DNA from: a virus
Virus record (IMG/VR): IMGVR_UViG_3300021399_000152
Span: 1-64,000 of that record
Reading direction: 5' to 3' (one strand)
Length of the DNA stretch: 64,000 nt
Made by a program: the position numbers and the translations under genes
The notes under the pieces: model-generated
What the model saw: only the letters and a program-made list of their open reading frames with translations
Told to the model about the DNA's origin: nothing
Database searches by the model: none
Part shown: in pieces, positions 1 through 64,000 of the stretch
Layout of the letters: every line of letters begins with the position of its first letter
Numbering within the stretch: the first letter of the stretch is position 1

Positions 1-207
1 GAATTAACCAAAAAAGAGCTGGAAAAGATGCTCGATGATGCTTATAAAGCAGGCAAAGATGATGCTGTGACGCAGTGGTCATACCCAGTGACGATCACGA
101 CACCTTCGAATCCGTTGGGCAGCGTTTATTATACAACTGAAAAAGTCGTTGACCCGTATACACGGATCACATGCTCAACTGCGAATAACTCGGAGGTACA
201 GTCATGA
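1..207 (+). CDS. 3' end of an upstream gene (partial, ...EVQS*), unknown function
   Basis: Frame-1 open from window edge to TGA at 205-207; stop overlaps next ATG (tcATGA). Confidence 0.4.
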   Translation, partial: ELTKKELEKMLDDAYKAGKDDAVTQWSYPVTITTPSNPLGSVYYTTEKVVDPYTRITCSTANNSEVQS

Positions 208-665
208 TCATATTCGCTGAACGAGATGGCAATGATGTGACATTATACTACGGCAATGAAATGCCGGACCACCCAAGCTGGCACAGAGTGCCATTTGACA
301 GGCATGCAGTGCCACCGAGTGACAAGTATGTCACATCACGTTGCACAATGACATTCGACCCATCGTATCAGGTCTTCACGCCAGCAGACTGGAACATGAA
401 CATTGATTCGCCGTTCAGTATTGCTGATATCATTCGCCTTGATCTGCCGATTGTCGTTGTTGCACCAAAGGCAAAGCTTACAAAAAAAATATCAAGGGAC
501 GACCTTTATAGTCAGGCCCCTTATGCCCGTATCAGAACTGGTGAGGATACAACCTATGGACATCTGTACAATGAAGCACTCAAGTGTGCAACATTTGTGT
601 TCAAGCTTGGCGAAGAACCAGAGTTTATAGACGAGGAAGCAAAATGCCGTACACAGTTTTCATAA
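204..665 (+). CDS. hypothetical protein (153 aa)
   Basis: ATG ORF preceded by GGAGG; co-directional tight packing with neighbours. Confidence 0.5.
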   Translation: MIIFAERDGNDVTLYYGNEMPDHPSWHRVPFDRHAVPPSDKYVTSRCTMTFDPSYQVFTPADWNMNIDSPFSIADIIRLDLPIVVVAPKAKLTKKISRDDLYSQAPYARIRTGEDTTYGHLYNEALKCATFVFKLGEEPEFIDEEAKCRTQFS

Positions 666-1153
666 TAACAAGGTGCGACCAGGATCCGCACGATCTGCCG
701 AGGAAAATGAAGACGAAGCAGTGGTATAGCGTCAATGAAAATATGGAGCTGCTGTTCCACGACTTCAAATGTTTTCAGCTGAAAGATGGCACATCTGCAC
801 CTACTGCAGCGATCAAAGACATCGACTTCTTTGCTGATAAAGAGCTATGTACTGCTTGCAAAGAGTGGTGGGAAGAGAACATTGCAGTAAGAAGGGTGAA
901 CAGATATAACAAACCTTACTTCAAGAAGATCTTCGGCAACATGGAGAACTATGTCAGAGCGAAGGCGCCGTTCTGGCCCCTGATCGTTGTAACTCCTGAT
1001 GGACAATGGCACATGTCAAAAAGTTTTTCAGTGAAAGATATTGATATCTGGGATGCACAGTTCTATGACAGGTTTATTGCGCCATATGATCCAGAAAATA
1101 CATGCATTACATGCATAGAATGCTTTGAACATGGAGCGTGGTCGAATGAGTGA
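644..1153 (+). CDS. hypothetical Cys-containing protein (start trimmed to internal ATG 644 with GAGGAAG RBS)
   Basis: ORF 584..1153 overlaps previous gene by 80 nt; internal ATG at 644 has RBS; C-terminal CxxC..CxxC. Confidence 0.45.
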   Translation: MPYTVFIITRCDQDPHDLPRKMKTKQWYSVNENMELLFHDFKCFQLKDGTSAPTAAIKDIDFFADKELCTACKEWWEENIAVRRVNRYNKPYFKKIFGNMENYVRAKAPFWPLIVVTPDGQWHMSKSFSVKDIDIWDAQFYDRFIAPYDPENTCITCIECFEHGAWSNE

Positions 1154-1418
1154 AGTTACTGAGCGCACTGAAGAGGAGCTCACAGAACAGGAGCTCAAAA
1201 AATATGCAGAGCTTGCGCAAAGAATAACAGAAGCTCTGTATCTCATACAAAATAAAGGTAAGATCCCATACACTGCATATCAGGGTGCGAAGAATTTCCT
1301 CATAGCAACACTGGTGTCATACCGTGATGGGATCATTGCTATGCTGGAGGGTTCAGCACATGATAAAACAGTTGTTGCACAGGAAGAAAAAGCCGAAGAA
1401 ACTGGGGACGCTGTATAA
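1146..1418 (+). CDS. hypothetical acidic protein
   Basis: ATG 1146 overlaps previous stop (ATGAGTGA); GGAG upstream. Confidence 0.45.
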   Translation: MSEVTERTEEELTEQELKKYAELAQRITEALYLIQNKGKIPYTAYQGAKNFLIATLVSYRDGIIAMLEGSAHDKTVVAQEEKAEETGDAV

Positions 1419-1431
1419 CTACGAAGGTTAT

Positions 1432-1668
1432 ATGGGTGCGTTCCCTATGGAGGTGTGCGTTGCCTCCAAAACAGACGACATCACACTGGAAGATGCGCAG
1501 CATACTGTTGCGCGAGAAGCCCATGAAAATGGTTATGGTTTCTATCGGCAGCTTGGTCCGAACGAGGATGGCGTAGTTTTCTATGACTATGGGTCGTACC
1601 ATAACTTCTACGTGTTTGTTCCTGATGATGCAAAGGACAAATACAACTTTACGGAAGAAAGTAAGTAA
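1432..1668 (+). CDS. hypothetical protein
   Basis: ATG after GAAGG RBS directly downstream of previous stop; in-frame part of ORF 1324..1668. Confidence 0.4.
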   Translation: MGAFPMEVCVASKTDDITLEDAQHTVAREAHENGYGFYRQLGPNEDGVVFYDYGSYHNFYVFVPDDAKDKYNFTEESK

Positions 1669-1676
1669 AGATCATT

Positions 1677-2018
1677 ATGAAATTGCCGAAAAAAGTAAAG
1701 ATAAATGGCGTTGACTATGCCGTAGAGTACACGAAAGACCTGAAAGATGGTGACGAAATACTCTACGGCTGGTTTCTTGAAGATAAGATGTTGATTCAGA
1801 TCAACACATCGAATCAGACAGAGGTTGGCATGTGGCGGACTCTGATGCATGAGATCTGGCATGCCATTATGTTTGAGACGGACCTGAAGTGTCGCGGTTA
1901 TAACCACAGAAAGATAAATGATGAGGAAGAACTTGCAGAAATGTTCTCCAGAAGCATGTATCAGATTGTTCGCGACAATAAAGAATTGTTTGAATGTGTA
2001 TACGAGGGAGAGAGTTAA
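1677..2018 (+). CDS. small HExxH zinc-metallopeptidase-like protein
   Basis: 'WRTLMHEIWHAIMFE' contains an HExxH motif; 113 aa. Confidence 0.5.
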   Translation: MKLPKKVKINGVDYAVEYTKDLKDGDEILYGWFLEDKMLIQINTSNQTEVGMWRTLMHEIWHAIMFETDLKCRGYNHRKINDEEELAEMFSRSMYQIVRDNKELFECVYEGES

Positions 2019-2020
2019 TC

Positions 2021-2938
2021 ATGAAAAAGACAGTTATTTCTATCACGGTCATCGTTGCGGTGATCCTGTCCATTATTTACTTCGCGCTGTCGCTTGCCTT
2101 TGTTCCGACCGGCTCGACCGGCATTCTGATTCACTACGGAATGATTCAGGATGAGCCCGTGAAGAGCGGCGAGCTTGTGTACCACAACTGGTTCTCAGAC
2201 AGGGTCGCCTTTGTGAACAACAAGCAGCAGGACTTCTATGTGAAGGACCAGATCTGGGGCGAAACAAATGATGCAACACCGGTGTATGCTCAGGGTATTA
2301 ATGTAACATATCAGATCCCTGTGGAGAAATCGGTCTGGGTGTACCAGAATGTGTCCGATCTTGACAAGAACCTTGTGACATATTCGCTTGTTGCTTCGGC
2401 AACCAAAGCTGCTCTTGTTGAACTCCCGCCGAAGGATAGCACGAACCGCGCAAAGATCGAACCGCTCGTTAAACAGAAACTGACAGAGCTGCTCAATAAT
2501 AAGTTCGGTGACAGCGTTGTTGTGATTAAGGGCGTAACGATTGATCAGATGGACTTCGAAGCACAGTATAACGACGCGATCCAGCAGAACAGTATTGCCG
2601 CAAGACAGGCAGAGCAGCAGCGGATCGCAAATCAGGTTGCTGTCGAACGTGCAGAGGCTGAGAAGAAGGTTGCACTGATCAATACTGAGAGCAGCATTGA
2701 GACTCAGAAGAAGCAGAAAGAGTCAGAGCTTAAACTTATGGAGCTTGAAGCACAGGCTGAGGCCGACCGCATTCTGAGGATCGCAGAAGCCGAGGCTGAA
2801 GCAAAGAGAATGCTTGTTGACACATTGACTCCTGCTCTGATCGAGTATGAAAAGGTGCAGAAATGGGATGGTCAGCTGCCGAAAGTCATGACATGCGACG
2901 ATCCGAACCTTGTTATCAACGAAACCGAACTGAAATAA
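2021..2938 (+). CDS. SPFH/band-7 (stomatin/prohibitin-like) membrane protein
   Basis: N-terminal TM helix (ISITVIVAVILSIIYFALSLAF), then an SPFH-like core and a long Ala/Glu/Gln-rich coiled coil (AEQQRIANQVAVERAEAEKK...EAQAEADRILRIAEAEAEAKRM); RBS GAGGGAGAG. Confidence 0.7.
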   Translation: MKKTVISITVIVAVILSIIYFALSLAFVPTGSTGILIHYGMIQDEPVKSGELVYHNWFSDRVAFVNNKQQDFYVKDQIWGETNDATPVYAQGINVTYQIPVEKSVWVYQNVSDLDKNLVTYSLVASATKAALVELPPKDSTNRAKIEPLVKQKLTELLNNKFGDSVVVIKGVTIDQMDFEAQYNDAIQQNSIAARQAEQQRIANQVAVERAEAEKKVALINTESSIETQKKQKESELKLMELEAQAEADRILRIAEAEAEAKRMLVDTLTPALIEYEKVQKWDGQLPKVMTCDDPNLVINETELK

Positions 2939-2950
2939 GAGGTGTCCGCC

Positions 2951-3148
2951 ATGCTGTCTATTTCAAGTTGCCCGTTTTGCGGGCATCAGTTTTCAGATGA
3001 AGATCGTGAATTGATTCAAACAAAACTTAACGAGAAAGATAAAAATGGCAAATACAAACTTGGTGGATTCCGTATCATTTGCACTGACTGCAACGCAGAA
3101 ATTACATTGATACGGAAATCCAAGTACGAATGGTTGGAGGATGAATGA
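2951..3148 (+). CDS. zinc-ribbon protein (CPFCG...CTDC)
   Basis: ATG 2951 with AGAGGTG RBS; two CxxC pairs. Confidence 0.5.
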   Translation: MLSISSCPFCGHQFSDEDRELIQTKLNEKDKNGKYKLGGFRIICTDCNAEITLIRKSKYEWLEDE

Positions 3149-3371
3149 CATGCTGAAGATCGAAGCAGACTTCACTGTGAAAATTGTAGACTATGGGGAG
3201 GAATCTCGTGCTCAGCCCTCCCTTATTGAAAAGGACACAAGAGAGATGAGTGCATTCCTCGAAAACAATATGGTCAGCCTGCTGCAGGAAGAGGCTATCT
3301 CAGAAAGCGGACATGTCGAGGTGCATTGCACTCACTTTGAAGTGTCGGAAGCCGACAAGACAGAAAAATAA
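3141..3371 (+). CDS. hypothetical protein
   Basis: ORF overlapping previous stop; co-directional. Confidence 0.4.
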   Translation: MNDMLKIEADFTVKIVDYGEESRAQPSLIEKDTREMSAFLENNMVSLLQEEAISESGHVEVHCTHFEVSEADKTEK

Positions 3372-3387
3372 CATGAGGTGATGTAAG

Positions 3388-3498
3388 ATGCCGATATGGG
3401 TACCGGTTGTGTCAGCATTTTTGGGTGCATGTGTTGCACTATTCGTTTATGCAATCATTACTGTCAACGACGACGATAATCATCGGAGGTTCAGCTGA
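3388..3498 (+). CDS. putative small membrane peptide (36 aa)
   Basis: ATG after GAGGTGA; single hydrophobic helix (WVPVVSAFLGACVALFVYAII); below the 60-aa ORF-track cutoff. Confidence 0.3.
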   Translation: MPIWVPVVSAFLGACVALFVYAIITVNDDDNHRRFS

Positions 3499-3863
3499 TG
3501 ATATACACAGAGCGTGTAGAAAATTATCAAATCTGCGATCCTACTTACATCGAAGATCTTCATTCAAACAACTTCGAAGCCAAGCCTGATCGACCTTTTG
3601 AGTTCGATGTTGTGAAGTGGTACAAGCTTGACAAACCGACAGAGATGTTGAGCTTTGATCGCACAACAAAGACATTCAAGCCAGAGATGATTGAAGAATG
3701 CTGCTATGTTGTTGCAACTCTGCAGTGGGACGAGTCAGAGGAAGACTTCGAACTGCATTCTATTGGCATGAGGTTCGTCGAAGAAAAGCCTTCGGCGGAT
3801 GTCATGCAGATGATCCTTGATTTCTGCAACAAAAAGTCTAAGGAGTTGACTGGAGAAGAATGA
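3498..3863 (+). CDS. hypothetical protein
   Basis: ORF, start overlaps previous stop. Confidence 0.5.
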   Translation: MIYTERVENYQICDPTYIEDLHSNNFEAKPDRPFEFDVVKWYKLDKPTEMLSFDRTTKTFKPEMIEECCYVVATLQWDESEEDFELHSIGMRFVEEKPSADVMQMILDFCNKKSKELTGEE

Positions 3864-4165
3864 AACATGCAATTATTGTATCGCTGCTTATTATTCTCAC
3901 TTTTTGTCTTGTGGGATGCTCGCAAAATGATACTCCGATGCACGCAAATGATATGTTTAAACCGCTCGAAAGATATGAATCAATCATGGGCGACTACGGA
4001 TACACATATATCGTGAAAGATGTGGATACAAATGTGTGCTATATCATTTGCTCAAAGGATGGAAAGTGGAGCTTGTGTCCTTACTATGTGATCAATGATG
4101 ACGGCAAGCCTGAGATTGCTGTTTATGGGGTGAATTATTATGCGAAAGATTCCGACCCTGTTTAA
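3860..4165 (+). CDS. putative lipoprotein
   Basis: Signal peptide plus lipobox (LVGC|S) at N-terminus. Confidence 0.55.
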   Translation: MKHAIIVSLLIILTFCLVGCSQNDTPMHANDMFKPLERYESIMGDYGYTYIVKDVDTNVCYIICSKDGKWSLCPYYVINDDGKPEIAVYGVNYYAKDSDPV

Positions 4166-4751
4166 ACGAACCTTTGATGACCACAATGTTGTAAGCATTT
4201 CACCTGAGCTTACAAGCGAAGATCTCAGGTGTGTGCTTGATGGTAAAACTTATGCAACAGAAAAAGTCGATGGTGCGTGTTGCGCATTTTATAATGGTGT
4301 CTTTTATAAAAGATATGATGCAAAGAAAGGGAAAACACCTCCGCCCGATGCTATTGCATGCTGTGACCCGGATCCAATCACTGGACACTGGCCTCACTGG
4401 GTTCCTATAAAACGTGATGATCCATCATCTAAATGGTTTCTGGAGGCTCGTGACAATATTTGCGATGCTCCTTGGCTGACATATGAAGAACAATTGGGGC
4501 AAGGTACATATGAAGCTGTTGGACCACACTTCAATGGCAATCCTTATCATTTGCCAATCGATATGTTGATCAAGCATGGCTCCATTAAATTGAAGGATGT
4601 ACCCTTTACTTTTGAAGGAATTAAAGAATACCTGCGAACACATGAGATCGAAGGTATTGTGTTCTGGAATGATGATGGGCCTGTCTGCAAGATCAAGAGG
4701 ACTGACTTTGGTTTTGAGTGGCCCATGAAACAGGAGCAAAAAGATGGATGA
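4140..4751 (+). CDS. putative minimal nucleotidyltransferase of the ligase/capping superfamily (RNA/DNA ligase-like)
   Basis: Motif I 'KVDG' at K42 (TYATEKVDGACC), motif IV-like 'EGIVFW' and motif V-like 'VCKIKR' near the C-terminus; spacing consistent with covalent NTase fold. Function not verified. Confidence 0.4.
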   Translation: MRKIPTLFKRTFDDHNVVSISPELTSEDLRCVLDGKTYATEKVDGACCAFYNGVFYKRYDAKKGKTPPPDAIACCDPDPITGHWPHWVPIKRDDPSSKWFLEARDNICDAPWLTYEEQLGQGTYEAVGPHFNGNPYHLPIDMLIKHGSIKLKDVPFTFEGIKEYLRTHEIEGIVFWNDDGPVCKIKRTDFGFEWPMKQEQKDG

Positions 4752-5289
4752 ATTTGAAATTGATGGCAGACATCCTATATACATAGTCCCGGACCAGGGC
4801 CGTGTTGAAATTAATCCTAGGACGCTTGAACCTTACGAGGCTACAACTATTAATGCTACAAGTATAGCTCTTGAGCATAACGAGGCTCCAGCAAGCATAA
4901 GTGCAACGGAGTTTGACATACCGATCCTCAAAGCTGATTGCCTGATGAATAATGATGTCGATCTGTGTATGTCATGTGCTTATGATCCACTTTCATGTGA
5001 CTCAAGCGCCTATCCGCAGATGCGATTTTATGGTCAGGATATGAATGTGTGCTGTTGCCGAAATTATAAGCCACTATGGTCGCAAATGCCGGAGTTTCAA
5101 TGCGGTTATGAGCAGGCTATGAGAGAACTGAACAGCCCACGATATGTGGATGTGTGGGATCATTACGATAAACCGCCTACGTATGTCTGCCCTCGTTGCG
5201 AATATGGTTTCTATGGTAAACAGGACGAGAAAAGATGCCCTCGTTGCGGGCAAAAATTGAAGTGGGATTTGAGGAGAAATGTAGGATGA
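4744..5289 (+). CDS. Cys-rich hypothetical protein with C-terminal zinc ribbon (CPRCEY...CPRCGQ)
   Basis: ORF, Cys-rich. Confidence 0.5.
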   Translation: MDEFEIDGRHPIYIVPDQGRVEINPRTLEPYEATTINATSIALEHNEAPASISATEFDIPILKADCLMNNDVDLCMSCAYDPLSCDSSAYPQMRFYGQDMNVCCCRNYKPLWSQMPEFQCGYEQAMRELNSPRYVDVWDHYDKPPTYVCPRCEYGFYGKQDEKRCPRCGQKLKWDLRRNVG

Positions 5290-5483
5290 AGAATGCTGAA
5301 AGAAAACAGATGACTGTTTCGGACCTTATTGATTTGTTGTCAAAAGTGATCACGAAAGATGCCCCTGTGCTCGCATCACATGAAGGTGATACGTTCTTTG
5401 ACGGCGACCCCATCGAGGGTATTCAGATTATGCACAATATGGTCGAAGGCAACAACGAAGTTAAAGTCTTTATCTGTTATTGA
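5286..5483 (+). CDS. hypothetical protein
   Basis: ATG overlapping previous TGA (ATGA), GGAGA RBS. Confidence 0.4.
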   Translation: MKNAERKQMTVSDLIDLLSKVITKDAPVLASHEGDTFFDGDPIEGIQIMHNMVEGNNEVKVFICY

Positions 5484-5494
5484 GGTGAAAGAAA

Positions 5495-5707
5495 ATGACT
5501 GGACGCGAGCTGATTAAGTGGATCCAAGACAACCATGCTGAAGATAAGAAAGTCATTGTGCAATATCGTGACTCCGGTGGCACGTACTATGGCGGCGAAG
5601 TTATGGAAATGCCGATGCTTGCTTATTACCATGACGACCACGGTGATGGTATCGATGTCTATATTGAATACTCGAAACTTCGTAAGCAGAATTGCATGGT
5701 GGTGTAA
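5495..5707 (+). CDS. hypothetical protein
   Basis: ATG after GAGGTGAAAG RBS. Confidence 0.5.
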   Translation: MTGRELIKWIQDNHAEDKKVIVQYRDSGGTYYGGEVMEMPMLAYYHDDHGDGIDVYIEYSKLRKQNCMVV

Positions 5708-5710
5708 AGC

Positions 5711-5914
5711 ATGGAAATTGTACATTGCAAAGAATGTAAGTATGCCCTAATGACATACAGCGGCGAAGCAAAGTATTGCCTCTTCTGGCAGAATGCAATA
5801 GACGATGAAGATGGGCCGCTCCAAGCTCTGTATCTTGATGGTGACTTCTTCTGCGCAGGCGGAGAAAAGAAAGATGACTCTGTTAAACAAATTACTTACG
5901 AGGAGAAAGAGTAA
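5711..5914 (+). CDS. hypothetical Cys-containing protein
   Basis: ORF, CKECKY...C..FFCAGG. Confidence 0.45.
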   Translation: MEIVHCKECKYALMTYSGEAKYCLFWQNAIDDEDGPLQALYLDGDFFCAGGEKKDDSVKQITYEEKE

Positions 5915-6249
5915 TGTCTGTACATTTTATTCGTGTTAAAGGGTGCGATGACAATATTGCATGGATTAACGCGGACCAGATCGAATGCTTTTACTATAGC
6001 CCGAAACTTAACTCGACAGACATCCATATGATCGGCAACCAGAACGAAAACTGGACCATCGATGGTGATGCGACGGGGTATATCACTGCCAGAAAGCAAG
6101 GAACGTGGGTCAAGATGACTGGCTCAATGCCGCCCAAGTATCAAGGTCATTATGAATGCAGCGAATGCGGTTGGCATGGTGAAGCGTATGAGCGAAGAGA
6201 AACTGATTACGATTTCTGCCCGCATTGCGGTGCAATAATGTCAAAATAA
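5914..6249 (+). CDS. hypothetical protein with C-terminal zinc ribbon (CSECG...CPHCG)
   Basis: ORF, ATG overlapping previous stop. Confidence 0.5.
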   Translation: MSVHFIRVKGCDDNIAWINADQIECFYYSPKLNSTDIHMIGNQNENWTIDGDATGYITARKQGTWVKMTGSMPPKYQGHYECSECGWHGEAYERRETDYDFCPHCGAIMSK

Positions 6250-6258
6250 ACAGGTATT

Positions 6259-6390
6259 ATGCTGTGGCGGAATAGGTAGACGCAAATAAAAACACGAACG
6301 ACCCATCCCTTCGCTGAAATGTAGCTACAAGTAAGCAAGGTATGACGGACAAAAGGAATGGTCATGTCAGGTGCAAATCCTGACCAGCAT
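6259..6390 (+). ncRNA. tRNA-Leu-derived structured RNA with large internal insertion (family copy 1)
   Basis: 5' half 'ATGCTG-TG-GCGG-AATAGGTAG-ACGC' (acceptor and D-arm, tRNA-Leu-like), 3' half 'GTCAGG-TGCAAAT-CCTGAC-CAGCAT' (6-bp T-stem, T-loop with G55, acceptor 3' strand complementary to 5' end); ~85-nt insertion between. Confidence 0.5.
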
Positions 6391-6394
6391 ATTC

Positions 6395-6536
6395 ATGCGG
6401 TGGTGGAATAGGTAGACATGCAGAGGCCAGGCGACAGCGGCAAGAGTAAACACTTTTGGTATCGCCGCTATGGGTTCGAATCCCTCCGATGCGAGCAGTG
6501 CACGGCTCATGCGAGGTGCAAATCCTCGCCCGTATT
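6395..6536 (+). ncRNA. tRNA-Leu-derived structured RNA (family copy 2), contains a nested GGTTCGAATCC T-arm-like hairpin
   Basis: 5' 'ATGCGGTGGTGGAATAGGTAGACAT', 3' 'GCGAGGTGCAAATCCTCGCCCGTAT'; ends pair as 6-bp acceptor with one G-U. Confidence 0.45.
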
Positions 6537-6559
6537 CTTTTAACTACAGGAGAGAGAAA

Positions 6560-6742
6560 ATGCAGAAGGTTTGCTGTGAATATTGTGTACATAGGTTCGA
6601 TGGTGAGCATGATGAAAACCAGTGCGACGTGTTGCTGGAGAAAGCAAAGTGGCTCGTTCCAATGACGGTCGAGCTTGACTGGTTTTGTGCAAACTTTTGT
6701 GCCAAAGGAGAAGCCGATGGACAAACGTCAGATGGTAATTAA
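6560..6742 (+). CDS. Cys-rich small protein
   Basis: ATG 6560 after GGAGAGAGAAA; CCEYC...C..FCANFC. Confidence 0.45.
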   Translation: MQKVCCEYCVHRFDGEHDENQCDVLLEKAKWLVPMTVELDWFCANFCAKGEADGQTSDGN

Positions 6743-6950
6743 GGGGCTCGAACACTGCATTGCCTGCAGCTCAGGCAAAAAGGATACGTGCAATGGTTGC
6801 CCTTATGTTAAGTATTGTTTCAGAGAAAATAAGCCGAACCCCAGCAAGATACTGCGCGACGCTTTGGAGATGGTCAAAACTCCTCACGTCGTTGTCAGAT
6901 ATATCGACGAAGATAGTTGCGATGATTACTATGAGCCGTACAATGCTTGA
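6717..6950 (+). CDS. Cys-rich small protein
   Basis: ATG after AAAGGAGAAG; CIACSSGKKDTCNGCPYVKYC. Confidence 0.45.
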   Translation: MDKRQMVIKGLEHCIACSSGKKDTCNGCPYVKYCFRENKPNPSKILRDALEMVKTPHVVVRYIDEDSCDDYYEPYNA

Positions 6951-6983
6951 TTGCAAAGAGGGTAAACGGAGAGGTAAAGCCGG

Positions 6984-7208
6984 ATGACTGATAATGAAAA
7001 AGTTCTGATGGAACTCAAAAGAGATGTTCTGCGATTGCTGAAGCAGAACGAAGCAAAGCCTGTTACTTATTATATCAATGAATACACAGGACTTCCTGTG
7101 GCAACATGTCCAAGCTGTGGAAAATGTTTGAAACAATTTCAGCAAAGTTATGATGATGAGGAGACGAAGTTCTGCTCGTATTGTGGTCAGGCGGTGGTGT
7201 GGAAATGA
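6984..7208 (+). CDS. Lar-like (restriction-alleviation family) zinc-ribbon protein
   Basis: CPSCGKC...CSYCGQAVVWK* C-terminus, paralogous to 7581..7853. Confidence 0.45.
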   Translation: MTDNEKVLMELKRDVLRLLKQNEAKPVTYYINEYTGLPVATCPSCGKCLKQFQQSYDDEETKFCSYCGQAVVWK

Positions 7209-7402
7209 AAGTTGGCTATTGCGAGAAATGCAAATGTTACGAGCGTAGAAAATGGAACGGTTATTACATGCCGAAGAATTATCACCCAATTGGAATGAGC
7301 CACGGATATGGATATTGTAAATTGTATTGTATGCGATGCAGTGAAATCAAGCCATATATTTGCAGCGGAAGATTGCTGATTGATGAGCGGGACGGGCGGT
7401 GA
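7205..7402 (+). CDS. Cys-rich small protein
   Basis: ATG overlapping previous TGA; CEKCKCY...C..C. Confidence 0.4.
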   Translation: MKVGYCEKCKCYERRKWNGYYMPKNYHPIGMSHGYGYCKLYCMRCSEIKPYICSGRLLIDERDGR

Positions 7403-7408
7403 TGTGGA

Positions 7409-7589
7409 ATGGTTGATAGAGCTAAACTTTTGAAAGCGCTTTCGTGCTGTTCAAATAAGCTTGTGGATGATCCATCAGAGGATCCTCATTGCCCGGATGA
7501 TTGTCCATATATCAATTATATTTACTGCGAAAGCACAATGGCTGACGATGTTTTGGAATTGTTGAAGGAGTTGGAGTTTCATGTCTAAC
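7409..7589 (+). CDS. small Cys-rich protein (59 aa, below ORF-track cutoff)
   Basis: ATG 7409; 'LKALSCCSNK..PHCPDDCPY' pattern resembling 7840..8031 product. Confidence 0.3.
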
Positions 7590-7853
7590 GTAGAGAACAT
7601 CATAGCACAACTGCAAGAGCTTCATGGCTCAGAAGAAACGATGAACGTTTTGTCAGAAGCAATCAGCCTGTTGCGCAAGAGCGAGCCAGTCAAACCAATC
7701 GAAGAATACTACGCAGATGGCTGGCTGGAATATTATTGTGGCAAGTGCAGGCATTTTCTGACATATAGCCGTGATAACAAACGAGTTGAAACAGAGTATG
7801 CTGCATATTGTGCTAAATGTGGACAGGCGGTGGACTGGAATGAAGAAGAATGA
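7581..7853 (+). CDS. Lar-like zinc-ribbon protein
   Basis: CGKCRHF...YCAKCGQAVDWNEEE*, matching the Lar-family C-terminal pattern (C..CG.A..WN). Confidence 0.5.
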   Translation: MSNVENIIAQLQELHGSEETMNVLSEAISLLRKSEPVKPIEEYYADGWLEYYCGKCRHFLTYSRDNKRVETEYAAYCAKCGQAVDWNEEE

Positions 7854-8031
7854 ACTGATCGAAGCTTTGCGCCACTGTGCTGAGCCCGAAGAATGCTGCG
7901 AAGGTTGCCCACGAAATGATGGTGAGCAACACGCATATTTGTATGCAATAGGCTGTTCGTATAATCTGCTTCAAGATATCTATGAATACATGAAAGAAGA
8001 GGCAGCAAATGAAGTTCAGGAAAGGCAATAA
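7840..8031 (+). CDS. Cys-rich small protein
   Basis: ATG inside previous gene's last codons; CAEPEECCEGCP...GCSY. Confidence 0.4.
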   Translation: MKKNELIEALRHCAEPEECCEGCPRNDGEQHAYLYAIGCSYNLLQDIYEYMKEEAANEVQERQ

Positions 8032-8236
8032 AACAATAGCTATCATCAATGATACTTTGTACCCGAATGGTCGAGACACACAGGTTATGCCGACACTGTG
8101 TGTTGGAGAAGATGGGTGGCTCAATCATGTTGCAACATTCAGTACACCAGGGTACGCCAAGATGTTTGCTGATATGCTCGAAGAGTTCACATGCAAGATT
8201 ACAGTCATAAAAGAAGGAGAAGGATTCGAACCATGA
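8009..8236 (+). CDS. hypothetical protein
   Basis: ORF. Confidence 0.45.
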   Translation: MKFRKGNKTIAIINDTLYPNGRDTQVMPTLCVGEDGWLNHVATFSTPGYAKMFADMLEEFTCKITVIKEGEGFEP

Positions 8237-8499
8237 AGCCCGGTGATATTGTTCGCAATGATTGGACGATAGACAGCCCCGCTAAGTATACGATGTATCT
8301 CAAGCGAGGTCGTGTCGGTAAGTATGCAACATTTGATTGCCTGACGTTCGATGGTCGCACCATACATCATAGTGTTGATCATAACAGGCTCGTTGTTGTT
8401 GGACATATTGATGAATATGATGCACTCAAGAAAGCTTTGTTGCAACTGAAGGAGATTGATCAAAATGAAACTCAAGGAAGCACTACACACACTGGATAA
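8233..8499 (+). CDS. hypothetical protein
   Basis: ATG 8233 after AGGAGAAGG. Confidence 0.5.
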   Translation: MKPGDIVRNDWTIDSPAKYTMYLKRGRVGKYATFDCLTFDGRTIHHSVDHNRLVVVGHIDEYDALKKALLQLKEIDQNETQGSTTHTG

Positions 8500-8731
8500 C
8501 ATGAGAATGTTTGTAGATATTCGCGTTCATCAAGTTGTGAGCCCTGATCATTATGACATATACAGCGACCTCATTGACATGATTGATATGCTTGAGGAGT
8601 ATCTGACAAATGTTGATTGCGAAGCAGCAGAGCATGACGGCAAAGGTTGCCTCGGATATAGTTATCAAGGCGACGATGAGCCGATACAAACATGCAAGTA
8701 CTGCCAAAAGTATACCGGGAACATAGAATAA
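8465..8731 (+). CDS. hypothetical protein with C-terminal CKYCQ motif
   Basis: ATG after AAGGAG. Confidence 0.45.
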   Translation: MKLKEALHTLDNMRMFVDIRVHQVVSPDHYDIYSDLIDMIDMLEEYLTNVDCEAAEHDGKGCLGYSYQGDDEPIQTCKYCQKYTGNIE

Positions 8732-8746
8732 GGAGATATTGTTGAC

Positions 8747-9142
8747 ATGGTTTGGTTTTGGGTAATTATCTTTTCTGTGCCGCTGATCGCTATTGTTGCA
8801 CTAATATTCAGTGGCGTAGAAGTAAAGATTGAAGAGAATAATGGTTGGCTCGTCCGCTGGATGAAGTATCTCAAATGCGGTGCGATTCATGGGCATGCCT
8901 ACCATGCAGGTAGTTGCGCAAGATGCGGCAAGGCTATGCCAAAGCACAAGCACGAGCTCAAGCTTGATCAATATAATAAAGCATTGCTTGGGCTGAAATG
9001 CTGCACGGTCGTTGGTAATGACGCAAAGAAATGTGTGCTCTGTCCTTATATGAATGAAAAAGATTGCATCAATATAATGAAGAATGATGCGCTTGAGTCT
9101 ATGGCAACATTTGAAAACGGAGGTACGGAGAATGCCAAGTGA
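8747..9142 (+). CDS. membrane-anchored Cys/His-rich protein
   Basis: N-terminal TM helix, multiple Cys/His pairs. Confidence 0.5.
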   Translation: MVWFWVIIFSVPLIAIVALIFSGVEVKIEENNGWLVRWMKYLKCGAIHGHAYHAGSCARCGKAMPKHKHELKLDQYNKALLGLKCCTVVGNDAKKCVLCPYMNEKDCINIMKNDALESMATFENGGTENAK

Positions 9143-9401
9143 TAAACTGACATCGGAAGAAGTCATTAAACTTGTGTGCAATGTGATCGGCAGCATTCAT
9201 CCGGTTGGCGATAGTCGTATCGATGCGGACCACTTTGACAATCTGCTCATCATGATTGATCTTACAGATTGGTGTATTGCACAAATCCATCATGCAAGTC
9301 TGAATAAATACAGTGAAATGGGCAGTGTTCGGGCAATTGGCAAGAGAGCAAGTAAAGCTGAAAGAGACATCCATCTTGATACAGAGCAAGAAGAGGAATA
9401 A
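9132..9401 (+). CDS. hypothetical protein, paralog of 10059..10346
   Basis: ATG 9132 after GGAGGT; shares 'KLT.EEVIKLV.NV.G.I...' and 'L.IMI.LTDWCI..I' with the downstream paralog. Confidence 0.5.
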   Translation: MPSDKLTSEEVIKLVCNVIGSIHPVGDSRIDADHFDNLLIMIDLTDWCIAQIHHASLNKYSEMGSVRAIGKRASKAERDIHLDTEQEEE

Positions 9402-9405
9402 GAGT

Positions 9406-9780
9406 ATGGCATATTGTGATTATGGAGCATCCGTATACAAAAATGGTGTGCGTCAGCTTGATAAAGAAGACGCATTTTTGTTTGAGGATACAAGGTCGGC
9501 AGCTTATCATGGAGTAATGGGCGATGGTGACATCAGGGTCGCCTGTTACAAGCAATATCTTCCGCAGATCTTTAAGCGAACCAAGGATGGTTGCGAAGAG
9601 ATCCCGTTTGTTGATGAATATACGGACCGGCTCGAATTCGGGACCATCTATACAGAGTGCGATGGGTATCTGTTTGAATTTCGGCAAGGCGATATGACTT
9701 GCTTCGCAATGATGACAGAGCCAGACGGCACAAAGTGGACATGCAATTATGGTTACGGCATCGAAACGGAGGACGAATGA
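9406..9780 (+). CDS. hypothetical protein
   Basis: ATG 9406 after GAGGAATAAGAG. Confidence 0.5.
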   Translation: MAYCDYGASVYKNGVRQLDKEDAFLFEDTRSAAYHGVMGDGDIRVACYKQYLPQIFKRTKDGCEEIPFVDEYTDRLEFGTIYTECDGYLFEFRQGDMTCFAMMTEPDGTKWTCNYGYGIETEDE

Positions 9781-9983
9781 AAGCTTTTTGTGAAGAGTGT
9801 CGTGATGACGTTGAATATCAGGTCTTCGTTGAACAGACGACGACCAATGTACATGGCAAGACGTATACATTCACTAGTCAGACGCCTCGCTGCAAGAGGT
9901 GTGGGAGCTATGTCTATGTTCCAGATATTATAGACTCGAATCTTGAAGTTCTGTATCAGAAGGTGAACGAACAAAATGGTTGA
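9777..9983 (+). CDS. zinc-ribbon protein (CEEC...CKRCG)
   Basis: ATGA overlap with previous stop. Confidence 0.5.
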   Translation: MKAFCEECRDDVEYQVFVEQTTTNVHGKTYTFTSQTPRCKRCGSYVYVPDIIDSNLEVLYQKVNEQNG

Positions 9984-10058
9984 TAGTGTTTTGGTATTTT
10001 GTGGCGTCATCGTATATTGTATACTTTGCCTTTTCTGTGAAGAGTGGGGTGATGGCAC

Positions 10059-10346
10059 ATGGTAAGAGATAAATTGACAGCACAGGAAGTCATTAAGCTT
10101 GTGAGCAATGTGGTCGGCGAAATCGAACCAGATGAATACTGCGACCACGATGAGAACTCAAAACGGTATGAAAACCTTTGCATCATGATCAGGCTCACTG
10201 ACTGGTGCATCGACAATATCATCAGGGCAACATGGGGCGTCAGTTGCGAAATCAGTGAGCAGCGTATCAACGACGAAGCAGATAAAGCTTTGGAAGTATG
10301 GTACAAAACATTGCAAAAAGAGGTAGAAGCAAATGCCATATATTAA
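10059..10346 (+). CDS. hypothetical protein, paralog of 9132..9401
   Basis: Clear sequence similarity to 9132..9401 product. Confidence 0.5.
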   Translation: MVRDKLTAQEVIKLVSNVVGEIEPDEYCDHDENSKRYENLCIMIRLTDWCIDNIIRATWGVSCEISEQRINDEADKALEVWYKTLQKEVEANAIY

Positions 10347-10557
10347 AACGCCAGAGGGCGAAAAGTATGTTGATGGTTTTATCAACTGTGTATGTGCACC
10401 TGATGGCAAAACCTATGCATTGCAAGCAAGCATTGTTGAAGTCAAGGAAATCAAATGTAAAAACTGCGGTCACCCATTGAAACTGGAGTATGGAGAAGGA
10501 ACATGCGAGATGTGCGGTTCACATTACAGTACACATTTCGAAATTGTGCAATGTTGA
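10333..10557 (+). CDS. zinc-ribbon protein (CKNCGH...CEMCG)
   Basis: ORF. Confidence 0.5.
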   Translation: MPYIKTPEGEKYVDGFINCVCAPDGKTYALQASIVEVKEIKCKNCGHPLKLEYGEGTCEMCGSHYSTHFEIVQC

Positions 10558-10718
10558 CGAAATGTAAAGCATGGTATCGCAAGTATATTCTTCGCGAACC
10601 GGGCTCGGATTGCGAGCTTGAAAGCTGCACTTACAACCTTGATGGCAAATGCTACAAATACTCTTTCGAGTTGAGTGGTTGCCCGCTCGATGTCTTCTGT
10701 GGTGATGAATATGACTAA
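10551..10718 (+). CDS. small Cys-rich protein
   Basis: ATG overlapping previous stop. Confidence 0.35.
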   Translation: MLTKCKAWYRKYILREPGSDCELESCTYNLDGKCYKYSFELSGCPLDVFCGDEYD

Positions 10719-10893
10719 CATTGTGGCAACCTTTATCGGCAAAGATGGTTCGATGGGGTTCCGTACTGGCAAAGAATATCAGCTATGGTTCTTTGAAAAG
10801 AATGGAAAGTATTATCTCAGCAGGCGTTCAGAGAATGCGGTCGCAATACCGTATGACACAATGAACGCGGTCAAAAAGAATTGGAAACTATGA
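10708..10893 (+). CDS. hypothetical protein
   Basis: ATG overlapping previous stop. Confidence 0.4.
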   Translation, partial: NMTNIVATFIGKDGSMGFRTGKEYQLWFFEKNGKYYLSRRSENAVAIPYDTMNAVKKNWKL

Positions 10894-11118
10894 GCGATGG
10901 CGGAATAAGTAGACGCTAAAGTGATGCTTCTTATAGATCGGTTGGGTGTGGTTGAGAGGTAACCCGTAAAACAATAACCCTGAGTTCCCTCCTGCAAGCC
11001 AATGCAGTAGACCTGTCGAGGAGACGTAAGACTCAGCAAGTATCCATGGCACTCATTAAGAGGGAGAAACCTGAGCAGTAAAACTCCGATCATGTCTGGT
11101 GCAAATCCAGACCCGCTC
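10892..11118 (+). ncRNA. tRNA-Leu-derived structured RNA (family copy 3, ~190-nt insertion)
   Basis: 5' 'GAGCGATGGCGGAATAAGTAGACGC', 3' 'GTCTGGTGCAAATCCAGACCCGCTC'. Confidence 0.4.
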
Positions 11119-11317
11119 GTATGTTTATAACCGCACAGCACACTTTGGGAGACGGCGTAGTCGTAACTGCTGCTAACACGCATGGCTACGCAAAAACAGA
11201 TCGACCCAGGCTTCAGGCAGTTGTCGAGGTTGTAAAGCACCCAAAGGTTAGCATCTTTGGACTTAGTTTGACGGCAACAAAACCAACGATGGCAGCTGAC
11301 ACGTTGGTACACAGTAG

Positions 11318-11459
11318 AATGCGGTATCCAAATAGGTAATGGACTGTTTGTATAAAACCTATCCATCGTGGTTGCAAACGCGTTGGTGTGGGGTTGTGGG
11401 AACCTGCAAACAAGGAGACTTGCGCGAGTCACTGCGAGGTGCAAATCCTCGCCCGCATA
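11318..11459 (+). ncRNA. tRNA-Leu-derived structured RNA (family copy 4) with fully compensated D-stem
   Basis: 5' 'AATGCGG-TA-TCCA-AATAGGTAA-TGGA' (D-stem TCCA/TGGA replaces GCGG/ACGC while preserving pairing), 3' 'GCGAGGTGCAAATCCTCGCCCGCAT'. Confidence 0.45.
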
Positions 11460-11462
11460 TTC

Positions 11463-11577
11463 GTGTGGTGGTGGAATAGGTAGACACAGCCAGTATCGGT
11501 AGGGCGGCAGACACATCCATCCGAGCATGCAAAAACAGCAATCCTGCCAATGTCGGGTGCAAATCCTGACCCACATA
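11463..11577 (+). ncRNA. tRNA-Leu-derived structured RNA (family copy 5)
   Basis: 5' 'GTGTGGTGGTGGAATAGGTAGACAC' (D-stem GTGG/ACAC covaries), 3' 'GTCGGGTGCAAATCCTGACCCACAT'. Confidence 0.45.
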
Positions 11578-11797
11578 TGAATAGCGGCTGCTTTCTTCGG
11601 AGAGCAGGAAGGATGAAAACCACTTCCGCCGAGATGTCGGCAGCAGCAAACACTCATGCGTGAGTAAAGGCGAACATCATGGGGACGATCCATCTGGGCG
11701 GGCCGTAGTGCGTGGCATAATAGAATAACGGACGTGGCATGGATCAAAGCAGATCGTCGGGTGCAGGCTTGGTCTGCTATTTTTTAGGAGTAACTGT

Positions 11798-11983
11798 ATG
11801 GAAAACATATTGAGAGAGTGTTGCCAGATGCGACCAGAGATCAAGGTAGTTACTTATCCGGGGACTACATACGAAATGTTTGTGATCGTATGCCCAAAGT
11901 GCGGTATGAGAACACAACCATATCGCAACTTGACCAGCGCATACAATGAATGGAATCACCCGGAAGATGTACACTTGAATTAA
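11798..11983 (+). CDS. Lar-like zinc-ribbon protein
   Basis: CPKCGMR...SAYNEWNHPED. Confidence 0.45.
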   Translation: MENILRECCQMRPEIKVVTYPGTTYEMFVIVCPKCGMRTQPYRNLTSAYNEWNHPEDVHLN

Positions 11984-11996
11984 AGGAGACTCGTAC

Positions 11997-12194
11997 ATGA
12001 CGAATCAGGAAGCAATTGATACGATCAAAGCTCACTGGCCTCCTGCGAATTGCCCAGAGTTGCGAGAAGCTTTGATGATGGCACTCAGAGCCCTTGATGA
12101 TGAGGGCGATTCAAGACGGTGCTCATATTATGAGCACAACAAAACGAAACCATATTGCACACATGACTGCTATGGTTGTATGTGGTATGTTTAG
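11997..12194 (+). CDS. hypothetical Cys-containing protein
   Basis: ORF. Confidence 0.45.
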   Translation: MTNQEAIDTIKAHWPPANCPELREALMMALRALDDEGDSRRCSYYEHNKTKPYCTHDCYGCMWYV

Positions 12195-12213
12195 GAGGTT
12201 CAAATGCCCTGTA

Positions 12214-12347
12214 AAAGATGTGGATACGCAAAATATCGAATGATTCACTACAAAAATGGACATAGATGCTCATGTGTCAAGTGTGGATATTGCACTAAGC
12301 TCAAAGAGACTCCTGAACTTGCTATTGAAGCGTGGAACCAAAGATGA
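12214..12347 (+). CDS. Lar-like restriction-alleviation zinc-ribbon protein (44 aa)
   Basis: AGGAGG RBS; CKRCGY...CVKCGYC...PELAIEAWNQR* (Lar-family C-terminal AWN.R). Confidence 0.45.
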
Positions 12348-12350
12348 TTT

Positions 12351-12468
12351 AATGCGGTGGCGGAATAGGTAGACGCAAAAAATTAAGATGCCAAGACATG
12401 GCTAACGGTTGCCGGTGTTACGGTGCTTGGGAAAACCGGTCTGTCAGGTGCAAATCCTGGCCCGCATT
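12351..12468 (+). ncRNA. tRNA-Leu-derived structured RNA (family copy 6)
   Basis: 5' 'AATGCGGTGGCGGAATAGGTAGACGC', 3' 'GTCAGGTGCAAATCCTGGCCCGCATT'. Confidence 0.5.
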
Positions 12469-12494
12469 TATTTTAAAGAACTGAGGCGAGAAAA

Positions 12495-12671
12495 ATGGAT
12501 GATGTACCGCTGATTTCCCTTGAGGGCTACGCGTTAACACATGAAGAAGTAATGCAGATGTTACAAGAAGTTGCAGTTGAATTATTAGAAACCAGAAAAG
12601 AGCTTGGTTATATACATGAGGAAACAATGGGCGAATGGACAAGCTGGAGGGAGAGAGCGCATGAAGATTGA
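12495..12671 (+). CDS. hypothetical small protein
   Basis: Sub-threshold ORF with ATG 12495. Confidence 0.3.
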   Translation: MDDVPLISLEGYALTHEEVMQMLQEVAVELLETRKELGYIHEETMGEWTSWRERAHED

Positions 12672-13047
12672 CAGAGTTCTGGAACTTTTGAAGATCGAGC
12701 GTGAATGCGTGACTCGTCAGAGTCCGTGCAACGAAAAGTCGAAGTTGTGCGATCGGAATTGCGGAGAGTGCGATATTGCCCAGAATGATCTCGAAATCAT
12801 CGAGATGTACAACTTTGTAATTAGCATGATCGAGACACTGAACGGTGTATCGCAATGGATCAGCGTGAAGGACAGACTGCCAGAGAACAGTGACACGGTG
12901 CTGATTACACACAAGGGCGGCGTTTCATTCGGTTGGTATAACGGGAGATACTGGGAGCGCGGGGCAAGCACAAAGCATCGGGAGATACGTACTGTCTCTC
13001 ATTGGATGCCGCTTCCAGAACCGCCGAAGGAGGAACCATATGATTAA
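12661..13047 (+). CDS. DUF551-like protein
   Basis: 'WISVKDRLPEN...VSHWMPLPEPP' matches the W..V.DRLP signature; tandem paralog follows. Confidence 0.5.
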   Translation: MKIDRVLELLKIERECVTRQSPCNEKSKLCDRNCGECDIAQNDLEIIEMYNFVISMIETLNGVSQWISVKDRLPENSDTVLITHKGGVSFGWYNGRYWERGASTKHREIRTVSHWMPLPEPPKEEPYD

Positions 13048-13399
13048 GGATACTAACCCCAATCACTATAAGGTAGAAGGGGCAAACTTTATTGAGTATA
13101 TGAACGATCCAAAAATCAGCGGTTTCGGAAACTGGATGTTTGCAAACGGCTTCAATTCTGGTGTGTGGGCGAGTACGAATTGGATTTCGGTCAAGGACAG
13201 GCTGCCGGATGAAAAGCAAAGTCAAATTACTCATGATTTCGAGTATGTCCTGTGCGCTACTACGTTTGGCGACGTAAGAGCATACAAATTTGGAACGCCT
13301 ATTGGATGGAGCGAACCGCATTTTTGGCACGGCGCCGGAATGATGGACGAATACGTCACTCATTGGATGCCGTTCCCGGACATGCCTGTCCTAACTTAA
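13040..13399 (+). CDS. DUF551-like protein (tandem paralog)
   Basis: 'WISVKDRLPDEK...VTHWMPFPDMP'. Confidence 0.5.
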   Translation: MIKDTNPNHYKVEGANFIEYMNDPKISGFGNWMFANGFNSGVWASTNWISVKDRLPDEKQSQITHDFEYVLCATTFGDVRAYKFGTPIGWSEPHFWHGAGMMDEYVTHWMPFPDMPVLT

Positions 13400-13426
13400 A
13401 TAACACTTTAAATAGGAGTTTATATT

Positions 13427-13633
13427 ATGGATAATTGCCCTATCTGTAAGTTGAAAATTGGTGAAAAAACAGTTCAAAGTTCATTTGCACCGTCTCTGTG
13501 TTGGCTTGAAACAAGTCGAAATAAAAGCGGATATATCATTATGAAATTTGGATATGGTGACGATTTTGAACACATTTTCTATAGCCCACGGTATTGTCCA
13601 GAGTGCGGAAAGAAAAATGAGCCAGTTACTTAA
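13427..13633 (+). CDS. zinc-ribbon protein (CPICK...CPECGKK)
   Basis: ORF. Confidence 0.5.
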   Translation: MDNCPICKLKIGEKTVQSSFAPSLCWLETSRNKSGYIIMKFGYGDDFEHIFYSPRYCPECGKKNEPVT

Positions 13634-13659
13634 ATAACACTTTGAATGAGGTGCATGAA

Positions 13660-13812
13660 TGAACTGCGACAATTGCCGATTTTACCGTTGGTATTATGAC
13701 CGTTGCGAAAAGTGGAATTGCGAGGTAGACGCAAGAGAAGTCCATAACTGCTTCGAACAGCGAGAAACACCTGTAAGAGATGCAATGGTTAATAATAGAG
13801 CAGGAGTGTAAA
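13660..13812 (+). CDS. small Cys-rich protein (50 aa)
   Basis: Sub-threshold ORF, CDNCRFY...C..WNC. Confidence 0.3.
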
Positions 13813-13814
13813 CA

Positions 13815-13997
13815 ATGAAGCAAACGGAAGCATATGATCATATCATTAAAGAGTATTTGTCAAAGTGCAATGAAACTGGCTGTGATGGATGTATAGCAGA
13901 ATATTACTGCATTGAGAACCATCTCCGAACAGACCGCTTTCCGCAAAAAGATTGCCCTGAAAAACTTAAGGACTACCTTCGTCTGAAAAGGAGATAA
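13815..13997 (+). CDS. hypothetical Cys-containing protein
   Basis: ORF. Confidence 0.4.
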   Translation: MKQTEAYDHIIKEYLSKCNETGCDGCIAEYYCIENHLRTDRFPQKDCPEKLKDYLRLKRR

Positions 13998-13999
13998 GC

Positions 14000-14126
14000 A
14001 TGGTTGAATATTGCGAATGCGAATGGTGCGGAAGGCTTGTAATTTGTAGAAAAATAGATGGCAAAATGTTATGCGACCGATGTTTCGCAGAATACAAAAG
14101 CGAAACTAATGCGGTGGCGGAATAGG
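14000..14126 (+). CDS. small zinc-ribbon peptide (42 aa); stop codon lies inside tRNA-like copy 7
   Basis: AGGAGATAAGC-ATG; CECEWCG...CDRC; TAG is the 'AATAG' of the tRNA-like D-loop. Confidence 0.3.
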
Positions 14127-14247
14127 TAGACGCGCTACCGGGAGACAGCTACCATCGGGGAGGTAACGTTACCCTGAGAGAATAAGCTCATGCGACACGC
14201 GATCTGGGTAAAGGCTGTCATGTCAGGTGCAAATCCTGATCCGCATT
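14108..14247 (+). ncRNA. tRNA-Leu-derived structured RNA (family copy 7)
   Basis: 5' 'AATGCGGTGGCGGAATAGGTAGACGC', 3' 'GTCAGGTGCAAATCCTGATCCGCATT'; 7-bp acceptor pairing AATGCGG/CCGCATT. Confidence 0.5.
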
Positions 14248-14275
14248 CTATCTGAAATGAAAGGAAATTGATATT

Positions 14276-14833
14276 ATGGATCTTGGAGCTTATGCAAACA
14301 TTGAGTCTCTCAGACATATCATGACTGAAAACAATATCGATGTCCCGAGACTTCGCGGAGTTCGACTGATGTCCGAAGAACGTCCTGCCTCTGCCGAGAA
14401 TATTGAGCAGTACATTAGGCAGATATGGCTATATGAATGCGAGAGCGCATGTGAATCTGACTTTGTATATCATCCGACGTGCTTTGAATATAGCAGCAGA
14501 ACAAGCCAGCTCAGGCATAAGTATATTGAGTATAACGAAAACAGTGAACCAATTGATATCCGCTGGGAGAATGTTCACGGAGAAAAGCGGAAGCTGTTCA
14601 AATATCTCAGGAAGACTGTTGAGAAAAGAGTCCGCAAGAACCACGAAACATTTAATTCGTACTGTGGTCGCAATGATGTTCTGTACATTCATGCACGTAT
14701 CGGCGGTAACAACTGGGATTACTATTGCCGAGAAGTCAAGGACCAGCCGTGGTTCCTCGAGAAGGTTGATGATCCTTTTGACTCAACTTACTGTGATATC
14801 TATGCAAAGATCAAACCGAAACAGATTAATTGA
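14276..14833 (+). CDS. hypothetical protein (185 aa)
   Basis: ORF, RBS GGAAATTG. Confidence 0.55.
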   Translation: MDLGAYANIESLRHIMTENNIDVPRLRGVRLMSEERPASAENIEQYIRQIWLYECESACESDFVYHPTCFEYSSRTSQLRHKYIEYNENSEPIDIRWENVHGEKRKLFKYLRKTVEKRVRKNHETFNSYCGRNDVLYIHARIGGNNWDYYCREVKDQPWFLEKVDDPFDSTYCDIYAKIKPKQIN

Positions 14834-14902
14834 AAAAACGGGACCAAAAATGCTGCTGTTATTTCAATAAACAGTATCGAAAAATAATGAGGAGGTAAAC
14901 AG

Positions 14903-15865
14903 ATGATCAATTTGTTTACTCACACAGACCTTGATGGTCTGGGATGTTCTGTACTGATGAAGTTGTATGCTGCCAAGACATATGACACCATTGATGTACT
15001 GTATTGCGACTATGACAACATCAATCAGAAAGTGTCTGGTTTTCTTGACATTCTGTATGATGTTGAACAGAGATGGAACATCGAACAACAAGACCGCTAT
15101 ATCGTTATCTCGGATATAAGTATTAACGAAGAGACAGCGCAGAAGCTGGATGAATATTGCAGTACGCATCGACAGACAAAAGTCATTCTGCTTGACCATC
15201 ATAAGACTGCGGAATGGCTGAACTCAAAATATCCTTGGGCTCATGTTGTTCTTGACACCACGGTTTGCGGGACCTCTCTTGTGTATAAGGAATTCATCAA
15301 TCCGCAATTCAAAGATGCACTCGATGAGTTTGTTGAAGCTGTTTGTCTGTATGATACATGGCGATTTAACCAAGATGAGCTCTGCCTTTCTAAGCAATTG
15401 AACTATCTGATTACACTGTTTGGTAAAGAAAGGTTTGTGGATTACGCAATCAATTCCATCATCTTCGGTGATATCCATGAACAGCACAGCATCAGACCTC
15501 ACTTCGGTCTTTCAGCAGAGTTGGATAGTCTGGTCCGTGGCTACGACGAATCTGTAAATGAATACATTGGTCGGCGAGTTGCGGAAGCTCATGTTTATCA
15601 GTTGCCAGATGCTTATCGTGTGGCTGTCACAACGGCAAATAAGAATTTCTCAGAGATCGGGCACAAGCTGATTGATGCATATACTGATGCGGACTTCGCA
15701 ATCGTGCTGGACTTTGAAAATGGTTCGGCTCATCTTCGTGGCAACGATAAGTCGCCAGACCTTGGGCAATTTGCACGGGCACACGGCGGCGGTGGGCACC
15801 CGTATGCAGCAGCATTCCGCTTCAAAGTTGATGATCAAGTGTTGAACAAAGCTATGTTTGGGTGA
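14903..15865 (+). CDS. DHH-DHHA1 family phosphoesterase (NrnA/nanoRNase-like)
   Basis: Motif I 'HTDLDGLGCS', motif III 'LLDHHKT', DHHA1 'GGGGHPYAAAF'; RBS GAGGAGG. Confidence 0.75.
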   Translation: MINLFTHTDLDGLGCSVLMKLYAAKTYDTIDVLYCDYDNINQKVSGFLDILYDVEQRWNIEQQDRYIVISDISINEETAQKLDEYCSTHRQTKVILLDHHKTAEWLNSKYPWAHVVLDTTVCGTSLVYKEFINPQFKDALDEFVEAVCLYDTWRFNQDELCLSKQLNYLITLFGKERFVDYAINSIIFGDIHEQHSIRPHFGLSAELDSLVRGYDESVNEYIGRRVAEAHVYQLPDAYRVAVTTANKNFSEIGHKLIDAYTDADFAIVLDFENGSAHLRGNDKSPDLGQFARAHGGGGHPYAAAFRFKVDDQVLNKAMFG

Positions 15866-16047
15866 GGTTGCCATGATCAAGATAGGGAGACGTATGTACA
15901 ATACGAATGAGTTCAAATGGTTTTATTGTCCTCTGCTTAAAAAGCATAGAAAACAGTACTACCATTTCTTCTTTTGGTTCGGGAAGCATTGGTACATTTG
16001 TTGGCATAAGAAGAACCCGGTAGTAGATTGGTAATGAGGGTGATGCG

Positions 16048-16851
16048 ATGAGTTGGCGTACATGGGTTTACTTCAAACCGTTGTTTGGTGATCAGAAATA
16101 TATTGATGATTTCTATGAAAATGTACAGAAGATGCCAAATTGTGAATGTTATAATGGCGTATATGAATTTATGATAATCAATGGAAATGCTGAGCAAGCA
16201 TGCGCATATATCGCAAACGAGTTTAAAGGTGTAACATTTTATGGATATGCTGTATATGACACAACAGTTGGGGAGGATTATGCAAGAAATGTTATCTTTA
16301 ATCATAGAAATGGGCTAATATTTTATGGGGCAAAAGAGTATTCTTATGGTATGGACTACAATTTGATTAAAGATGATGTTCTTATTCGCGGTACCAAAAT
16401 GGATGAGTCTTCTATCAAGTTTCACAAAGACGAAGACCCTGACTTTAAAGCACCGCCCCCAGATAATTGTGATGAGTATGGCGGTTATTCTATTAATAAT
16501 GTTGATTGTCAGCACTGTGAATATTGGCAACCAGATAACTTTGGCTTTTGTGATAAAGTAGATAGATACACGGATGCATTGTTCAGCTGCTCTGAGAGTA
16601 AGTATCACAAAAAGGAAGCATCTGAAAAGCCTGTGCAACCAAATGAGTATCGGTTGAATGTGCAATATGATAAGAACGCTGATGCGCTGCATGTATTGTT
16701 TCCTAGCGATGGTACACGATCAATAGGTATTCCTGAAGAGCGGGATGATGGTGTCGTCGTAATGCGCAATATACCTTACCGCTATATCACAGGGGTCGTG
16801 ATCCCGAAGCTTCATGAATACATAGGAGATGAAAAGCATGATGAGCAATAA
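16048..16851 (+). CDS. hypothetical Cys-rich protein (267 aa)
   Basis: ORF. Confidence 0.55.
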   Translation: MSWRTWVYFKPLFGDQKYIDDFYENVQKMPNCECYNGVYEFMIINGNAEQACAYIANEFKGVTFYGYAVYDTTVGEDYARNVIFNHRNGLIFYGAKEYSYGMDYNLIKDDVLIRGTKMDESSIKFHKDEDPDFKAPPPDNCDEYGGYSINNVDCQHCEYWQPDNFGFCDKVDRYTDALFSCSESKYHKKEASEKPVQPNEYRLNVQYDKNADALHVLFPSDGTRSIGIPEERDDGVVVMRNIPYRYITGVVIPKLHEYIGDEKHDEQ

Positions 16852-17009
16852 ACTTCGTTGGTGTCTCAATTTTCTGCGAGCAGACCACCTCAGAAGACAT
16901 AAAAGGTGGCGCACTCGCAAGAAAAATATCAATCGATTGCATCGTATGAAAATAAAAGCTTTCAAGCGATGGGGTTGTTTCCCGTTGCCAAAGGAATGGG
17001 GATATTAAA

Positions 17010-17174
17010 ATGAATCGTGATGATCCGAAATGCTGTGGTTGCGAATATGTCCTTGATGCATTCGGCAACTATGTGGAGTGCGGAAAGACGGCTGAAGCCG
17101 GAACACATATGTTTGTTGACTGGTATTACTGGAACAATAAATGCCCAGACAAATGTCCACTCAAATACAAAGAG
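17010..17174 (+). CDS. small Cys-rich protein (54 aa)
   Basis: Sub-threshold ORF CCGCEY...C..KCPDKCP. Confidence 0.35.
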
Positions 17175-17189
17175 TGCGACTGACCCGGT

Positions 17190-17247
17190 GCTCTCGTAGC
17201 TCAGTGGTTAGAGCCAATGGTCGGCAGTTCGAATCTGCCCGAGAGCA
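17190..17247 (+). ncRNA. 'armless' tRNA-like minihelix lacking the anticodon arm
   Basis: GCTCTCG-TA-GCTC-AGTGGTTA-GAGC-caatggtc-GGCAG-TTCGAAT-CTGCC-CGAGAGC-A: perfect 7-bp acceptor, canonical D-arm and T-arm, only 8 nt where anticodon and variable arms should be. Confidence 0.45.
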
Positions 17248-17248
17248 A

Positions 17249-17400
17249 GCTCATACATCTAATGCTCAGAAAGGAGAGCATGAATCAGCACAGGGTCTGG
17301 TGACTGCCTTTTGCCGCCCGCTGTGTGCGATATCACAGTAAAGTACAAGGTTCAATTCCTTGTTGTGTTGAGGGTGTATGAGCCTTCTTTTTTTATGAGG
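17249..17400 (+). ncRNA. structured RNA element: D-arm-like and T-arm-like hairpins closed by a 10-bp long-range helix and U-tract
   Basis: GCTC-AGAAAGGA-GAGC and CAAGG-TTCAATT-CCTTG hairpins; 5' 'GCTCATACATC' pairs 3' 'GGTGTATGAGC' followed by TTCTTTTTTT. Confidence 0.35.
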
Positions 17401-17406
17401 TGAAAT

Positions 17407-17589
17407 ATGACAGATATAGAGAAGCAGATCCTTGAAAATCAGGAAACTATAACTCTGGCTTTGAGCCAATTGATGTTGCACAGTATGGACAGCAGAGACA
17501 TCAATGACATAACCATACGCAACAGACTTATAGACAATTACCACAAAACAAGAATGGTCCTTGGCAAGGACTACATTAAGAGGTGGTAA
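17407..17589 (+). CDS. hypothetical protein
   Basis: ATG after GAGGTGAAAT. Confidence 0.45.
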   Translation: MTDIEKQILENQETITLALSQLMLHSMDSRDINDITIRNRLIDNYHKTRMVLGKDYIKRW

Positions 17590-17831
17590 GTATGGTTTGC
17601 AAGGAGTGCAAAGAACTCTGCGATTACTATCTCGATGAGTTTTGGAATTGTCAGGGTGAGTCTGAGCCTTGCCCTGACTTCTTTAACCGTGATGAATTCT
17701 TTAACCGTAAGACAACGACTGTGGTTAGCTGCTTGGGTTGTCCGATGCATGACGATCTTGAAGGATGTTATGCTGATGACCATGGAGAGCACTGCGATGA
17801 GGTTGCTCAGGATTACTATGGGAGTATGTAA
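17583..17831 (+). CDS. Cys-rich small protein
   Basis: ORF. Confidence 0.45.
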   Translation: MVSMVCKECKELCDYYLDEFWNCQGESEPCPDFFNRDEFFNRKTTTVVSCLGCPMHDDLEGCYADDHGEHCDEVAQDYYGSM

Positions 17832-17832
17832 T

Positions 17833-18051
17833 ATGTATAAGAAAGATATGATCGAAGATCTGATGGCTATACAAGGAAACCATCCTGTTTTTTGCATTAC
17901 CCCCGGTAGGGACCTTTATCAAATATCATCTCTCAACATTGTCAAAGACAACGATAAAACGGTTGCAATACTCGCTTATATAAAAAGGGACGGTGAACAG
18001 GATGACGAACACAACTCAGACGAACCAGAGTACTTCGTCTTCCAAGGTTAA
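17833..18051 (+). CDS. hypothetical protein
   Basis: ATG after GGGAG. Confidence 0.4.
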   Translation: MYKKDMIEDLMAIQGNHPVFCITPGRDLYQISSLNIVKDNDKTVAILAYIKRDGEQDDEHNSDEPEYFVFQG

Positions 18052-18146
18052 TAATCTGGACGAGATGTGGCGCATCTGTCACGACTGCGCATACTGGGAG
18101 ATATGCGAGCCGCCGTATGACTGTGCTGCAACAGAGGAGATGTTGC

Positions 18147-18365
18147 GAAATGGAAAGTGACATAAGAAGACCAAACGCTGTCATCCGAAGAGCGCACAAC
18201 GATGATGGCTCAAGATATTGGGATGAGATCGAATACTCCTGCCCGGTCTGTGGTAGGTATATCGGATCTTATGGATCTGAAGTCGGCTGCAAGCATTGCA
18301 AGATCTTTTATGACTGGGGCGACAGGGAGCCTACGATCAAGGTCGTGAAAACAATTCAATGGTGA
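18147..18365 (+). CDS. zinc-ribbon protein (CPVCG...CKHC)
   Basis: ORF. Confidence 0.45.
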   Translation, partial: EMESDIRRPNAVIRRAHNDDGSRYWDEIEYSCPVCGRYIGSYGSEVGCKHCKIFYDWGDREPTIKVVKTIQW

Positions 18366-18374
18366 GGTGCACAT

Positions 18375-18521
18375 ATGGTTGAGTTTTGTCTTAGTATACT
18401 AAGTCTGATCATGGCATTGCAGTTTGGAAAGCTGAATTGCATCCTCGAAACAATTGAGGAAGATTTGAAAGAGCTGTCAGGAAAGCATATCATGCAGACC
18501 GAAAGTAAAGAGGAGTTGTAA
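18375..18521 (+). CDS. small hydrophobic peptide (48 aa)
   Basis: Sub-threshold ORF with TM segment. Confidence 0.3.
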   Translation: MVEFCLSILSLIMALQFGKLNCILETIEEDLKELSGKHIMQTESKEEL

Positions 18522-18758
18522 GCAATGGAGTGGGGATCATTTCTTGTAGGATGTTGTGCTGGTGCACTTGTTATGCTGATCATTTTCCTGCTCAGTACAA
18601 CTTGTATATTCATGAGTATTCGAAAGTGAGACGCGTTGCCTCATTGGAACAGGGCATCTCGCTAAGGGATGGCAGGCCGTTCGAGTCGGTATTGGGCGAG
18701 GCAGACCCATGCAAGTTCGATTCTTGCACGCGTCATTCGTAAAGAGGTGAATTGTTGA

Positions 18759-18971
18759 GTGGCAAAGCTTATTTTTAAACCAGTATGCAGCAACTGTGGT
18801 TATCTGCTCACTATGCCGGTAACAGTATATCAAAACTCATGCAATAAGATCATTCCTCGTACTTGCCCGTGCTGCGATGAACCATTCGATAGCGCGGAGC
18901 TGGTTGCAGAAGGATCAGTAGACGATCGAACAGGAGTGTCAGCTATCACATTTTATACAGATACAGTGTGA
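18759..18971 (+). CDS. zinc-ribbon protein (CSNCG...CPCC)
   Basis: ORF. Confidence 0.45.
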   Translation: MAKLIFKPVCSNCGYLLTMPVTVYQNSCNKIIPRTCPCCDEPFDSAELVAEGSVDDRTGVSAITFYTDTV

Positions 18972-19080
18972 GTTTTCATACAGACTACCTGTGTGTAATG
19001 TGATAGGTGATAAGTTGTAAGGGTATTTTTACAAAGCGAAATTCACATAAAAATATACAGTAAATATGTGAGGTGATTTC

Positions 19081-19281
19081 ATGGACCAAAACTGTACGAC
19101 ATGCAAGCTGAAGCTACGCGTCCAGATCTGTGACTACTCACAGGGTGGGTGCAGATATCAGGAACCAGATGGTGACTTTGTATGTCTTGGCATGGCTGAT
19201 AATGGTCTGGCATGTTATATGCATATGGCGGATCCACTTGTCGGTTGCGAAAGATGGAAGGCGGCTGATTCAGCAACATGA
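19081..19281 (+). CDS. Cys-rich small protein
   Basis: ORF after a 110-bp AT-rich intergenic region with GAGGTGATTTC RBS. Confidence 0.45.
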   Translation: MDQNCTTCKLKLRVQICDYSQGGCRYQEPDGDFVCLGMADNGLACYMHMADPLVGCERWKAADSAT

Positions 19282-19583
19282 AGACTTGTTATTGCTGCAA
19301 TGAACCGCTCGAGCACAGCCACACCATTGTGTTCGACGACCATGAGAAGTGTTTTGTGTGTGATGCCTGCTACCATAAGATCAGGGAGCGTGTTGCACAC
19401 ACTGATATCGACCATGATTATGAATTCGATATGACGTGGACGGGTTATTATGCTCAGTCTCCCACAAGGAATGGTTTGTATGATGTGGTCACAACCGATG
19501 GCGAGCGATGGCTCGCAGCTTACGATACGCGGACAAAAACATGGGATGTGGATAACGTCCTTCTATGGAAAGAGCGTGATTAA
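19278..19583 (+). CDS. hypothetical protein with N-terminal Cys cluster
   Basis: ORF. Confidence 0.5.
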   Translation: MKTCYCCNEPLEHSHTIVFDDHEKCFVCDACYHKIRERVAHTDIDHDYEFDMTWTGYYAQSPTRNGLYDVVTTDGERWLAAYDTRTKTWDVDNVLLWKERD

Positions 19584-19946
19584 ATGATCGTGACAACATA
19601 CTTTGCGAACATCAGACATCTGCCAGAGGAGTTCGTGCCCATCTCTATCTGCGGCAAAGCTCCGAAAGGTTACACAGGGTTGCAGTATAAGAAGCTGGCG
19701 CCAAAGTGGGAGTTCTTTCAGGAGTGGAAGCAGAACCATAACAACGATTACTATCTCAAATGCTTCGACGAGCAAGTGCTCGCGCCTCTGAATCAGGATG
19801 AGGTTGTCAAAGAGTTGAAGGAGCTGGCCGGATCAGATGATATAGCTCTCGTGTGCTACGAAAAGCCAGGTAAGTTTTGCCATCGGCATCGTGTTGCCAA
19901 ATGGTTGCGTCAGGGAGGCTACTATGTTTGTGAATTCATGCAGTGA
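19584..19946 (+). CDS. DUF488-like protein
   Basis: C-terminal 'VCYEKPGKFCHRHRVAKWL' matches the DUF488 C.E....CHR signature. Confidence 0.5.
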   Translation: MIVTTYFANIRHLPEEFVPISICGKAPKGYTGLQYKKLAPKWEFFQEWKQNHNNDYYLKCFDEQVLAPLNQDEVVKELKELAGSDDIALVCYEKPGKFCHRHRVAKWLRQGGYYVCEFMQ

Positions 19947-20039
19947 GTGTCTATATCAGCAATGCTGCCCCGTTATGTGGAGCTTGCACAACGCAGCTTG
20001 CCTGACGCTTGCGAAGCAAAAGAATGATGATAGTGAATA

Positions 20040-20054
20040 TTGCACAAATGATAA
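20040..20054. repeat. 15-mer TTGCACAAATGATAA (copy 1), with inverted partner TTTGTGCAA at 20064-20072
   Basis: Exact copy again at 21541-21555 directly after the int stop codon; related half-sites at 21657-21667 and 21786-21800. Confidence 0.5.
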
Positions 20055-20078
20055 TGAGTAACTTTGTGCAACATGTAT

Positions 20079-20104
20079 AAGCTTGCGCGAGCAAGCTTTA
20101 TTGA
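20079..20104 (+). terminator. palindromic hairpin (AAGCTTGC-gcga-GCAAGCTT) with short T-tract
   Basis: Perfect 8-bp stem followed by TATT; immediately upstream of tRNA-Gln. Confidence 0.35.
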
Positions 20105-20173
20105 GGTGTAGTTAAACGGCATAACAAGGGACTTTGACTCCCTCGTCGTAGGTTCGACCCCTACCACCTCAGT
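20102..20173 (+). tRNA. tRNA-Gln(UUG)
   Basis: Canonical cloverleaf: acceptor TGAGGTG/CACCTCA, D-arm GTTA-AACGGCA-TAAC, anticodon arm AGGGA-CTTTGAC-TCCCT, T-arm GTAGG-TTCGACC-CCTAC. Confidence 0.8.
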
Positions 20174-20190
20174 CTTTTTTATAAGGAGAG

Positions 20191-20403
20191 ATGTATATGA
20201 AGTTTTCGATCACAAAAACAAGCGACCATTGGCAGCATAGCGAAATTGTCGAGCGCGAAAGCCTCGAGCAAATAGTTAACGAATGTCTTGATCCGAAGTT
20301 CTACTATGGATCGACACCAGAAGTTGTTGTAAGCCGCCCGGAAACATGGGAAGCATCCGAATGTGACTATGTCATTGAAATTTACGACGACTGGCGTGAA
20401 TAA
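20191..20403 (+). CDS. hypothetical protein
   Basis: ORF with AGGAGAG RBS. Confidence 0.45.
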   Translation: MYMKFSITKTSDHWQHSEIVERESLEQIVNECLDPKFYYGSTPEVVVSRPETWEASECDYVIEIYDDWRE

Positions 20404-20424
20404 TTGCTGCGGAGGATGTATAAT

Positions 20425-21537
20425 ATGAGTGTGCAACTTGACAACGGAATATCTGCTGTTGCAGGAGAGAACGATATGCTGTACAGAGCAGTCATTACTA
20501 CACCAAAAGGCGAGCAGAAGTGGTTATCTGCGCCAAATATGAACGAGCTGGCCCGTCGAGCATTCGCTTACGGCATGGAGACGGGACCATCGCTCGCAAC
20601 GCCGACCTTTCAGAGCTATTCTGACAGTGTGCTCACAAGGTTTAAGGCGAACACGATCAAACAGACGACCATGATAGGGTACAGAGGGTATTGCAAGAAC
20701 TATCTGTACCCTTATTTCGGCAACATCATGATCGATTGCATCAATCCAGCAATGATCCAGAGCTACTTGAATAATGTCAAGTACCTTGCGAAGAAAACAT
20801 TGCACGAACATCTGCAATATATGATTCAGGTCTTCGATTATGCCATTGCCGAGCACTACATTGCAGAGAACCCGGCCAGAAACAAGATCATTACCATTCC
20901 TTCGAGGCGAATCACGACGAGAGATACGCTTGCAGAGGATGACATCCGTGATATTTATGAGCACTTGCCTGATCTCCGCCCAGAAGATGCGAGCATTGTT
21001 GCTTTTTATCTGTTCACAGGCATGAGGCGCGGCGAGCTCGCCGGATTGCAGAGAAAATTCATTGGGCAGGACTTTATCGACATAAAAAAAGAGGCTGTTT
21101 ATCCCGGAGGCAACGAACCATACCTCGATTACACGGGAAAAACAGCCAGCGCACTGCGTTTGGTGCCGATCATTGATATCCTGCGACCATTCATCAGCGA
21201 TTGCGATCCAGAGTACTATGTATATAGGAAGGAAAAGGATCCGCCAACGCTCGCAATGCATCGCAGAACGTGGGACCGCATCAAAAACACCATCGATATA
21301 CATGGTGCAACACCACATATCCTCCGCCACACGTTTATTACTGTGTGCAACAATGCCTGCATCGATCTGAAGACGACAAAACTGATCGTCGGACATTCAT
21401 CACAGGATATTACGCTTGGTCGGTACACTCACGGCATGAAAAGCATGCTCACGAGAGCCGCCACAGAGATCAACAATGAGTTCCTTGCAATCATTAACCC
21501 GTCCGAGCCCAAGCAGGACAACGTTTTGAGGGCTTGA
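20425..21537 (+). CDS. int: tyrosine site-specific integrase
   Basis: C-terminal catalytic signature 'HILRHTF...GHSS..ITLGRYTH'; N-terminal SAM-like domain; start at ATG 20425 after GGAGG. Confidence 0.85.
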   Translation: MSVQLDNGISAVAGENDMLYRAVITTPKGEQKWLSAPNMNELARRAFAYGMETGPSLATPTFQSYSDSVLTRFKANTIKQTTMIGYRGYCKNYLYPYFGNIMIDCINPAMIQSYLNNVKYLAKKTLHEHLQYMIQVFDYAIAEHYIAENPARNKIITIPSRRITTRDTLAEDDIRDIYEHLPDLRPEDASIVAFYLFTGMRRGELAGLQRKFIGQDFIDIKKEAVYPGGNEPYLDYTGKTASALRLVPIIDILRPFISDCDPEYYVYRKEKDPPTLAMHRRTWDRIKNTIDIHGATPHILRHTFITVCNNACIDLKTTKLIVGHSSQDITLGRYTHGMKSMLTRAATEINNEFLAIINPSEPKQDNVLRA

Positions 21538-21540
21538 TGG

Positions 21541-21555
21541 TTGCACAAATGATAA
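21541..21555. repeat. 15-mer TTGCACAAATGATAA (copy 2)
   Basis: Identical to 20040-20054; the two copies bracket the integrase gene. Confidence 0.5.
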
Positions 21556-21564
21556 AATATAACA

Positions 21565-21587
21565 TAAAAAAGAAGCGCCCCGCTTCC
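21565..21587 (-). terminator. rho-independent terminator read on the - strand (GAAGCGGGGCGCTTC + TTTTTT)
   Basis: Hairpin 21573-21587 with A6 on the + strand (T6 on -) immediately downstream of the tRNA fragment. Confidence 0.45.
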
Positions 21588-21610
21588 TGAGAAGTGAGAC
21601 GCCCCAACGC

Positions 21611-21666
21611 ATGGCTCCGATTGGATTCGAACCAATGACACTCCGGGTATGAACCGGGGGTTGCAC
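21611..21666 (-). other. attP-like core: 3' portion of a tRNA(CAU) (anticodon arm, T-arm, acceptor 3' strand), no 5' half
   Basis: On - strand: ...CCGG-TTCATAC-CCGG...ATTGG-TTCGAAT-CCAAT-CGGAGCC-A; no matching 5' acceptor or D-arm upstream; adjacent to int. Confidence 0.55.
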
Positions 21667-21732
21667 AAAATATGACAGCAGATATTCACAAAAGTATTTG
21701 ATCGTCAAGTATTTCTCTGAATACCGGCGAAA

Positions 21733-21772
21733 TAAAAAGGGGTACACCGTAAAAGTGTACCCCATTTTTATC
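21733..21772. terminator. bidirectional rho-independent terminator (GGGGTACAC-cgtaaaa-GTGTACCCC flanked by A- and T-tracts)
   Basis: 9-bp perfect stem, A5 upstream and T5 downstream; sits between convergent int and late/lysis operon. Confidence 0.6.
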
Positions 21773-21834
21773 CGAACTTAAATTTTGTGCACATTTGCAC
21801 ATTTTTCAACTGAAATTTTATACCAACTACACAA

Positions 21835-21925
21835 ACTCGTATGAAAAAGTATGCGTTATCGCAAAAACTCGTATGAAAAAGTGTGCATTATCACAAAAAG
21901 TCGTATGAAAAAGTTGTTATTCAGG
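21835..21925. repeat. three tandem ~32-bp direct repeats (ACTCGTATGAAAAAGTRTGCRTTATCRCAAAA)
   Basis: Copies at 21835-21866, 21867-21898, partial 21899-21925; next to att core, candidate arm-type sites. Confidence 0.55.
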
Positions 21926-22261
21926 CTGCTTAATGCCTGCGTCGATCTGTTTAAGGTTCAGCTCCTGCCAAGCAGCGTTAATGTTGGCAATAACAGCCTC
22001 GCTATCGATGTTCCAGCCTTCGTCGGAGAGCAGCTTGAGCGCATACTTCAGCTTCTCTTCGCCTTTATAGCGACCATACATGGCTTCAGCAGCGTTGACA
22101 GCAACATAACAGGCTTCAACGAGCCCCTTGGATTCAAGATACGGCATGACATGGCGGTCAAAAACGTACTTAACAATAACAGTAAAGATCATAATGAGCA
22201 CGCCAACGATGGCGGTCCATGGAAATTCTTTAATCAGGTCCATATGCACCCATCCTTTCAA
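21917..22261 (-). CDS. holin-like small membrane protein (114 aa)
   Basis: One N-terminal TM helix (WTAIVGVLIMIFTVIV), charged C-terminal tail; last gene of lysis cassette. Confidence 0.5.
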   Translation of the reverse strand: MKGWVHMDLIKEFPWTAIVGVLIMIFTVIVKYVFDRHVMPYLESKGLVEACYVAVNAAEAMYGRYKGEEKLKYALKLLSDEGWNIDSEAVIANINAAWQELNLKQIDAGIKQPE

Positions 22262-22554
22262 CCAACGCTCTCTTCTTCTTCGTCATTTTGCTGATTATCG
22301 AGAGCTTTCTGAATACTTTTTCTGTTCGTGGCGAAGTCTTCAAGCGAAGCCCGCCCAAAATAACCTGTCACAACTACGCCAGCGAGCGTTGAGAAGTATT
22401 GAATCAACCTCACAACGGCATCAATCTGGGCAACATCGGTACAAACAAACACGCATAACGCCATAGCAATGATCACAAGAGTAAAAACTCCGAGCAGCGA
22501 CCACTTGCATACGCGCTTGCTATATTGCACAAACTCTTTGTCCTGCTTTGTCAT
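22258..22554 (-). CDS. holin-like protein with two TM helices (98 aa from internal ATG)
   Basis: TM1 WSLLGVFTLVIIAMALCVFV, TM2 YFSTLAGVVVTGYF, acidic C-terminus; GAGGTG RBS before ATG 22554. Confidence 0.5.
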   Translation of the reverse strand: MTKQDKEFVQYSKRVCKWSLLGVFTLVIIAMALCVFVCTDVAQIDAVVRLIQYFSTLAGVVVTGYFGRASLEDFATNRKSIQKALDNQQNDEEEESVG

Positions 22555-22564
22555 ATGGCGCACC

Positions 22565-23044
22565 TCACTTTTCAATCGGGCATTCCTCAAGTCTTTCGAG
22601 AAAGTCCGTAGGAATGTGGTTGCGCCCGCCTTTCGTGTACGCATGATAGATGCGCTGCAGCGAAGCAAGTCCTGAAACAGTAATCGGGTCACGTCGCACA
22701 CCATGCTTGGTGTAAGCCGCCATCAATTTATCATAAGTAAGGGCGGCGCTTTGTTCCTGTACATCCACAAGTGTTGCCTCAATCCTTTCTGTGCGCTTGA
22801 TCAGATCATCAATACGCTGCAGTTGGCTTTCGTCATTCTTGCGGACACTGTTATCAAGGTCATCAATAGCCTGCATGATACGGGCTTCCATGCTTTCGCG
22901 AGACAGTCTGTCTTTTGCTTTAGCTCTGATCCATTCTTTGATGCTATCGATACCTTTGACGAAACCAACAATGACAGCAATTCCACCAGAAACAGTAACA
23001 AGAATACCCCACCAGCTAGAAAGAAGCTCTTCCATACAATACAC
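22565..23044 (-). CDS. membrane-anchored coiled-coil protein (possible lysis accessory protein)
   Basis: N-terminal TM (WWGILVTVSGGIAVIVGF) then coiled coil. Confidence 0.45.
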   Translation of the reverse strand: MYCMEELLSSWWGILVTVSGGIAVIVGFVKGIDSIKEWIRAKAKDRLSRESMEARIMQAIDDLDNSVRKNDESQLQRIDDLIKRTERIEATLVDVQEQSAALTYDKLMAAYTKHGVRRDPITVSGLASLQRIYHAYTKGGRNHIPTDFLERLEECPIEK

Positions 23045-23051
23045 TCCTTTC

Positions 23052-24374
23052 TTACGCAGATAAGCCTGCTTTGTTTAGGGCAATCAAAAGACATTTCGCA
23101 ACGCTCTTGTCGAGCTCGAGAGTAACGGTGCTCTCGTCTTCTTCGGAACTCACATCTGTAGTGAGAAATTTTGTCATCATATAGCCTGTGTAACTGCCAT
23201 ACGTGACTGCGGCAAAGCCATTTGTTTCTTCGCCAACAAGCACGGTTGCACCAACAGGTACATGAGTGAGAATAGTACCAGATGTCGAAGCCGTCTTGCG
23301 AAGATTAACGGTCCGACCAGACTCTGCATATACTTGCATCTTCTGCATTGGTGCATCACCTTCCGCAACATCATATTCTGTGTTCACCAGTTTGCTCGCA
23401 TAGTCCCATGTGCTGATGTCACTGTACACGACACCATACTGTGTGCCTTTCGCTTCGATACACTTACCGTTGCCGATGTACAGACCAACGTGCTTGAAAT
23501 TTCCAAGCCCATCATTCAGGTACACTGTAGGAAGCTCGCCTCTTTTTGCTTCCTTCCAGCGGTAGACAGCCATTCCGGGGACCAACTTTATCTCGCCGAT
23601 CTTGCCTTTCTCTATAGAGTACTTTCTGTACATCGTGTTACTGCCGTGATACATGCTGCTTCCTGCCTCATTGTACCAATAAGTAAACGCACCAGAGCAA
23701 TCGACGGCGCCATTGCGAGCTGAGTCGGCAACATATTTCCATTTGTTGTCGGCCATGTACTTAAACTTTTCGATCAGCCAACTGGCTTTAACTTTCGCCA
23801 TAGCTCGATCACCTCGCTTTTCGAGGGCAGTATTTGGATAGTAGAAACGAAGAATGTCGGTATAAGAAAAGCCGAGCTTGGCAGCATTGATTGCACCAAG
23901 CTGGCTCATACCGACACCATGTCCTGTTTTCTTTTTGCTTGTATCCCAAGGGTCATCTTGTTCGATCAACCAAGCTCTTGCGCCGCCCCATCTGCTCTCG
24001 CTTGAAGTGGTCCGGCCCGCGTTGTCTGAAGAGAATGAGCAAGGCGAGCATACTGCGCCGTTGTATGTCAAAACCTCACCAGCAGTTTCTTCAGCAGCCT
24101 GACGGGCGACCGGGTAACCATTCATGCGCTCGGCTCGGAAAGCCTGAGCAGAAGAGGATGCATCAGAAATCGCGGACCCCTTATCGATGTAAATCATTGC
24201 ATTCGTTCTTGCTGCAACGGCCTGCGCCTTGCAGGCTTCGAGAGGCGAGTCTCCGATCTCTGATGCTACAACACCGTGGATATATTCCTCGAGCGGAATA
24301 TCAACGGTTTCATTGATTCGGCAACCAAGAAGCTCAGCGTTCTTTTGCCTTGTTATTTTTACTCTGACAGTCAT
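23052..24374 (-). CDS. endolysin: SpoIID/LytB-like domain + NlpC/P60 peptidase + SH3b
   Basis: 'EACKAQAVAARTNAM' (SpoIID/LytB signature), 'AVDCSGAFTYWY...HVGLYIGNGKCIEA' (NlpC/P60 Cys-His), C-terminal SH3_3-like 'MQVYAESGRTVNLRK...GFAAVTYGSYTGYM'. Confidence 0.8.
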   Translation of the reverse strand: MTVRVKITRQKNAELLGCRINETVDIPLEEYIHGVVASEIGDSPLEACKAQAVAARTNAMIYIDKGSAISDASSSAQAFRAERMNGYPVARQAAEETAGEVLTYNGAVCSPCSFSSDNAGRTTSSESRWGGARAWLIEQDDPWDTSKKKTGHGVGMSQLGAINAAKLGFSYTDILRFYYPNTALEKRGDRAMAKVKASWLIEKFKYMADNKWKYVADSARNGAVDCSGAFTYWYNEAGSSMYHGSNTMYRKYSIEKGKIGEIKLVPGMAVYRWKEAKRGELPTVYLNDGLGNFKHVGLYIGNGKCIEAKGTQYGVVYSDISTWDYASKLVNTEYDVAEGDAPMQKMQVYAESGRTVNLRKTASTSGTILTHVPVGATVLVGEETNGFAAVTYGSYTGYMMTKFLTTDVSSEEDESTVTLELDKSVAKCLLIALNKAGLSA

Positions 24375-24523
24375 GCAACCACTCCCATTCCGGGTTTAGA
24401 CTAGGCGGATCGTCATAGCATGGCCGATCAGACTTCGCTTTGTAAAAAGCGGTCCCGCAGACCGCAACATCATTCTTGCTGTAAGACAAGCCATGTTGCC
24501 ACGATCCACGGAACCGACCGCCA

Positions 24524-24796
24524 TTACTGTCCATACTTCCCAGTGCCATATACGGCAGCACCGTAACCAGTAGAAGTTCCGCCACCGCCTCCACCGCCAG
24601 TGTTAACGATACGAACCCAGCGCATGTTCTCGCCGAGCCGCCACACCTTGTCACCGCAAGTCGTGTAGGCAATCGAGCCAGGGCCGACGTAGCGGTAATC
24701 GATCTTGGCGTTGTTGATGCTCGTACCGTCAGGGATCATGATTTCGCACAGATTGCTGATAGCTGGCTTACCGCCAACTTTAATTACAAGAGCCAT
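24524..24796 (-). CDS. small Gly-rich protein (G7 run)
   Basis: GAGGTGATGAT RBS; NTGGGGGGGTSTGYGAAVYGTGKYGQ C-terminus. Confidence 0.4.
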   Translation of the reverse strand: MALVIKVGGKPAISNLCEIMIPDGTSINNAKIDYRYVGPGSIAYTTCGDKVWRLGENMRWVRIVNTGGGGGGGTSTGYGAAVYGTGKYGQ

Positions 24797-24850
24797 ATCA
24801 TCACCTCAATTCAAAGACGGACTGCCACATAAGTGACAGCCCTATAGACA

Positions 24851-27472
24851 TTAGATCTGAGTAGACATAGAGTTGATCAGAGAATTAGAGAAGGTCTGAT
24901 AGTTGCTTGCACCGTGTTGCATGTTCCGCATAAAGATCGGTTGAATGCCGTTGCTGATGGCAAGTTGGGCAAGGAGCTTCATGTTCTCACAATACTGGGC
25001 ACTTGTCAGCTTGTTGTTATAGGCATTGCCGTCAGGGCCAGCAACAGTATCAGGGACAAGGCTGGAATTTTTTGAGTTCGTGTCATTGATGACAAAGTCG
25101 TGGATGCTGATCGCAGGATGGTACTTGATAACGTTCTCATAGAACCAAGCCAAAGCCCACGCACTGGTCTGACTTCCCTTGGAGTAGTTCGTGTAATCAA
25201 CCGTTACAACACTGTTTTCACACTGCAACCGTTTGAACTCTGTGGCACTCGCCGCATGTCGCACAGTTCCCCAAGAGTCAAATTCCTGTGCAATAACCGC
25301 TCCCTTGGGGAACAGTTGAGTGTCAGGATATTCAAGTTCGTTTACCCACCAAGTGACCCGACCTATACCAAAGCCATACTTGCCACCATTGACAGGCCCC
25401 CAGCTATTGCTGTAGATCTCAAGCTTGGCAGTCCCAGCTCCCTCGTAGTCACAGATGATCCTGCGGCAGATGGAGGTTGTCAGGATTTCATGGAGCTTCT
25501 CAACTCCGTCAATCGTAACAACAACATGCACTTCCATACCTTCGGGAAGTTCAATCTGGTTGCACACAGGGAAGATGAACGCTTCAAGATAACCGCTGTT
25601 GCCCTGAAGGTTCTGCTCCCAGAAAACGCCAGTCTTACCAGTCCAAGGAGAATAACTTGCATATGCAATATACAAGCATGCATTTGTTACGGTTCTCTGA
25701 AGCCATTCCTTATTCATATTCTCGTTAACATAACGATACTGATCAGTCTGATAGCCGGAGCCAATCTTCTGCCAAGGGAATACGGTAGGATCTGTCACAT
25801 CAACTTCCGTGCCGGAGAACCGGGCAACGTATTTGCCAACCTCGCAATGTTTCGGGTTCTGGGCAAAGATATGCTGGGCATATGCTTTGTAACCGTTTGT
25901 CGTAAGATGCAGTCCAACGGAAGTAGAGGTAGAGTCCGTCAGCATCGTGGACAGAACACCGTTCGTGATTTCTTCGGTAAGCTTCGGGAACACGATCAGC
26001 TTCGTGGCATCGTTCGGATCTGCCTTGAAGTTGACAGTGTGGAAATGAATCCCATCAGCAGACAGAACACCACCGACCCATCCAAAGTCGGAAGTGAGCT
26101 GGGCAAGGTTCACAGTAGAAGAGAGGTCTGCATCTGTGTCGCAATGAACCGCCGCAAACGAGGAAACAGTCAAGCTGTCAGAATCCGCACTACCGCTGAC
26201 AGACATCGTGATATCTGCTTTAGTCCATGCATCCGGGATATACATACTGCACCAGCCAAAGCTCGCCATAATTTCAGGCATCAGGGGCTTTATCGGATGA
26301 GAAAGCATGTACTTCGGTTTGACGGTCACAGTAGACGAGCGGAGACCAACCTTCCCGGCCCCGTCAACAGCAAGGACTTTGCCAGCGTTCTCAACGCCTT
26401 GATCAATGTCAACCTTCTTCTCAAACTCAATTTCCAGAGTCCCTTTGACTTCAGCAGAGATGACGATCGGGTTCATCTTTGAGATTCTTGAAGTCATTAC
26501 ACAGAACCTGAAATACCCGGCAGTTGCAGGAATATCTATAGGAGTTGCCTTTGTATCACGGAGAACATTGAAGTGACTTACATAGCTGCCAGACGGCGTA
26601 TAGAAGAAAGCTTTCGCAGTGGGATCAATAGTCCCATTGTAGCTGATGTTGAGTGTCTTGGCGTTTGTTAATGTAATCGGGTCGGACACAGAGTAGGAAG
26701 AACCGTTTATAATGTTCCCGATCGTTGCCGCAGTCGTTGAGATGGTCTTGCCCTCTGTGAACGTAATGTCGGCAATGGCGATCGTCTGTTCGGAAGTAGA
26801 CCCGAATGCTTCTTCGATGGTAGATGACAGCGGGTCGATCTGGTCGACGATATCACCAAGATCAGTGTCAAGCTTTGCTCTGCTGATAGAACCATCCGCA
26901 ACCGCAATTACTTCAGGATGAGCATTAATATAACTCCCAACAGCACTCTCAACCGCCGTGCCATCCAGAGCATCATGCCAACTAGCTCCGCCCTGTCCAT
27001 CCGTCATCAGTACCTGTCCATTCGTGCCATCCGTAGCAGGCTTCGTGAGCTTCGTTGCAAGAGCGTCACCTGCTGCCTTGGCATCCGCTGCTTCGCCCTG
27101 TTGCGTAAGCGTATCGTCGATCTCAACGCTTGATCCACCGCTACCCTGAACTGTCTTCCATGTACGATGTCCGTTGCCATCAGTAGTAAGAACCTGACCG
27201 TTCTTTCCTTCCGTGGCCGGCTCATTTATCTTAGTCCCAAGAGTCGTATTAATCCCGTTAACCGTACTAGAGAGTCCGCTGACAGAAGTCTGGAGCGCAC
27301 TCACGTCGCTTTCGATCTGCGTAGTATCAGGCATATTCGTTTCGATCTGGTTCACCTTTGTCTGAAGTTGCCCAATAGCTGATTCGTTGGCAGCGATCTG
27401 TGTATCCTGTTCAATCGTAGTCTGAGCCTGGATCACATCGCCATTCGCCACATCGTGAATCTGGTAAGCCAT
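24851..27472 (-). CDS. tail fibre / receptor-binding protein (873 aa)
   Basis: AAGGAG RBS; N-terminal coiled coil, two 'K..EPAT.G.NGQVL.TDG.G...W' repeats, large beta-rich C-terminal domain. Confidence 0.65.
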   Translation of the reverse strand: MAYQIHDVANGDVIQAQTTIEQDTQIAANESAIGQLQTKVNQIETNMPDTTQIESDVSALQTSVSGLSSTVNGINTTLGTKINEPATEGKNGQVLTTDGNGHRTWKTVQGSGGSSVEIDDTLTQQGEAADAKAAGDALATKLTKPATDGTNGQVLMTDGQGGASWHDALDGTAVESAVGSYINAHPEVIAVADGSISRAKLDTDLGDIVDQIDPLSSTIEEAFGSTSEQTIAIADITFTEGKTISTTAATIGNIINGSSYSVSDPITLTNAKTLNISYNGTIDPTAKAFFYTPSGSYVSHFNVLRDTKATPIDIPATAGYFRFCVMTSRISKMNPIVISAEVKGTLEIEFEKKVDIDQGVENAGKVLAVDGAGKVGLRSSTVTVKPKYMLSHPIKPLMPEIMASFGWCSMYIPDAWTKADITMSVSGSADSDSLTVSSFAAVHCDTDADLSSTVNLAQLTSDFGWVGGVLSADGIHFHTVNFKADPNDATKLIVFPKLTEEITNGVLSTMLTDSTSTSVGLHLTTNGYKAYAQHIFAQNPKHCEVGKYVARFSGTEVDVTDPTVFPWQKIGSGYQTDQYRYVNENMNKEWLQRTVTNACLYIAYASYSPWTGKTGVFWEQNLQGNSGYLEAFIFPVCNQIELPEGMEVHVVVTIDGVEKLHEILTTSICRRIICDYEGAGTAKLEIYSNSWGPVNGGKYGFGIGRVTWWVNELEYPDTQLFPKGAVIAQEFDSWGTVRHAASATEFKRLQCENSVVTVDYTNYSKGSQTSAWALAWFYENVIKYHPAISIHDFVINDTNSKNSSLVPDTVAGPDGNAYNNKLTSAQYCENMKLLAQLAISNGIQPIFMRNMQHGASNYQTFSNSLINSMSTQI

Positions 27473-27537
27473 AAAACCATCTCCTTAGTCTAAATATAAG
27501 AGAAGAGGTTATCGCTTTAGATAACCCCTTCTCCTGT

Positions 27538-27801
27538 TTACGTAATAATTTGTAATGTCTCAGCGTCTACTGAGATCTGAATCGAAGCCGACGTTGTGAG
27601 CCAGCTTCTATTGCCGGAAGCGTCGAGTCCAAGCACTTGTCCCGGCTGTCCGGCTGTTGCGGGTTCGCTGATCTTCTGATCGAGTTGTTGCGTGAGTTCT
27701 GTAATATGCTGCTCGTTCGAAGCGATCTGCGAGTCCTGCTCGTTTACTGTCTGTGCAAGGATTCGCTGACCGGGCTGAACATTGTGAACTCTGTACGCCA
27801 T
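27538..27801 (-). CDS. short protein homologous to the N-terminus of the 873-aa fibre
   Basis: MAYRVHNVQPGQRILAQTVNEQD...ISEPATAGQPGQVLGLDASGNRSW vs MAYQIHDVANGDVIQAQTTIEQD...INEPATEGKNGQVLTTDGNGHRTW; own AAGGAG RBS. Confidence 0.45.
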   Translation of the reverse strand: MAYRVHNVQPGQRILAQTVNEQDSQIASNEQHITELTQQLDQKISEPATAGQPGQVLGLDASGNRSWLTTSASIQISVDAETLQIIT

Positions 27802-27813
27802 ATGATCAGCTCC

Positions 27814-30800
27814 TTAACTTAACATTGCGAGAAGCTGACGAAGTTGTGCTGCCGTGATCGTGACATCGCCTGTGCTGTCGTGGAGCGTGAGCGATCCGCC
27901 GTTGGCTGTAATGTTGCCAGCGAACCAACCGTTACCTGACCAATCGAGAGTGTAGCCGTTAGAACGAGTGACACTCTCAGGAGCTGCAGGATATTGCGGA
28001 TCAATACCATCTTCTCTTTCGACTGTTCCGTTGCCAACAATAACTGCATAAGTATCATTCGTGTCAATTATGTTAGCTCTGCCGGATACATGTTGACTCT
28101 GCCCATTTGCAACTGTTAATTCGCCTTCGCTGTGAGCATAATCTGCTCCAGCCAACGTAAGATTGCCTTCGATATGAGAAGCTATACCAGAAGCGCAACT
28201 CTCAACAAGCCATCCGTTTAGCGTTGTTTGTGATCCAAATGCCGGATCATTATAAGGGAACTTGCCATCAAACGTAATATCATACACACTGCCTGTGTGC
28301 GTTACAGACACAATTTTCCTAGCAACAAAAAAACCTTGTGTTCCTATTTTCACATAAACTACCATGCCAGGAAGAGGAGTCCCCGACAAATTACATCTAT
28401 ATGTTGTATCACTTATATACCCTGTAATTGTGCATGAGCTTTCTCCATATTCATATCCAGGATAACCGTTAAAAGTAGATGCATTTGAACCCAGACCATA
28501 TGCTAATGAATCAAAACCACTTGCATGTGAATAATTTCCTATGGCTTTTGTAGCATATCCTTCGCTATGACTACCTTCTCCGATTGCTAAAGTGCTGCTG
28601 CCTTCAGCGTGTGAATCCGCTCCAGAGAAATAACCACTGTAGTCTCCGGAATCATATGCTTCAGAAGATAAGAAATATCCACCAGCAGTACTTCCTGATC
28701 CCTCCGCATGAGAGCTTATACCGAGTGCGTGTGTATCGTATCCTTCAGAATGACTGTTATTGCTACCCGTGTTAGGAGGATAAAAATATATAGGAGTATG
28801 ATTGAAAACATATCCTGCGAGTCCATTAATGTCAATTGAATTCTCTGATCGATTAATAGTATCAACTACACCAGCATCATTAAAATCTGGAGACCATGCG
28901 ATAAAAAATTCGTTTATATTGTTCAATGTGTTGGTTGTATTAGTATCTGATGCATCATATGTGAAGTGAGTGTCATAAGTGCCAGTAATATATAAGTAAT
29001 AACTACTTCCACTTAATTCGCCTGTTCCTTCTGCCACGGAGTAATTACCAGTTGAAGTCAAATTACGCCCGAACGCCATGCCACCCAGACCAATATTTTG
29101 CGGATCGAAAGTATGATTGTTATTTCCTACAGAAATACTTTCGCCTGTAATCATTGGAGCTTTAACTCCCTGTGCGAAAACTCCTGCTCCATTCCAGTCA
29201 ACAGTAAACCCATTTCGACGAGCAGAATCTCTATATCCTATTCCTGTAATATGAGCATATTGATTCTGTGTGTCTTCAATATTGTACTTTCCTTCAACGT
29301 GTTGATTCTGTCCTCGTGCAATAGTGCCAAGTCCTTCTACATGTGCATTTGAAGCAGTTGGGTGCGTGTAGGTGTTGCTACCTTCTGCGTGAGAATTAAT
29401 TCCATCAGCTTGTGTTATGCTGCCTTCCGCATGGCTATTGTCACCGTATGCGCTGGTATTAGCTCCTTCTGAGTGTGCCGACGTACCAAATGCAACAGAA
29501 CTGTATCCTTCACTGTGCGAATTATCTCCGTATGCAGAAGATCCATAAACCGTTACAGTCAGCCCTGACACGATGCCTAATGTGTTATTTAGAAGAGTAA
29601 TTTTACTATTTGTTGTGTCAATGTTAGTTATAGCAACTAAATCGTTAGTACTGGGATTAACTACATACATGCCACGTCTCAGGGCTTGCGGGATAGAAGC
29701 ACAATTATATACAGTATTAGACGTTGACTGAATCGACGAAGTAAGTGTTAAGGAATATGTGCGAGTTTCACCTTCGCTATGAGCATACTTACCGGCAATA
29801 GTTCCATATCCTTCCGCATGTCCGCCTGTTTTTTGGGCATGTGTTTCTTCTCCTTCTGCATGAGCCGACATACCATTTGCTTTGGTGGAATAACCTTCCG
29901 CATGTGCAAAACTATCTGTTGCTTGTGTGTTGCATCCTTCAGCAAAAGAGCCAGTACCAGAAGCTGTCTGTGTATTAGTTATTGCGGAATCACCAGTCCC
30001 AACAGTCCAACTCTTCGTCTGTACAGATCCGACACCACTTCCACTCTCAACAGGACTATCTCCGCCCGCATTAGCATCAACATATGCTTTAGTTGCCAGA
30101 TCATTAGCGTTCGTTACAGGAGCGGGGTTCGCAACTGTGCCAGCGGAAACTGTTCCTGCGTACCAAGCGTTGCCATTCCAGTCAAGCGTGTGAGCGTTTG
30201 AACGCTCTCCAGCGACACCGTTGCCAACAATATGTGCATAAGTATTGCTCGTGTCTTCGATATTAAATTTGCCTTGTGCGTGTTGGGCTACACCCTTTGC
30301 GATAGTTCCAATGCCCTCTGTGTGTGAATCAGTTCCAATAGCTTGAGTTCCAGATCCTTCCGTATGTGCACTTCCGCCAATGGCAATATTATCTACCAAC
30401 ATGAAGACTGCATTTGTCAAAGCGGGATGAGGATTAATGACTTGGAAAGTTTGATGCGAAGTATCTATTGCTGAAATTTTCAGACAATTGCAAGCGAAAT
30501 CTTCTCCAGTATAAACGAGATACATACCGACAACACTGCTATTCAAATCGGCGGCAGTGTTATCTGGGAAGTCATAATTCAAAGTATGACTCTCACTGGT
30601 AACATTCTGTTCGCCTGTCAGTAAGACTTTAACACCCGCAAAATAACCTCTAGAACTTCCTTCTGCATGTGCGCCACTACCAAACGATGCAGTTATATAT
30701 CCTTCTGCATGTGCGCCACGACCATCTTGCACCCTATAAACAGTAATGGTTTGGCATCCTTCAGCATGAGATATATAAGTATTTGCCATAGTGCTATGGC

Positions 30801-32085
30801 CTTCTGAATGAGACTTATCTCCTGATATAGTTCTATAGCCTTCAGCATGACTGCAATCACCAGAAGCATTTGTTTCATGTCCCTCTGCGTGAGAGTATCC
30901 GCCTTTTGCTTTAGTGAGATTTCCTTCTGCATGTGTATCATTCAGTACAGCAATATTAGATGTCCCTTCTATGTGAGAAGCACTTCCAAATGCTCCATAC
31001 TTAAAGACATTATAATTTCCAGCGAGAACTCTTTTACTTAGCTTTATTTGTAGGTTTGCTGAGTCTATTCCAACAATTCGAACATAATCTTGAACTCCGT
31101 TGATGTCAGTGGCAAGAATAAAATTATCAACATTAATAAGATTAGACACAGAATCAACGGAATAAATTCTATTTGTAGCATCCACTTCTGCTGTTATTCT
31201 TATCTGTGTAAACCCGCCATAACTATAACTTTGTCCTTCTGAGTGAGAATACTGACCACCAGCCAGTGTGCCATACCCTTCCGCATGTGAATATGTTCCA
31301 AAAGCTTCAGTATTTGCTCCTTCTGCATGAGATGCGTTTCCAAGTGCGTCTGTTTGTAAACCTTCACTATGTGAACGTGTTCCACTAGCGACCGTTCCGT
31401 GTCCCTCAGCATGAGACTCCTGTCCTGACGCACTGGACTGATAACCTTCGGCATGAGAATAATCCGCAGTAGCTCCTGTTCCATACCCTTCCGCTGTTGC
31501 ATAATTTCCACTCGCTGTATTACCATCTACATCATTAACAAGAACAGCCCTAGTTCCTATACCGTTCTCTATATTCAAATTATTTTCATTCGGAGGCAAT
31601 AACCTACGATCAAACTGAGTATACGTAGTTACCGATCCATATATCCTTGCGGAGCTAGGAGCAGTCGGCACAAAGAAAGTAAGTGCCGTGTAATTGGAAT
31701 TCGGTTCAAGCCTGAAAACATCCTGAAGATAAATACTTGGATCGTCAGTATAAGTAAACTGATCAGCAACACTATTATACGTAGTGCCATCGATCGTCAC
31801 ATTAAACTCTTCATGGTTAGTAAACATTCTCTGCAACAGGGTTAACAATTCTGACGTGAGCGGAATTGTTGCCTTATACTCTGTGCCTTCCTGCGTGAAG
31901 TCCGCAGAGGTAAACTCACCAAGTACGAATGAGTCTTCCGTCACACTGTATCCATATCCCGGAGTCTGCACCCATTCACCATTCACAGACACAAGTCCAG
32001 TGCCATCTGCACCGGGAGCAGGAAGTCGTGCATCTTTAAGATTATAAGTAGTACTGTCTACTCTGATCCTGCTTATATCTGCCAT
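27814..32085 (-). CDS. tail fibre protein, 1,423 aa, beta-solenoid with ~70 'sHAEG' repeats
   Basis: N-terminal 'MADISRIRVDSTTYNLKDA' module shared with next gene; dozens of (S/T)HAEG..T.A.G repeats; C-terminal 'YTLDWSGNGWFAGNITANGGSLTL'. Confidence 0.75.
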   Translation of the reverse strand: MADISRIRVDSTTYNLKDARLPAPGADGTGLVSVNGEWVQTPGYGYSVTEDSFVLGEFTSADFTQEGTEYKATIPLTSELLTLLQRMFTNHEEFNVTIDGTTYNSVADQFTYTDDPSIYLQDVFRLEPNSNYTALTFFVPTAPSSARIYGSVTTYTQFDRRLLPPNENNLNIENGIGTRAVLVNDVDGNTASGNYATAEGYGTGATADYSHAEGYQSSASGQESHAEGHGTVASGTRSHSEGLQTDALGNASHAEGANTEAFGTYSHAEGYGTLAGGQYSHSEGQSYSYGGFTQIRITAEVDATNRIYSVDSVSNLINVDNFILATDINGVQDYVRIVGIDSANLQIKLSKRVLAGNYNVFKYGAFGSASHIEGTSNIAVLNDTHAEGNLTKAKGGYSHAEGHETNASGDCSHAEGYRTISGDKSHSEGHSTMANTYISHAEGCQTITVYRVQDGRGAHAEGYITASFGSGAHAEGSSRGYFAGVKVLLTGEQNVTSESHTLNYDFPDNTAADLNSSVVGMYLVYTGEDFACNCLKISAIDTSHQTFQVINPHPALTNAVFMLVDNIAIGGSAHTEGSGTQAIGTDSHTEGIGTIAKGVAQHAQGKFNIEDTSNTYAHIVGNGVAGERSNAHTLDWNGNAWYAGTVSAGTVANPAPVTNANDLATKAYVDANAGGDSPVESGSGVGSVQTKSWTVGTGDSAITNTQTASGTGSFAEGCNTQATDSFAHAEGYSTKANGMSAHAEGEETHAQKTGGHAEGYGTIAGKYAHSEGETRTYSLTLTSSIQSTSNTVYNCASIPQALRRGMYVVNPSTNDLVAITNIDTTNSKITLLNNTLGIVSGLTVTVYGSSAYGDNSHSEGYSSVAFGTSAHSEGANTSAYGDNSHAEGSITQADGINSHAEGSNTYTHPTASNAHVEGLGTIARGQNQHVEGKYNIEDTQNQYAHITGIGYRDSARRNGFTVDWNGAGVFAQGVKAPMITGESISVGNNNHTFDPQNIGLGGMAFGRNLTSTGNYSVAEGTGELSGSSYYLYITGTYDTHFTYDASDTNTTNTLNNINEFFIAWSPDFNDAGVVDTINRSENSIDINGLAGYVFNHTPIYFYPPNTGSNNSHSEGYDTHALGISSHAEGSGSTAGGYFLSSEAYDSGDYSGYFSGADSHAEGSSTLAIGEGSHSEGYATKAIGNYSHASGFDSLAYGLGSNASTFNGYPGYEYGESSCTITGYISDTTYRCNLSGTPLPGMVVYVKIGTQGFFVARKIVSVTHTGSVYDITFDGKFPYNDPAFGSQTTLNGWLVESCASGIASHIEGNLTLAGADYAHSEGELTVANGQSQHVSGRANIIDTNDTYAVIVGNGTVEREDGIDPQYPAAPESVTRSNGYTLDWSGNGWFAGNITANGGSLTLHDSTGDVTITAAQLRQLLAMLS

Positions 32086-32097
32086 TCATACTCCCCC

Positions 32098-33294
32098 TTA
32101 CGCCTGAACGGTGATCGTTGCGGGAGTACCAGTAAACGTCGGCTGAGACACCGTTCCTGCCGGTGTACCCGTTACGCTTACGACACTCTCGCCACCAGTA
32201 AACTCAGGCTGAGATACTGTTCCTGCGGGAGTAAACGTACCAGTCGAGGTCATCGCCGTACCATTGAACTTCAGCTGCACTCCATCGCCACTGAACGTAG
32301 GCTGAGACACAGTACCAGACGGAGTACCAGTAACGGACACATCGCCCTGAGAACCCGTGAACTCAAGGTTCGCCCCTGTGCCTGTGAAGGTCGGCTGACT
32401 AGAGGTCGCACTCGCAATACCCGTCGCAATCGTCTGGCTTGCAAAAGTCGGAAGCGTAACAGCGGTCGGCGTATTCGCAGTGAACGAGCCAGGAGTCCAA
32501 GACAGAGTCAGCGTTTCATTGACAACAGAAGTCGTGAGGACAGGAAGCGTACACTGAGCAGCCGAACCATCCGTGACAGACCCGCCACCCGTTGCAGAGT
32601 TCGCAACATACTTCGTAGCCGTGCTGGGCGTGACCGTGATCGTCGGGGTCGAGACAGTTCCTGCCGGAGTATAGTTCGCTTCACCCGAACCAACAGTGAT
32701 TTCGCCAGACGGAGTAAAGCGACCCGTAGAAGTCAGAGCCGAACCGCTGAATGTAGGACGGCTGACCGTTCCTGCGGGAGTATAATTCGCAGTCCCTGTA
32801 CCAACACTGATCGAACCAGTCGCTGTACCACTCACACTGACGTTGCCTTCCGTGCCTGTGAACGTAGGCTGAGAAACCGAACCAGTCGGAGTCAGCGACC
32901 CTGTTGCCGTAAGCGAAGCTCCAGTAAACGTAGGCTGAGAAACTACGCCTGCAGGAGTATAAGATCCGCTGGCTTCATCGTGCCAAGCCAGTTCACCAAG
33001 CGAACCAAAGTCACCAGCCGAACCAAGCTCGTGCCACTGGGAGTCTGTGTCCGCATAGATAAATTCTCTCTCGCCATAGATCGCAATACCGCCGTTCACT
33101 GCACCAATTGTCTGAGTGCCGACCACGATCTGGGTTGTGGTCGAACCATCGGCGAGAGGAGTTGTCGTGATGCCAAGAAAGCTTGTGCCACCAGCGATCA
33201 CCGCATCAATAGCTGCGATATCTGCACGAGCCTGAGCATCTTTGAGGTTATAAGTTACACCGCTGGGCAGTGTAATATGACTAATATCGGCCAT
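32098..33294 (-). CDS. tail fibre protein with tandem 13-aa repeats (TPAGTVSQPTFTG)
   Basis: N-terminal 'MADISHITLPSGVTYNLKDA'; ~10 tandem PTFTG/PTFSG-containing repeats. Confidence 0.7.
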   Translation of the reverse strand: MADISHITLPSGVTYNLKDAQARADIAAIDAVIAGGTSFLGITTTPLADGSTTTQIVVGTQTIGAVNGGIAIYGEREFIYADTDSQWHELGSAGDFGSLGELAWHDEASGSYTPAGVVSQPTFTGASLTATGSLTPTGSVSQPTFTGTEGNVSVSGTATGSISVGTGTANYTPAGTVSRPTFSGSALTSTGRFTPSGEITVGSGEANYTPAGTVSTPTITVTPSTATKYVANSATGGGSVTDGSAAQCTLPVLTTSVVNETLTLSWTPGSFTANTPTAVTLPTFASQTIATGIASATSSQPTFTGTGANLEFTGSQGDVSVTGTPSGTVSQPTFSGDGVQLKFNGTAMTSTGTFTPAGTVSQPEFTGGESVVSVTGTPAGTVSQPTFTGTPATITVQA

Positions 33295-33312
33295 AAGTTA
33301 TCCACCCTTTCC

Positions 33313-33780
33313 TTAATTGCGTGAGAAAATAAGGTCTTCGCCAATTACATCGCAGCTGACTTTCGCGTTCCAAGTGTTGCGGTCATCCGATGTTACGTGG
33401 ACAGTTGTGTTGTTGATATGATCCTGCAAAGCGTCGAGTGCTGGCTGAATCTGGGCGTCGCTGAGGAAGGGGAGATCGGCAATGTATGAATTGCCATCAC
33501 CGATCTTGAGCCGACCACAGTCAGAGTAGTAGCACACTTCGCCTTGCTGCGGCGTGTAATCTGGCACGGAGTCCCAGCCTGCTGTCGTATTCTCCGATAC
33601 GAACTTGAGGTCTGCGCTCGTAAGGTTGCCAGATAATGTCACACCATTGATGCTCGGTTTGTTGTATAGAGCATTATAGTTAGTCGTCCCGCCGCCTTCG
33701 CCACTGTTGGCAATCCATGTAGCCATGCGAACCTGAAGCGGTGTCGCAGGCTGCAGCTTGATCTTTAAAGTGTCTGCCAT
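33313..33780 (-). CDS. tail fibre-associated protein
   Basis: 'MADTLKIKL...' N-terminus; 'NYNALYNKPSINGVTLSGNLT' fibre-like motif. Confidence 0.5.
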   Translation of the reverse strand: MADTLKIKLQPATPLQVRMATWIANSGEGGGTTNYNALYNKPSINGVTLSGNLTSADLKFVSENTTAGWDSVPDYTPQQGEVCYYSDCGRLKIGDGNSYIADLPFLSDAQIQPALDALQDHINNTTVHVTSDDRNTWNAKVSCDVIGEDLIFSRN

Positions 33781-33784
33781 ACGA

Positions 33785-34129
33785 TCACCCCTCATTCGTC
33801 ACGAAGGTTACTTCGTTCGTCAGGTTAAGGTCGCCAACGCTCGTCTGCTTGATCTCAGTTCCTTTGACAACCTCGATGTCGAACACATACTTGCCGATAC
33901 GGAGGTTGTCAGTGTCAGCAGCTTCGATCAGGAAGCGGTACTCACCGTTGCCAAGAGAAGAGATGCCGCCATCAGACAGTCGTTTCTGGAACAGCGGCGT
34001 TTTGTCAAGATAGCTTTTCTTGACAGAGAAATAAATTTCATCGAAAGCAATGTCTACGAGCGCATCATTAGCATCGTAAACAAAAAAATTCACGGGGCGT
34101 ATATCGCCTCGCGGCATAGTAATCGTCAT
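33785..34129 (-). CDS. small beta-sandwich-like structural protein
   Basis: ORF in tail-fibre cluster. Confidence 0.45.
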   Translation of the reverse strand: MTITMPRGDIRPVNFFVYDANDALVDIAFDEIYFSVKKSYLDKTPLFQKRLSDGGISSLGNGEYRFLIEAADTDNLRIGKYVFDIEVVKGTEIKQTSVGDLNLTNEVTFVTNEG

Positions 34130-34150
34130 GAGAGTATACCCCCTTTTAAA

Positions 34151-36097
34151 TTATGCTGTACGTTTCCACATATAAACCGCTAAGTATGGCGGCATGTTGT
34201 TATGCGGAAGTGTAGTCTGTTCTGTAACCTGGCCGTTTTCATTAACTGTTAATCGTCCACCAGCAGGAGCTGTATATTGACGTATCTGAAGATCGCCCCA
34301 CTGCGAATTACTACCAAAACCGTAAATTGCATTTCCACTGTCTAATGCGAGTTTGCCAGATGTATCAGCAATATCTCGTATGGTAGCAAATCTCCAATTG
34401 CCACGATCATGATCATTTGATCCATACGGATTGTGCCTATGTACGGGCATTTCTTCTATATCCAATGTATGTTCTGCTTCGCCGCCAGTAGTCCCGTTAT
34501 TATATGTGCTGCCGCAAGCAAGCAAGAAAGTATCTTGGATTTGTACCCAAGTGCCGCCAAAAATGGTGCCTGGATTAATATCATTAACAGAAATATAGAT
34601 ACTTCCTACAGGATGAATGAGGTCCAGGATTTCCTGACCATGTGTATGGAATGTCCAACTTGGACTTAAATACACGCTGTTATCTGCAAAAGGATAAGCT
34701 CCGAAACCAAAAGCGTTATGTCCATGATCCCAGCGCATAAATACTTCTGCAGTGCCAATAGAATTCGCAGCAGAAGCAGAATTATTCAAAGCATCTGTGA
34801 CTGTTGCGAGAATTTTATATTGCGCATCAGGGCGAAAGCCACCATTAGCAGTGTCATCTGTTTCTGACGCATCAGCTGGATTGATCCGAAGCACGGTTGT
34901 TGAATCATTCAACACCGTAGTAACAGGCGGATTAAAGTCAAGCCACTCCGTCCCGTTGATGGGAGCATACTGGAATCGAACCTCAGCACTATTGTTGTCC
35001 GGCTCGGTATCATCGAATATTGTGTAATCAAAATGAATACGGCAAGCAATAAATGTACCATCTCTCTTTGAAACACCAGCTCTGTTGCAACGATAACAAG
35101 AAGCACTGATAGTTGGCGGACTATATGGCACAAATGTAATTGTAGTAGGCTGATATTCTCCTCCTACTTCCTCACCGGCAGTTATTGTGGTTGCCAAACC
35201 TCGAGTGCATGTCGCAGTAACATCAAATGTAAATGAACCATACACCGGGATAACAGTATCTGCAGCCCAGTCCCAAGTTTCACTATCTGCTCTTGCTGTA
35301 ATCTGGCTGCTTGGTACAGAAAGGTTAAGATTGCCGCCAGTTATATTAATGCTTGGGGCGCCACTCATAAAAGCTGGAGTGCATGTGCCACTAAAATGAA
35401 CAGATGTTGCACCAGCAAGGTTTCTTCCATGCCATTGACTAGCCGCCTGTACGGCAACATTGCCTGTAAGCAAAGGATTTATTTGCGGCAAGGTAAGAGT
35501 AATTGTTCTGCTTGTCTGCGAACCAATCTGGCGTGTGCCTTTATATGTTTTACATGTGATGGTCATGTTTGCACTGCTGCCAGTTGGAAATTGTGCACAT
35601 GCCTCGTAAATATTGTAAGATGCACTTGTAGCACCATTGTTTGTTGTAACAGTGCCGATAAAAGCACCGCACGTCCATGTAATAACATGGTGAATCTCAC
35701 TCATGTTCATCGTTGAATTACTAATGGTAACTTCGCTTGTAACACTTAGATTATTAATATCATTAGGAAAGGTAATATTGCTCGCATTAATTGTAGAAGC
35801 TGCTTCTACAGTATGATAATACAGAATAACAGTAGCAGTACACGAACCACCACTGGTTCCGCCTGCAAAAAATGTTTCACTGCCACTTGTACCACTGACA
35901 GCATAAGTGGATGATTGAGTGCCAGAAAGCTTCCATTGACCATTACGCCAATACAAGTATACTGACGCTGAACCGCCTTCACGTTTTACATATAAACTGT
36001 CAGCAGTGCAGCCTGCTGGCACGCTCCACGAAACCGTTTGAGCTCCTGCTCCAACCCAGTGGTTACTCCAATATGTAGTTGACCCCAACAATATCAC
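34151..36097 (-). CDS. receptor-binding protein with C-terminal phage tail-collar domain
   Basis: C-terminal 'GGEAEHTLDIEEMPVHRH' ... 'LPHNNMPPYLAVYMWKRT' matches tail-collar (T4 gp12 C-term-like) signature; start is GTG/TTG near 36097-36088. Confidence 0.7.
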   Translation of the reverse strand: MILLGSTTYWSNHWVGAGAQTVSWSVPAGCTADSLYVKREGGSASVYLYWRNGQWKLSGTQSSTYAVSGTSGSETFFAGGTSGGSCTATVILYYHTVEAASTINASNITFPNDINNLSVTSEVTISNSTMNMSEIHHVITWTCGAFIGTVTTNNGATSASYNIYEACAQFPTGSSANMTITCKTYKGTRQIGSQTSRTITLTLPQINPLLTGNVAVQAASQWHGRNLAGATSVHFSGTCTPAFMSGAPSINITGGNLNLSVPSSQITARADSETWDWAADTVIPVYGSFTFDVTATCTRGLATTITAGEEVGGEYQPTTITFVPYSPPTISASCYRCNRAGVSKRDGTFIACRIHFDYTIFDDTEPDNNSAEVRFQYAPINGTEWLDFNPPVTTVLNDSTTVLRINPADASETDDTANGGFRPDAQYKILATVTDALNNSASAANSIGTAEVFMRWDHGHNAFGFGAYPFADNSVYLSPSWTFHTHGQEILDLIHPVGSIYISVNDINPGTIFGGTWVQIQDTFLLACGSTYNNGTTGGEAEHTLDIEEMPVHRHNPYGSNDHDRGNWRFATIRDIADTSGKLALDSGNAIYGFGSNSQWGDLQIRQYTAPAGGRLTVNENGQVTEQTTLPHNNMPPYLAVYMWKRTA

Positions 36098-36106
36098 CCT
36101 TTCTTA

Positions 36107-39100
36107 TTATGGATTTTGCTGGCTCCAGACCCAGTTGATAGAGCCATTTGATTCATCAATGATTGCGTTAAGGTCGCCGATCTTAAAGCCATGAATAAAT
36201 TCACCTTGGTCAATAAATAGTTTTTGATCGTTAATGTATGCAACTTTTTGCGAACCTTCTTTAAATGCCAGCTCTCTGTTTGTAAGCTCTGCACTGAAGT
36301 CGCTCGTATTAGTGCCGAGCCTCAACACAGGAGCACCTGACTGATCTTGCTCAGCATGAATCCATGCTACAGCATCGTGTAAAGCATCAGCTGTTTCAAT
36401 TGTCACGCGAAGATCTGACTTGGTTTGGTTGATCGTTGTTCTTTGTAATGCATCTAATGTATTTGTAAATGTACTATGCTCTATTACTGTTTGTGTAATA
36501 TTATCCGGTTGCAATTGTATCTCTGCGTCTGTAACACGCTGCGCTATATTATTGAGATCATTCGTTGTCTGATTGTAAGCTTCGTTCAAAGAATTAATAA
36601 TTGGCTCAGAATAAACTGTAGCGTTAATGCCTTTCTCAAGCTTACAATGGTATATAAATATTTTAGCTTTATCTTTTTCTTCTACTGCTGACATAGCTTC
36701 GCTGTTCGCTGTTGCAGAAAACTTAACAGTAATAATATCAGACGTTGCCTTAAACGGAATAGTGATATACTGATATGTTTCGATTGTACCAGTAGGTTCA
36801 TATGTTATCTCAATAGGAAGCTGCGTCTCATACGGTTCAACAGCTACGCCATCTTCTCCAAGAATTGTGACGGAGCATTGCGTGTTGTGCAGTGTTGCAG
36901 CATAACAGCTGAATGTATAATATTCTCCGGCAACAACATTAGCACCAACATGCTCAATGCCGTATGGCATAGTCGTGCCAGTAGGTATCACAGCAAGTGT
37001 ATTGCACGAAGGATCTGTACGTGTAATAGAGTATTCGTTTACTGTCTCTGCATTATATATTTCTGTGAATCGACCAGGGTTCATTGTACTGTTGCTGACG
37101 ACAGCATCGGCTTGGAATGGTTCCCACTTTTGGTCAACGCCAACGACACCGGTCGAGCTGTATGTTGCGAAGCCGCCATTTGGCAAGATGTTGGCGCCGA
37201 TCATTGGGTCTGGCAAGCTTGATGCAACCCACTCTGTAGCGACATTGCCGGTCTGAACCATCAGCAAACGAATAGTTAGCTGAGTGTTATCTCTATACGG
37301 AACAACATTGATGGTAAGATTCATTGGTGGTGTTGCAGGCATTTGTACATTAGTGAATGGTGCAACAATTTTTGATTCATATAATTGCCCAACATAAGAA
37401 GTCATGACAGGAGTGCCGGTCATGCTGACATTTAGAGTAGCACTTTGAGTGCATGTTGCCACAAATGATACGGTATAGTCGCCAGATGCTTTAATCATAT
37501 GCAGCGGTAGTGTCATTGTGACACCAGCTCTAGGAATGTTTGACAATGTGATGCCATTATAGATGTTCTTTACGCACACAACACTGGCGTTATCTACAGT
37601 GGGGTTGTCATACGATTCAGCATACAAGTTAGTCTGACGAGTATTCTCAACAGAAGAAACCTTCTGGGAGATGTATCGTGGGTTTACATCGAGCACAGCC
37701 CGCTCAAGATTATGAACGTTGTCCTCAATATCATCTCGGCATTTGGAGAACTCCGTAGGGATTTCACCAAACTCAACCTTTGGCGAATGATAATTGATTA
37801 ACTGTGTTGTGCTTCCGTCAATGTATATGCCAAGCTTTGTTGCATTTGGAGGAAGGGTTGCGGAAACGGTCGACCATCCTTCGTTACCAGCAGCAATTTC
37901 GTTGCCATAATAATGAGTTGCTGTGTCACCAACATACACAACCAGATGTGCCCTGACAGTTGGCACAGGGTCCGGCATTGGTTCGATCAAAGAATTCTGA
38001 ATAAACACTCTGTACACGATAGAGTCAGAAGCCATCTCTGAATCTGTGAGATTAATGTTATTCAGCAAGTATGGAGTGTGAGCAAAGCGAGGTTCGGTCG
38101 ATGCACCTCGAAGCAAGTTGTCGCCATTTGAGTAATCGGTTTCATAGATCGCTGTATCGGCAACAATCTTAATGGACTGGTTGCCAACAAGGTTCAGTTC
38201 AGAGCCGACAGGTGCAGCGATCATTTCTGTTGTAATCGTGCCAGCCTCGATGAGGTTCGCCTTGATGTGACCACTCGTGATCAGGTCGGCAGTGAACCCT
38301 TCGCCAGTACCAAACGTGCGCCAGTTCCAGTCGCCGTCCTCATTCTTAGTGCTAGCCAAGCAGAAGCCTGCGCCGGTTAGCTTCATTGCGGACGAACCAT
38401 CAGACGTTTCAAAGATCCAGTTGCCGCGATCATCTTGATACACGTTTGATGTAGCGTTCGAAAGCTTCACCCTGTCGAGATCAAACTGGCCTTCGATATT
38501 CTCAGCGAGAATACGGTTGTATCTTCCGATCACAGCAGAGCGAGCGAACATTGTTTCGCGCCCACTAACACTGTTGGCAACCTCTGCGATATGAGCCATG
38601 ACATCTGCGAATGAGTGCTGGCCCATTGTCGTAAGGTTTGTGTTGATCTGGATCTGTGTCTTCCAAGGCTGATCAAGGCATGGCTTGAAGGTATCAATGT
38701 ATGCCCACTTGCTGATGCCTGTGTCATCGTCGATGAGGTGAGCGGCGGACCTTATTGTGACATGTTGATATTCTGGCAACATACCGTTGCTGGACTCAAT
38801 GGTGGCATTGCGGTAATCGACAAAGCTGATATTGTAAGTCTCTTCGGGATGCGAGATATGTTGCAGAGTTTTGAGAGCGTCATCGTAAAGCTTCTGTTCG
38901 TCGCCATCGACATAGGTTTCTTTCTGCCACCAACCTTCACGATACATCGAACCAAGCATGTTTGTCATAGTGTTCTGCCGCTGCTTTGAATTTTCCTGTG
39001 CTTGTATAAGAGCACTGCGATATACACCATAAGCATCATCAGCTGCATCAGCAAATGCTTTCAGCTGTGTGAGCAAACCTTTTCTTACACCGCTGCCAAT

Positions 39101-41830
39101 GACAAGTTCGCTATCAAGAATGTTATAGGTGTCGTTCTCAGCCGAAACGATGTTAAGGTAGTTACGAGCATGCAGACTGAAGCCAGATGAGATATTCATT
39201 GATGTTGCGATCCGAACAAAGCGAGCGTTCTCAGGTGTACTGAATGATCCGTTGTCAGACATGTCGAGAGAAGTGAAGCCGAGATAATGTCCCTTCTCAT
39301 TGTAGAAGCAGGCTGTACCGCTGCCAGCAATATTTGTTTCATAAGTAAGCTTCGGATAAATGCGGATATTCTTTGTTGCATACATCCCTGTAATCTCGAT
39401 CTCGCCGCCAGTCGAAGTGTCAAGTGATGTGTTCGTAGTGATCGCAACATTTGTTGCACCATTCTCTGGATGATAGAAGAGCGAATCAAACTGGAAGTGT
39501 TTTACTTCGATGACTTTGTCTTCTTCGTTCTCGTCAGTACTGTGCACGGTGATCTGCTTATGCGTTGAATCATAAGTCAGGGTCGAGCCATCAGGCAGAG
39601 CTTTATCAATGGTGAACAACCAGAACACACCATAATTCGAATCAATGGCATAATTGCCAGCAGGCAGTGTTCCTGTCACAGTGTAGGTGTATGTCTGGAA
39701 GTAACCATCGTAATAACTTTGTCTGCGTAGAGCAGCACTGATCACACGGTCGAAGCGGGAAGAGATCTCAAGCTCGCGACCTTCTTTGAATTCATGCCAT
39801 GTGCCGCTGTCTGTACCATAGCGCAGCACTTTGTCGCGCCAGTTGTAATGATAATAACCCGGCGTGGGGGAGGGCGTTACATCGTCGTAGTACACACGAG
39901 TCCACGGGCTCAGAGCATTGTTGCGCGGAGCATAAGAAAAGTACAGCTCGCGAAGAGGCGTGAAGACATTGTTCTCGACCTTGCCATATTTCCACCACCA
40001 ACCGTATGATGGGTTCTCACTGTACTCAAGCTGGTCCGACACACCGATACCATCACGAGAGGGCTCGGTTGTTGAGAAGTAAGTCGGATGGATCGTTGTG
40101 ATATCCTTGTTGCCTTCATCAAGAGACTCTTCAAGGCTGAGCACAGAGTCTTCGGCTGCACTGAGGTAACCGCGAGCACTGTTGCTCTTCATCACGTAGA
40201 CTCTCGCGCCATTGAAGTAACCTTGCTTGTATTGGTCCCACAGAACAATTGAGTCTTCTTCCTGCGAACCACTCTTGATATAATACTTTTCAAAAGTCAG
40301 CTTCTGTATATCATCAACGTTGCGAATGATATACACAATGGACGCACCAGAGTTCATTGCCGTACCATCTGTTTTGAGAGATGTTGCGGGGCGCCATGTG
40401 AAGCGGTCCTTCTCTTTCTTCATGTATTCGGTTGTGTAAGCAATGCCGCCAAAGTTAATGCGAGTGCTGCCGTCCTCATTCGTAAAGGTTGGGTTGCTCA
40501 GCTTCACAAAATCAACCGAACCAACGATCTGTGAAAGCTCATCGAGCTTTTCAGACATACGAGCCGAAGCATTGCTCACATCATCAAGGTAACCGGGAGC
40601 TTCGCGCTGATAGCTCGCAACAGCCTGAAGCATTGCATCATCGAATAAGCCGACCTCATCGTAATAAGAGAAGTCCATCATGGAGGAAAACATATTCTGG
40701 ACTTCTTTCTTTTCGCTGAGGTTCAATGGTATGGGGTTGTTTGTCTTTGGTTCACTGTAAACCTTGTATGCCCGGGAACCATCCCATACATACATCATGC
40801 TTGCTGGATCGAAGTTGGAGTAGACAACCGTGGGGTTGATATGTGTTCCAGCGGTAAAGTAACGAACAATGTCATTGTTCCTTGCGTCTTGATAAGTGAT
40901 GGAGTATTCGTTTCCTGCCTGAGCATTCTCAATAACATACACCCATTCTGTATGCTTGAGCTCATCAATGCCGCAATAGCCTGTTGCAACATCGCCATAT
41001 GAACCATACGCATACAGTCGCGTGACCATATTATCTGTGTCCATACTTTTGGCAACACTCTTGATGTTCTTGCCATAGTGCAGCTCGAACACACCATCAG
41101 CGTTGCGCTCAGTAACATCAGGCAGACCACCATTGACCGGCTCTTCGAACGGGTTCATATGCACAAGATCGACGGTGTTATTCTCACCGTGGAAGATCGC
41201 CTTTGCTTCAAACAAGTCGGCAATCTTTGTAATCAGCGTATAAGATCCGGTCCGCTCACTGGCGATCAGTGTTCGATACTTTGGCGAACCATCTTTTTCA
41301 ACGAAGTTCTCGACAAAGCCAGCTGCCCAACCAGTACCATCGAGGACAGTATCGAGCAACTGTTTAGCCGTGCCAACATTATTGCCTTCTTTATCAGAGA
41401 AGACCAAGCCAAGGTTCTTCGTTTTCAGGATCTGAGACACATGGTTCGCCTTGACAGAAACATTGACTGTGAAGTTTTCGTGAGAGATGCGAGGTTGCGA
41501 TATGATATACCAGTCAACCTTGTCTCGCACGAATCGATATCCGTCGCCATCTCGCACAGCGTGTGATTCGAGCAGACCATTACCATCATCATCTGTTGCA
41601 TAAAGGCGCAGCTTGTATTCTGGCTTGATATAGTCAAGGCGAAAGTTGCGCTGCTGCGGACCTTCGCCAACTTCCATTACACCGGGGATAACAAAGTTCA
41701 GCTCTTTCCAACCATTGCGCTGTGTAGTAGGAATGATGTCGTGGGCCTGACCAGAGACAGAGCTTGAACTATCATACAGAGAACAAAGAACATGACCAGC
41801 GTAATCGCATACGTCAAGCGTGACCTTCAT
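36107..41830 (-). CDS. tail-associated lysin/central fibre (Tal-like), ~1,908 aa
   Basis: Start ATG 41830 after AAAGGAG; N-terminus MKVTLDVCDYAGHVL...FRLDYIKPEYKLRLYATDDDGNG typical of siphovirus Tal N-terminal domain; directly downstream of Dit. Confidence 0.7.
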   Translation of the reverse strand: MKVTLDVCDYAGHVLCSLYDSSSSVSGQAHDIIPTTQRNGWKELNFVIPGVMEVGEGPQQRNFRLDYIKPEYKLRLYATDDDGNGLLESHAVRDGDGYRFVRDKVDWYIISQPRISHENFTVNVSVKANHVSQILKTKNLGLVFSDKEGNNVGTAKQLLDTVLDGTGWAAGFVENFVEKDGSPKYRTLIASERTGSYTLITKIADLFEAKAIFHGENNTVDLVHMNPFEEPVNGGLPDVTERNADGVFELHYGKNIKSVAKSMDTDNMVTRLYAYGSYGDVATGYCGIDELKHTEWVYVIENAQAGNEYSITYQDARNNDIVRYFTAGTHINPTVVYSNFDPASMMYVWDGSRAYKVYSEPKTNNPIPLNLSEKKEVQNMFSSMMDFSYYDEVGLFDDAMLQAVASYQREAPGYLDDVSNASARMSEKLDELSQIVGSVDFVKLSNPTFTNEDGSTRINFGGIAYTTEYMKKEKDRFTWRPATSLKTDGTAMNSGASIVYIIRNVDDIQKLTFEKYYIKSGSQEEDSIVLWDQYKQGYFNGARVYVMKSNSARGYLSAAEDSVLSLEESLDEGNKDITTIHPTYFSTTEPSRDGIGVSDQLEYSENPSYGWWWKYGKVENNVFTPLRELYFSYAPRNNALSPWTRVYYDDVTPSPTPGYYHYNWRDKVLRYGTDSGTWHEFKEGRELEISSRFDRVISAALRRQSYYDGYFQTYTYTVTGTLPAGNYAIDSNYGVFWLFTIDKALPDGSTLTYDSTHKQITVHSTDENEEDKVIEVKHFQFDSLFYHPENGATNVAITTNTSLDTSTGGEIEITGMYATKNIRIYPKLTYETNIAGSGTACFYNEKGHYLGFTSLDMSDNGSFSTPENARFVRIATSMNISSGFSLHARNYLNIVSAENDTYNILDSELVIGSGVRKGLLTQLKAFADAADDAYGVYRSALIQAQENSKQRQNTMTNMLGSMYREGWWQKETYVDGDEQKLYDDALKTLQHISHPEETYNISFVDYRNATIESSNGMLPEYQHVTIRSAAHLIDDDTGISKWAYIDTFKPCLDQPWKTQIQINTNLTTMGQHSFADVMAHIAEVANSVSGRETMFARSAVIGRYNRILAENIEGQFDLDRVKLSNATSNVYQDDRGNWIFETSDGSSAMKLTGAGFCLASTKNEDGDWNWRTFGTGEGFTADLITSGHIKANLIEAGTITTEMIAAPVGSELNLVGNQSIKIVADTAIYETDYSNGDNLLRGASTEPRFAHTPYLLNNINLTDSEMASDSIVYRVFIQNSLIEPMPDPVPTVRAHLVVYVGDTATHYYGNEIAAGNEGWSTVSATLPPNATKLGIYIDGSTTQLINYHSPKVEFGEIPTEFSKCRDDIEDNVHNLERAVLDVNPRYISQKVSSVENTRQTNLYAESYDNPTVDNASVVCVKNIYNGITLSNIPRAGVTMTLPLHMIKASGDYTVSFVATCTQSATLNVSMTGTPVMTSYVGQLYESKIVAPFTNVQMPATPPMNLTINVVPYRDNTQLTIRLLMVQTGNVATEWVASSLPDPMIGANILPNGGFATYSSTGVVGVDQKWEPFQADAVVSNSTMNPGRFTEIYNAETVNEYSITRTDPSCNTLAVIPTGTTMPYGIEHVGANVVAGEYYTFSCYAATLHNTQCSVTILGEDGVAVEPYETQLPIEITYEPTGTIETYQYITIPFKATSDIITVKFSATANSEAMSAVEEKDKAKIFIYHCKLEKGINATVYSEPIINSLNEAYNQTTNDLNNIAQRVTDAEIQLQPDNITQTVIEHSTFTNTLDALQRTTINQTKSDLRVTIETADALHDAVAWIHAEQDQSGAPVLRLGTNTSDFSAELTNRELAFKEGSQKVAYINDQKLFIDQGEFIHGFKIGDLNAIIDESNGSINWVWSQQNP

Positions 41831-41843
41831 GACATCATCTCCT

Positions 41844-42935
41844 TTACATGAATGTGGGTGAGTACACAAACTTTAGCCGATCAATTGACATGGTCGTGAT
41901 CGGCGTGATCCAGATATCATCTGTATCAACAATGCGTATATTGTCGTAACTGGTGATAACTCCTTCGCCGATAAAACTGCGAAGAAATATATTATTGTTT
42001 TCCAGCCCCGTTATTTTATAAGGTTTATTCTGAACGACAGCATACTTTCCTATGACATCGTTTGACAAAGGTTTATCAATCTCTAAGCCGAGTTGATCAG
42101 TTTGCGCATCTATAATTAGCTGTCCATGCAAATTACTTGCTAGCGTTCTTGCAGGCGAAATCTGCACGAAGCCACGATCATGCCAAAGATATTTCATATC
42201 TTTATCAGTGCCATTCGTCAGATAGCAATAGCCGTTCAAGCTATCACACACATAGTACTTACCAGCCTGTGTCGTTTCTGCTGCGCTCATTGCCACGATC
42301 TTACAAGTCTGCCCAGTTGTCCTGTTCTCGATGAGCACACCTTGCCCAACATCACCAGCAATTTCCAAGGCAACATCTGCTGTTTCGTTACCGGGGTTCA
42401 TCACATGCAACTGTGTTTCTGCAGTGAGGTTCGTGTATTCGATAGGGAAGGCGCCAGTCATATTCACGAACATGTTTGAATTCGCTACGATATCATCGTA
42501 ATATGGATCATTTTGATCAAGATTTAAAAACTCACAGCGACCAAACGGATAGAAGCACTGCATACGGATCGTGATCATACCGTTAAACTTATTCGTAAGC
42601 TGCGTGTCATCGTAGCTCGTAATGGTCGCGTTATAATAAACCCAAGGCCGCCGCCCAAGCACGAGCTTGCCGGTCGCGCCGACCCTGTAAAAGCTCTCGA
42701 CTTGGGACAGGATACCTTCGGTAATTTTCGATTCTTCAAAAAACATACGAAGCACAATTTCTTTGGGCTTCTTTGTTGCACCATAGAAGTAACCACCATG
42801 GTGACCATCAAAAGTCTGCGAATGTATGTTCGAGGTTGTTGGCCTCCAGACATACATGTCACGAATGTCAGGAGCATACCTGAGGCCAAACTCACCACAG
42901 GAAACACCATTAAATGTGAAGGTCGATAATTCCAC
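41844..42935 (-). CDS. distal tail protein (Dit)
   Basis: N-terminal 'FTFNGVSCGEFGLRY' Dit signature; position between TMP and Tal. Confidence 0.7.
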   Translation of the reverse strand: MELSTFTFNGVSCGEFGLRYAPDIRDMYVWRPTTSNIHSQTFDGHHGGYFYGATKKPKEIVLRMFFEESKITEGILSQVESFYRVGATGKLVLGRRPWVYYNATITSYDDTQLTNKFNGMITIRMQCFYPFGRCEFLNLDQNDPYYDDIVANSNMFVNMTGAFPIEYTNLTAETQLHVMNPGNETADVALEIAGDVGQGVLIENRTTGQTCKIVAMSAAETTQAGKYYVCDSLNGYCYLTNGTDKDMKYLWHDRGFVQISPARTLASNLHGQLIIDAQTDQLGLEIDKPLSNDVIGKYAVVQNKPYKITGLENNNIFLRSFIGEGVITSYDNIRIVDTDDIWITPITTMSIDRLKFVYSPTFM

Positions 42936-42994
42936 GCCTCATCATCTCCTAAGTAATACGAGGGATCGCAAAAGCGCGACCCCTCGTATAAGAA

Positions 42995-45900
42995 TTAAAA
43001 ACTAAATTTACTTGTACTGAGTCCTTGCATACTGAGGTCCTTAACGAACTCGCGACCAATCCGAACAGCAAGCTCTTCGAAATCAGCCTCATTGTTGATC
43101 TGGTTCGTGTTGATGTTGATGTCGCCGACCGTAACACGGGCGCCACTTGCCAGAGAAGAGTCGTCATAAATATGACGCACAAAACTGCTGGTGTTAATCT
43201 GCTTGAAAGAGGCAACCATAGTACGCATATCCTGCATGAAGCCACTATCGAGAATGCCGCGCATGGTATTGCGGTCTTCATTATCAAGGAAGGCTTCTGG
43301 CTTGGCGGGCGTGCCGTGAACCATAGCAAGACCAGTGTACTTGACTTCGCCGCCTTCGGAGAAGGGCACTGCATTAAGTCGGTTATTGTTTGCATTTGTG
43401 CTCGTCTTGGTCGGCTTTGCTTGTTGAGCAGTTGGCACGACTCGTTTTACCGTGTAACCCTCATTATATGCTATAAGATTTAAATATTGTTGTGCTCTGG
43501 CTTGGCTGTTAAATGTCTTAACAAGTCTGCCTGTATCGCTATATACACCCCATGTAGATGTTGAATTATTGGTTGTAGTGCTTGGAGAATTTGGACTACC
43601 GGGTCCACCACCACTACCACCTGAACCACCACCGCCGCCGCTTTCGCCGCCGACGTAGTCTGCGAACTCTTCGTCATCATGATGATAAGTTGCCCAGTCT
43701 TCACGCGTTCTCAAATAATACAGATAGCTGCCACTATTAACAGCATCAAGCCATTGATAGAGCAACTCTTCTTTTTCGGTTTCTGAAGCGTTCTTGTATT
43801 GGTCGCTCTCCATCATGAATGCCTTGAAGATATCCTTCCTCGAGAGGATCTGATTAACCTGATCCCAATACGTATCAGTGATGCCAAGCATCTGCTTGTA
43901 CGTATCTTCCCAGCTCTGGACCATCTGGGTTTGAGCGTCTTCAAGACTGTGAGAGTATTCTTTTACGTTGTTCTTCAGCCACTTGAACATATCTTCCTGA
44001 TTCATCTGCATAACTTTGGCAACATCTGTTGAGAAGTTATTTGCATCTTCAAGAAGAAGCTCAAGGTCTTCGTCACCATACTGCTCGTATTTCTCAACAC
44101 CTTTGATCTGGTCGTCGAGAGATTCCTTCTGGGCGTTCGCTTCTTGCTCAGCTGTTTTCCATGCAAGCTCGTCCTCTGTTTCGGCAATCTTCTTACGAAG
44201 TTCTGCTGCATCCTTGGTACGAGTGGAGTCCATGCTGATCAGCGCGAGCTGTCTGCGATACTCGGCAAGCTCTTCATACTTCTTCGCTTCATCTTCTGCA
44301 TCCTTGCGCATCTGCAAGCGTTTGTCGATCAAGCTCTTTTCTTCTTCGAGAGCTTCGCGCTTCTTTTCGAGATCCTTTTTAATTAAATCCCACTCTTCTT
44401 GATGCCTTTGCCTGATAGCTTCAAGAATGGTATCCTGCATTTCAACGGAAGCAGAAAGCATTTCACGCTGTTTCTGGATACGGGCTTCGATCTCTTGGAC
44501 GACCAAGTCTTCAAGATCTGTACGAGCTTTACGAATTGCAGAGTTGTTCTGCTGAATCTTCAGGGTGTTAGCTGTGATCGTATTGTTTGTCTGGTCGAGC
44601 TCTTCCTCATACTTGAGAATTTGTTCATACAGTTTCTGCCAGTCATCAGAACCACGATCAACGGTCTTGAGCTGATTGCGAAGATCAACGATATTTTTGG
44701 AAAGCCGTGAAGCTTTATCTTTCTGTAAAGTGTTTTCGTATTCGATCATATTGTTCTCATTACTGAGCATACCAAGTTGATTATATTTCTGTTCTTGTAA
44801 TTGTGTCATCTTAATACGGTGATCAGCTATGGTGATACGGTTCTTCACATTCTGGAGAAGCTTATCTGTTGCAGACTTCTCTTTATTACCGCCACCGCCG
44901 CCTCCGCCTCCACCGCCGTGGTATGCGCCGGTATTATTCAGTGCGCCAGTAACTGTTGCACCTTTGAGAGCATTCAACACAGTTTCTACAGTGATCTCTT
45001 CACCGTTTTCATGAATTTTGAGAGCAAGTGTGCCGACCAATCCAGCATAGTTTGCCAGCTCTGCAAGACCAGCATCCTGCAAAGACTTAGCTACAGCTGC
45101 AACTTCACTTGCATCGATCTGACCATCAGCAAGTACTTTAAAGTTAATAAGCTGTGTGATATCTACACCATTATTTGCAGCTGATTCAAGACCCTGAATG
45201 AGACGTTGCTTAATTGTTTCGCCAACGCTATTGAGGTAACCCTCATTAGCCGCTGCTTCCATACTGTCAGCAAGCTTAGCCATTTCTTCTGCGCTCATTT
45301 TCTTGAGGTCTTGTTCATCAAGTTCTGTTGCACCAGCAATGACCTTGAGATCAGCAGATTTCAAACCTTTGCCAGCAACGCCCTTACCATTTTTGCCACG
45401 CATTTTATTTGCGGCTATTGCCATATCTCCGTATTTGTTCATTTGCTTGATCATGCTTGATGTAGTCTTCAGAGCAGAAGCTGCGTTCTTGTCTAAGCCT
45501 TCAAGGTTGTTTTTAACTTCATCGCTATAGTCGCCGAATTGTTTCATTGAATTAATGCCGCCATTACGAAGTGTGTTGAAAAGAGCATTGAATACAGTTT
45601 GGCTATCTGCACCTTCTGTATTCAGCAGTTTAAGAGCTTCAGCACCACCATCAAGACTTTGGATCCATTGCTGTAAACCAGTAGTGTCGCCAGCAAGATA
45701 GTTGTTGAATGCTGCGACATCGAACACACCAGCGTCAGCACCGCCAAGGAATGATAAAGCGCCATTATTCTGAGCCCAAGTATCGAGCTGTCCCATACGT
45801 GCAGAATACATTCCATCATAACCAAGAGCTGCATACGAAGAGGCTGCTCTTGCGCGAGCTTCGATCACATCATAATCAGCACCACTTGCAAACTTGAGCG

Positions 45901-48900
45901 AGCCATCCTCATTTGTGGCAAGCTCACGGCCTTCATGTTCGAACAGATCATAGAAGATTGCAGCGATAGCAGGATCAGAGAAGAAGTCTTTCACCGCTCC
46001 TTTGTCTTTCATCCATGCAAGGTCGGAAGATTCAAATGCAGTCTGGAATTCTTCAGCAGAGCTTGAACTGCGAAGCATAGCATAGACATCATCAATTCTT
46101 TTCTGCTTTTCTCTCGTGTCACCAAGATGGCTGGCTTCATCAACCCAGCCTGCAATATCAGCAAAAGAAAAGACGTTGTTTTGGTCGATCTTGGATTGCA
46201 AACCAGCGATCAAATCAATAAAGTCTCCGATCACTGTTCCAATTGCAGTTAATGCGTGGTCGAGAGCAGACTGTTTCGAGTTAATGTCGCTCGTTAATTG
46301 ACTTACAGTAGCACTGGTTATTTGCATAGAGTCGATCTGATCTGTAGTCCAGCCAATTGCTCCAGCTATATCCTTCATTTTCTTAGCATCCAGAGATTCG
46401 CCAGGTTTAGTCATCAGAGCTAATGCATCCAGATATTCATTGTATGTTTTAATCCTGCTCTCAACATCGCTGACGTATTTATTTCTTTGATCTTGTGTGC
46501 CATACAGTTCTGTTGCTCTGCTCATGGTTTCTTGGTCAAAATAATCTGCGTTGGCATTATACATATTAGTCAACAGATTACTTGCTCGTTGCTGTCTGAG
46601 TTGTCTAGCTTCCTCGGAGCTTAATGCCGTGCCTCTCTGAATCAATTGTTCAATACTAAGGCCATTGATATTAGAATATTGGCTTGCTAATGCCGCCTTG
46701 ACTTCTTGATCTTCTCTAGCATAACCACGCAAGATGGCAGTACGACCTATCATACTTGGATTAAGCAATGCATTATAATATTTCATCACATCAGGATTAT
46801 TGTAATCCTGTGATAATGAATTGAAGTAATTTATTCCGGCACTTTCCAAGAATAATTTGCCCATAGTCTGGCGCCAACCATTCTGAACAGCATTTTGATA
46901 TTCAGGGTTTGTTAACATGGTTGACATAAATTCACGCATCATGTCTGAAGACGAAGCACTTAATGCCTGGTTAATAGATGCCGCATCCATGTTGGGTTTG
47001 CTAGTCAGATATCTGTATGCCGCCAATGCCTGATCTTCATATTGATATGGGCTTACATATCCTTTGAAAGCTTCAGATGCTTGATTGGTCCGCGCTGTGC
47101 TTGGCATGAAATAATATTGCCCGTTTGTAGTGGCAAAGAAACCATCACGCGTAGAAAACATATCTTTGACAAATGGCGCATACTCTGGATACGCATTTTG
47201 GAATTCTGCAAGGCCAGAATTTAATGCGCCCCATTCTTTGTCGATGAATGACTGGTATGTTTTTAACTCATCGGCAGTCTTGCCTTTGGTATCAATCTTA
47301 AAGAAAGATGATACTAAGTCGCGATCAGCTTCAGACGTACCACCATTCATGAGTCTTGTGAATGCATTGATAGCTTCGCTTTGTTGCACAAAAGTATTTA
47401 ATGTTGTAGAGACGGCAGACGATGCGTCAGCACCGCCAGTACCAAGTTTGATATTCTCAAGCTGTTTGAAGTTTTCGGCTACCTCTTTCGAGATGATACC
47501 AAGATTTACGAGATCATCATAATGGTCAATCTGAATCTCAACATTGGCTTTCAGGCTCAGTTGGTCAAGCTCTTTCTGAATTTGAGCATAATCAACATCG
47601 GCTGCTAACACCAATGAACCATTTTCATCTCGTTCAAAATTACCGGTATCAGTATTGAACTGGAATAAACGATAAAGCACAGATGCAACATCTTTATTAC
47701 CAGCAAACTCTTTAAACTGGTCAGCATTTTTTACCCAATCAAGATTACGTAACTGTTCAATGAATGCCTGTCCATTCTGAGCTCTGTTGGCAGCACCAGC
47801 AAGATCAGCATATTGTTGTTGACGATATCTTTGAGCACCCTTGCCACTGCCGGTATTAACCCAATCATACAATTCTTCTAATGTCCACTGTTTCGATTCT
47901 GCTGTAAGATCTTTGGTGGCATTGCTCAATGAGGTGGAGAAACCATCCGCAGCGTCTCCAGCCAAAGCAACAGAAGAAGTAAAGGTGGAAATTGTGCTTT
48001 CAAGAGTTATCGAAGCTTTAGCAATGCTTTCATCAGATGTCGTCAAACCAGCAATAGCATCCTCGGTCATACCGCCAGTTCTTGCAACTTCCTGAATAGC
48101 AGAAAGTGATCTTGCATATTCAGGCAGCCTCTGTTGGAATGCAAGAGCAGCACGACTAGTTCTGTATTGTTCTGAAGTTTGATGAACTTGATTGAGATAT
48201 TGCAACTGCTCTTGTTCAGTGCCATACAAATTTTGCGCACCAGATAAAATAGAGTAATCGTATCCATAAGGATTTGCAGCATATGACTGCATCAGTTTAT
48301 TTTGAGAATATGCAGAACGAACTCTGTTTATATCCTGTTGTGTTAGCTTTTGTCCTTGCGACACTTTGGGCAATAATTCTTCTAACAGGCTTTGCCCAAT
48401 CCATTGCCCAAGAACATTTTTCAGCGGATTGTTGTTATCTAAGTTTTTCAACACAGACTGATCAGATTTAAGTAAGGCATCATAATATGATTTAACTGTT
48501 GCATTATTGTAATCTGTGTTAAGAGGATTAAAGGCATTATATCCATACGCGCCTTGAGAGAAAATATCTGCAACACTTTGCCAATCTCCATTGTTAATAA
48601 AGTCAAAGTACTGTGCATTTTTCGATAATTCATTCAAGAAATCCGAAGATGTTCTCTCTTGCAATTGAGCATGGAAATTGTCTGGTATTTTGTAAGTTTG
48701 ACTTTCTTGATCATAAAAACTGTTGAGCAAATCATATGCGTTCTTATAATCATTGACTGCATTGTATTTAACAACATTCGCATCGAGTTTCTTTTCGTAA
48801 TCATACATAGAACGATCAGCTGCCTGATATATGTATGACCCTGTTTTATCATTCCAGATTAATCCAGACTCCAAAAGCCGTGAATCAATATCTGCCCTTT

Positions 48901-51900
48901 GCTCATCAGAGACGTATGAACGAAGCATGTTAGCTTCACGCACAGCTGTATCCATATCAGATTTATCATTTAGCAACATTTGTTTGTATTTATAAGATCC
49001 AGCTTGCACATCTTCTACTTCACGCCCAAGCATTGCAGCTACAGTTTGGTAATCCTGACTCAAGGCGCCGTTATCATTTGCAATTCTCGAAAGAGCACTA
49101 TAATAGTCAGCTCTTCCAGTAATTGAATTGACTATCTTGTCAATAGACGTTTGTCTTTCTGTGCCAGATGTAGATGTCTGCAAAGTTGTATAGTTGCTAG
49201 CAAAGTCACTTGAGATAAGACCAAGATCACGCTGTGCGGTAATTTCCTTTTGCGCAATTTCATCTAACAACTGTTTTCTGATTAATTCATCTGTGCCTTG
49301 GCTGTCAACAAACTGCTGCAGATTGGGATATGTAGCTTTAACACGCGCAAGCAATCCTTCGTTGGTCTGAGCAAATGCTTGAGTTTTGGCATACGGATCC
49401 GCAGCATTAAGTATCTGTCTTGCCATATCATTGATTTGAGCATTTGTATAATAAGTATCGAATGATGCAAATGGGTTTTCTTTATTCATTGTGATGCCGC
49501 CATTGGTATAGCGTGCAAGCACATTACCATTTTCATCCATATCAAATCCGATACCGTACATGCTAAACAAGTTCCACATACTCTGAAGCATCGGGTTGTT
49601 GTTGACAATATCACTTAATGCTTTGCCTTTGTTTGACGGGAGTTTGGCATAGCTTGATAATGTCTTACTATAATTTTGGTCAATGCCAGACAGGAAAGAA
49701 CCGCTGTTTGCATAATAATTCTGCATGAATTGGGTATAGATTGCATCAAAATTATCCTCGAGCATTTGAGGTGTTGCTCCGGGAACATACTTTGCAATGA
49801 TTTCCCTTAACTTCTTATCACTACGCGCAGACTCTTTATCAACACTCATCACCTGATATTGCTCTGCTAATGCCGTTGCATACTTTGTAATGTCTTCCAT
49901 GTAAGAAGTAAACGAATTGGCACCAAGAGACTTTGATAACAAATGACGCCCAAGATCATCCTGATCGTATACACCAGTACCTTTGAGCAGATCTGCCATT
50001 ATTTCAGTGAGATCATTGTCAGCCTGCTGCAGCTTTTCAATATTATCTACTCCTCTGGTTGCCTCGGAAAATTTGTTGATGTCTTCGGCATTGCTTGCCC
50101 ATAAAGCAAATAGCTGTCTATATTCATCAACATAACCCTTTTCTTTGCTTGTTAATTTATTAGCGTCAACAAGATCACCGAGAGATTGACGAGCACGTAA
50201 ACCAGTTGAATTTGTTATAGCTGCATTAGCGATGTCATTAAAGTTCATTGCACGAAGAGCATTAAGCTGCTGCTTAACTTCTTCCGAATCTGCGGACTTG
50301 TAGAAGCTGTCAATGGCTTGCGTGATAGCTTCTTCTGTGAGCTCATCGAAACCAATCAAACCATTGTAACTATACCGGAAAGCATTCTTATCATTTGGCT
50401 TAAAAATATCATAGATAGTACGGTCGCCATTAATGAATGATTCCATATATTTTTTAATATTGGCAGAGCTTAAACCTTCATCGCTCATCTGTTTGAGTTC
50501 TTTGTCATAGTATTGCCCGATGTAGTCTTGTGCGAATCCTTTAATCATCTCATCGCTGGTAATACTCATCGTTTCAAAAACAGGGCGCAAGTTATCTGTA
50601 AATAAAGTTTCGATCTGGTCAGCTCTCAAACTTTCGATAGTTTGTTTGCTTTCTTCCAAAACATTATTTAAAACACTGCGCGGTTGTATCATTGCAGTTC
50701 TAAAACCGTTGACTATGCTGTAAATATCGTTAAGATCTGCTTCATCTCTATCGATAGGATAAAGAGCATATTCCTTGAGGATTGAAGCAAACTCTTTGTA
50801 CGATGTGATTTCTTTACCACCAACTTTAAGACCGGGTGTTTGTTTGATATATTTATCGAGCGCATCCGTAATATCATTGATATTTCCAACTTGTTCACCA
50901 TTTTCATTCCAAAAGTTGGTATCAATTGCATTACTCATACCAGATGCATTTGCGAACAATAATTCCGTTAGTCCACCTAATGTGCTAGTGCTGGAAAATA
51001 ATCTGCCTTGCAATACTTTGCTTAATTCACCATATGACCCATTGGCAAGTAGCTCTTTTTCACTATCAGTAAGAGATATACCTATGTCTTTGAAGTCTTG
51101 TTCTGTTAAAATATCTTTGTCGCTTCGATATAATGCTTCTAAATTATCATACAACTGTGGAGTTTTACCAACAAAGTTATTTAATCTTGCATACACGTAT
51201 CCATCACTAGTCAATTTCGTACCAGTATGTTCAGCAAGAAATGTTTGCTCTGTATCTTTGTATGTGTTAAGACTTTCAGTAATGCCACCCATAGCTTCTG
51301 CTAACAAGGTTGAAGCATCAGTTTTATTTTGCTGCTCGCTTGCTTCTTTTGCTCTCTTTGCAACTTCAGTGTAATATTCAAGAGAACCAGAAGCTTGGTT
51401 AACATTATCAGTAAGGCCAGAAAAATACACTGACAACGTTTGGACCGCAGTACCAAGAGCATCGGTAGCCTCTGTAGGAATGTTATCAAATGTGTCTTCA
51501 TACTTTGTCGTGATGTTATCAATATCATTGATCGCATCTTGAACCGCTTTTCTGCGTCTATCTTGTTTTTCTTTGAGTGCATTTGTATTTGTTCTTGACA
51601 GTTCACCATCTGTTTCCTTTTGTTCCGGTTTGCCAAAAAGCGCATTTCCGATTCCACCAGCTGTGCCAGCAACACCGGCAATTGCACCAATAGCAGCAAC
51701 AGTACTAATCAGACCAGCAGAAGCAGCAGCCCATTTAGTAATAGCCAAAGCATCAGGCATAGTTGCGATATCTTTAAGGAAACCAAAGACCGCTATCTTA
51801 ATTGACAATGCACCAAGAGCCGCGATTAATGCTGTGATCACAGGGATCGCCGCACTGCCAGCCTCACTCAGATTTGTGAAACCTTGGACCAAACCAGTGA

Positions 51901-54900
51901 CACCATTGAGCAAACCAGTGATCATATTATCCGAACCAAGGCTTTCAACGAAACCATCAAATGTAGACTTCAGGTTATCCATTGCAGCCTGAATTCCTTG
52001 GATTACAACTTCATACTTACTCTGAACTGTGTTATCAGAATTATCAGCAAGACCAAGATATTCATCAAGCAGCTTGCCGCCATCTTCGCCCATGCCAGCC
52101 ATAAGTGTATTGAACATGTTAGCCTGACGACCGCCAGCCATTGCATAAGTAATGTTGCCTTTCTGTAAGTCAGACAACCCTTCCCATACAGAAGCAAGTT
52201 CTCGAAGCACATCGAAAGAACTACGGAACACATCTTTGCTTGATCTTAATCTGATGCCAGCAGTTTTCAATGCGGTTTCAACATCATTGATACTTGTGGT
52301 TTCACCGGTTTCGTCCGTAATGAAACCTTCTTTTGTAACACGATTCATACGGCTGAACAATGTCTGGAAAAATGTACCAGCCTGTGCACCACCGAGCTGT
52401 GTCTTACTTGTTGCAATAGTCAGCATTGATGTCAATTCATTGTAGGAGACTCCGGCAGTCTTTGCAGAGGCCGCAGCTTTCTGCATACCTTTTTCAATTT
52501 CTTCTGCGGTCGTAGCTGCACTATCGCCAAGAGCAGTGAGTACATCCATAGCCTGATTAATATTGGACACGAGTCCAGTTTGAATAGCAGTTGTAAGACC
52601 TTTTGTTGCATCAGTGATTTTCGCACCGGTTACAGTACTAAACTTAACGATAGCATTTGTTCTTTCTTCTACCTCTTTATCTGAAAGACCCTGTCTGTAA
52701 AGAGCAGCCTTAGTTGAAGTAACATTGGAAACAGATGTTTTTAATTCTTTTGCTTGCTTGATAGAAGAAGCACGCACTTCACCCATCTCACCGGTAGACT
52801 TACCAGAAATTGCTTGAATAGTCAACATGTCAGCGTTGAACTGACGCACGAATGTAGAGGCTTCTTTAAAAGCAGTTTGCAATGCTCGCTTGCCTAACTG
52901 AAGAAGGAGATTTTCCGCAGCATTGCTGACATTCATTAACGTAGTACGAAGCAGACCACCAGTAGAACTGAATTCTTTCATGGCAGCATCTGCCTGAGTT
53001 AAGCTTGCATCGTAGTCGGCAAGAGCATTATTGGCAATACGGATGTTTTCATCAATCAAAGCAAGCTTATCTGTATCGGTTGGATCAGTGTGCTTCCTTT
53101 GATAATTTAACTGATTGATATGAGCATTTGTTCTGTCAATTGCAGTTTGCGCTGAATTGCGTTGGTGCATCCATGACAAATACTGCTGATCATTATACTG
53201 CCAACTACGGCCCACAAATGTCGGACCATACTGTAAGCGAGCCATGTTATACTGCCTCTTAGCAGCATCAAGCTGAGCCATGTTAATTTTATGCCCAATG
53301 TCACCATTAGATTTTGTTTCTAATAATTGAAGCTTTTGACGTTCCTGTTCATCCTTTATAATATCCTGCAAGATTTCACCGGATTGAACTTTGCCATTTG
53401 CATCAATATATTTTTGTAAAGCAGAAGGTATATGTTGTTTACCATCACTGCCTTTAAAAGCATCGTCTTGAAACAAAGATTTAAGCTGCGTTGCCAAAGA
53501 AGCACTTCTAAGTTCTGACATTTTCATGCTTGATGTGCCGACCCCAGTAAGAGCAGCGGTAATGTTGGCAACTTGTTCCATCTGTTTGTTGTGGAAAGCC
53601 TCAAGCTCAAGTTTTTCATTAGCATCTAAATCAATAGATTGTGAACGGGCAAGTTGTTGTTTAAGTCGTTTAACTTTCAAATATTGTGCATACTCATCTG
53701 CATAATTCTGTTTAAGAAATGCTTCACCGTTTGCCTGACCTAAATAACCCTCAATTAAACCAGTACGCAAATTAGCGCTATTTTCCAATATATCATCTTG
53801 AAGCATCTTTTCAACAGCTTGTTTTTGACTGCGTTTTATGTCAAATGAGCTTTTGATTTTGGATCCACTTGTCTGTGTCTGATATGCATCAATTGCTTTA
53901 TCAATGAGTTGACTACGATATTCTTGCAAATCAAAACTATCAAGATCACGCAGCAATGCATCATATAGATGTTGCTGATCCAGATTTAAATTTTCACCCT
54001 CGAATATTTTGGCAATGGTTGCTTTGCTTTGATCAATATCAAACTGCTTTTTAGCAACCGCAGCTTGTATGTCTGCACGAGTATCTGACGCACCAATAAT
54101 ATCATTAACTGATGCTCGCTGTGATGTTAATGCATCGCCAATATAACGTTGACGGAGCTTTTCCATGTTATCATCAGTTAGAAGAGCTTGAGCCTGCATA
54201 CTAAGTGCAAGAGCCTTGTCGTCGGAATACAGACCGCTTTTTCTGAATTCTTCGATATTACCAAGATGTCTTCCTACCATCAGCTTGTAATTATCAAGCT
54301 GCTGTTTAATGCTTGGCACCTTTTTATCTGGACCAACCTCACCGCTGATTTCTCTTGATAAAGTATCATATTCATCTTCGATGATTTCGTCAGCCTGATT
54401 GCTTAATGTTTCCTGAAATTTTTGCCGAGCTTCTTCCGCCTTCAAACCTAACTTCTGTGCAAGTCTCTGGTTTTGTTTATATCCTTTGACTCGTGCAGCA
54501 GTTTCTTGCAGTTGAGAATTGAAGTCGCTTATTTTTGCATTATATTCCTCTTCAGAAACTTCATTCTTTTTCTGCTCGTCTGTCATAGTGCCAGAAGCTT
54601 TTGCTTTAGCAATATCTTTTTGCTGTTTTATAAAAGCACTGCGTTCATCTTTTATTTTCTTACCAGTACCTTTACTTTCATCAATAAGTTTACTCAACTC
54701 ATTGTAATCATTATTCGCATTCTGTACTGCCTTCGCTAAATCATTCCATTGTTCTGTCAAACCTTTTGCTTCTTTAGAAGCGATCATTCCTTTATTCGTT
54801 CTTTCAATTTGATCAGCAAGGTCAGAATAGCTACGGATAGCGGCTTCTGGAACAGTCCTATAATAAAGATCTTTTATATCATTTGTTTCTCGCTGTAACC

Positions 54901-57900
54901 TTGCAGCTTCTGCGAAATTACCACGAGCTTCAAGAGTTGCAATTGTATCTTCGTTCCCTCGGATTGTTGCGTGATAGCTGTCCCAAATGTTACCTATTGT
55001 TTTTTCGTCCTCTGGAATTAATTTTCTTTGGATCGATTTCGACAGCTTTTGTGTTCTCTCCATCGCCTCTTTGTAATCTTCATGCGAAGTTAAAACACCG
55101 CCCAAAGCACCGGCATCAGAGATTCCTGTGCCACGCATTTGCTTGATTGCGCGTTCAGACAATTGCAATTCTTTCGCGAACTCATCGTCGATTCCGCCAC
55201 TAAACATTAATTTATTAGCAAGTAAACTAGCTCTTTGTATTGCATCAAGTCCAAGCCCGGAAGTTGAAAAATTCTGTATTGTTTGAATGACACGCGATGC
55301 TGCACGCACAGCATGCGCTATGGATTCTTGACTAGAGTCTATAGCATACATGTTTTGTCCAGCTGCAGCGTCAGCCAAAAGCACATTCAATGCACCAATA
55401 CCATTGTTTTTGAATTTATCAGGACCGCCTTGACGGAACTCGTCAGCATTTGCATACATCTGCAGCTGGAAGGCAACAGCTCGTTTTTTATCCATTGTGA
55501 AATCTTCAAGACCGCCATATGTTTTAATATCAATAATGTTGAGCTTATTATCTTTGTCCAGCATTCTGAACAGCAAGTCCTGATGACCATGCATATCAAT
55601 GGATTTTGACGAGTCACCAAGTTGCTCACCAAGTTTACTAATAGTCAGATCATCTTCGCTACCGATATATTCATTTGCTAACTCTGGGAGAATAGACAGA
55701 ATGCCCTTTTGATTTTGAGATGACATAAAAGCTTTGAATCTTCTGTATTTCTTTTGCAATCTGGATTCTGCTATATGACCACCATTGGGCTTAGAAGTAA
55801 TTTCATCAATCATTGCTTCAATACGTTCGTCATCCCAGTTAGCATCTTTGCCCAATGCCCGAAGCCTATCACTAAATGATTCAAATTTAATATTCTTTGA
55901 ACTATCTTCTGGATCTACTATTTCTTTACCATTCCAGATATCTTCAAGCAGTTGTCTCTTAACAGCTTCTGGCAAAGCTCGTGTTGCATTTGGATCATCT
56001 TTCAATTGCTTGCGCACAAGCTTTTCGCGAATATCAAAGTAATCCTGAATCATATCTTCTGCAGCATGACCAAACATAGTATGTGCATTTGTACCAGTGT
56101 CTCGCTTGGTGTCCATTTGTCCAAGCTGATTAACAACCCAGTCAACAGGGTCTTCTGCAAAATGGATCAAGCTTGTTACAGACCATCCAGTATTATCGAG
56201 TTTATCTTGTATAGCATCGTGTGGGAGATATTTAAGTTTACCAAGCGCAGAGGACGGATCAACACGTTCATACTGCCTTTTAGATGACAAAGCCATTTTG
56301 GCAATACTGTCGAAGTCAAGATGGCTTGTGCTATATCCACCGCCGAATCTTTTAAAAGCACGCATAGTACGTTTAATTGAATCGGAAGCATCATTGATGT
56401 GTTCATCTGTCAAGCCGTAATTAGGGTCAAGCAAGTTGCTAAGAACAGTTCCACCAAACTCGCCAATAATATATTCTGCTTCTTGATGGTTATGTCCATT
56501 TCTCATTTCAGCGTTAATTGCTTTCGTGCGCATATCAAGCAACGCGTCAGCATCATGTTGCGATGCAATAACATAGTCGCCGCGAAGTTCGCCAAGAAGC
56601 AAGCTTTCCATGCCAGTAATAAATTGTCTTGTTTCTTTTGTTAATGCCGATTCTGATGCCTCATTTAAATAACCTTTATCTTTAAGTCTTTGTAAATTGC
56701 CCAGAGTAGAGTTGGCAAAAGCAGTACTCCAACTTACACCATTATCCAGCTGCACACCGTTTTGTGCAGCGGTACTTCTTGCAAGTAATGAAGCTAAGAT
56801 GTTCCCAGACATATGTATCGATGGCAAATTCATTTTGAACAAATTTGTCTTTAAGAAACGACCATAGTCAATATTGTTTTTACTATCTCTGCTCTTCATT
56901 AATTGGTTGTTAAACTGGTCCCAAGACTTATAACCAAACAAAATATTTTTTGCTGTATCTGGTGTTTCAAAGAAATAACCAGTTTTTGCAGAAGTAGAGT
57001 TTGTATCGTATTGGTCAAAAGCCATGATAAGTTCTTTCGCAATATCTGGAGTGATATCCATCTGCATTGCGTTTCTGGAAATAGCATTAGGCCCGCCCAT
57101 TCGAATTGATTGCATCATAGAGGCTGTGACCCACCGTCCAACATCCAACGCATTACGCGGATCGAACTTTTTCTGGTCACCAAAAATGCTACGCTTTTGT
57201 TTCTCAAGAATACGGTCGCGCTCATCCGGGGCAAGCTGAGCTCTCGCAACAAGATCGTTATGATATGTAACAGTCTTATCCCAGATTTTATTCATCATGT
57301 CTTGCATGGTAGTGCCATCTTTGCTCATAAGATCAATGATATCTGACATATCACCGTCAAAGTCAGCACCTTGCATTAATCCGAGAAGAGGAGAGTCTTG
57401 TGCCAAATAGATAGCATTCGGGTCCATACCAAGCTGTTGGACGAGCTTCCTGAAATTAGTACTTTTAAGTGCCTTATCATTAGCTCTGTTATTTATTTTT
57501 TGTGCTGATTGGATCTGTGCCGGGAAACGGCTAATACCCAACAGTGTAGCCATACTCTTAGAGAACACAGCATCGTTCTCGCCTATACGTAATCTGGCAA
57601 TATCTGCCGAGCTTAATTCTTGCCCATTGGCATCCTTCGGCAACAGATCTTCTATAACTTGCCCAGTCTTTTTATCGATAAAACGCCTTGCTTTTCCGTT
57701 AGTAATCGGGCCAGCTTCCGGTACCCAGCCTCCATCCCACATATTCCGCGGAACTTGGTCGGCACCGATTTGCCCTCTTTTATACATTTCATTGATAGCA
57801 TCTGAGAATACATTGATTGCCCAAGGAGCCAGCATGCCACGATGCGCCTGTACTCCCTCAGGCATAGGAAGATCGCCTCGACTCATACGTTCAATCATAT

Positions 57901-60406
57901 GAGTTCTAAATGCTTCAATACGATTCTTGTAAGGTTTCTTATTTAATAGAGCGGCACCGCCTTCTGAAAGCAGGCTGGTTGAGAGGGCACTGTCATCAGC
58001 GAAAATATATTTCGCCGCACCTGTTGGCGTACCAACACTTCTGAATATATCCCAGAATGTTTTTTGAAACACATCGGCTTGGTTCGCATCAATATCAAGT
58101 GTCTGAGCAAGCTGTGCAGGAATCCATGTTAAATGTGTACGCCCAGCTTGATTTGCAGTTCTATTAACATAGATACTATTGTCGGCAATGTTCTGTGCAA
58201 TAATTTTTTGGATCTCATCATAAGAAGCATTTTTGCCGAACCTTAATCCAGCACCCTTTAAGTCTTCCATATTGATGACCATCTGGGTGTCCTTTGTAAT
58301 CTTTTGCAATGTGCCGCCATAGCCAGGAACTACGATTTCACCATTCTTGTTGCCGGTAAAAGCTTCAACAACATTACCCATATTGACAGAGTTCAGAACA
58401 CCTTTGTAGCCAAACATACGAGCCTGAAATGCGTTGCCACCAGTCAACCCGCTACTGATATAACTAGCACCGTTCAATCCTGGAACTTTTGTTTTATCGT
58501 TCGCACCAGTGTATGCTGCCATATCAACGATAACAATTTTGTCTTTGTCAGGCAAAGCATCTTTACCATACAGTTGTCGTATATCTACACCTTCTGTAGC
58601 GATCTTGGAACTGTACTCCATGAACTTGGCAAAGTCTTGGCTGTTATCGAAAACTCTTGGAGTAATGCCACCAGTAAAGAAATTTTTCAAACCTTGTTTA
58701 TTTTCAATGTTATCAACTATGTCAGCGCGAACCATTTCAATGCCAAGGGACTTCGGATTAATTCTGGTTGCTTTGAACTTTGTTTTTTGACCGCCAATTT
58801 TAACTGACGTTCCTTTTGTGTACAGTTCGCCAACTTGACGCATAAGATTATCGCGTACATCCTGCGGAGTAGATTCGTCGATCAAACGCGGATCCAAATC
58901 AATATAAAAGACATAATCAAGAGCAGAATTGTGAGGGAGTACTCGACCACCCTCTGCAGTTCTCATTATTTTGTCCAACCCCATACTGCCATTGACAACC
59001 ATCTTGTGTGCTCGATCAGTCTCACTATAAGGATCTCCGCTCTGCCAACTTCTGTGCTGTGCAATATCGTCTAATGAATAATGAGTAACCTGATAAGCAT
59101 TAGGAGTCGCATCAAAATGAATGTTGCCTAATTGCCTCGTGCTGTTATTAATTCTATTAAGATCCACCTTGGGATTCTTTGCTTGCGCTTTTGTGCGCAT
59201 CTGAGATACAACTTGTGTGTTTAAATCATTGATTTGTGATGAACCATACAGAAGGGGAGTAAGCCAATCAAAATGATCCGACAGGAATCTGGCAGCACTC
59301 ATAGAACCGTTCAGCAATTTATTGTTTTTATTCAAGATGCGTTCAAAGTCGTCAGGATTATTTACATCTTTGATACCATACATCGGCATGCCACGAGCGC
59401 CGTTTTCGATCATCTGATACAAATAACCGGCAGCAGCATTAACTTGCTGTCTTGTCACGTGCCTATTAACACTCAAAGTGCCTTTTGATCTTGATGCAAT
59501 GCCAGCAAGTTCTGCAGCCTGAGCCATATAAGTATTTTCTTGAATTACATCTCCAAGACTCTTTTTCTGTCTTCTGGTAAGAAAGTCATTGTTTGTAAGT
59601 AATGAAGCAAAGTCTGCATTGGACACTTGTGTAAGACCAGTGCGAGCTTTCTTGAAAGCTTTCGGAAGCATATCCTCATAACTCTCAAAAGAGCCAATAT
59701 GACTATGCTTCATACCTTTGAAATGTTGCATGTAGTCATATCGTTGCACAGCATCCAAAACATTCACAATGCTGTAATCGACAAGTGACTCCATAAAATT
59801 ATCTAAGTTTTGACCTTTGGGTATTTTGCGCTGTTTGCCTTTTGCTGTCTTTGTCTGAAAGAAAGCCAAGCTCGACATGCTTTCCAAAATACCTTGATAT
59901 TCTTCGGTTGCCATAACAGCTGAGCGTATATATTTATCAGGAGATAAAGAAGTAATTCGACTTGTGTTATCTCCGAACGTGTTGCCAACTGACCGAATAA
60001 GTCTGTTCAAAGCTGGAAGCTGCTTTTCAATATGATGGATGTCAGACTCACTAAAGTGGAACCCATTCAGTGTTTTAGAAAGAGCTTGCAGCTTAGACAA
60101 ATCGTGTGAAATAGCAGTCATTGTCTTAGCGCCAAATTCATATTCACCAGTACGAAGCTCAGATGTATATGAATTCATTTTAGTATCTGGATCTGTTAAT
60201 TTCTCTTTAGCGGAGTCCATCAAATCAACGGCATCCTGAACTTCTGTGCGTAAATGCCGTGTGTAATTATTAAAAATTGTTGGTCCTCTGCTCGCTGTTC
60301 TCTCTATATTTTCCAAAGACTGATTTAATTTTTCGCCAGCATCAGCTGCCGCAATAAGATCTTGATATCCATCAAGTTGTATTGTCATTGATAATACATC
60401 AGCCAC
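42995..60406 (-). CDS. giant tape measure protein (5,803 aa) with ~2,400-aa N-terminal polyvalent-like extension
   Basis: AGGAG RBS; uninterrupted ORF. TP901-type tape measure core at nt ~52330-52990 (...AIQTGLVSNINQAMDVLTALGDS...GVSYNELTSMLTIATSKTQLGGAQAGTFFQTLFSRM), Gly/Ala-rich hydrophobic segments, periodic aromatic helical repeats, typical C-terminus (...VTVGDININTNQ...). Position MTP-G/GT-TMP-Dit-Tal. Confidence 0.85.
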   Translation of the reverse strand: MADVLSMTIQLDGYQDLIAAADAGEKLNQSLENIERTASRGPTIFNNYTRHLRTEVQDAVDLMDSAKEKLTDPDTKMNSYTSELRTGEYEFGAKTMTAISHDLSKLQALSKTLNGFHFSESDIHHIEKQLPALNRLIRSVGNTFGDNTSRITSLSPDKYIRSAVMATEEYQGILESMSSLAFFQTKTAKGKQRKIPKGQNLDNFMESLVDYSIVNVLDAVQRYDYMQHFKGMKHSHIGSFESYEDMLPKAFKKARTGLTQVSNADFASLLTNNDFLTRRQKKSLGDVIQENTYMAQAAELAGIASRSKGTLSVNRHVTRQQVNAAAGYLYQMIENGARGMPMYGIKDVNNPDDFERILNKNNKLLNGSMSAARFLSDHFDWLTPLLYGSSQINDLNTQVVSQMRTKAQAKNPKVDLNRINNSTRQLGNIHFDATPNAYQVTHYSLDDIAQHRSWQSGDPYSETDRAHKMVVNGSMGLDKIMRTAEGGRVLPHNSALDYVFYIDLDPRLIDESTPQDVRDNLMRQVGELYTKGTSVKIGGQKTKFKATRINPKSLGIEMVRADIVDNIENKQGLKNFFTGGITPRVFDNSQDFAKFMEYSSKIATEGVDIRQLYGKDALPDKDKIVIVDMAAYTGANDKTKVPGLNGASYISSGLTGGNAFQARMFGYKGVLNSVNMGNVVEAFTGNKNGEIVVPGYGGTLQKITKDTQMVINMEDLKGAGLRFGKNASYDEIQKIIAQNIADNSIYVNRTANQAGRTHLTWIPAQLAQTLDIDANQADVFQKTFWDIFRSVGTPTGAAKYIFADDSALSTSLLSEGGAALLNKKPYKNRIEAFRTHMIERMSRGDLPMPEGVQAHRGMLAPWAINVFSDAINEMYKRGQIGADQVPRNMWDGGWVPEAGPITNGKARRFIDKKTGQVIEDLLPKDANGQELSSADIARLRIGENDAVFSKSMATLLGISRFPAQIQSAQKINNRANDKALKSTNFRKLVQQLGMDPNAIYLAQDSPLLGLMQGADFDGDMSDIIDLMSKDGTTMQDMMNKIWDKTVTYHNDLVARAQLAPDERDRILEKQKRSIFGDQKKFDPRNALDVGRWVTASMMQSIRMGGPNAISRNAMQMDITPDIAKELIMAFDQYDTNSTSAKTGYFFETPDTAKNILFGYKSWDQFNNQLMKSRDSKNNIDYGRFLKTNLFKMNLPSIHMSGNILASLLARSTAAQNGVQLDNGVSWSTAFANSTLGNLQRLKDKGYLNEASESALTKETRQFITGMESLLLGELRGDYVIASQHDADALLDMRTKAINAEMRNGHNHQEAEYIIGEFGGTVLSNLLDPNYGLTDEHINDASDSIKRTMRAFKRFGGGYSTSHLDFDSIAKMALSSKRQYERVDPSSALGKLKYLPHDAIQDKLDNTGWSVTSLIHFAEDPVDWVVNQLGQMDTKRDTGTNAHTMFGHAAEDMIQDYFDIREKLVRKQLKDDPNATRALPEAVKRQLLEDIWNGKEIVDPEDSSKNIKFESFSDRLRALGKDANWDDERIEAMIDEITSKPNGGHIAESRLQKKYRRFKAFMSSQNQKGILSILPELANEYIGSEDDLTISKLGEQLGDSSKSIDMHGHQDLLFRMLDKDNKLNIIDIKTYGGLEDFTMDKKRAVAFQLQMYANADEFRQGGPDKFKNNGIGALNVLLADAAAGQNMYAIDSSQESIAHAVRAASRVIQTIQNFSTSGLGLDAIQRASLLANKLMFSGGIDDEFAKELQLSERAIKQMRGTGISDAGALGGVLTSHEDYKEAMERTQKLSKSIQRKLIPEDEKTIGNIWDSYHATIRGNEDTIATLEARGNFAEAARLQRETNDIKDLYYRTVPEAAIRSYSDLADQIERTNKGMIASKEAKGLTEQWNDLAKAVQNANNDYNELSKLIDESKGTGKKIKDERSAFIKQQKDIAKAKASGTMTDEQKKNEVSEEEYNAKISDFNSQLQETAARVKGYKQNQRLAQKLGLKAEEARQKFQETLSNQADEIIEDEYDTLSREISGEVGPDKKVPSIKQQLDNYKLMVGRHLGNIEEFRKSGLYSDDKALALSMQAQALLTDDNMEKLRQRYIGDALTSQRASVNDIIGASDTRADIQAAVAKKQFDIDQSKATIAKIFEGENLNLDQQHLYDALLRDLDSFDLQEYRSQLIDKAIDAYQTQTSGSKIKSSFDIKRSQKQAVEKMLQDDILENSANLRTGLIEGYLGQANGEAFLKQNYADEYAQYLKVKRLKQQLARSQSIDLDANEKLELEAFHNKQMEQVANITAALTGVGTSSMKMSELRSASLATQLKSLFQDDAFKGSDGKQHIPSALQKYIDANGKVQSGEILQDIIKDEQERQKLQLLETKSNGDIGHKINMAQLDAAKRQYNMARLQYGPTFVGRSWQYNDQQYLSWMHQRNSAQTAIDRTNAHINQLNYQRKHTDPTDTDKLALIDENIRIANNALADYDASLTQADAAMKEFSSTGGLLRTTLMNVSNAAENLLLQLGKRALQTAFKEASTFVRQFNADMLTIQAISGKSTGEMGEVRASSIKQAKELKTSVSNVTSTKAALYRQGLSDKEVEERTNAIVKFSTVTGAKITDATKGLTTAIQTGLVSNINQAMDVLTALGDSAATTAEEIEKGMQKAAASAKTAGVSYNELTSMLTIATSKTQLGGAQAGTFFQTLFSRMNRVTKEGFITDETGETTSINDVETALKTAGIRLRSSKDVFRSSFDVLRELASVWEGLSDLQKGNITYAMAGGRQANMFNTLMAGMGEDGGKLLDEYLGLADNSDNTVQSKYEVVIQGIQAAMDNLKSTFDGFVESLGSDNMITGLLNGVTGLVQGFTNLSEAGSAAIPVITALIAALGALSIKIAVFGFLKDIATMPDALAITKWAAASAGLISTVAAIGAIAGVAGTAGGIGNALFGKPEQKETDGELSRTNTNALKEKQDRRRKAVQDAINDIDNITTKYEDTFDNIPTEATDALGTAVQTLSVYFSGLTDNVNQASGSLEYYTEVAKRAKEASEQQNKTDASTLLAEAMGGITESLNTYKDTEQTFLAEHTGTKLTSDGYVYARLNNFVGKTPQLYDNLEALYRSDKDILTEQDFKDIGISLTDSEKELLANGSYGELSKVLQGRLFSSTSTLGGLTELLFANASGMSNAIDTNFWNENGEQVGNINDITDALDKYIKQTPGLKVGGKEITSYKEFASILKEYALYPIDRDEADLNDIYSIVNGFRTAMIQPRSVLNNVLEESKQTIESLRADQIETLFTDNLRPVFETMSITSDEMIKGFAQDYIGQYYDKELKQMSDEGLSSANIKKYMESFINGDRTIYDIFKPNDKNAFRYSYNGLIGFDELTEEAITQAIDSFYKSADSEEVKQQLNALRAMNFNDIANAAITNSTGLRARQSLGDLVDANKLTSKEKGYVDEYRQLFALWASNAEDINKFSEATRGVDNIEKLQQADNDLTEIMADLLKGTGVYDQDDLGRHLLSKSLGANSFTSYMEDITKYATALAEQYQVMSVDKESARSDKKLREIIAKYVPGATPQMLEDNFDAIYTQFMQNYYANSGSFLSGIDQNYSKTLSSYAKLPSNKGKALSDIVNNNPMLQSMWNLFSMYGIGFDMDENGNVLARYTNGGITMNKENPFASFDTYYTNAQINDMARQILNAADPYAKTQAFAQTNEGLLARVKATYPNLQQFVDSQGTDELIRKQLLDEIAQKEITAQRDLGLISSDFASNYTTLQTSTSGTERQTSIDKIVNSITGRADYYSALSRIANDNGALSQDYQTVAAMLGREVEDVQAGSYKYKQMLLNDKSDMDTAVREANMLRSYVSDEQRADIDSRLLESGLIWNDKTGSYIYQAADRSMYDYEKKLDANVVKYNAVNDYKNAYDLLNSFYDQESQTYKIPDNFHAQLQERTSSDFLNELSKNAQYFDFINNGDWQSVADIFSQGAYGYNAFNPLNTDYNNATVKSYYDALLKSDQSVLKNLDNNNPLKNVLGQWIGQSLLEELLPKVSQGQKLTQQDINRVRSAYSQNKLMQSYAANPYGYDYSILSGAQNLYGTEQEQLQYLNQVHQTSEQYRTSRAALAFQQRLPEYARSLSAIQEVARTGGMTEDAIAGLTTSDESIAKASITLESTISTFTSSVALAGDAADGFSTSLSNATKDLTAESKQWTLEELYDWVNTGSGKGAQRYRQQQYADLAGAANRAQNGQAFIEQLRNLDWVKNADQFKEFAGNKDVASVLYRLFQFNTDTGNFERDENGSLVLAADVDYAQIQKELDQLSLKANVEIQIDHYDDLVNLGIISKEVAENFKQLENIKLGTGGADASSAVSTTLNTFVQQSEAINAFTRLMNGGTSEADRDLVSSFFKIDTKGKTADELKTYQSFIDKEWGALNSGLAEFQNAYPEYAPFVKDMFSTRDGFFATTNGQYYFMPSTARTNQASEAFKGYVSPYQYEDQALAAYRYLTSKPNMDAASINQALSASSSDMMREFMSTMLTNPEYQNAVQNGWRQTMGKLFLESAGINYFNSLSQDYNNPDVMKYYNALLNPSMIGRTAILRGYAREDQEVKAALASQYSNINGLSIEQLIQRGTALSSEEARQLRQQRASNLLTNMYNANADYFDQETMSRATELYGTQDQRNKYVSDVESRIKTYNEYLDALALMTKPGESLDAKKMKDIAGAIGWTTDQIDSMQITSATVSQLTSDINSKQSALDHALTAIGTVIGDFIDLIAGLQSKIDQNNVFSFADIAGWVDEASHLGDTREKQKRIDDVYAMLRSSSSAEEFQTAFESSDLAWMKDKGAVKDFFSDPAIAAIFYDLFEHEGRELATNEDGSLKFASGADYDVIEARARAASSYAALGYDGMYSARMGQLDTWAQNNGALSFLGGADAGVFDVAAFNNYLAGDTTGLQQWIQSLDGGAEALKLLNTEGADSQTVFNALFNTLRNGGINSMKQFGDYSDEVKNNLEGLDKNAASALKTTSSMIKQMNKYGDMAIAANKMRGKNGKGVAGKGLKSADLKVIAGATELDEQDLKKMSAEEMAKLADSMEAAANEGYLNSVGETIKQRLIQGLESAANNGVDITQLINFKVLADGQIDASEVAAVAKSLQDAGLAELANYAGLVGTLALKIHENGEEITVETVLNALKGATVTGALNNTGAYHGGGGGGGGGGNKEKSATDKLLQNVKNRITIADHRIKMTQLQEQKYNQLGMLSNENNMIEYENTLQKDKASRLSKNIVDLRNQLKTVDRGSDDWQKLYEQILKYEEELDQTNNTITANTLKIQQNNSAIRKARTDLEDLVVQEIEARIQKQREMLSASVEMQDTILEAIRQRHQEEWDLIKKDLEKKREALEEEKSLIDKRLQMRKDAEDEAKKYEELAEYRRQLALISMDSTRTKDAAELRKKIAETEDELAWKTAEQEANAQKESLDDQIKGVEKYEQYGDEDLELLLEDANNFSTDVAKVMQMNQEDMFKWLKNNVKEYSHSLEDAQTQMVQSWEDTYKQMLGITDTYWDQVNQILSRKDIFKAFMMESDQYKNASETEKEELLYQWLDAVNSGSYLYYLRTREDWATYHHDDEEFADYVGGESGGGGGSGGSGGGPGSPNSPSTTTNNSTSTWGVYSDTGRLVKTFNSQARAQQYLNLIAYNEGYTVKRVVPTAQQAKPTKTSTNANNNRLNAVPFSEGGEVKYTGLAMVHGTPAKPEAFLDNEDRNTMRGILDSGFMQDMRTMVASFKQINTSSFVRHIYDDSSLASGARVTVGDININTNQINNEADFEELAVRIGREFVKDLSMQGLSTSKFSF

Positions 60407-60429
60407 ATCAATTCACTCCTTTCACAAAC

Positions 60430-60705
60430 TCAGCAGATCTGATTCCGAACGTTGTACACTTTCTTGTATGCACAACCTTTGGTCTGCTCAACAGGGTCGC
60501 GCCGATGAGCACGCGAAGCATGCGTTTTCACAAACTTCTTGCGCACATGCCAAGCGCTTGTTGCGACGGCCCTCTGTTTATCTTTATCGAACCATATGTT
60601 GCGCCAGAACGGAATGTATTCACACATTTCCTTGCGGCGTTTATTCTTCAACCTAGTCATCCTACGTTTATAAGCGCGGTCATGTTTCATGCGCAACACC
60701 TCCAA
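60430..60705 (-). CDS. small highly basic protein (91 aa)
   Basis: ORF between tRNA and tape measure gene; Lys/Arg-rich. Confidence 0.4.
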   Translation of the reverse strand: MEVLRMKHDRAYKRRMTRLKNKRRKEMCEYIPFWRNIWFDKDKQRAVATSAWHVRKKFVKTHASRAHRRDPVEQTKGCAYKKVYNVRNQIC

Positions 60706-60716
60706 AAATAATTAAA

Positions 60717-60791
60717 TGCCCAAGACGAGACTTGAACTCGTAGTTGTACGGATTTTAAGTCCGCTGTGTCTGCCTATTCCACCACTCGGGC
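60717..60791 (-). tRNA. tRNA with anticodon UAA (Leu) but class-I-sized variable region
   Basis: On - strand: GCCCGAG-TG-GTGG-AATAGGCA-GACAC-A-GCGGA-CTTAAAA-TCCGT-acaact-ACGAG-TTCAAGT-CTCGT-CTTGGGC-A; D-arm nearly identical to the tRNA-like family. Confidence 0.65.
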
Positions 60792-60830
60792 AAGCTTGCT
60801 AAGGACACGAATGCCCCTAGCAAATTGCGA

Positions 60831-61166
60831 TCACTTCTTAGCGAAGTCCCAGCCTTCATTCTTCTTGCCGTTGAGATATTCGAGCGCACCATGCATGAGG
60901 TCCGTTTCGAATTCATCAAGAGTGGGGTCGACCGTTTCGGTCATCAGCTTATACAGCCACTGGAGAATAGGGTTCACCTGATTATCGATAGCATTCTTCT
61001 TATCGACAGTAAGCTTCAGCACTTCGAGCAGCTCGGCATAGTCACCATCATAACCATACAGGATGGGGGAGTCGCGCCACATCGGCGTGACGTACCACAC
61101 ACCGCTCGGAGCCTGCTCGATACAAGTGTCAATTAGCCCATTCAATACTTCTGCTTTCCTCGTCAT
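60831..61166 (-). CDS. hypothetical tail-module protein
   Basis: ORF between chaperone and tape measure genes. Confidence 0.45.
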   Translation of the reverse strand: MTRKAEVLNGLIDTCIEQAPSGVWYVTPMWRDSPILYGYDGDYAELLEVLKLTVDKKNAIDNQVNPILQWLYKLMTETVDPTLDEFETDLMHGALEYLNGKKNEGWDFAKK

Positions 61167-61374
61167 TGCGCTTCGCCCCCTTCTTTGTTACAACACCCTG
61201 AATCTTGGTCGGCGCGGGCTGCTGCGGAGTGAAGGGATTCGGACCATCCTGCTCGAGGAGTTCGAGAGCAGCAGAGATTGCGCATCTGTATGCGTAGTTC
61301 GCGCCAGCGCCACCCTGTTTATATTTACGGTAGTTGGTCTGCATTCTTGAATACAGAATATAGGGATCAGTCAT
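61129..61374 (-). CDS. hypothetical small protein
   Basis: ORF. Confidence 0.4.
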   Translation of the reverse strand: MTDPYILYSRMQTNYRKYKQGGAGANYAYRCAISAALELLEQDGPNPFTPQQPAPTKIQGVVTKKGAKRNDEESRSIEWAN

Positions 61375-61388
61375 AGTACATCGCTCCT

Positions 61389-61724
61389 TTACATAGCCCA
61401 GTCAATATCTTTCATCTTACTTGCTGGGGTGAAATTCTTGGAATCGGCGAGCAAGTTCGCAAGCCCAGCACCATATGCAACTTCTTTGTGCAGAGGGTTC
61501 GCTTGTTCGATTGCTTTGCCCGCATCTTTTGCGAAAGCGTTGCCATAAAGATTGACAACAGCTGTGTAATTCAAGCTCTTGCCAAGAGCCTTGAGCACTT
61601 CCTTGAAGAAAGGTATGCTCATGTTATTAATTTCATCTTCGCTGGTTTGGTGTAAATGCACGGCGACAACGGCAACAGCCTCTTCAAGGCTTAATCCGTC
61701 GTCGTTGCCGCCAACCGGTTTTTT
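61389..61724 (-). CDS. T-extension of tail assembly chaperone (GT product, reached by -1 frameshift)
   Basis: -1 frame open from slippery site through 61389; reads KKPVGGNDDGLSLEEAVAVVAVHLHQTSEDE... Confidence 0.55.
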   Translation of the reverse strand, partial: KKPVGGNDDGLSLEEAVAVVAVHLHQTSEDEINNMSIPFFKEVLKALGKSLNYTAVVNLYGNAFAKDAGKAIEQANPLHKEVAYGAGLANLLADSKNFTPASKMKDIDWAM

Positions 61725-62167
61725 ACTTGCTCCTCCATCTCATCGATCTTGTTGAGGCGGAGGAAGATATCCAGCAGCCGATAAATATCTTCCGAAGTCA
61801 TATTGTCAAAGTGCTTCTTGGTGAAAGCCGGATCATCAACAACGGCTGACACCCAGTCCATCAGGCACTTTGTGGGAGTCCGCTTCGCATCGAAGTAATC
61901 GTCTGGAAGCTGGAAAATATAAATGAGAGGCATCGACTTCAGGACCTTATAAAAACCAGCGACACCACTCCTCTGATACTGGAGCTTGGTCGCCTTGATC
62001 TCTATGCGCTCGCCATCAATCGTAATACTGTTATCAACATTGTATTCAGGCGGAAGGTCTTTCTTCTCAATGTCTTCTGCTGGCAATGCTTCGACAGCCT
62101 CGACCTCTTCCGTTGGCAGCTCTGGCGCCTCGGGGAGAGTTGCTGTCGGTAGTTTTGTCCTCGGCAT
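61691..62167 (-). CDS. tail assembly chaperone (gpG-like), acidic
   Basis: Acidic 158-aa protein immediately upstream of tape measure region with canonical slippery site near 3' end. Confidence 0.6.
   Translation of the reverse strand: MPRTKLPTATLPEAPELPTEEVEAVEALPAEDIEKKDLPPEYNVDNSITIDGERIEIKATKLQYQRSGVAGFYKVLKSMPLIYIFQLPDDYFDAKRTPTKCLMDWVSAVVDDPAFTKKHFDNMTSEDIYRLLDIFLRLNKIDEMEEQVKNRLAATTTD
61718..61724 (-). promoter_or_regulatory. programmed -1 ribosomal frameshift heptamer A_AAA_AAC
   Basis: In G frame: GTA AAA AAC, 33 nt before the G stop; -1 frame continues open. Confidence 0.55.
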
Positions 62168-62316
62168 AGGATCACTCTCTCTTCGTAAAAATAAAGGGCT
62201 GCCGCTTTAACGCAGCAGCCCTCGTTGAGCTTAACCGTATACATCGGTATCGTAGAAACTATTGTTGTAAACACCTCCGCTAGACGGAGAAGGGGGAGTT
62301 GGCGGAGGTGTTGGCC

Positions 62317-63111
62317 TTAGTTTTTTACGTTATCAATGATACCCATCTGCCACACAACTTCGTCGTTGCGCTCAGGATCCATGGTGGACAGAGTCAGCGG
62401 GAAGGTAGCAGGAGACTTATAGCTGGTGTCGAAACCGGGCAGTGTGGTAACACGGGTCTTGAAGATACGGACCACAACATACTTGATGATACCGTTTTCG
62501 GTGCAGTCCTTGTTATCGCCATAGACAGGCCATTTGAGAACGGTTTCGCCGCAAGCAACCTTGTTGTTCGTGATGTCAACCATCTGGGCTTCATCAACGG
62601 TCTTGTAGCTGATTTCCAGATCTTCGACCACATCGTCAGCGAAAGTGATCTCCTTGGTTTCAGCGTTCACAACATAGGTACCCTTGGCTTCATCGGAACC
62701 AGCAGTGGGAGTATCACCGGTTGCTTCTTCCAGACCATTGATATAAATGCTGCCAGCAACGGGAACGTTGTCGAGGACAACCTTATGGGAAGTAGCATCC
62801 GGCTTGTGATGTTCCATGATGTAATGTTCGAAGTTTGCTTCTTTCTTGAAGTCTTCGGCATTAGCCATAGCAAAGATCTCAGCATCGAACTGACCAAGAG
62901 TCAGCTGAACATCCATCGTAGCCTGTCCGGGCAGATAAGCCGCAGCATAGCTGGACCAACCAGCACGAACTTCCTGGAAGTCGATCTGAGGAGTCAGGGA
63001 GCACTGAGTCACGTGCTTGTTGACAAAGACACGGTTATCAGCACGTTTGAAGAAAAACTGAGGCACATCAGCGATGTAGCCTCTGAGAGAAGGTACATAC
63101 GTACTTGCCAT
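62317..63111 (-). CDS. major tail protein
   Basis: 264 aa from MASTYVP...; position upstream of G/GT; beta-rich. Confidence 0.6.
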   Translation of the reverse strand: MASTYVPSLRGYIADVPQFFFKRADNRVFVNKHVTQCSLTPQIDFQEVRAGWSSYAAAYLPGQATMDVQLTLGQFDAEIFAMANAEDFKKEANFEHYIMEHHKPDATSHKVVLDNVPVAGSIYINGLEEATGDTPTAGSDEAKGTYVVNAETKEITFADDVVEDLEISYKTVDEAQMVDITNNKVACGETVLKWPVYGDNKDCTENGIIKYVVVRIFKTRVTTLPGFDTSYKSPATFPLTLSTMDPERNDEVVWQMGIIDNVKN

Positions 63112-63178
63112 AACGCAACACATCTTTTCATTTTATTTATATCTCTGCACGTCCTCCTACAAACGCACATTAATATAC

Positions 63179-63667
63179 TTAGTAATAACGCTGATATGTC
63201 AGACTGTAGTTATATCTGTCATAGCCCACGGTACGAGTGCCCATCGTTGTTTCTCTCGGATCATAGAAGCGGAACACACCAACGAAACCATTGCTGTGCT
63301 CACGCGGCTCAAGGTACAAAAGTTGGTTCAGCCTTCGAGCAATCCGCTGTGTTCGAGCAACAAGAGCATCGACCTCATCCACATCGTACAGTCGCTCCTT
63401 GCGCACATAGATGTCGAAGCTAAGCGTCATCTCATGAGCGTTCGGAATGTTAGTGGGGTTGCCAGAAAAGAACCCGTATACAACACGAGTATCCTCGTTG
63501 GTAAGAAGTTCTGATGTGGTCGAACCAGCAGGAATAAAGTAGTTTTCGATAAAGTCAAGGATGGTCGTGCCCTCGGGAACACACATGTACTCCTTCAGCT
63601 TTTCATCCGGGAAAATAACATCTCGTACAATGTCGAGCCAGTCGTCATCCCATTGTTCATACAGCAT
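63179..63667 (-). CDS. tail completion / neck protein
   Basis: ORF upstream of major tail protein; start trimmed to internal ATG to avoid 80-nt overlap. Confidence 0.45.
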   Translation of the reverse strand: MLYEQWDDDWLDIVRDVIFPDEKLKEYMCVPEGTTILDFIENYFIPAGSTTSELLTNEDTRVVYGFFSGNPTNIPNAHEMTLSFDIYVRKERLYDVDEVDALVARTQRIARRLNQLLYLEPREHSNGFVGVFRFYDPRETTMGTRTVGYDRYNYSLTYQRYY

Positions 63668-63913
63668 TCTCACCACCGCCTTTCTGTCTGCGTTTCTTAG
63701 CGTTTTCATAATAGATATCGTTGAGCAGCTCTTTCTCATAATCGGAGAGCCCGCTCAAGTCAAAAGAAATGGAGTCCTCTGTGACTACGGGGTCGCCGAT
63801 GTGAACCTCGCCGTACTCAACAGAGAACTCGTATTCAATCGCTGCTTTTATTTCATATGCGACACTTGTCAGGTAGTCTTTGATCTTAGCCTTGAACATT
63901 TCCTCAAGTTGCA
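63657..63913 (-). CDS. head-tail connector/neck small protein
   Basis: ORF with AAAGGCAGG RBS. Confidence 0.45.
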
Positions 63914-64000
63914 TAGTCAAGACCGCCTGCCTTTTCGTTACACCACAGCACGAGTGTACCGCTTGTCTGCTCCAGATTCAGACCAGACCGGTTGACATCA
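63904..64000 (-). CDS. 3' end of upstream structural gene (partial)
   Basis: Open frame from window edge to TGA overlapping next start. Confidence 0.3.
   Translation of the reverse strand, partial: DVNRSGLNLEQTSGTLVLWCNEKAGGLDYAT

Follow-up and report, generated by a model that had tools for sequence, protein, structure and literature searches.

The window, a 64-kb stretch of viral DNA, carries on its + strand seven elements with tRNA-Leu-like ends and an insert, here called the cargo, between them. Seven + strand loci had been listed in the earlier note, and with coordinates set on a 7-bp acceptor stem all are present, within 1–3 nt of where it placed them. The features are:

6258..6391, + strand: E1, 134 nt, placed by sequence, motif matches and a constrained fold; acceptor 6258-6264/6385-6391 (UAUGCUG/CAGCAUA), then U8G9; D arm 6267-6283; cargo 6284-6365; T stem 6366-6371/6379-6384; T loop UGCAAAU 6372-6378
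6394..6536, + strand: E2, 143 nt; D stem GUG/CAU; T stem GCGAGG/CCUCGC; T loop 6517-6523
10891..11119, + strand: E3, 229 nt, the longest window copy; 177-nt cargo; T loop 11100-11106
11318..11459, + strand: E4, 142 nt; U8A9; T stem GCGAGG/CCUCGC; T loop 11440-11446
11462..11577, + strand: E5, 116 nt; acceptor GUGUGG/CCACAU; D stem GUGG/ACAC; T loop 11558-11564
11763..11777, + strand: terminator-like hairpin and U run, ending the 0.9-kb stretch 10891-11790
12351..12468, + strand: E6, 118 nt; 7-bp acceptor AAUGCGG/CCGCAUU; T stem GUCAGG/CCUGGC; T loop 12449-12455
14108..14247, + strand: E7, 140 nt; acceptor AAUGCGG/CCGCAUU; T stem GUCAGG/CCUGAU; T loop 14228-14234
18653-18735, 20101-20174 and 60716-60792: canonical tRNAs Ser, Gln and Leu, with TTC T loops

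E1/E2 and E4/E5 are tandem pairs with spacers of 2 nt each. The stretch 10891-11790 contains E3, E4 and E5, and its sole possible gene is a doubtful 72-aa ORF; an antisense 311-aa ORF (10812-11747) has no Pfam or PHROG family match and a junk-like translation. An RLIG1-type RNA ligase gene (4140-4751) lies 1.5 kb upstream of the elements, and the phage has an additional 58-nt anticodon-less tRNA with a normal T loop at 17190-17247. The motif GGTGCAAATCC occurs exactly seven times, all on the + strand. With up to one mismatch there are nine matches against 1.06 expected, a number reached in 0 of 100 shuffles, and the two additional ones lie on the – strand within giant ORFs. The D-arm motif GGAATAGGTAGAC (0–1 mismatch) is present in six of the seven copies, the exception being E4, whose D stem UCCA/UGGA is compensated in full. 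E3 is slightly degenerate, with the D loop AAUAAGUAG (A at G18) and a single A-C mismatch at acceptor pair 7-66. Neither an ARAGORN call nor an Rfam match was obtained for E1, and no antisense matches to the window were found. The MFE z-scores of most copies are unremarkable: for the six that were folded (E3 was left out), four lie between –0.08 and +0.44 and the others are –1.0 and –2.1 (E4, –2.07).

The common plan, a conserved frame (the chassis) that holds the cargo, starts with a 7-bp covarying acceptor stem, U8-G9 and a tRNA-Leu-type D arm; a short linker (median 6 nt) in place of the anticodon arm leads to the cargo, which is followed by A-U, a 6-bp T stem and the loop UGCAAAU. The cargo occupies the class II variable-arm position, and its closing helix stops 2 nt (A-U48) before the T stem, as seen in 53 of 109 constrained folds and in E7 (GACAGC/GCUGUC). 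In 114 elements defined by their D-arm and T-arm motifs only, seven of seven acceptor pairs form in 89 and six of seven in 18, compared to 7/7 in 4.9% of controls, and there are 59 distinct acceptor strands. In 105 cores, 97.0% of cells are paired, compared to 72.8% in shuffled and 35–44% in slid registers; 386 cells are changed on both sides (110 in shuffled cores), and the covariation score of 0.614, versus 0.146, was reached in 0 of 500 shuffles. The acceptor strands had been correctly described as covarying, but the stem is 7 bp long and not ~6, as 90 of 105 members have a first pair, which covaries (UA, AU, GC). All three helices (acceptor, D and T) covary across more than 100 distinct sequences, and the compensatory changes pointed out previously in the D stems (GCGG/ACGC, GTGG/ACAC and TCCA/TGGA), the T stems (GTCAGG/CCTGAC versus GCGAGG/CCTCGC) and the acceptors are all borne out. 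U8, A14, G19, U20 and A21 are invariant, G18 and A15 are conserved in at least 90% of members, and the T arm keeps U54, C56, A58 and G53-C61. These conserved D-arm and T-arm nucleotides should allow a tRNA elbow and an acceptor/T coaxial stack to form.

The covariation of all three helices supports the proposal that the elements are selected RNA structures and not decayed pseudogenes. Phages do integrate at tRNA genes and carry tRNA fragments, and an integrase adjoins tRNA-Gln in the window (20101-21537). A reading as decayed tRNA pseudogenes, recombination scars or DNA-level sites (att, homing targets) with no RNA function is nevertheless refuted in practice by covariation on this scale. The conserved tertiary-interaction nucleotides, and a Listeria gene that has its own promoter and terminator and is under purifying selection (below), weigh against it too, and we give it next to no credence.

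Derivation from a class II tRNA-Leu-type tRNA, also proposed before, is likewise supported. Canonical class II tRNA-Leu, including phage tRNA-Leu(UAA), share with the elements the 7-bp acceptor, U8, a near-identical D arm UGGCGGAAUAGGUAGACGC, a junction of the A15...U48 type and a helix that starts right before the T stem, and occur in the same tRNA-array neighbourhoods on the same strand. The elements differ in their 6-bp T stem, the T loop UGCAAAU (UGC in 65/70), the missing anticodon arm, a first pair that is mostly U-A or A-U and not G-C, and a discriminator that is not fixed, and tRNA models fail to recognise them. Canonical phage tRNA-Leu with the same 20-nt D arm are 81–84 nt long, with a 5-bp T stem and UUC. 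Position 55 is G in 7/7 window elements, whereas the canonical Gln, Ser and Leu tRNAs of the window have TTC, as previously noted. The invariance claimed for this loop holds within the window but not across the family: of 70 members found by the D arm only, 66 have G55 (65 UGC, 1 UGU), two have UUC, one UAC and one CGC.

tRNA-Leu genes are a classic site of group I introns in bacteria, and the tRNA-Leu-like ends and the nearby RNA ligase gene would suit intron-interrupted tRNA-Leu genes, self-spliced or spliced by enzymes (possibly the phage ligase), that give a decoding tRNA. This suggestion of the earlier note has to be abandoned as extremely improbable, since no anticodon arm can be reconstituted. 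ARAGORN, set to tolerate introns as long as 300 nt, makes no call in 109 of 111 elements; of its other two calls, one joins a real tRNA wrongly and the second is an odd tRNA-Val. Rfam gives neither an Intron_gpI nor any other match at E up to 1–10. Inserts go down to 8–30 nt with no anticodon stem-loop, relatives of 60–82 nt have no room for such an arm, and genuine tRNA-Leu with an identical D arm differ from the elements in their T arm.

As real genes, the seven loci belong to a large and apparently so far unannotated family of tRNA-shaped RNAs, which occurs in phages of Firmicutes and on some chromosomes. More than 150 distinct members were recovered from IMG/VR phage contigs and Bacillota prophages, and unannotated members are present in the cultured Bacillus phages phi3T, BUCT082, SBSphiJ1 and Goe27. 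The family has no match in Rfam 15, and the GenBank records of the cultured phages that have it do not annotate it, which supports a new small-RNA class. The restriction to phages that the earlier note had attached to this class does not hold, as four Listeria species share a syntenic chromosomal copy. Total length ranges from 60 to 251 nt and cargo length from 8 to 199 nt; the window inserts, measured from D stem to T stem, are 64–177 nt long, a correction of the 60–190 nt given before. Short members measure 60, 70, 75, 79 and 82 nt; some have only a 12–29-nt hairpin as cargo, and the 60-nt member (L306) has none.

The Listeria gene has its own promoter (TTGCAT-17-TATTAT), a ~15-nt leader and a terminator 6 nt past the acceptor, and lies directly downstream of azlC-azlD, a branched-chain amino acid exporter pair. 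In the four species the whole RNA, including the cargo, is near-invariant, while the leader, promoter spacer and terminator have diverged; the gene is under purifying selection, which is strong for the cargo. Compensatory changes are seen in two cargo classes, one of Bacillus phages (columns 80-112 and 90-105) and that of E7, where a hairpin is CGGGG/CCCUG or CGGAG/CUCCG. The cargos of 114 elements fall into 78 classes. In 100 element pairs the chassis is at least 94% common and the cargo unrelated, and 21 pairs have one cargo class with at least three acceptor positions different. phi3T and BUCT082 differ in the cargo that they carry at one and the same locus, and the phi3T cargo class is common to lytic SPO1-like phages. 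The E2 cargo, with a nested hairpin GGGUUCGAAUCCC that resembles a T arm, is homologous to that of two other members (L009 and L118), whose acceptor differs (AGGUGG vs AUGCGG), and the E7 cargo class is also found on chassis with different acceptors (L103, L250, L251, L252 and L253). By these comparisons, the RNAs are modular, with chassis and cargo recombining independently. No motif common to all cargos was found, and thus no common target can be proposed.

Our preferred explanation, held tentatively, is that the elements are one large family of non-decoding tRNA-like RNAs, matured as tRNAs are and consisting of a scaffold and an effector. They would be transcribed within phage operons or tRNA arrays or, in Listeria, from their own promoter. 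Host tRNA machinery would then excise them, RNase P making the 5′ end and RNase Z cutting after the discriminator. Since CCA is almost never encoded (4/109 elements; position 74 is U in 56%), it would be added after cleavage; in B. subtilis, transcripts of tRNA genes that lack CCA mature through RNase P, RNase Z and subsequent CCA addition (PMC1874595). As the anticodon arm is missing, decoding would be excluded, and EF-Tu and the ribosome may be further barred by the 13-bp (7+6) acceptor/T branch and by G55, which replaces the universal U/pseudouridine 55. In this view the chassis would be a naturally occurring tRNA scaffold, giving exact ends and stability, and the cargo would be the effector, with a factor of the host or the phage as its probable binding partner.

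An engineered tRNA scaffold ascribed to Ponchon and Dardel (2007) reportedly holds a chosen structured RNA within a tRNA body and is processed and stabilised as a tRNA. It is artificial and takes up its cargo within a normal tRNA's anticodon stem, whereas the elements are natural, with the anticodon arm deleted and the cargo at the variable-arm position. In tmRNA, which RNase P processes, the two ends together make up a tRNA-like domain of acceptor and T arm with an analogue of the D loop, and a large structured domain occupies the anticodon-arm site (PMC3985003). ARAGORN called no tmRNA in the window, and the elements differ in having no G3-U70 pair, a full D arm and a cargo of only 8–199 nt that is unrelated between members; a conserved pseudoknot set or tag frame is not known in them.

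Genomic context allows a cis-acting role to be weighed against the scaffold. The window elements lie between same-strand ORFs of one long early-region operon, promoter-like sites are no more frequent than in shuffles (17 vs a mean of 18.8) with none directly upstream of any element, and Lactobacillaceae prophages have elements between a late regulator and HNH/terminase genes. All this would fit sites at which RNase P and RNase Z split operon transcripts into segments of differing stability and release a functionless RNA. Such punctuation is unlikely: the Listeria members stand alone with promoter and terminator and are kept in four species, many members lie inside pure tRNA arrays, and the conserved covarying cargo, G55 and the 6-bp T stem are left unexplained. 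A canonical tRNA is found within 500 nt of 50 of 129 elements, and the nearest tRNA is on the strand of the element in 62 of 62 cases.

A less probable alternative to the scaffold reading, though one of some weight, places the activity in the chassis. As a tRNA mimic or decoy, it would bind a protein that recognises the tRNA elbow and acceptor and would not itself be consumed, and the cargo would only tune it or be tolerated. Such a protein could be LeuRS, an immune nuclease or toxin directed at tRNA, RNase P or Z, the CCA-adding enzyme or a partner specific to the elements. The acceptor and T stems vary freely, while the D-arm sequence and the whole T loop UGCAAAU show far stronger conservation than their counterparts in canonical tRNA-Leu from this phage collection; because the D and T loops are more constrained in sequence than in real tRNAs, a sequence-specific partner of the chassis is suggested. 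The cargo-less member shows that a chassis can persist by itself, in better agreement with a chassis function than with a pure scaffold role, and the hairpin-only members point the same way. So does the 58-nt anticodon-less tRNA, and the RLIG1-type ligase hints that RNA damage, possibly of tRNA, matters to the window phage. Both the anticodon and the variable arm of tRNA-Leu are dispensable for E. coli LeuRS. However, the discriminator is A in only 52% of elements (U73 in 31%), though A73 is the key LeuRS determinant, this ligase is near elements in just one further locus, and no protein gene co-occurs consistently within 3.5 kb. The strong selection on the Listeria cargo and the compensated cargo helices also favour a functional cargo.

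The UGC/UGU loop also occurs in the non-proteinogenic tRNA-Gly (peptidoglycan tRNAs) of staphylococci, also Firmicutes, which among bacterial tRNAs kept out of translation are the only ones to have been studied well. These have TGC or TGT in the T loop and bind EF-Tu and the ribosome poorly (PMC7826273); with UUC replaced, pseudouridine 55 is absent. Their weak EF-Tu binding has been attributed to T-stem base pairs, which is why G55 is given above only as a possible contributor. They have a full cloverleaf with an anticodon, receive their amino acid from GlyRS and serve Fem transferases, whereas the elements have no anticodon arm and their charging looks unlikely. A role as charged RNAs that act as non-ribosomal aminoacyl donors or charging sensors, like these tRNA-Gly or B. 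cereus tRNA-Other, could draw on the Leu-type D arm and on the Listeria copy right after azlC-azlD. We consider it very unlikely, as neither acceptor (59 variants) nor discriminator is conserved, the Listeria copy has U73, and no aminoacyl-tRNA-dependent transferase was seen near elements.

The ends of the Y RNA YrlA form a Ro-binding stem and its tRNA-like part is internal, a topology opposite to that of the elements, which have no RF02553 match. YrlA is a bacterial non-coding RNA with a tRNA-like module that occurs in phages too (PMC4201824). tRNA-Sec departs from the 7/5 rule with a 13-bp acceptor/T branch, and both bacteria and phages have allo-tRNAs with 8/4 and 9/3 branches, some of which may be non-translating (PMC5389517). 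The elements have a 7/6 branch, absent from the list in that study, and no Rfam tRNA-Sec match; those RNAs keep their anticodon arms. The T4 stable RNA species 1 and 2 (rnaC and rnaD), 119–139 nt long, lie at the end of the phage tRNA cluster (PMC3014915). Compared by eye only, they showed no noticeable sequence similarity to the elements; they come from a proteobacterial phage, have a normal UUCGAAU T loop with a 5-bp stem and no evident Leu-type D arm, and are not known to form a large family. The 3′ end of rnaC has a canonical T arm followed by an acceptor-like strand.

Seven + strand loci that an earlier note had named as tRNA-Leu-derived structured RNAs are all there in the window sequence. 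Numbered in order of position, and with a 7-bp acceptor, they lie as follows.

6258-6391, + strand, element E1
6394-6536, + strand, element E2
10891-11119, + strand, element E3
11318-11459, + strand, element E4
11462-11577, + strand, element E5
12351-12468, + strand, element E6
14108-14247, + strand, element E7

The sequence GGTGCAAATCC occurs exactly seven times on the + strand of the window. With up to one mismatch it is matched nine times against 1.06 expected, a count reached in 0 of 100 shuffles, and the two additional one-mismatch matches lie on the - strand within giant ORFs. A Leu-type D-arm motif with 0-1 mismatch stands beside six of the seven copies. As the earlier note had claimed, the D-stem change in E4 is compensatory (UCCA/UGGA, with pairing fully restored), and the canonical tRNAs of the window have UUC in their T loops, whereas the elements have UGC. 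The only ARAGORN calls in the window are tRNA-Ser, tRNA-Gln and tRNA-Leu, to which Rfam contributes an odd tRNA match at 17190-17247. Neither tool calls any of E1-E7, and for Rfam this holds even at E up to 10. MFE stability is uninformative for most of the window copies. E1/E2 and E4/E5 are tandem pairs with spacers of 2 nt that resemble tRNA dimers, and a terminator at 11763-11777 closes the E3-E5 stretch. Megablast of positions 6000-14500 against 50,697 phage records found no close phage relatives.

Two + strand stretches without a supported gene, 11119-11317 and 11578-11790, lie within or beside the E3-E5 cluster and may contain more RNAs. A 72-aa ORF in the first (11121-11339) has a weak PHROG match (E 5e-4) and no Shine-Dalgarno sequence, and its stop codon falls inside the E4 D loop; the second has a terminator at its end. 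A 311-aa ORF antisense to E3-E5 was dismissed as a gene because it has no Pfam or PHROG match and its translation is junk-like.

Family members were collected by motif-anchored detection with explicit controls instead of a covariance model, because a variable insert of 8-199 nt in a multiloop cannot be fitted by a single model. An IMG/VR scan with a T-arm pattern, a second scan with a D-arm 20-mer and a scan of GTDB genomes each gave at least 120 loci. We defined 114 distinct elements by their D-arm and T-arm motifs alone, which leaves the acceptor as a test independent of the collection. The acceptor is paired at 7/7 positions in 89 of the 114 elements and at 6/7 in another 18, with 59 distinct acceptor strands among them; dealing the 3' strands out among the elements results in 7/7 pairing in 4.9%. 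Across 105 family cores, 97.0% of cells are paired compared to 72.8% in shuffled sets and 35-44% in slid registers, and changes on both sides of a pair are seen in 386 cells versus 110 after shuffling. The covariation score of these cores is 0.614 compared to 0.146, a value reached in 0 of 500 shuffles. In alignment A1, two of the window rows are manual entries. The finding is genuine, widespread and not due to chance.

The aligned ends give the layout, from 5' to 3', as a 7-bp acceptor, U8 and G9, the D arm, a linker, the variable structured insert (the cargo), Y-C-A-U, the T arm and the 3' strand of the acceptor. In this alignment the D stem is GCG(G)/(A)CGC with the loop AAUAGGUAG, and the 6-bp T stem is G-Y-S-N-G-G/C-C-N-S-R-Y with the loop UGCAAAU. 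Standard tRNA numbering fits columns 1-21. U8, A14, G19, U20 and A21 are invariant in the 105 cores, and G18 and A15 are at least 90% conserved. In the T arm U54, C56, A58 and G53-C61 are retained, so that the tRNA rule is broken at position 55 only. In these cores the D stem is 97.8% paired and the 6-bp T stem 99.4% paired; the search motifs constrained the D stem and part of the T stem. Both-side changes are seen in six of the seven acceptor pairs. The first acceptor pair covaries (UA 35, AU 28, GC 20) and is thus a real pair, not a pairing of position -1 with the discriminator. When the three chassis helices (acceptor, D arm and T arm) are enforced in constrained folds of 109 elements, a cargo helix ends exactly 2 nt (A-U) 5' of the T stem in 53 of them, and the linker on the 5' side is 6 nt long at the median. 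This puts the cargo where a class II tRNA has its variable arm, with no anticodon arm present. The structural reading of the earlier note was right.

A collection based on the D arm alone splits cleanly into two classes. One combines a 5-bp T stem with UUC and consists mostly of ordinary 81-84-nt tRNA-Leu, plus three longer sequences of 91-187 nt; the other has a 6-bp T stem and spans 60-251 nt (median 120). The T loop of the second class has UGC in 65 of 70 cases, the others being two UUC, one UAC, one CGC and one UGU. Loci L250 and L253 form a variant subfamily with the T loop UGAAAAU (C56 to A) on E7-type cargo, and in L123, L193 and L235 a UGCAAAU T arm is preceded by a D-arm-like CAAUAGUAGACGC without G18-G19. 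The family is therefore larger than the motif scans show.

A class II tRNA-Leu is the likely ancestor of the elements. They have in common with canonical tRNA the 7-bp acceptor formed from the 5' and 3' ends, the D arm and the core U8, A14, G18, G19 and A21, but canonical tRNA has a 5-bp T stem and U54-U55-C56-R57-A58 where the elements have 6 bp and U54-G55-C56 (65/70). RF00005 matches none of the elements, whether at gathering score or with E up to 10, and Rfam 15 as a whole gives no match on any element (window at gathering score, positions 5800-21000 at E up to 10, 50 related loci). The anticodon arm of canonical tRNA (5-bp stem, 7-nt loop) is absent, and ARAGORN is silent with or without introns allowed. 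The suggestion in the earlier note that the inserts are introns fails, since ARAGORN, when allowed introns of up to 300 nt (-i0,300), calls no gene in 109 of the 111 distinct elements. Most inserts are shorter than 100 nt, and Intron_gpI matches nothing in the window at E up to 10 and nothing in 20 loci at E up to 1. In members of 60-82 nt, just a linker or hairpin of 8-30 nt separates the D arm from the T arm. Those of 60 nt (L306, with only an 8-nt linker), 70 nt (L216), 75, 79 and 82 nt are too short for an anticodon arm, which eliminates a decoder of any kind; without that arm the elements cannot decode.

The nearest known counterparts of the family are class II tRNA-Leu, the staphylococcal non-proteinogenic tRNA-Gly, tmRNA, the T4 species 1 and 2 RNAs and the artificial tRNA scaffold, and it lacks defining features of most of them. 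The topology is that of tmRNA, but ARAGORN, whose tmRNA search looks for a tRNA-like domain with a tag peptide frame, makes no such call in the window and the G3-U70 identity pair (columns 3 and 59) is G-U in 1 of 105 cores. In the bacterial Y RNA YrlA the ends of the RNA form the Ro-binding stem, whereas in the elements they form an acceptor stem, and RF02553 has no match on any element. The 7+6 = 13 bp of the acceptor/T branch recall tRNA-Sec, whose branch is also 13 bp. tRNA-Sec and allo-tRNA combine a branch other than 7/5 with an anticodon arm and a long variable arm, whereas the 7/6 elements have no anticodon arm, and RF01852 does not match the elements. T4 species 1 RNA (rnaC), which like species 2 is a stable RNA of a phage tRNA cluster, is comparable in size (~140 nt) and location and has GGGUUCGAAUCCC near its 3' end, but neither homology nor a common D arm with the elements is evident. 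The staphylococcal non-proteinogenic tRNA-Gly shares the UGC/UGU T loop (66/70 elements; PMC7826273) but is a complete cloverleaf, aminoacylated and used by a transferase, whereas the elements have no anticodon arm.

A search of the full-text literature, with most subscription journals outside its scope, found no prior description of the family; there is a modest but real chance that one exists beyond the literature searched. As far as could be found, the elements are thus tRNA-like non-coding RNAs of an undescribed architecture, with a 7/6 branch, G55, no anticodon arm and cargo at the variable arm. If so, they are a large and easily recognised addition to the bacterial tRNA-like non-coding RNAs (tmRNA, YrlA, tRNA-Other, T4 species 1 and 2), and may help explain the stable RNAs of phage tRNA clusters, a question standing since T4 species 1 and 2. 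They would also be the first natural case of the tRNA scaffold principle from RNA engineering.

The inserts of E1-E7 are mutually unrelated. The 114 elements fall into 78 cargo classes, and 121 representative cargos were obtained among 160. Enrichment of k-mers in these 121 reveals nothing shared past the junctions (5' UAA, 3' YCAU), and blastn-short of the window cargos against the window gives just chance-level matches of 10-14 nt as possible antisense targets. Some cargos do recur: that of E2 in L009 and L118, and that of E7 in five IMG/VR contigs, on chassis with other acceptors and with compensated changes in its hairpin. One class is common to the temperate phage phi3T and the lytic SPO1-like phages SBSphiJ1, Goe27, BM-P1 and 010DV004, with compensatory pairs (RNAalifold) in the helix abutting the T stem. 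Conversely, the locus that follows the yonN-like HU gene has one cargo in phi3T and another in BUCT082. In 100 pairs of elements the chassis is at least 94% identical and the cargo unrelated, and 21 pairs have a common cargo with at least three acceptor positions different. The chassis and the cargo are therefore separable modules. These patterns show that the cargo is under selection.

A canonical tRNA lies within 500 nt of 50 of 129 phage elements, and within 100 nt of 23, and the nearest tRNA is on the strand of the element in 62 of 62 cases. Among the matches listed, the genome members are almost all from Bacillota (Bacillus, Listeria, Enterococcus, Weissella, Lactobacillaceae, Lachnospiraceae, Oscillospiraceae and Christensenella), with a single match in a MAG labelled Alistipes. 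Most adjoin prophage genes, e.g. terminase, portal, HNH, DNA methyltransferase and ThyX. No conserved protein partner emerged when the ORFs lying up to 3.5 kb from 125 elements were clustered: the clusters were all ordinary phage genes, namely terminase subunits, an HNH endonuclease and an ORF judged by eye to be similar to an ArpU-type late regulator. Other structured RNAs of Rfam occur nearby: drum RNA in L051 (230-335, ~115 nt past the element), int-alpA RNA beside a family member in L049 (585-653) and DUF3800-VIII RNA in phi3T (L242, 3863-3928, 1.2 kb downstream of the element). In seven cultured-phage GenBank records inspected the element is never annotated, and in three a "hypothetical protein" is laid over it; current annotation pipelines overlook these genes or put spurious calls over them.

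Four Listeria species carry the element on the chromosome at a syntenic position, with the gene order azlC, azlD, RNA, DUF1361. It has its own promoter (TTGCAT-17-TATTAT) with a leader of ~15 nt, and an intrinsic terminator lies 6 nt past the acceptor. The 130-nt RNA, including the cargo, is almost invariant across the four species, whereas the leader, the promoter spacer and the terminator have diverged; the terminator stem shows compensatory changes. This stand-alone gene contradicts the idea that the elements are pure cleavage signals punctuating long phage operon transcripts. The copy of Listeria sensu lato (L157, 4544-4673; L178, L215, L227) directly follows azlC-azlD, the branched-chain amino acid exporter pair. 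The location of a Leu-type tRNA-like RNA beside a leucine exporter is suggestive.

Of 109 elements, 4 encode CCA. A makes up 52% of the discriminators and U 31%, and position 74 is U in 56%. One third of the tRNA genes of B. subtilis lack CCA, and maturation of their transcripts involves RNase P, RNase Z, which cuts after the discriminator, and the addition of CCA (PMC1874595). We infer that the elements would be cut out as discrete, stable RNAs by the same tRNA-maturing enzymes, because the acceptor/T stack and the elbow, all that RNase P, RNase Z and CCA addition need, are present. A role as aminoacyl donor is weakened by the lack of a fixed discriminator and acceptor, and the variable discriminator argues against a single synthetase. 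In the staphylococcal non-proteinogenic tRNA-Gly the UGC T loop is the hallmark, pseudouridine 55 is absent and binding to EF-Tu and the ribosome is poor (PMC7826273).

Since the cargo is modular, selected and highly diverse, we favour a model of scaffold plus effector, in which the cargos might act, for example, as decoys or inhibitors of host defence or RNA-metabolism proteins. Alternatively the chassis itself may be functional, as a tRNA mimic or decoy, a reading favoured by the cargo-less 60-nt member and by a loop conservation exceeding that of real tRNAs; the scaffold-plus-effector model ranks only slightly above it. In its full form, which we put forward tentatively, an anticodon-less class II tRNA would serve in Firmicutes phages and some chromosomes as a natural modular display chassis, with cargos swapped by recombination at the chassis ends, matured by the host tRNA machinery and acting as host-specific RNA effectors. 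Such a chassis would be a hypervariable RNA counterpart of protein anti-defence loci. Because some members belong to tractable model systems, namely the B. subtilis phages phi3T and SBSphiJ and the chromosomes of Listeria, their expression, processing and charging and the phenotypes of deletions are directly testable.

The window phage has a second kind of anticodon-less tRNA, a 58-nt + strand gene at 17190-17247 with an acceptor, a D arm and a canonical GUUCGAAUC T arm. It has ~3 nt in place of the anticodon arm, scores 49 bits as Rfam tRNA and is not called by ARAGORN. Directly 3' of it, the + strand region 17248-17384 has no Rfam match and a predicted fold of -55.2 kcal/mol (z = -5.1, 0 of 200 shuffles) with a 12-bp closing stem, a multi-helix junction and a T-arm-like 6-bp hairpin (ACAAGG-UUCAAUU-CCUUGU). 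A further insert-bearing tRNA-like sequence, with ends GCGGGG...CCCGC and a canonical GGGGUUCGAUUCCCC T arm and likewise without an ARAGORN call, lies at ~2800-2890 in the SPO1-like tRNA cluster of SBSphiJ1 (L243).

An RLIG1-type 5'-3' RNA ligase (4140-4751, + strand; PF17720 1e-15, phrog_14301 7e-54) is encoded 1.5 kb upstream of E1 and may serve RNA repair in the window phage, possibly of tRNA. Tblastn with this ligase reveals just one other locus with a homologue near elements, L094, where a 49%-identical protein is encoded ~2.4 kb from two of them. A DHH/DHHA1 phosphoesterase gene (14903-15865, + strand) lies close to E7, and at an unrelated genome locus, L154, such a gene (6777-7631) ends 73 nt before an element, which may reflect linkage or mere chance. 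The RNA elements are interspersed in a long + strand run (6560-14100) of small cysteine-rich, zinc-ribbon-like ORFs of 40-150 aa, which includes two DUF551 proteins (12604-13047 and 13040-13399). The window phage is temperate and siphovirus-like, with an integrase at 20404-21537, just past tRNA-Gln. On the - strand, a 5803-aa ORF (42995-60406) adjoining the distal tail protein gene (Dit, 41844-42935) and other tail genes may encode an exceptionally long tape-measure protein.

Follow-up and report, generated by a model that had tools for sequence, protein, structure and literature searches.

A tRNA-like RNA lacking the anticodon arm, its adjoining structured RNA, and a recurrent class of such elements in phages

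Structure and setting of the two RNAs

The window is the whole stretch of DNA analysed, 64,000 nt of the IMG/VR virus record IMGVR_UViG_3300021399_000152. The phage is of rumen type, and its contig measures 118.5 kb in full (ENA ERZ12302814, NODE_160). Two RNA elements lie in it between two short ORFs on the plus strand, and only 1 nt separates them. We refer to them as element 1 and element 2, and their parts and neighbours are as follows.

17010-17183, plus strand: 57-aa Cys-rich ORF, with its stop codon 6 nt ahead of element 1
17190-17247, plus strand: element 1, a 58-nt tRNA-like RNA without an anticodon arm (RF00005 match, fold, conservation)
17190-17196, plus strand: 5' strand of the acceptor stem, GCTCTCG, pairing 7/7 Watson-Crick with CGAGAGC at 17240-17246
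17197-17198, plus strand: U8 and A9 of element 1
17199-17214, plus strand: D-arm GCTC-AGTGGTTA-GAGC, with equivalents of A14, G15 and G18/G19 (sequence and RF00005 alignment)
17215-17222, plus strand: 8-nt linker CAATGGTC, in place of N26, the anticodon arm and the variable loop
17223-17239, plus strand: T-arm GGCAG-TTCGAAT-CTGCC (sequence and RF00005 alignment)
17240-17247, plus strand: 3' strand of the acceptor stem, CGAGAGC, and discriminator A17247
17249-17383, plus strand: element 2, a 135-nt structured RNA specific to this phage lineage (fold, conservation)
17249-17260, plus strand: 5' strand of the outer closing helix, GCTCATACATCT, pairing with GGGTGTATGAGC at 17372-17383 (12 bp, three of them G-U)
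17262-17281, plus strand: D-arm-like hairpin ATGCTC-AGAAAGGA-GAGCAT with a 6-bp stem (predicted fold)
17285-17292, plus strand: 5' strand of the inner helix, TCAGCACA, forming 8 bp with TGTGTTGA at 17364-17371
17293-17344, plus strand: variable interior, with two hairpins in this phage and an unrelated sequence of similar length in relative L016
17345-17363, plus strand: T-arm-like hairpin ACAAGG-TTCAATT-CCTTGT with a 6-bp stem (predicted fold)
17385-17394, plus strand: U-tract TTCTTTTTTT straight after the closing helix (terminator-like stem and U-tract)
17407-17589, plus strand: 60-aa ORF, with its ribosome-binding site GAGGTG at 17397-17402, directly after the U-tract

Element 1 is matched end to end by the Rfam tRNA model RF00005 at 49.1 bits, the gathering score being 29 (E = 1.7e-7 for the 64-kb window; model positions 1-71). 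The anticodon arm is absent, with 3 nt standing for 18 model positions, and the spacing between the D-stem and the T-stem is only 8 nt. The minimum free energy (MFE) fold is the three-helix structure, with z = -3.1. The window has the motif TAGCTCAG-N4-7-AGAGC-N6-16-GTTCGAATC just once, and 0/100 shuffles have it. The original prediction, of a perfect 7-bp acceptor stem, a D-arm, a T-arm and an 8-nt linker at 17190-17247, holds in every part and at exactly those positions. ARAGORN, run on the window, does not call the element. As it has lost the anticodon arm element 1 cannot decode, and element 2 is not called by any tRNA or tmRNA model, so that the prediction that neither RNA is a decodable tRNA also stands.

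Element 1 derives from a tRNA, and has retained the acceptor/T-arm minihelix, the D-arm and the elbow contacts, these being U8-A14, G15-C48 (the final base of the linker is the C48 equivalent) and G18/G19 with the T-loop. The retained parts are those recognised by tRNA end-processing enzymes, and determinants of a processing substrate can be seen: an intact 12-bp acceptor/T stack, the elbow, a U at position -1 and no encoded CCA. A tmRNA was considered, and the relevant pair is U3-A70 and not G3-U70; ARAGORN and the Rfam tmRNA models call none. An attP site or integration remnant is ruled out, as both acceptor strands are present and the integrase is 3 kb away.

Element 2 has an MFE of -55 kcal/mol with z = -4.1, and 0/200 shuffles are equally stable. 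The MFE structure has a frequency of 25% in the ensemble and is the same as the centroid. It consists of the outer 12-bp helix, the D-like hairpin, the 8-bp inner helix, the variable interior and the T-like arm, whose 3' strand continues directly into the 3' strands of the inner and then the outer helix. The D-like hairpin, T-like hairpin and U-tract of the original prediction were all found. The closing helix has 12 bp rather than the 10 proposed, and with 6 bp in each of the D-like and T-like stems and the additional 8-bp inner helix, element 2 is slightly better than it was described. The U-tract is likely to be an intrinsic terminator that gives the 3' end of element 2.

A search of Rfam at E <= 10 over 16900-17700 gave no family for element 2, bar a partial match of the mascRNA model over the T-like arm (18.2 bits, below the threshold of 42.5). 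There was no match by blastn in the deposited phages of INPHARED, and a scan of JGI metagenomes with the element 2 pattern gave 0 matches. Several candidate identities were considered and rejected. A riboswitch or T-box has no Rfam match at E <= 10, and one fold dominates the ensemble. For GOLLD and ROOL the window was searched with RF02032 and the ROOL model, and neither the gathering threshold nor E <= 1 gave a match. For a Y RNA (YrlA or Yrn1) there is no Rfam match at E <= 10 in 16900-17700 and the GNCGAA(N0-1)G motif is absent; there is also no Ro60/Rsr-sized ORF or TROVE match within the 64-kb window. With regard to protein coding, the two overlapping ORFs at 17141-17341 (plus) and 17266-17544 (minus) are not predicted by gene callers in any relative, and their frames are altered by the swap of the interior in L016. 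The small ORF inside element 2 (ATG at 17263, 13 codons) is not conserved, its stop being lost in L016.

No sigma-70-like site was found between 16467 and 17190, and from the gene layout element 1 is placed inside a co-directional early operon, without a promoter-like site of its own. Accessory genes nearby in this early region are Lar-like, DUF551, DHH and DUF488. The region also has a third aberrant tRNA-like RNA, five-arm and tRNA-Ser-like, 1.4 kb downstream. A model of it with a TGCCTC/GAGGCA helix was dropped, as the helix is broken in relative L017, and L017 compensates a GGG/CCC variable-arm stem. There is a complete tRNA-Gln that abuts the integrase.

Conservation in the lineage

Both RNAs are kept in about 26 related metagenome contigs, and the 60-aa ORF accompanies them in every relative. 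The original prediction took an intact tRNA at this place in relatives as the sign of a simple deletion remnant, and here no relative has one: all close relatives have the armless form. More distant phages that share the upstream 57-aa gene have no RNA there, and the homologues are followed directly by protein genes.

The 236 nt from 17152 to 17387 have zero substitutions in relatives with flanks that differ by about 2-15%, and if the local background divergence is put at about 2%, a stretch of this length would stay unchanged with a probability of about 0.01. The complete identity among close relatives could in part come from a recently exchanged mosaic block. Relatives L016, L017 and L057 do have changes. 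In L057 C2 of the acceptor stem has become U, with a U-G pair kept, in L017 the T-arm CTGCC has become CTGTC, with a G-C pair becoming G-U, and in L016 a C in the inner helix of element 2 has become U, with a C-G pair becoming U-G. All three changes in the element 1 stems and the element 2 inner helix are thus transitions that keep a wobble pair. Other changes are A to G at the second position of the linker in L016, and a G as discriminator in L017. The outer closing helix is invariant in all relatives and the element 2 scaffold is kept throughout; with the conserved scaffold enforced, the fold of L016 is just 1.1 kcal/mol above its own MFE. The U-tract varies in T count only. In both L016 and L057 the stop codon of the upstream ORF is inside element 1. 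The lack of change in 236 nt and the preservation of wobble pairs in the stems argue, at moderate strength, for selection on the element in this lineage.

Outside the lineage, megablast of 16000-19000 against deposited phages gave no nucleotide match, and in IMG/VR the exact D-loop pattern of element 1 has 0 matches and the 267-aa neighbour protein no relatives. The DHH protein does have a relative in IMG/VR (in L285, 56% identity), at a locus without a tRNA-like RNA or any other shared gene.

A recurrent class of armless elements

We define the class as having a 7-bp acceptor stem, a 4-bp D-stem with a GG loop, and a 5-bp T-stem with a TTCGAAT-type loop, the linker being 8-10 nt (rarely 11-12) and ending in C, and the total length 57-63 nt. 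When IMG/VR was scanned for the motif of D-arm, short linker and T-loop, 36 stretches matched. Counting each sequence once, and asking for at least 6/7 pairs in the acceptor stem and at least 4/5 in the T-stem, leaves 26, on unrelated viral contigs. There are further armless copies in bacterial genomes. The alignment of the window element with 26 independent members has no exceptions. Pairing in the class is 98.5% for the acceptor stem and 99.3% for the T-stem, and the covariation score is 0.77, as against 0.16 for shuffles and 0.11-0.15 for slid controls. The D-loop G that aligns with G19 and the C that ends the linker (C48) are each invariant in 29/29 members, and the search pattern had left both free. 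The linkers have a bimodal length distribution that peaks sharply, 8 nt being the commonest length, and there is a second discrete form that we call "mini-arm". Many members sit within ordinary tRNA arrays, the acceptor sequences vary widely, and CCA is encoded in some members (L044, L053 and several bacterial copies).

Two sets of members have kept their positions. L019 and L052 have the syntenic order portal, minor capsid protein, armless element, with flanking proteins about 43% identical. L037, L044, L054 and L304 each have the element directly 3' of a homologous small Cys-rich ORF, and in these four G1-C72, G2-C71, G3-U70 and A73 are kept, while positions 4-7 covary. Syntenic armless elements thus persist, with compensatory changes, where the flanking proteins are only about 43-47% identical, and we take these comparisons as strong evidence that the class has been retained under selection. 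The same set of G1-C72, G2-C71, G3-U70 and A73 is found in L034, L035 and L051 at other locations.

All-against-all BLASTP of the neighbours gave no conserved partner protein for the class beyond lineage-specific pairs. The flanks of 27 elements were only a little more structured than controls (24% with z < -2, as against 13% of control windows, a weak trend), so that an adjoining structured RNA is not general for the class. When the 27 elements were concatenated and run against deposited phages, the sole match was in Xanthomonas phage 10KY502B, to an odd tRNA region that is unrelated. In the open-access papers that made up our full-text literature search we found no description of phage tRNA-like RNAs without an anticodon arm.

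For one member the origin can be seen directly. The armless element of L038 is 4 nt 3' of a GOLLD RNA, and the orthologous site in Streptococcus phage Javan565 has an intact tRNA-Phe; comparison of the two sites shows that this element arose by deletion of the anticodon arm. The intact tRNA in a relative that was looked for at the window locus is thus found for another member of the class. In a Vibrio chromosomal copy the deletion is between GAGC direct repeats. A GOLLD RNA with an armless tRNA after it is carried by a prophage of Streptococcus porci DSM 23759. GOLLD and ROOL are large non-coding RNAs of phages and prophages that are typically beside tRNAs (PMC12286853, PMC5737381). L038 matches this tRNA adjacency; the window has neither RNA. 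Both are large RNAs; element 2 measures only 135 nt and belongs to no Rfam family.

Interpretation and significance

There are known RNAs with which the elements can be compared. The t-elements of plant mitochondria are non-canonical tRNA-like structures that are cut by RNase P and RNase Z and set the 5' and 3' ends of mRNAs; the excised t-elements are stable and have non-templated C or CA added, and some of the cuts are inside reading frames (PMC1920247). Like element 1 they are tRNA-derived and non-decoding, have a conserved T-arm and acceptor stem, and they are part of polycistronic transcripts, as element 1 would be, and the cuts inside reading frames parallel the stop codon inside the element in L016 and L057. 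However t-elements are organellar and have irregular cloverleaves, whereas the phage element has a clean and precise loss of the anticodon arm. The mascRNA of MALAT1 and the menRNA are tRNA-like 3' modules (RF01684), of which mascRNA is likewise cut by RNase P and RNase Z, has CCA added, is stable and has functions of its own. It resembles element 1 as a small tRNA-like RNA of about 58 nt that is fused to a long non-coding RNA. However it is eukaryotic and has a short anticodon-like stem, and is hence nearer to the mini-arm phage form than to the armless form, and model RF01684 does not match element 1.

The tRNA-like domain of tmRNA has, like element 1, an acceptor stem, a T-arm and a D-loop analogue, with no anticodon arm and no decoding, but tmRNA needs G3-U70, for its alanylation, and an mRNA-like tag domain, and the window element has U3-A70. 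The alanine-type armless subfamily is closer to tmRNA in G3-U70 only. Phage T4 has the stable RNAs C and D in its tRNA region, and murine gammaherpesvirus 68 has tRNA-miRNA units, in both cases with a tRNA or tRNA-like unit co-transcribed with a small RNA and split from it by tRNA-processing enzymes. The tRNA-like units keep the anticodon arm and have no sequence relationship to the window element. In the case of element 2 the comparison is with the bacterial Y RNAs. YrlA serves as substrate for RNase P and for tRNA-modifying enzymes and undergoes CCA addition; phages encode some of these RNAs (PMC4201824). YrlA and Yrn1 share with element 2 a long stem closed by the ends of the RNA and D-like and T-like arms, but the order and nesting of the arms differ.

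The original prediction offered five roles without choosing among them. Nothing supports a primer. The one we favour is the processing signal, for which we rely on the operon context, the 1-nt fusion to a structured RNA that ends in a terminator, the homologue adjacent to GOLLD and the analogy with t-elements. Our preferred reading, which we hold tentatively as somewhat short of an even chance, is that element 1 is a tRNA-derived cassette for RNase P and RNase Z that releases a stable small RNA. For the similar elements of other phages, too, we think a role as signals for RNA cutting likeliest, and not one in decoding. Host RNase P would cut 5' of G17190, and RNase Z or an equivalent enzyme after A17247. 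This would detach the upstream mRNA, with the armless tRNA serving as a self-contained processing cassette, and would free the downstream small RNA, which would end 3' at the terminator and have its 5' end buried in the 12-bp helix, so that it should be resistant to nucleases. The excised 58-mer would receive CCA and would probably persist as a stable RNA. The structure, its conservation in the lineage, its place in a recurrent covarying class and, for one member, the origin by deletion are shown here; that the RNA is cut, and what the freed RNAs do, we infer. There are points against the cassette. Many class members are in tRNA arrays, where an extra handle is not needed, and in L016 and L057 the cut by RNase P would yield a non-stop mRNA, as the stop codon is inside the element. 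In addition the G3-U70/A73 subfamily points to aminoacylation, and thus a stand-alone function, in at least some members.

It is possible, though unlikely, that the 58-mer works by itself as a tRNA mimic, which after excision and CCA addition binds host or defence proteins that recognise the elbow and the acceptor end, such as acceptor-end or CCA-targeting nucleases, transferases, modification enzymes, EF-Tu or synthetases. Without an anticodon loop it would escape cleavage and decode nothing, and so serve as a decoy or sponge. Processing needs only the minihelix, yet all the tertiary-contact nucleotides are kept, and the invariance of C48 and G19 is in keeping with a mimic, as are the members within tRNA arrays, where no handle is needed, and the early location beside the Lar-like, DUF551, DHH and DUF488 genes. 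The discrete mini-arm form also suggests selection on the molecule itself. However no conserved partner gene adjoins class members, the widely differing acceptor sequences indicate that there is no single identity, and a stoichiometric decoy would need very high expression. We know of no defence system that is countered by such a mimic, and the literature search likewise found none. A decidedly improbable variant is that the 58-mer is a non-decoding acceptor, charged by a synthetase that reads the acceptor end only and used for non-ribosomal aminoacyl transfer, tmRNA-like ribosome entry or sequestration of the synthetase. The alanine identity set of L037, L044, L054 and L304 favours charging, as does the CCA encoded by L044, L053 and several bacterial copies, but with U3-A70 the window element is not an alanine acceptor. 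Its acceptor, with G1-C72, C2-G71 and A73, occurs in tRNAs of several types that are charged by synthetases requiring the anticodon as well, and the window showed no gene for an aminoacyl-transferase or an SmpB-like protein.

It is improbable that element 2 acts in cis as a leader or attenuator, by itself or jointly with element 1, working by termination that depends on fold or binding or by occlusion of the ribosome-binding site of the ORF at 17407. The end of the U-tract is indeed only 2 nt ahead of that site and 12 nt ahead of the ATG, a small hairpin that could form instead (GAGGGT..GCCTTC) shares bases with the 3' strand of the closing helix, and the 60-aa ORF is the constant companion of the RNA. 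However the riboswitch and T-box models fail to match even at E <= 10, the dominance of the MFE structure gives no sign of a bistable switch, and L016 has swapped the interior, where a ligand-sensing core would be expected. We consider it very improbable that element 1 is a neutral remnant of a phage tRNA gene that lost its anticodon arm, with element 2 an unrelated spacer that contains a terminator. The deletion is visible in L038 and in the Vibrio copy, compared with ordinary phage tRNAs armless ones are probably rare, and our motif search, in demanding an intact D-arm and T-loop, favours young copies that have not decayed. Against a remnant, all stems and tertiary-contact bases have stayed intact in the 26 or so contigs despite the divergence of the flanks, pairing survives each of the stem changes, none of the relatives has an intact tRNA there, and syntenic armless elements have outlasted the divergence of their flanking proteins, with compensatory changes. 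The bimodal linker lengths with their sharp peak are also unlike the spread expected of random deletions.

A broader proposal, which we regard as somewhat unlikely, is that tailed phages and some bacteria maintain under selection a widespread class of undescribed tRNA-derived RNAs, armless or with a mini-arm of 3-4 bp, that are more than processing signals and are functional themselves, those of the G3-U70 subfamily as charged non-decoding acceptors and the others as mimics. If this is true, the G3-U70 subfamily, linked genetically as it is to a small Cys-rich protein, would imply tmRNA-like ribosome entry or non-ribosomal transfer of alanine, and the window element would be an uncleavable mimic that titrates tRNA-binding or tRNA-targeting host factors or defence enzymes. 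Together with the 135-nt scaffold RNA, whose interior is swappable, and the five-arm tRNA-Ser-like RNA, the armless tRNA would then form a three-part cassette with a new function.

With regard to annotation, gene callers and ARAGORN miss armless elements and Rfam labels them simply as tRNA, and it is probable that they are mis-annotated or unannotated in many phage genomes. The class offers a 58-nt candidate substrate for RNase P, RNase Z and the CCA-adding enzyme, and its alanine-type subfamily one for charging, while the GOLLD RNA followed by an armless tRNA is a natural case that bears on the maturation of large phage non-coding RNAs. [quoted passage not shown] An armless tRNA fits neither explanation, so that its conserved and recurrent copies suggest that phages put the tRNA fold to a second use, which could be as built-in punctuation for the processing of polycistronic RNA and the release of small RNAs, or as mimicry of the tRNA body.

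Structure of the two RNAs

An armless tRNA-like minihelix was described in the original prediction, and the sequence at 17190-17247 agrees with that description in every feature:

17190-17247, plus strand: element 1 (the 58-mer), with 7/7 acceptor stem, U8 and A9, D-arm, linker, T-arm and discriminator A
D-arm of element 1: GCTC-AGTGGTTA-GAGC
Linker of element 1: 8 nt, CAATGGTC
T-arm of element 1: GGCAG-TTCGAAT-CTGCC

The Rfam tRNA model spans element 1 end to end at 49.1 bits (threshold 29) with the anticodon arm as an 18-position deletion, and it is thus, as predicted, not a decoding tRNA; ARAGORN made no call for it. The linker reads naturally as N26, two bases and then variable loop positions 44-48. 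The elbow-building bases are complete (U8, A14, G15, G18/G19, C48 and T54-Psi55-C56 with A58), the 12-bp acceptor/T stack is intact, the acceptor carries U3-A70, there is a U at position -1 and no CCA is encoded.

A single spacer base separates it from element 2 (17249-17383, plus strand), for which the MFE fold is also the centroid (-55 kcal/mol, z = -4.1). A 12-bp helix closes the fold, which also has a D-arm-like hairpin (ATGCTC-AGAAAGGA-GAGCAT) and, within an 8-bp inner helix, a T-arm (ACAAGG-TTCAATT-CCTTGT) and two hairpins. Because the T-arm, inner helix and closing helix have contiguous 3' strands, they could stack as one 26-bp rod. No Rfam family matches element 2, the sole contact being a sub-threshold mascRNA-model match on the T-arm. 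A terminator lies 3' of element 2, with a U-tract at 17385-17394 and then the ribosome-binding site and ATG of a 60-aa ORF; no promoter-like site of its own was found for the locus.

A recurrent class of armless tRNA-derived RNAs

IMG/VR was scanned for D-arm, short gap and T-loop with the pattern TAGCTCAG-N4-7-AGAGC-N6-16-GTTCGAATC, which excludes normal tRNAs since these need a second gap of 26 or more. It matched 36 stretches, with about one or fewer expected by chance for 22 specified bases at any plausible collection size, and none of 100 shuffles of the window. Among the matches 26 are distinct, 57-63 nt long, and pair at 6/7 or better in the acceptor stem and at 4/5 or better in the T-stem; no two have the same acceptor sequence. 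In an alignment of these with the window variants (29 sequences) pairing is 98.5% in the acceptor stem and 99.3% in the T-stem, with double changes at 11 of the 12 variable pairs, and the covariation score is 0.77 against 0.16 for shuffles and 0.11-0.15 for slid controls. The D-stem, whose columns were shifted by one position in this count, is set by the search pattern and so gives no covariation information, but two bases free of that constraint are invariant in 29/29: the C that ends the linker (equivalent to C48) and, in the D-loop, the G corresponding to G19.

A control scan had the second gap set to 17-23. Well-paired elements number 14, 6 and 4 at gaps of 12, 13 and 14 nt, only one or two at each gap between 15 and 19 nt, and then 4, 6, 9 and 31 at 20, 21, 22 and 23 nt. 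This is not the spread expected of random deletions, and the bimodal lengths indicate a discrete form with no arm and a separate mini-arm form (3-4-bp stem, 4-5-nt loop). The mini-arm family in IMG/VR includes L188, L189, L198, L203, L227, L232, L238, L244, L255, L262, L268 and others, many of them from metagenome 3300045988 and the 33000290xx-33000294xx series; in one example, CGGAATG-TAGCTCAGGTGGGAGAGC-G-CACTACAAAAGTG-AGGTC-GCAGGTTCGAATCCTGC-CTTTCCG-A, the anticodon arm is cut down to 4 bp and a 5-nt loop.

In GTDB genomes 21 of 109 among the matches listed for the same pattern are true armless elements, several encoding CCA, and those from Streptococcus porci and Microbacterium recur unchanged among the IMG/VR matches. 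Rfam labels these elements simply as tRNA, at 40-55 bits. About half of the class members are in tRNA arrays and half alone between co-directional genes, and no class-wide conserved protein neighbour was found. Element 1 belongs to this recurrent class, which appears to be undescribed so far, as a full-text search of the open-access literature found no description of it.

The origin of one such element can be seen next to GOLLD. In L038 (6773-7223), a prophage also present in Streptococcus porci DSM 23759 (L090), the armless element begins 4 nt after a GOLLD RNA (263 bits), and L090 likewise has GOLLD, 4 nt and the armless element. The related Streptococcus phage Javan565 (MK448806, L063; 1561-2108) has an intact tRNA-Phe(GAA) at the orthologous position and also a second tRNA, the GOLLD-region RNAs and tRNAs being unannotated in its GenBank record. 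The tRNA-Phe and the armless copy share acceptor stem, D-arm and discriminator; the copy is a net 14 nt shorter with the anticodon arm removed (16 nt to 2), and its T-arm is if anything more regular. Armless elements thus arise from tRNAs through arm loss, and can take the place of a tRNA flanking a large phage RNA; tRNAs are known to adjoin GOLLD and ROOL RNAs (PMC12286853, PMC5737381). A Vibrio chromosomal armless copy resembles tRNA-Arg with a deletion between two GAGC repeats.

The armless state is also kept across divergence. Contigs L019 and L052 share the order portal, minor capsid protein 2 (PF06152), armless element, with flanking proteins about 43% identical, and most of the acceptor and T stems differ with pairing retained. 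A further set of diverged phage contigs pairs a Cys-rich ORF with an armless element:

L037, 5239-5530: Cys-rich ORF and armless element
L044, 1102-1380: Cys-rich ORF and armless element
L054, 6034-6279: Cys-rich ORF and armless element
L304, 1501-1760: Cys-rich ORF and armless element
L308: a further contig of the same set

In the first four the ORFs are homologous, small and basic with a C-terminal CC[VQ]D[YW]GTCMCS, and the element starts 8-13 nt after; in three other lineages the ORF stands without an RNA. Their acceptor stems (GGGCCGG, GGGTGGT, GGGTGCG, GGGTATG) covary at positions 4-7, with G1-C72, G2-C71, G3-U70 and A73 fixed, the alanine identity set under the established rules for tRNA-Ala. 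Its retention suggests charging of this subfamily.

Other aberrant forms were seen. Many Bacteroidota chromosomes among the GTDB matches listed (Chitinophagaceae, Flavobacterium, Cytophagales; L064-L183) carry a different short-linker element, GGA-TAGCTCAG..AGAGC-AACAGA(N8-10)-T-arm, whose acceptor stem is short or irregular (L100 1682-1808 and L105 1285-1413 for example). A second partial tRNA-like often sits beside it in tandem, with a conserved T-arm-containing sequence upstream; Rfam gives weak tRNA matches only (31-41 bits) and no named family. Xanthomonas phage 10KY502B (OQ622092, L310) has at 2480-3060, annotated with one tRNA-Thr only, many intergenic tRNA-like fragments sharing a repeated GGTTACTTC motif; one piece has an apparently permuted or split layout, in which a 5' acceptor strand and D-arm come straight after a T-arm and 3' acceptor strand. 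Phage contig L028 packs into 700 nt (12856-13552) an armless element, a tRNA-Gly and a permuted tmRNA of the two-piece type.

The cassette in its phage lineage

The window comes from a large tailed phage, whose tail genes (Dit, tail proteins, lysin) occupy the minus strand between about 22.5 and 60.4 kb and whose small early or accessory ORFs (Lar-like, DUF551, DHH phosphoesterase, DUF488, tyrosine integrase) are on the plus strand from 1 to 21.5 kb. Among the tail genes is:

42995-60406, minus strand: 5803-aa ORF directly upstream of Dit, matching tape-measure families phrog_4211 and phrog_28

A tape measure of that length would, by the customary rule, correspond to a tail of nearly a micrometre. 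ENA and Logan assemblies contain identical or near-identical contigs, one of 118.5 kb, and sample labels alone (STEW19, SHIW14, SRR8736xx) suggest ruminant gut metagenomes as the origin.

About 30 related contigs were gathered by look-ups of flanking proteins, and of those spanning the RNA region 22 are unchanged and four variant. The commonest diverged group has no substitution over 17152-17387, while about 15% of sites differ in the upstream 267-aa gene and about 2% in the local block. At a 2% background the probability of no change over 236 nt is about 0.01, which is suggestive of conservation, although mosaic exchange could partly account for it. Among the variants, L057 has acceptor-stem C2 to U (C-G to U-G), and L017 has a T-stem C to U (G-C to G-U), discriminator A to G and one element 2 loop change. 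L016 and L018 differ at one linker position and at one C of the inner helix, now U (C-G to U-G), and carry in place of the whole element 2 interior an unrelated sequence of about the same length; L016 retains its closing helix, inner helix, D-like hairpin and T-arm without further change, and with this scaffold enforced its fold lies only 1.1 kcal/mol above the MFE. In L016 (11100-11130) and L057 (2395-2410) the TAG stop of the upstream 57-aa Cys-rich ORF sits inside the armless element at positions 8-10, so that an RNase P cut at position 1 would leave a non-stop mRNA.

By sequence comparison, the cassette of both RNAs is an insertion particular to this lineage and not a decayed copy of a tRNA still present in relatives, since no relative carries an intact tRNA here, homologues of the 57-aa ORF in other phage contigs (71-85% identity) are directly followed by protein genes with no RNA element, and nucleotide homology with those contigs ends just before the cassette. 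A simple deletion remnant, the reading against which the original prediction was set, is not borne out for this lineage.

There are other observations nearby. Just downstream of the cassette about 280 nt (17708-17988) are missing or replaced in most relatives (L006-L012 group), marking a mosaic junction. At 18630-18736 (plus strand, 107 nt) is a third aberrant tRNA-like RNA, with a perfect 7-bp acceptor stem (GACGCGT/ACGCGTC), T-arm (TGCAAG-TTCGATT-CTTGCA) and discriminator A, a 3-bp D-stem, an anticodon-like arm with loop TTCGAGT (anticodon CGA, Ser), an extra hairpin (CATCTC-GCTAA-GGGATG) between these two arms, and a long variable arm (GGG..CCC) backed by compensatory G-to-A and C-to-T in L017. 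It is otherwise kept in relatives with a 1-nt loop insertion as sole difference; it has no Rfam match, and the ARAGORN call of tRNA-Ser at 18653-18735 is forced and doubtful. A complete tRNA-Gln(UUG) followed by a U-tract (20101-20174, plus strand) is about 230 nt upstream of the tyrosine integrase (20404-21537, plus strand), in a substitution-free island among relatives, and may be an attP region or a phage tRNA.

Possible roles of the cassette

RNase P, RNase Z and the CCA-adding enzyme use the acceptor/T stack, the elbow, the U at -1 and the absence of an encoded CCA, and the anticodon arm is needed only for decoding and by most synthetases. Since element 1 keeps the processing determinants and has lost the decoding part, the locus itself lacks a promoter-like site, and element 2 is followed by a terminator, the most likely role of element 1 is that of a processing signal, though we hold this at somewhat under an even chance. 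The interpretation in the original prediction, which ranged over CCA addition, aminoacylation, primers, processing and nuclease decoys, is to this extent supported only in part, while the observation itself stands. Plant mitochondrial t-elements offer a precedent, being processed in the same mode, receiving CCA and in some cases being cut within reading frames (PMC1920247), and mascRNA is a further analogue. Telling against processing as a general rule are the armless elements inside tRNA arrays, flanks only slightly more structured than control windows, the upstream stop codon that cleavage would remove in L016 and L057, and the alanine-type subfamily, which points to a stand-alone function.

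Of the other roles, a decoy or mimic is possible but rather unlikely, and a cis-acting leader is improbable. A non-decoding acceptor is a little more doubtful again: the alanine identity set kept in the L037/L044/L054/L304 subfamily favours it, but the window element, with U3-A70, is outside that subfamily. That element 1 is a neutral remnant is least likely of all, given the lineage-specific cassette and the lack of an intact tRNA at the site in any relative.

If the 58-mer is indeed a processing signal, RNase P and RNase Z would cut it out, which would free the upstream mRNA and leave element 2 as a small RNA about 140-146 nt long, whose 5' end is buried within the 12-bp helix and whose 3' end carries the terminator. 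We speculate that an RNA with its specificity in the interior would fit the kept scaffold and swappable interior of element 2.

Follow-up and report, generated by a model that had tools for sequence, protein, structure and literature searches.

Where does an uncultured rumen phage of ~115 kb insert its DNA, and does the DNA around its integrase gene also act on the expression of that gene? These questions are raised by a tyrosine integrase gene (int), behind which the other strand carries the 3' part of a tRNA(CAU) gene, in the 64,000-nucleotide stretch of viral DNA analysed here, which is called the window throughout. The region is a phage-form attP. The attP itself and its terminator are routine, and the new part is a complementarity between the start of int and the DNA just past the site. 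The combined reading, in which this is the attP of the ~115-kb rumen phage with its tyrosine integrase, and pairing of the far arm with int would make expression integration-dependent, is given a probability of about 0.75. It draws on the anatomy of the locus, on conservation and co-variation observed among related contigs (labelled L002 to L038 below), and on relatives seen integrated at other tRNAs.

The Integrase Gene and Its Upstream Region

20425-21537, + strand: tyrosine integrase (int), 370 aa, with Pfam PF00589, PF22022 and PF14659
20040-20071, no strand assigned: dyad TTGCACAAA-N14-TTTGTGCAA ahead of tRNA-Gln, with the first occurrence of the 15-mer TTGCACAAATGATAA as its left arm
20101-20174, + strand: complete phage-encoded tRNA-Gln(UUG), called by ARAGORN and matched by Rfam RF00005 with 62.7 bits
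20197-20403, + strand: acidic 68-aa ORF (orf68), directly upstream of int
21541-21555, + strand: second copy of the 15-mer TTGCACAAATGATAA, 3 nt past the int stop; candidate arm-type site or second partner of block A (see below)

In the family alignment, the catalytic residues of the integrase (R201/R202, H298-x-x-R301, H324 and Y334) show no variation. Pfam gave no match to an arm-binding domain, and the N-terminal 70 aa had no match at all; the AF2 model is poor (pLDDT 47) and shows two strands plus one helix in residues 20-53. The protein has no close relative in IMG/VR, and its tblastn matches among INPHARED phages reach at most 28.6% identity, mostly in phages of Firmicutes and Mycobacterium, with Faecalibacterium phage Roos ranked first. 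A megablast of positions 19000-23000 against the same phages returned no match.

The first-pass annotation had described a 15-mer that lies upstream of int, has an inverted partner 14 bp away and recurs after the int stop, and this holds exactly: TTGCACAAATGATAA stands at 20040 and 21541, and the inverted TTTGTGCAA at 20063. Among ~96%-identical relatives the 9-mer arms of the dyad are invariant, whereas variation occurs in the spacer and at positions 13-14 of the 15-mer. The second 15-mer is only loosely conserved in the more distant relative L004, where it reads TGACACACGTATAAAA. Between the dyad and int lie tRNA-Gln and orf68, both absent from that annotation; the phage also carries tRNA genes for Ser and Leu. 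The tRNA-Gln gene has no variable site among relatives. As for orf68, it is called as a 68-aa gene in every related contig, is missing from the L004/L037 lineage, and has no Pfam match.

The attP Core and Its Terminator

21612-21657, - strand: attP core, 46 nt that correspond to positions 28-73 of an elongator-type tRNA(CAU) gene, or 49 nt counting three extra C's
21562-21588, - strand: intrinsic terminator after the tRNA piece, on the same strand, with an 8-bp stem and T-run (hairpin at 21588-21570)

The tRNA piece had been put at ~55 nt; its presence, its opposite strand and the terminator behind it are borne out, and its length is 46 nt (49 with the C's). It begins with the 5' anticodon-stem strand and ends with the discriminator base. 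Against the Rfam tRNA model, the anticodon arm (CCGG/UUCAUAC/CCGG), the variable loop, the T arm and the 3' acceptor strand all align, in a 5'-truncated match of only 16.8 bits (E=0.34 in a 161-nt search). ARAGORN called no tRNA at the core, and a complete cloverleaf, with 5' acceptor strand and D arm, is not present there. As the first reading had supposed, the 5' half is not found elsewhere: within the 64-kb window of the ~115-kb genome there is no candidate with GGCTCCG plus a D arm. The anticodon stem (CCGG...CCGG) forms an inverted repeat flanking the 7-nt anticodon loop, and such a stem-loop inverted repeat is the classical place for strand exchange; the crossover is predicted there. Upon integration, the 5' part of the host tRNA would be joined to the phage 3' part, which would bring its own terminator, and int would then be convergent to the rebuilt tRNA gene.

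Comparison supports this anatomy. The core has no variable site in 46 nt among relatives, versus ~7% nearby. It is identical in L004/L037, whose int is 70% identical, while both flanks have diverged; the shared block stops abruptly at the anticodon stem on one side and at base 73 on the other. Terminators occupy the equivalent place in L004, L022, L026/L027 and L028. A relaxed pattern further retrieved two IMG/VR phages with near-identical tRNA-Met 3' pieces, the T stems of which differ by compensatory pairs (ATTGG/CCAAT, ACTGG/CCAGT and ATAGG/CCTAT). The 41-mer of the tRNA-Met block is TCATACCCGGAGTGTCATTGGTTCGAATCCAATCGGAGCCA, and a matching host tRNA-Met gene would end in ...CGGAGCCA.

Assembly behaviour points the same way. 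Logan (De Bruijn) contigs from five samples terminate inside the core block. Entering from the int side, three contigs break exactly 30 nt in, a fourth at 45 nt and a fifth, of the L004 type, at 41 nt; from the far side, two contigs keep 30 or 31 nt of the core. Breaks exactly 30 nt in were seen at tRNA-Met in L017, L020 and L021 and at tRNA-Asn in L003, L023, L035 and L036. Since these contigs end 30 nt into a tRNA-identical block, the block has a second context in those samples.

Phage Context, Integrated Relatives and the Search for a Host

21917-22243, - strand: holin-like gene, 108 aa, first phage gene past attP, with a weak match to Pfam PF09682

In at least 12 independent contigs from different samples, up to 118 kb long, phage genes flank the site on both sides: holin, lysin, tail and a 5803-aa tape-measure-like gene on one side, early genes on the other. 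The holin-like gene adjoins int in at least 24 contigs. Related integrases are found in both states. L022 and L033/L034 are in phage form with a 3' piece of tRNA-Asn, behind which L022 has a terminator. In L002, on the other hand, int lies beside a complete tRNA-Asn and then host 5S/23S rRNA, and in L026/L027 it lies beside a complete tRNA-Lys with an element-borne terminator and a host tRNA cluster; these are integrated relatives. The layout of int, then terminator, then an oppositely directed tRNA 3' piece is thus common to integrase relatives at tRNA-Asn and tRNA-Lys. Given an identical core in the 70% relative and flanking phage genes to either side, the proposal of a phage-form attP that supplies a replacement tRNA 3' end stands, and a tRNA-targeting site with such an end and its own terminator is the predicted function, well supported by comparison.

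Two checks suggested at the outset gave no match. No host tRNA with the 3' end of the core was found in 185,579 GTDB species genomes by two exact-pattern scans, both of which demanded the CCGGT of the phage upstream of the anticodon; because a contig break in L038 suggests that the shared block may begin only at U33, these scans were perhaps too strict. In the JGI metagenomes the core pattern matched only the phage itself (AUXO017702179.1), and IMG/VR had no exact match to the 46-mer or the 41-mer. Likewise, no integrated copy of this phage was seen in ~40 contigs.

Three other accounts of the site may be weighed here. That the window spans a prophage-host junction is refuted by the contig set: the tRNA piece would fit it, and nothing more does, whereas phage genes continue on both sides and the same junction recurs in all those contigs of different samples, which leaves this account with next to no probability. 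It is very improbable as well that the piece is what is left of a decayed phage tRNA-Met gene and is uninvolved in integration, with any active integrase using a different site. The other tRNA genes of the phage (Gln, Ser, Leu) and the failure to find a matching host tRNA or an integrated form would agree with decay, but 46/46 identity with sharp edges despite diverged flanks is not expected of a decaying gene; integrase relatives are arranged alike at tRNAs where integration is seen, and the contig breaks show that the block has its second context. Less improbable, though still unlikely, is a recombination scar: the two exact 15-mers would delimit a mobile or exchanged cassette inserted into this phage, and would not be working sites. 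These exact 15-bp direct repeats do bracket precisely tRNA-Gln, orf68 and int, and L004/L037 have the same lysis genes and core without tRNA-Gln, orf68 and the repeats. Against a scar, the upstream 15-mer has drifted in close relatives (20052 and 20053 vary) while its 9-mer stays, the 9-mer also occurs outside the cassette boundaries (20063, 21661 and 21784), and no empty site is seen among the contigs.

Repeated Motifs Around int

21786-21801, + strand: hairpin TGTGCA-CATT-TGCACA plus T-run, holding the TTGCACA half-sites at 21784 and 21795
21829-21925, no strand assigned: tandem 32-bp repeat of 2.7-3 copies that lies downstream of the holin gene and overlaps its stop

For the attP reading, the next matter is whether the repeats are arm-type sites, as had been suggested. 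The clustering of the 9-mer TTGCACAAA is real and non-random: eight copies occur in the window versus 1.5 expected, 0 of 100 shuffles reach eight, and 4/8 lie within 1.63 kb around int. Half-sites had been placed at 21657 and 21786; they are present, at 21661 (exact) and at 21784 (inverted, one mismatch), with a further TTGCACA at 21795. Only the core-adjacent copy is kept in the 70% relative, however, and its complementarity to int codons 2-5 hints at base pairing and not at an arm-type protein site. At the place of the 21786-21801 hairpin, L004 has a different palindrome, TGCCAT-TTC-ATGGCA; judged by this comparison, the 21784/21795 pair is a hairpin conserved through compensatory changes, not a conserved motif.

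The 32-bp repeats fare no better as candidate integrase or repressor sites. Three copies had been reported at 21835-21925; a repeat is there, which TRF delimits as 21829-21914 with 2.7 copies and 88% matches, the third copy being only 69% like the first. Among close relatives it has eight variable sites in 97 nt (8.2%), a rate as at neutral sites, and it is absent from L004, the 70% relative that shares the core. Being variable and missing there, the repeats are unlikely as arm sites, and they probably lie outside the recombination site. The arm-type reading is thus weak for the repeats and for TTGCACAAA alike.

The Start of int Is Complementary to the Far Arm

20430-20439, + strand: block A, int nt +6 to +15, complementary to 21658-21667
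20447-20461, + strand: block B, int nt +23 to +37, complementary to 21673-21687
21658-21667, + strand: block A', GGGTTGCACA, overlapping the core-adjacent TTGCACAAA site
21673-21687, + strand: block B', TGACAGCAGATATTC, separated from int by the core
21739-21763, both strands: bidirectional terminator, closing both the int transcript (+) and the lysis operon (-)

Two blocks at the beginning of int are complementary to two blocks in the far arm, the DNA past the core and away from int. The A/A' duplex has 8 Watson-Crick pairs and 2 G.U (-12.7 kcal/mol), and the B/B' duplex has 13/13 Watson-Crick pairs and 2 G.U (-20.7 kcal/mol). The 13-nt run of B/B' compares with no run longer than 10 in 906 control windows. 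A' and B' lie +1 to +30 past the core, and the geometry is the same in L004, L022 and L033. Between int nt +21 to +46 and the past-core DNA, the perfect runs are 13 nt in the window, 15 nt in L004, 16 nt in L033 and 14 nt in L022 (17 with one G.U), versus a maximum of 9-11 in control windows, and the complementary sequences of these four lineages are mutually unrelated. A second complementary pair covers int nt +2 to +15 in three lineages. In L004, A' is conserved as AGATGCACAA and matches L004 int nt +5 to +15; the block A sequence differs there and is matched by its own partner. No comparable run was present at 5 distant integrase loci.

Several further observations bear on the pairing. In whole-transcript MFE folds, the long-range helix is present in 3/3 lineages folded. 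A sliding RNAduplex scan ranked the int 5' region first in L004 and L022 and only about third in the 64-kb window, and perfect-run statistics were used in place of this ranking. Among relatives, no site varies within the first 95 nt of int, versus 7.2% in the remaining gene (P ~1.5e-3), and the 21739-21763 hairpin is kept in L004 through compensatory changes. The paired blocks follow one another as A, B ... A', B', which is the order of a pseudoknot and not of a simple hairpin, and block B begins at codon 8, beyond the region in which pairing usually interferes with initiation. For strand assignment, G.U versus A.C at helix ends stood at 4 versus 2 of 14 helix ends, which is not significant. 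The literature covered, itself incomplete, yielded no description of such pairing between an int start and its far arm.

These inverted repeats might instead act as DNA, either as sites through which Int, an excisionase or a repressor autoregulates int, or as crossover sites of an invertible segment of int and core. The A-type block does belong to the multi-copy motif TTGCACAAA, which resembles a protein site, two unconnected pairs of sites would also produce the non-nested order, and a conserved TGTGAATA beside B' looks like an extended -10 element on the - strand. Yet a protein site should be degenerate within a phage and conserved between relatives, whereas the B blocks share no sequence across lineages and form perfect 13-16-mers within each. 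The distance of B' from the core also differs between lineages (+16 vs +68), while the block keeps a constant place within int. For an inversion switch acting on B and B', no inverted contig occurs among ~40. We regard action as DNA as unlikely, although it is the most probable of the alternatives considered, and pairing at the level of RNA as the better account.

A Possible Integration-Sensing Mechanism

A + strand int transcript would pass through the core and end at the 21739-21763 terminator. It would thus contain both partners, and its 3' UTR could pair with its own translation start region. Because the core separates B' from int, integration would unlink B and B': the far arm would shift to the other end of the prophage, abolishing the pairing, and int expression would thereby depend on the integration state. 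We tentatively propose, at slightly less than even odds, that the int mRNA senses integration through pairing of its 3' UTR with the first ~13 codons, possibly in a pseudoknot-like, quasi-continuous helix. This would be a form of retroregulation distinct from lambda sib, co-varying in at least four lineages that target different tRNAs. The favoured effect of the pairing on int is repression.

The attP helps to define the integration site of an uncultured phage, and the 46-mer offers a sequence tag for tracing its host. Furthermore, the complementarity between int start and far arm could serve as a signature to locate attP and to tell free from integrated forms in metagenomic contigs.

Comparison with Known Systems

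Phages P4, P22 and HP1 have tRNA-targeting attP sites of tyrosine integrases, and Williams reportedly distinguished in 2002 an anticodon-loop class among such sites. In Lactobacillus phage mv4, the attP of the tyrosine integrase targets tRNA-Ser. As in tRNA-targeting sites generally, int here adjoins an attP that carries the tRNA 3' part, hence the gene would be rebuilt on integration. As in the anticodon-loop class, the block starts at the anticodon stem, with an inverted repeat around the 7-nt loop, and int would be convergent to the rebuilt tRNA. Unlike the known phages with such sites, the present one is unusually large (~115 kb), and its arm-type sites are candidates.

The proposed pairing has partial precedents. 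In the hok mRNA of plasmid R1 hok/sok, fold-back inhibition rests on fbi/tac 5'-3' pairing, and the toxin mRNA is activated by 3' trimming. The likeness is that an mRNA 3' end would pair over a long range with its own translation start region; the difference is that the pairing here would be switched by DNA recombination at attP. In the integration-dependent immunity of mycobacteriophages and in Mx8 intP/intX, attP lies inside the coding sequence and integration changes the protein. There too, integration at attP alters the expression or product of a lysogeny gene, whereas the coding sequence is untouched here and only an RNA partner would be lost.

The closest comparison is with the retroregulation of int by lambda sib (Schindler and Echols, 1981, as cited in PMC5300877). 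As proposed for the present element, sib is a cis element beyond att that is in the int transcript only when the phage is unintegrated and is removed by integration. However, sib is a local 3' hairpin cut by RNase III. The far-arm element, by contrast, is complementary not to itself but to the int 5' coding start at a distance of 1.2 kb, with the blocks in pseudoknot order. Acting in RNA, it would offer simple integration-dependent integrase expression, achieved otherwise than by the textbook lambda sib.

Genomic setting of the integration module

On the + strand, small early-type ORFs extend to about 21.5 kb, and the − strand from 21917 to 60406 encodes a holin-like gene, a SpoIID/NlpC-P60/SH3 lysin, tail genes and a 5803-aa ORF with a minor-tail (tape-measure) domain. 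The window is thus phage DNA, and the integration module lies at the junction of two convergent transcription units; the GC skew reverses near 21 kb. More than 12 contigs, drawn from different samples and in several cases 112–118 kb long, share the int–holin junction; sample labels together with the AUXO01 record suggest an origin in sheep and cattle rumen. The 5803-aa product (single ORF, 42995–60406, −), whose sole Pfam match covers approximately residues 2550–2758, would be extraordinarily long for a tape-measure-like protein; it is followed by ORFs of 1920 aa (36107–41869) and 1423 aa (27814–32085).

Features of the integration module and tRNA genes in the window
18653–18735, +, tRNA-Ser(CGA), called by ARAGORN only; no match to the Rfam tRNA model at E ≤ 1
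19584–19946, +, DUF488-N3a family protein just upstream of the module; kept in close relatives, missing in the L004 lineage (70%-identical integrase)
20101–20174, +, complete tRNA-Gln(UUG) gene, strongly supported (62.7 bits)
20425–21537, +, int, tyrosine recombinase with Pfam domains and conserved catalytic residues
21612–21657, −, attP core, a 46-nt tRNA(CAU) 3′ piece
60716–60792, −, tRNA-Leu(UAA), called by ARAGORN only

The tRNA-Gln gene and a 68-aa ORF (orf68), both overlooked in the first-pass annotation, lie between the upstream dyad and int. Two variant int genes were encountered among related contigs. In the close relative L001 (8536–9555), a 93-nt in-frame deletion corresponding to window positions 21089–21181 leaves 339 aa without the residues around KEAVYPGG...IIDI, probably a defective integrase variant. 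In L022 (5696–6813), int was called as two overlapping ORFs of 118 and 270 aa, owing to a frameshift or to misassembly; the same cluster contains a full-length 372-aa member (P0155).

A phage attP in a tRNA-Met gene

Read on the − strand from 21657 to 21612, the core is CCGGTTCATACCCGGAGTGTCATTGGTTCGAATCCAATCGGAGCCA. The Rfam tRNA model aligns its anticodon arm, variable loop, T arm and 3′ acceptor strand, as a weak, 5′-truncated match (16.8 bits, E = 0.34 in a 161-nt search), and ARAGORN called no tRNA there. The anticodon is CAU, and in our reading the piece looks elongator-type, because the acceptor strand implies G1:C72 and the anticodon stem is without the initiator's three G:C pairs. Next on this strand (21588–21570) come a hairpin and T-run resembling a terminator. 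Pfam, the Rfam alignment and the terminator scan agree with the originally proposed order of tyrosine integrase, opposite-strand tRNA(CAU) 3′ piece and terminator, although the piece measures 46 nt rather than about 55 nt. As also stated then, no 5′ half was found within the 64-kb window.

Comparison with relatives carries the identification. In L004 and L037, int is 70% identical and the lysis genes are as in the window, without tRNA-Gln, orf68 and the TTGCACAAATGATAA repeats; the 46-nt block is identical there, and the flanks on either side diverge immediately. Among relatives of about 96% identity, the block has 0 variable sites, compared with 6.8% in the int-to-block spacer. The integrase subfamily shows the same layout at other tRNAs, with int followed by an opposite-strand terminator preceded by a tRNA 3′ piece. 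A tRNA-Asn piece occurs in phage form in L022 and L033/L034; L002 is an integrated copy, with int beside a complete tRNA-Asn and then host 5S and 23S rRNA. In L026/L027, int is followed by GTGACA repeats, an element-borne terminator, a complete tRNA-Lys and a host tRNA cluster.

Logan contigs are de Bruijn assemblies with k = 31. Three of them (L017, L020, L021) stop exactly 30 nt (k−1) into the tRNA-Met-identical block, as do four (L003, L023, L035, L036) at tRNA-Asn, where integration is documented; breaks from the far side of the tRNA-Met block retain 30 nt (L015) or 31 nt (L014). Such breaks indicate a second sequence context of the block in those samples, and since this context already differs from the phage at the first base past A73, it is not an L004-type phage. 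Furthermore, two IMG/VR phages of about 92 kb (L039, L040) carry a nearly identical tRNA-Met 3′ piece in which CCA is encoded, and they share a terminator; L040 also has an integrase-like ORF convergent to the piece. The T stems of the three phages differ by compensatory pairs (ATTGG/CCAAT, ACTGG/CCAGT, ATAGG/CCTAT), a pattern that would be expected of real tRNA genes from related hosts. Past the L039 terminator the DNA turns GC-rich, so this locus may be a prophage–host junction.

Taken together, block conservation, the relatives' layout, contig breaks and compensatory T stems uphold the earlier proposal: the site is a genuine, ordinary phage attP in a tRNA-Met gene. The host tRNA anticipated for the fragment was not recovered: scanning 185,579 species genomes with two patterns, both starting CCGGT and perhaps too strict, returned no bacterial tRNA ending in this 3′ sequence. 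In contig L038 the break comes 41 nt into the block, a hint that the common part begins only at U33, after CCGGT, in at least one sample. No integrated copy of the window phage was seen among the contigs examined.

Repeated sites around int

The 15-mer, its inverted partner, the further sites and the 32-bp tandem repeat reported earlier all exist; their suggested roles as arm-type sites are mostly unsupported. The 32-bp repeat is missing in L004 despite the common core and is 8.2% variable among close relatives, a rate like that of neutral DNA, and is therefore not considered part of the recombination site. Pfam shows no arm-binding domain in the N-terminal 70 aa of Int, and the AF2 model of the protein is of poor quality. 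The window has more copies of the 9-mer TTGCACAAA than chance predicts (8 versus 1.5 expected; 0 of 100 shuffles reach 8), and half of them fall within 1.63 kb. The 9-mer arms of the upstream dyad are invariant in close relatives, with low statistical power, and the core-adjacent copy is the sole one retained in L004, as ATGCACAAA. At the 21784/21795 pair, L004 has a different palindrome in the same place, so the conserved feature is the hairpin. Arm-type binding is possible but unsupported.

A 25-nt block, ATTTTTATCCGAACTTAAATTTT (21759–21783), beginning inside the T-run of a bidirectional terminator, is identical in L004 (2003–2027) although neighbouring DNA diverges, and could be a host-factor or arm site.

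Complementarity between the int start and the far arm

Two blocks at the beginning of the int ORF, A and B, have complementary partners, A′ and B′, in the far arm, meaning the DNA immediately beyond the core as seen from int.

Complementary blocks (int side; far side; pairs, WC = Watson–Crick)
Window, A: 20430–20439; 21658–21667; 8 WC + 2 G.U
Window, B: 20447–20461; 21673–21687; 13 WC + 2 G.U
L004 (Int 70%), A: 651–661; 1890–1900; 10 WC + 1 G.U
L004 (Int 70%), B: 669–683; 1908–1922; 15/15
L022 (Int 56%; tRNA-Asn), B: 5716–5732; 7054–7070; 16 WC + 1 G.U
L033/L034 (49% cluster member; tRNA-Asn; different phage type), A: 3002–3010; 4205–4213; 9/9
L033/L034, B: 3031–3046; 4247–4262; 16/16

The B sequences of the four lineages are mutually unrelated (GAATATCTGCTGT, GAATACCTGTTCGTT, TTTAGAAAATATTGGCT, GAAATGAACCAAGCCC), and the first base of the block lies between +21 and +31 from the ATG in all four. 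Complementary runs in control windows reach at most 9–11 nt (maximum 10 in 906 controls for the window phage), and nothing comparable was found at five distant integrase loci. Among close relatives, the first 95 nt of int have 0 variable sites (P about 1.5e-3) against 7.2% in the rest of the gene, and the 30 nt holding A′ and B′ likewise have 0.

A possible extended −10 promoter on the − strand (21701–21682; TTGACG, 15 nt, then TGTGAATAT) points into the core; its TGTGAATA is conserved in L004, and the consensus promoter scan made no call there. Its product could be an RNA of about 105 nt comprising block A, the tRNA piece and the terminator.

A proposed control of integrase synthesis

This co-varying complementarity is the part worth following up. 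The main rival explanation is that the repeats act at the DNA level, as protein sites or as an inversion switch. Perfect, lineage-specific partners favour base pairing over a shared protein site, and no inverted contig was seen. Helix-end wobble counts weakly favour the + strand. In all three lineages folded, the MFE structure of the roughly 1.4-kb transcript (int leader through downstream terminator) includes the long-range helix, a result already implied by the complementarity. As we read the sequence, the hairpin separating int from the core lacks a + strand U-tract, and the scan lists a terminator there on the − strand only; the first + strand terminator is at 21739–21763, so int mRNA of the free phage should hold both partners.

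We favour a model, in which sign, strand and RNA level are all inferred, where pairing represses Int synthesis. In the free phage, the int read-through transcript would carry both the 5′ coding start and its far-arm partner, and their pairing would repress Int synthesis from such transcripts in the unintegrated genome; integration would move the far arm to the other end of the prophage. The logic is that of lambda sib retroregulation, but the structure differs: here the 3′ region would pair with the 5′ coding start of int, in the block order A, B ... A′, B′ of a pseudoknot, and in this pairing the arrangement resembles the fold-back inhibition of hok.
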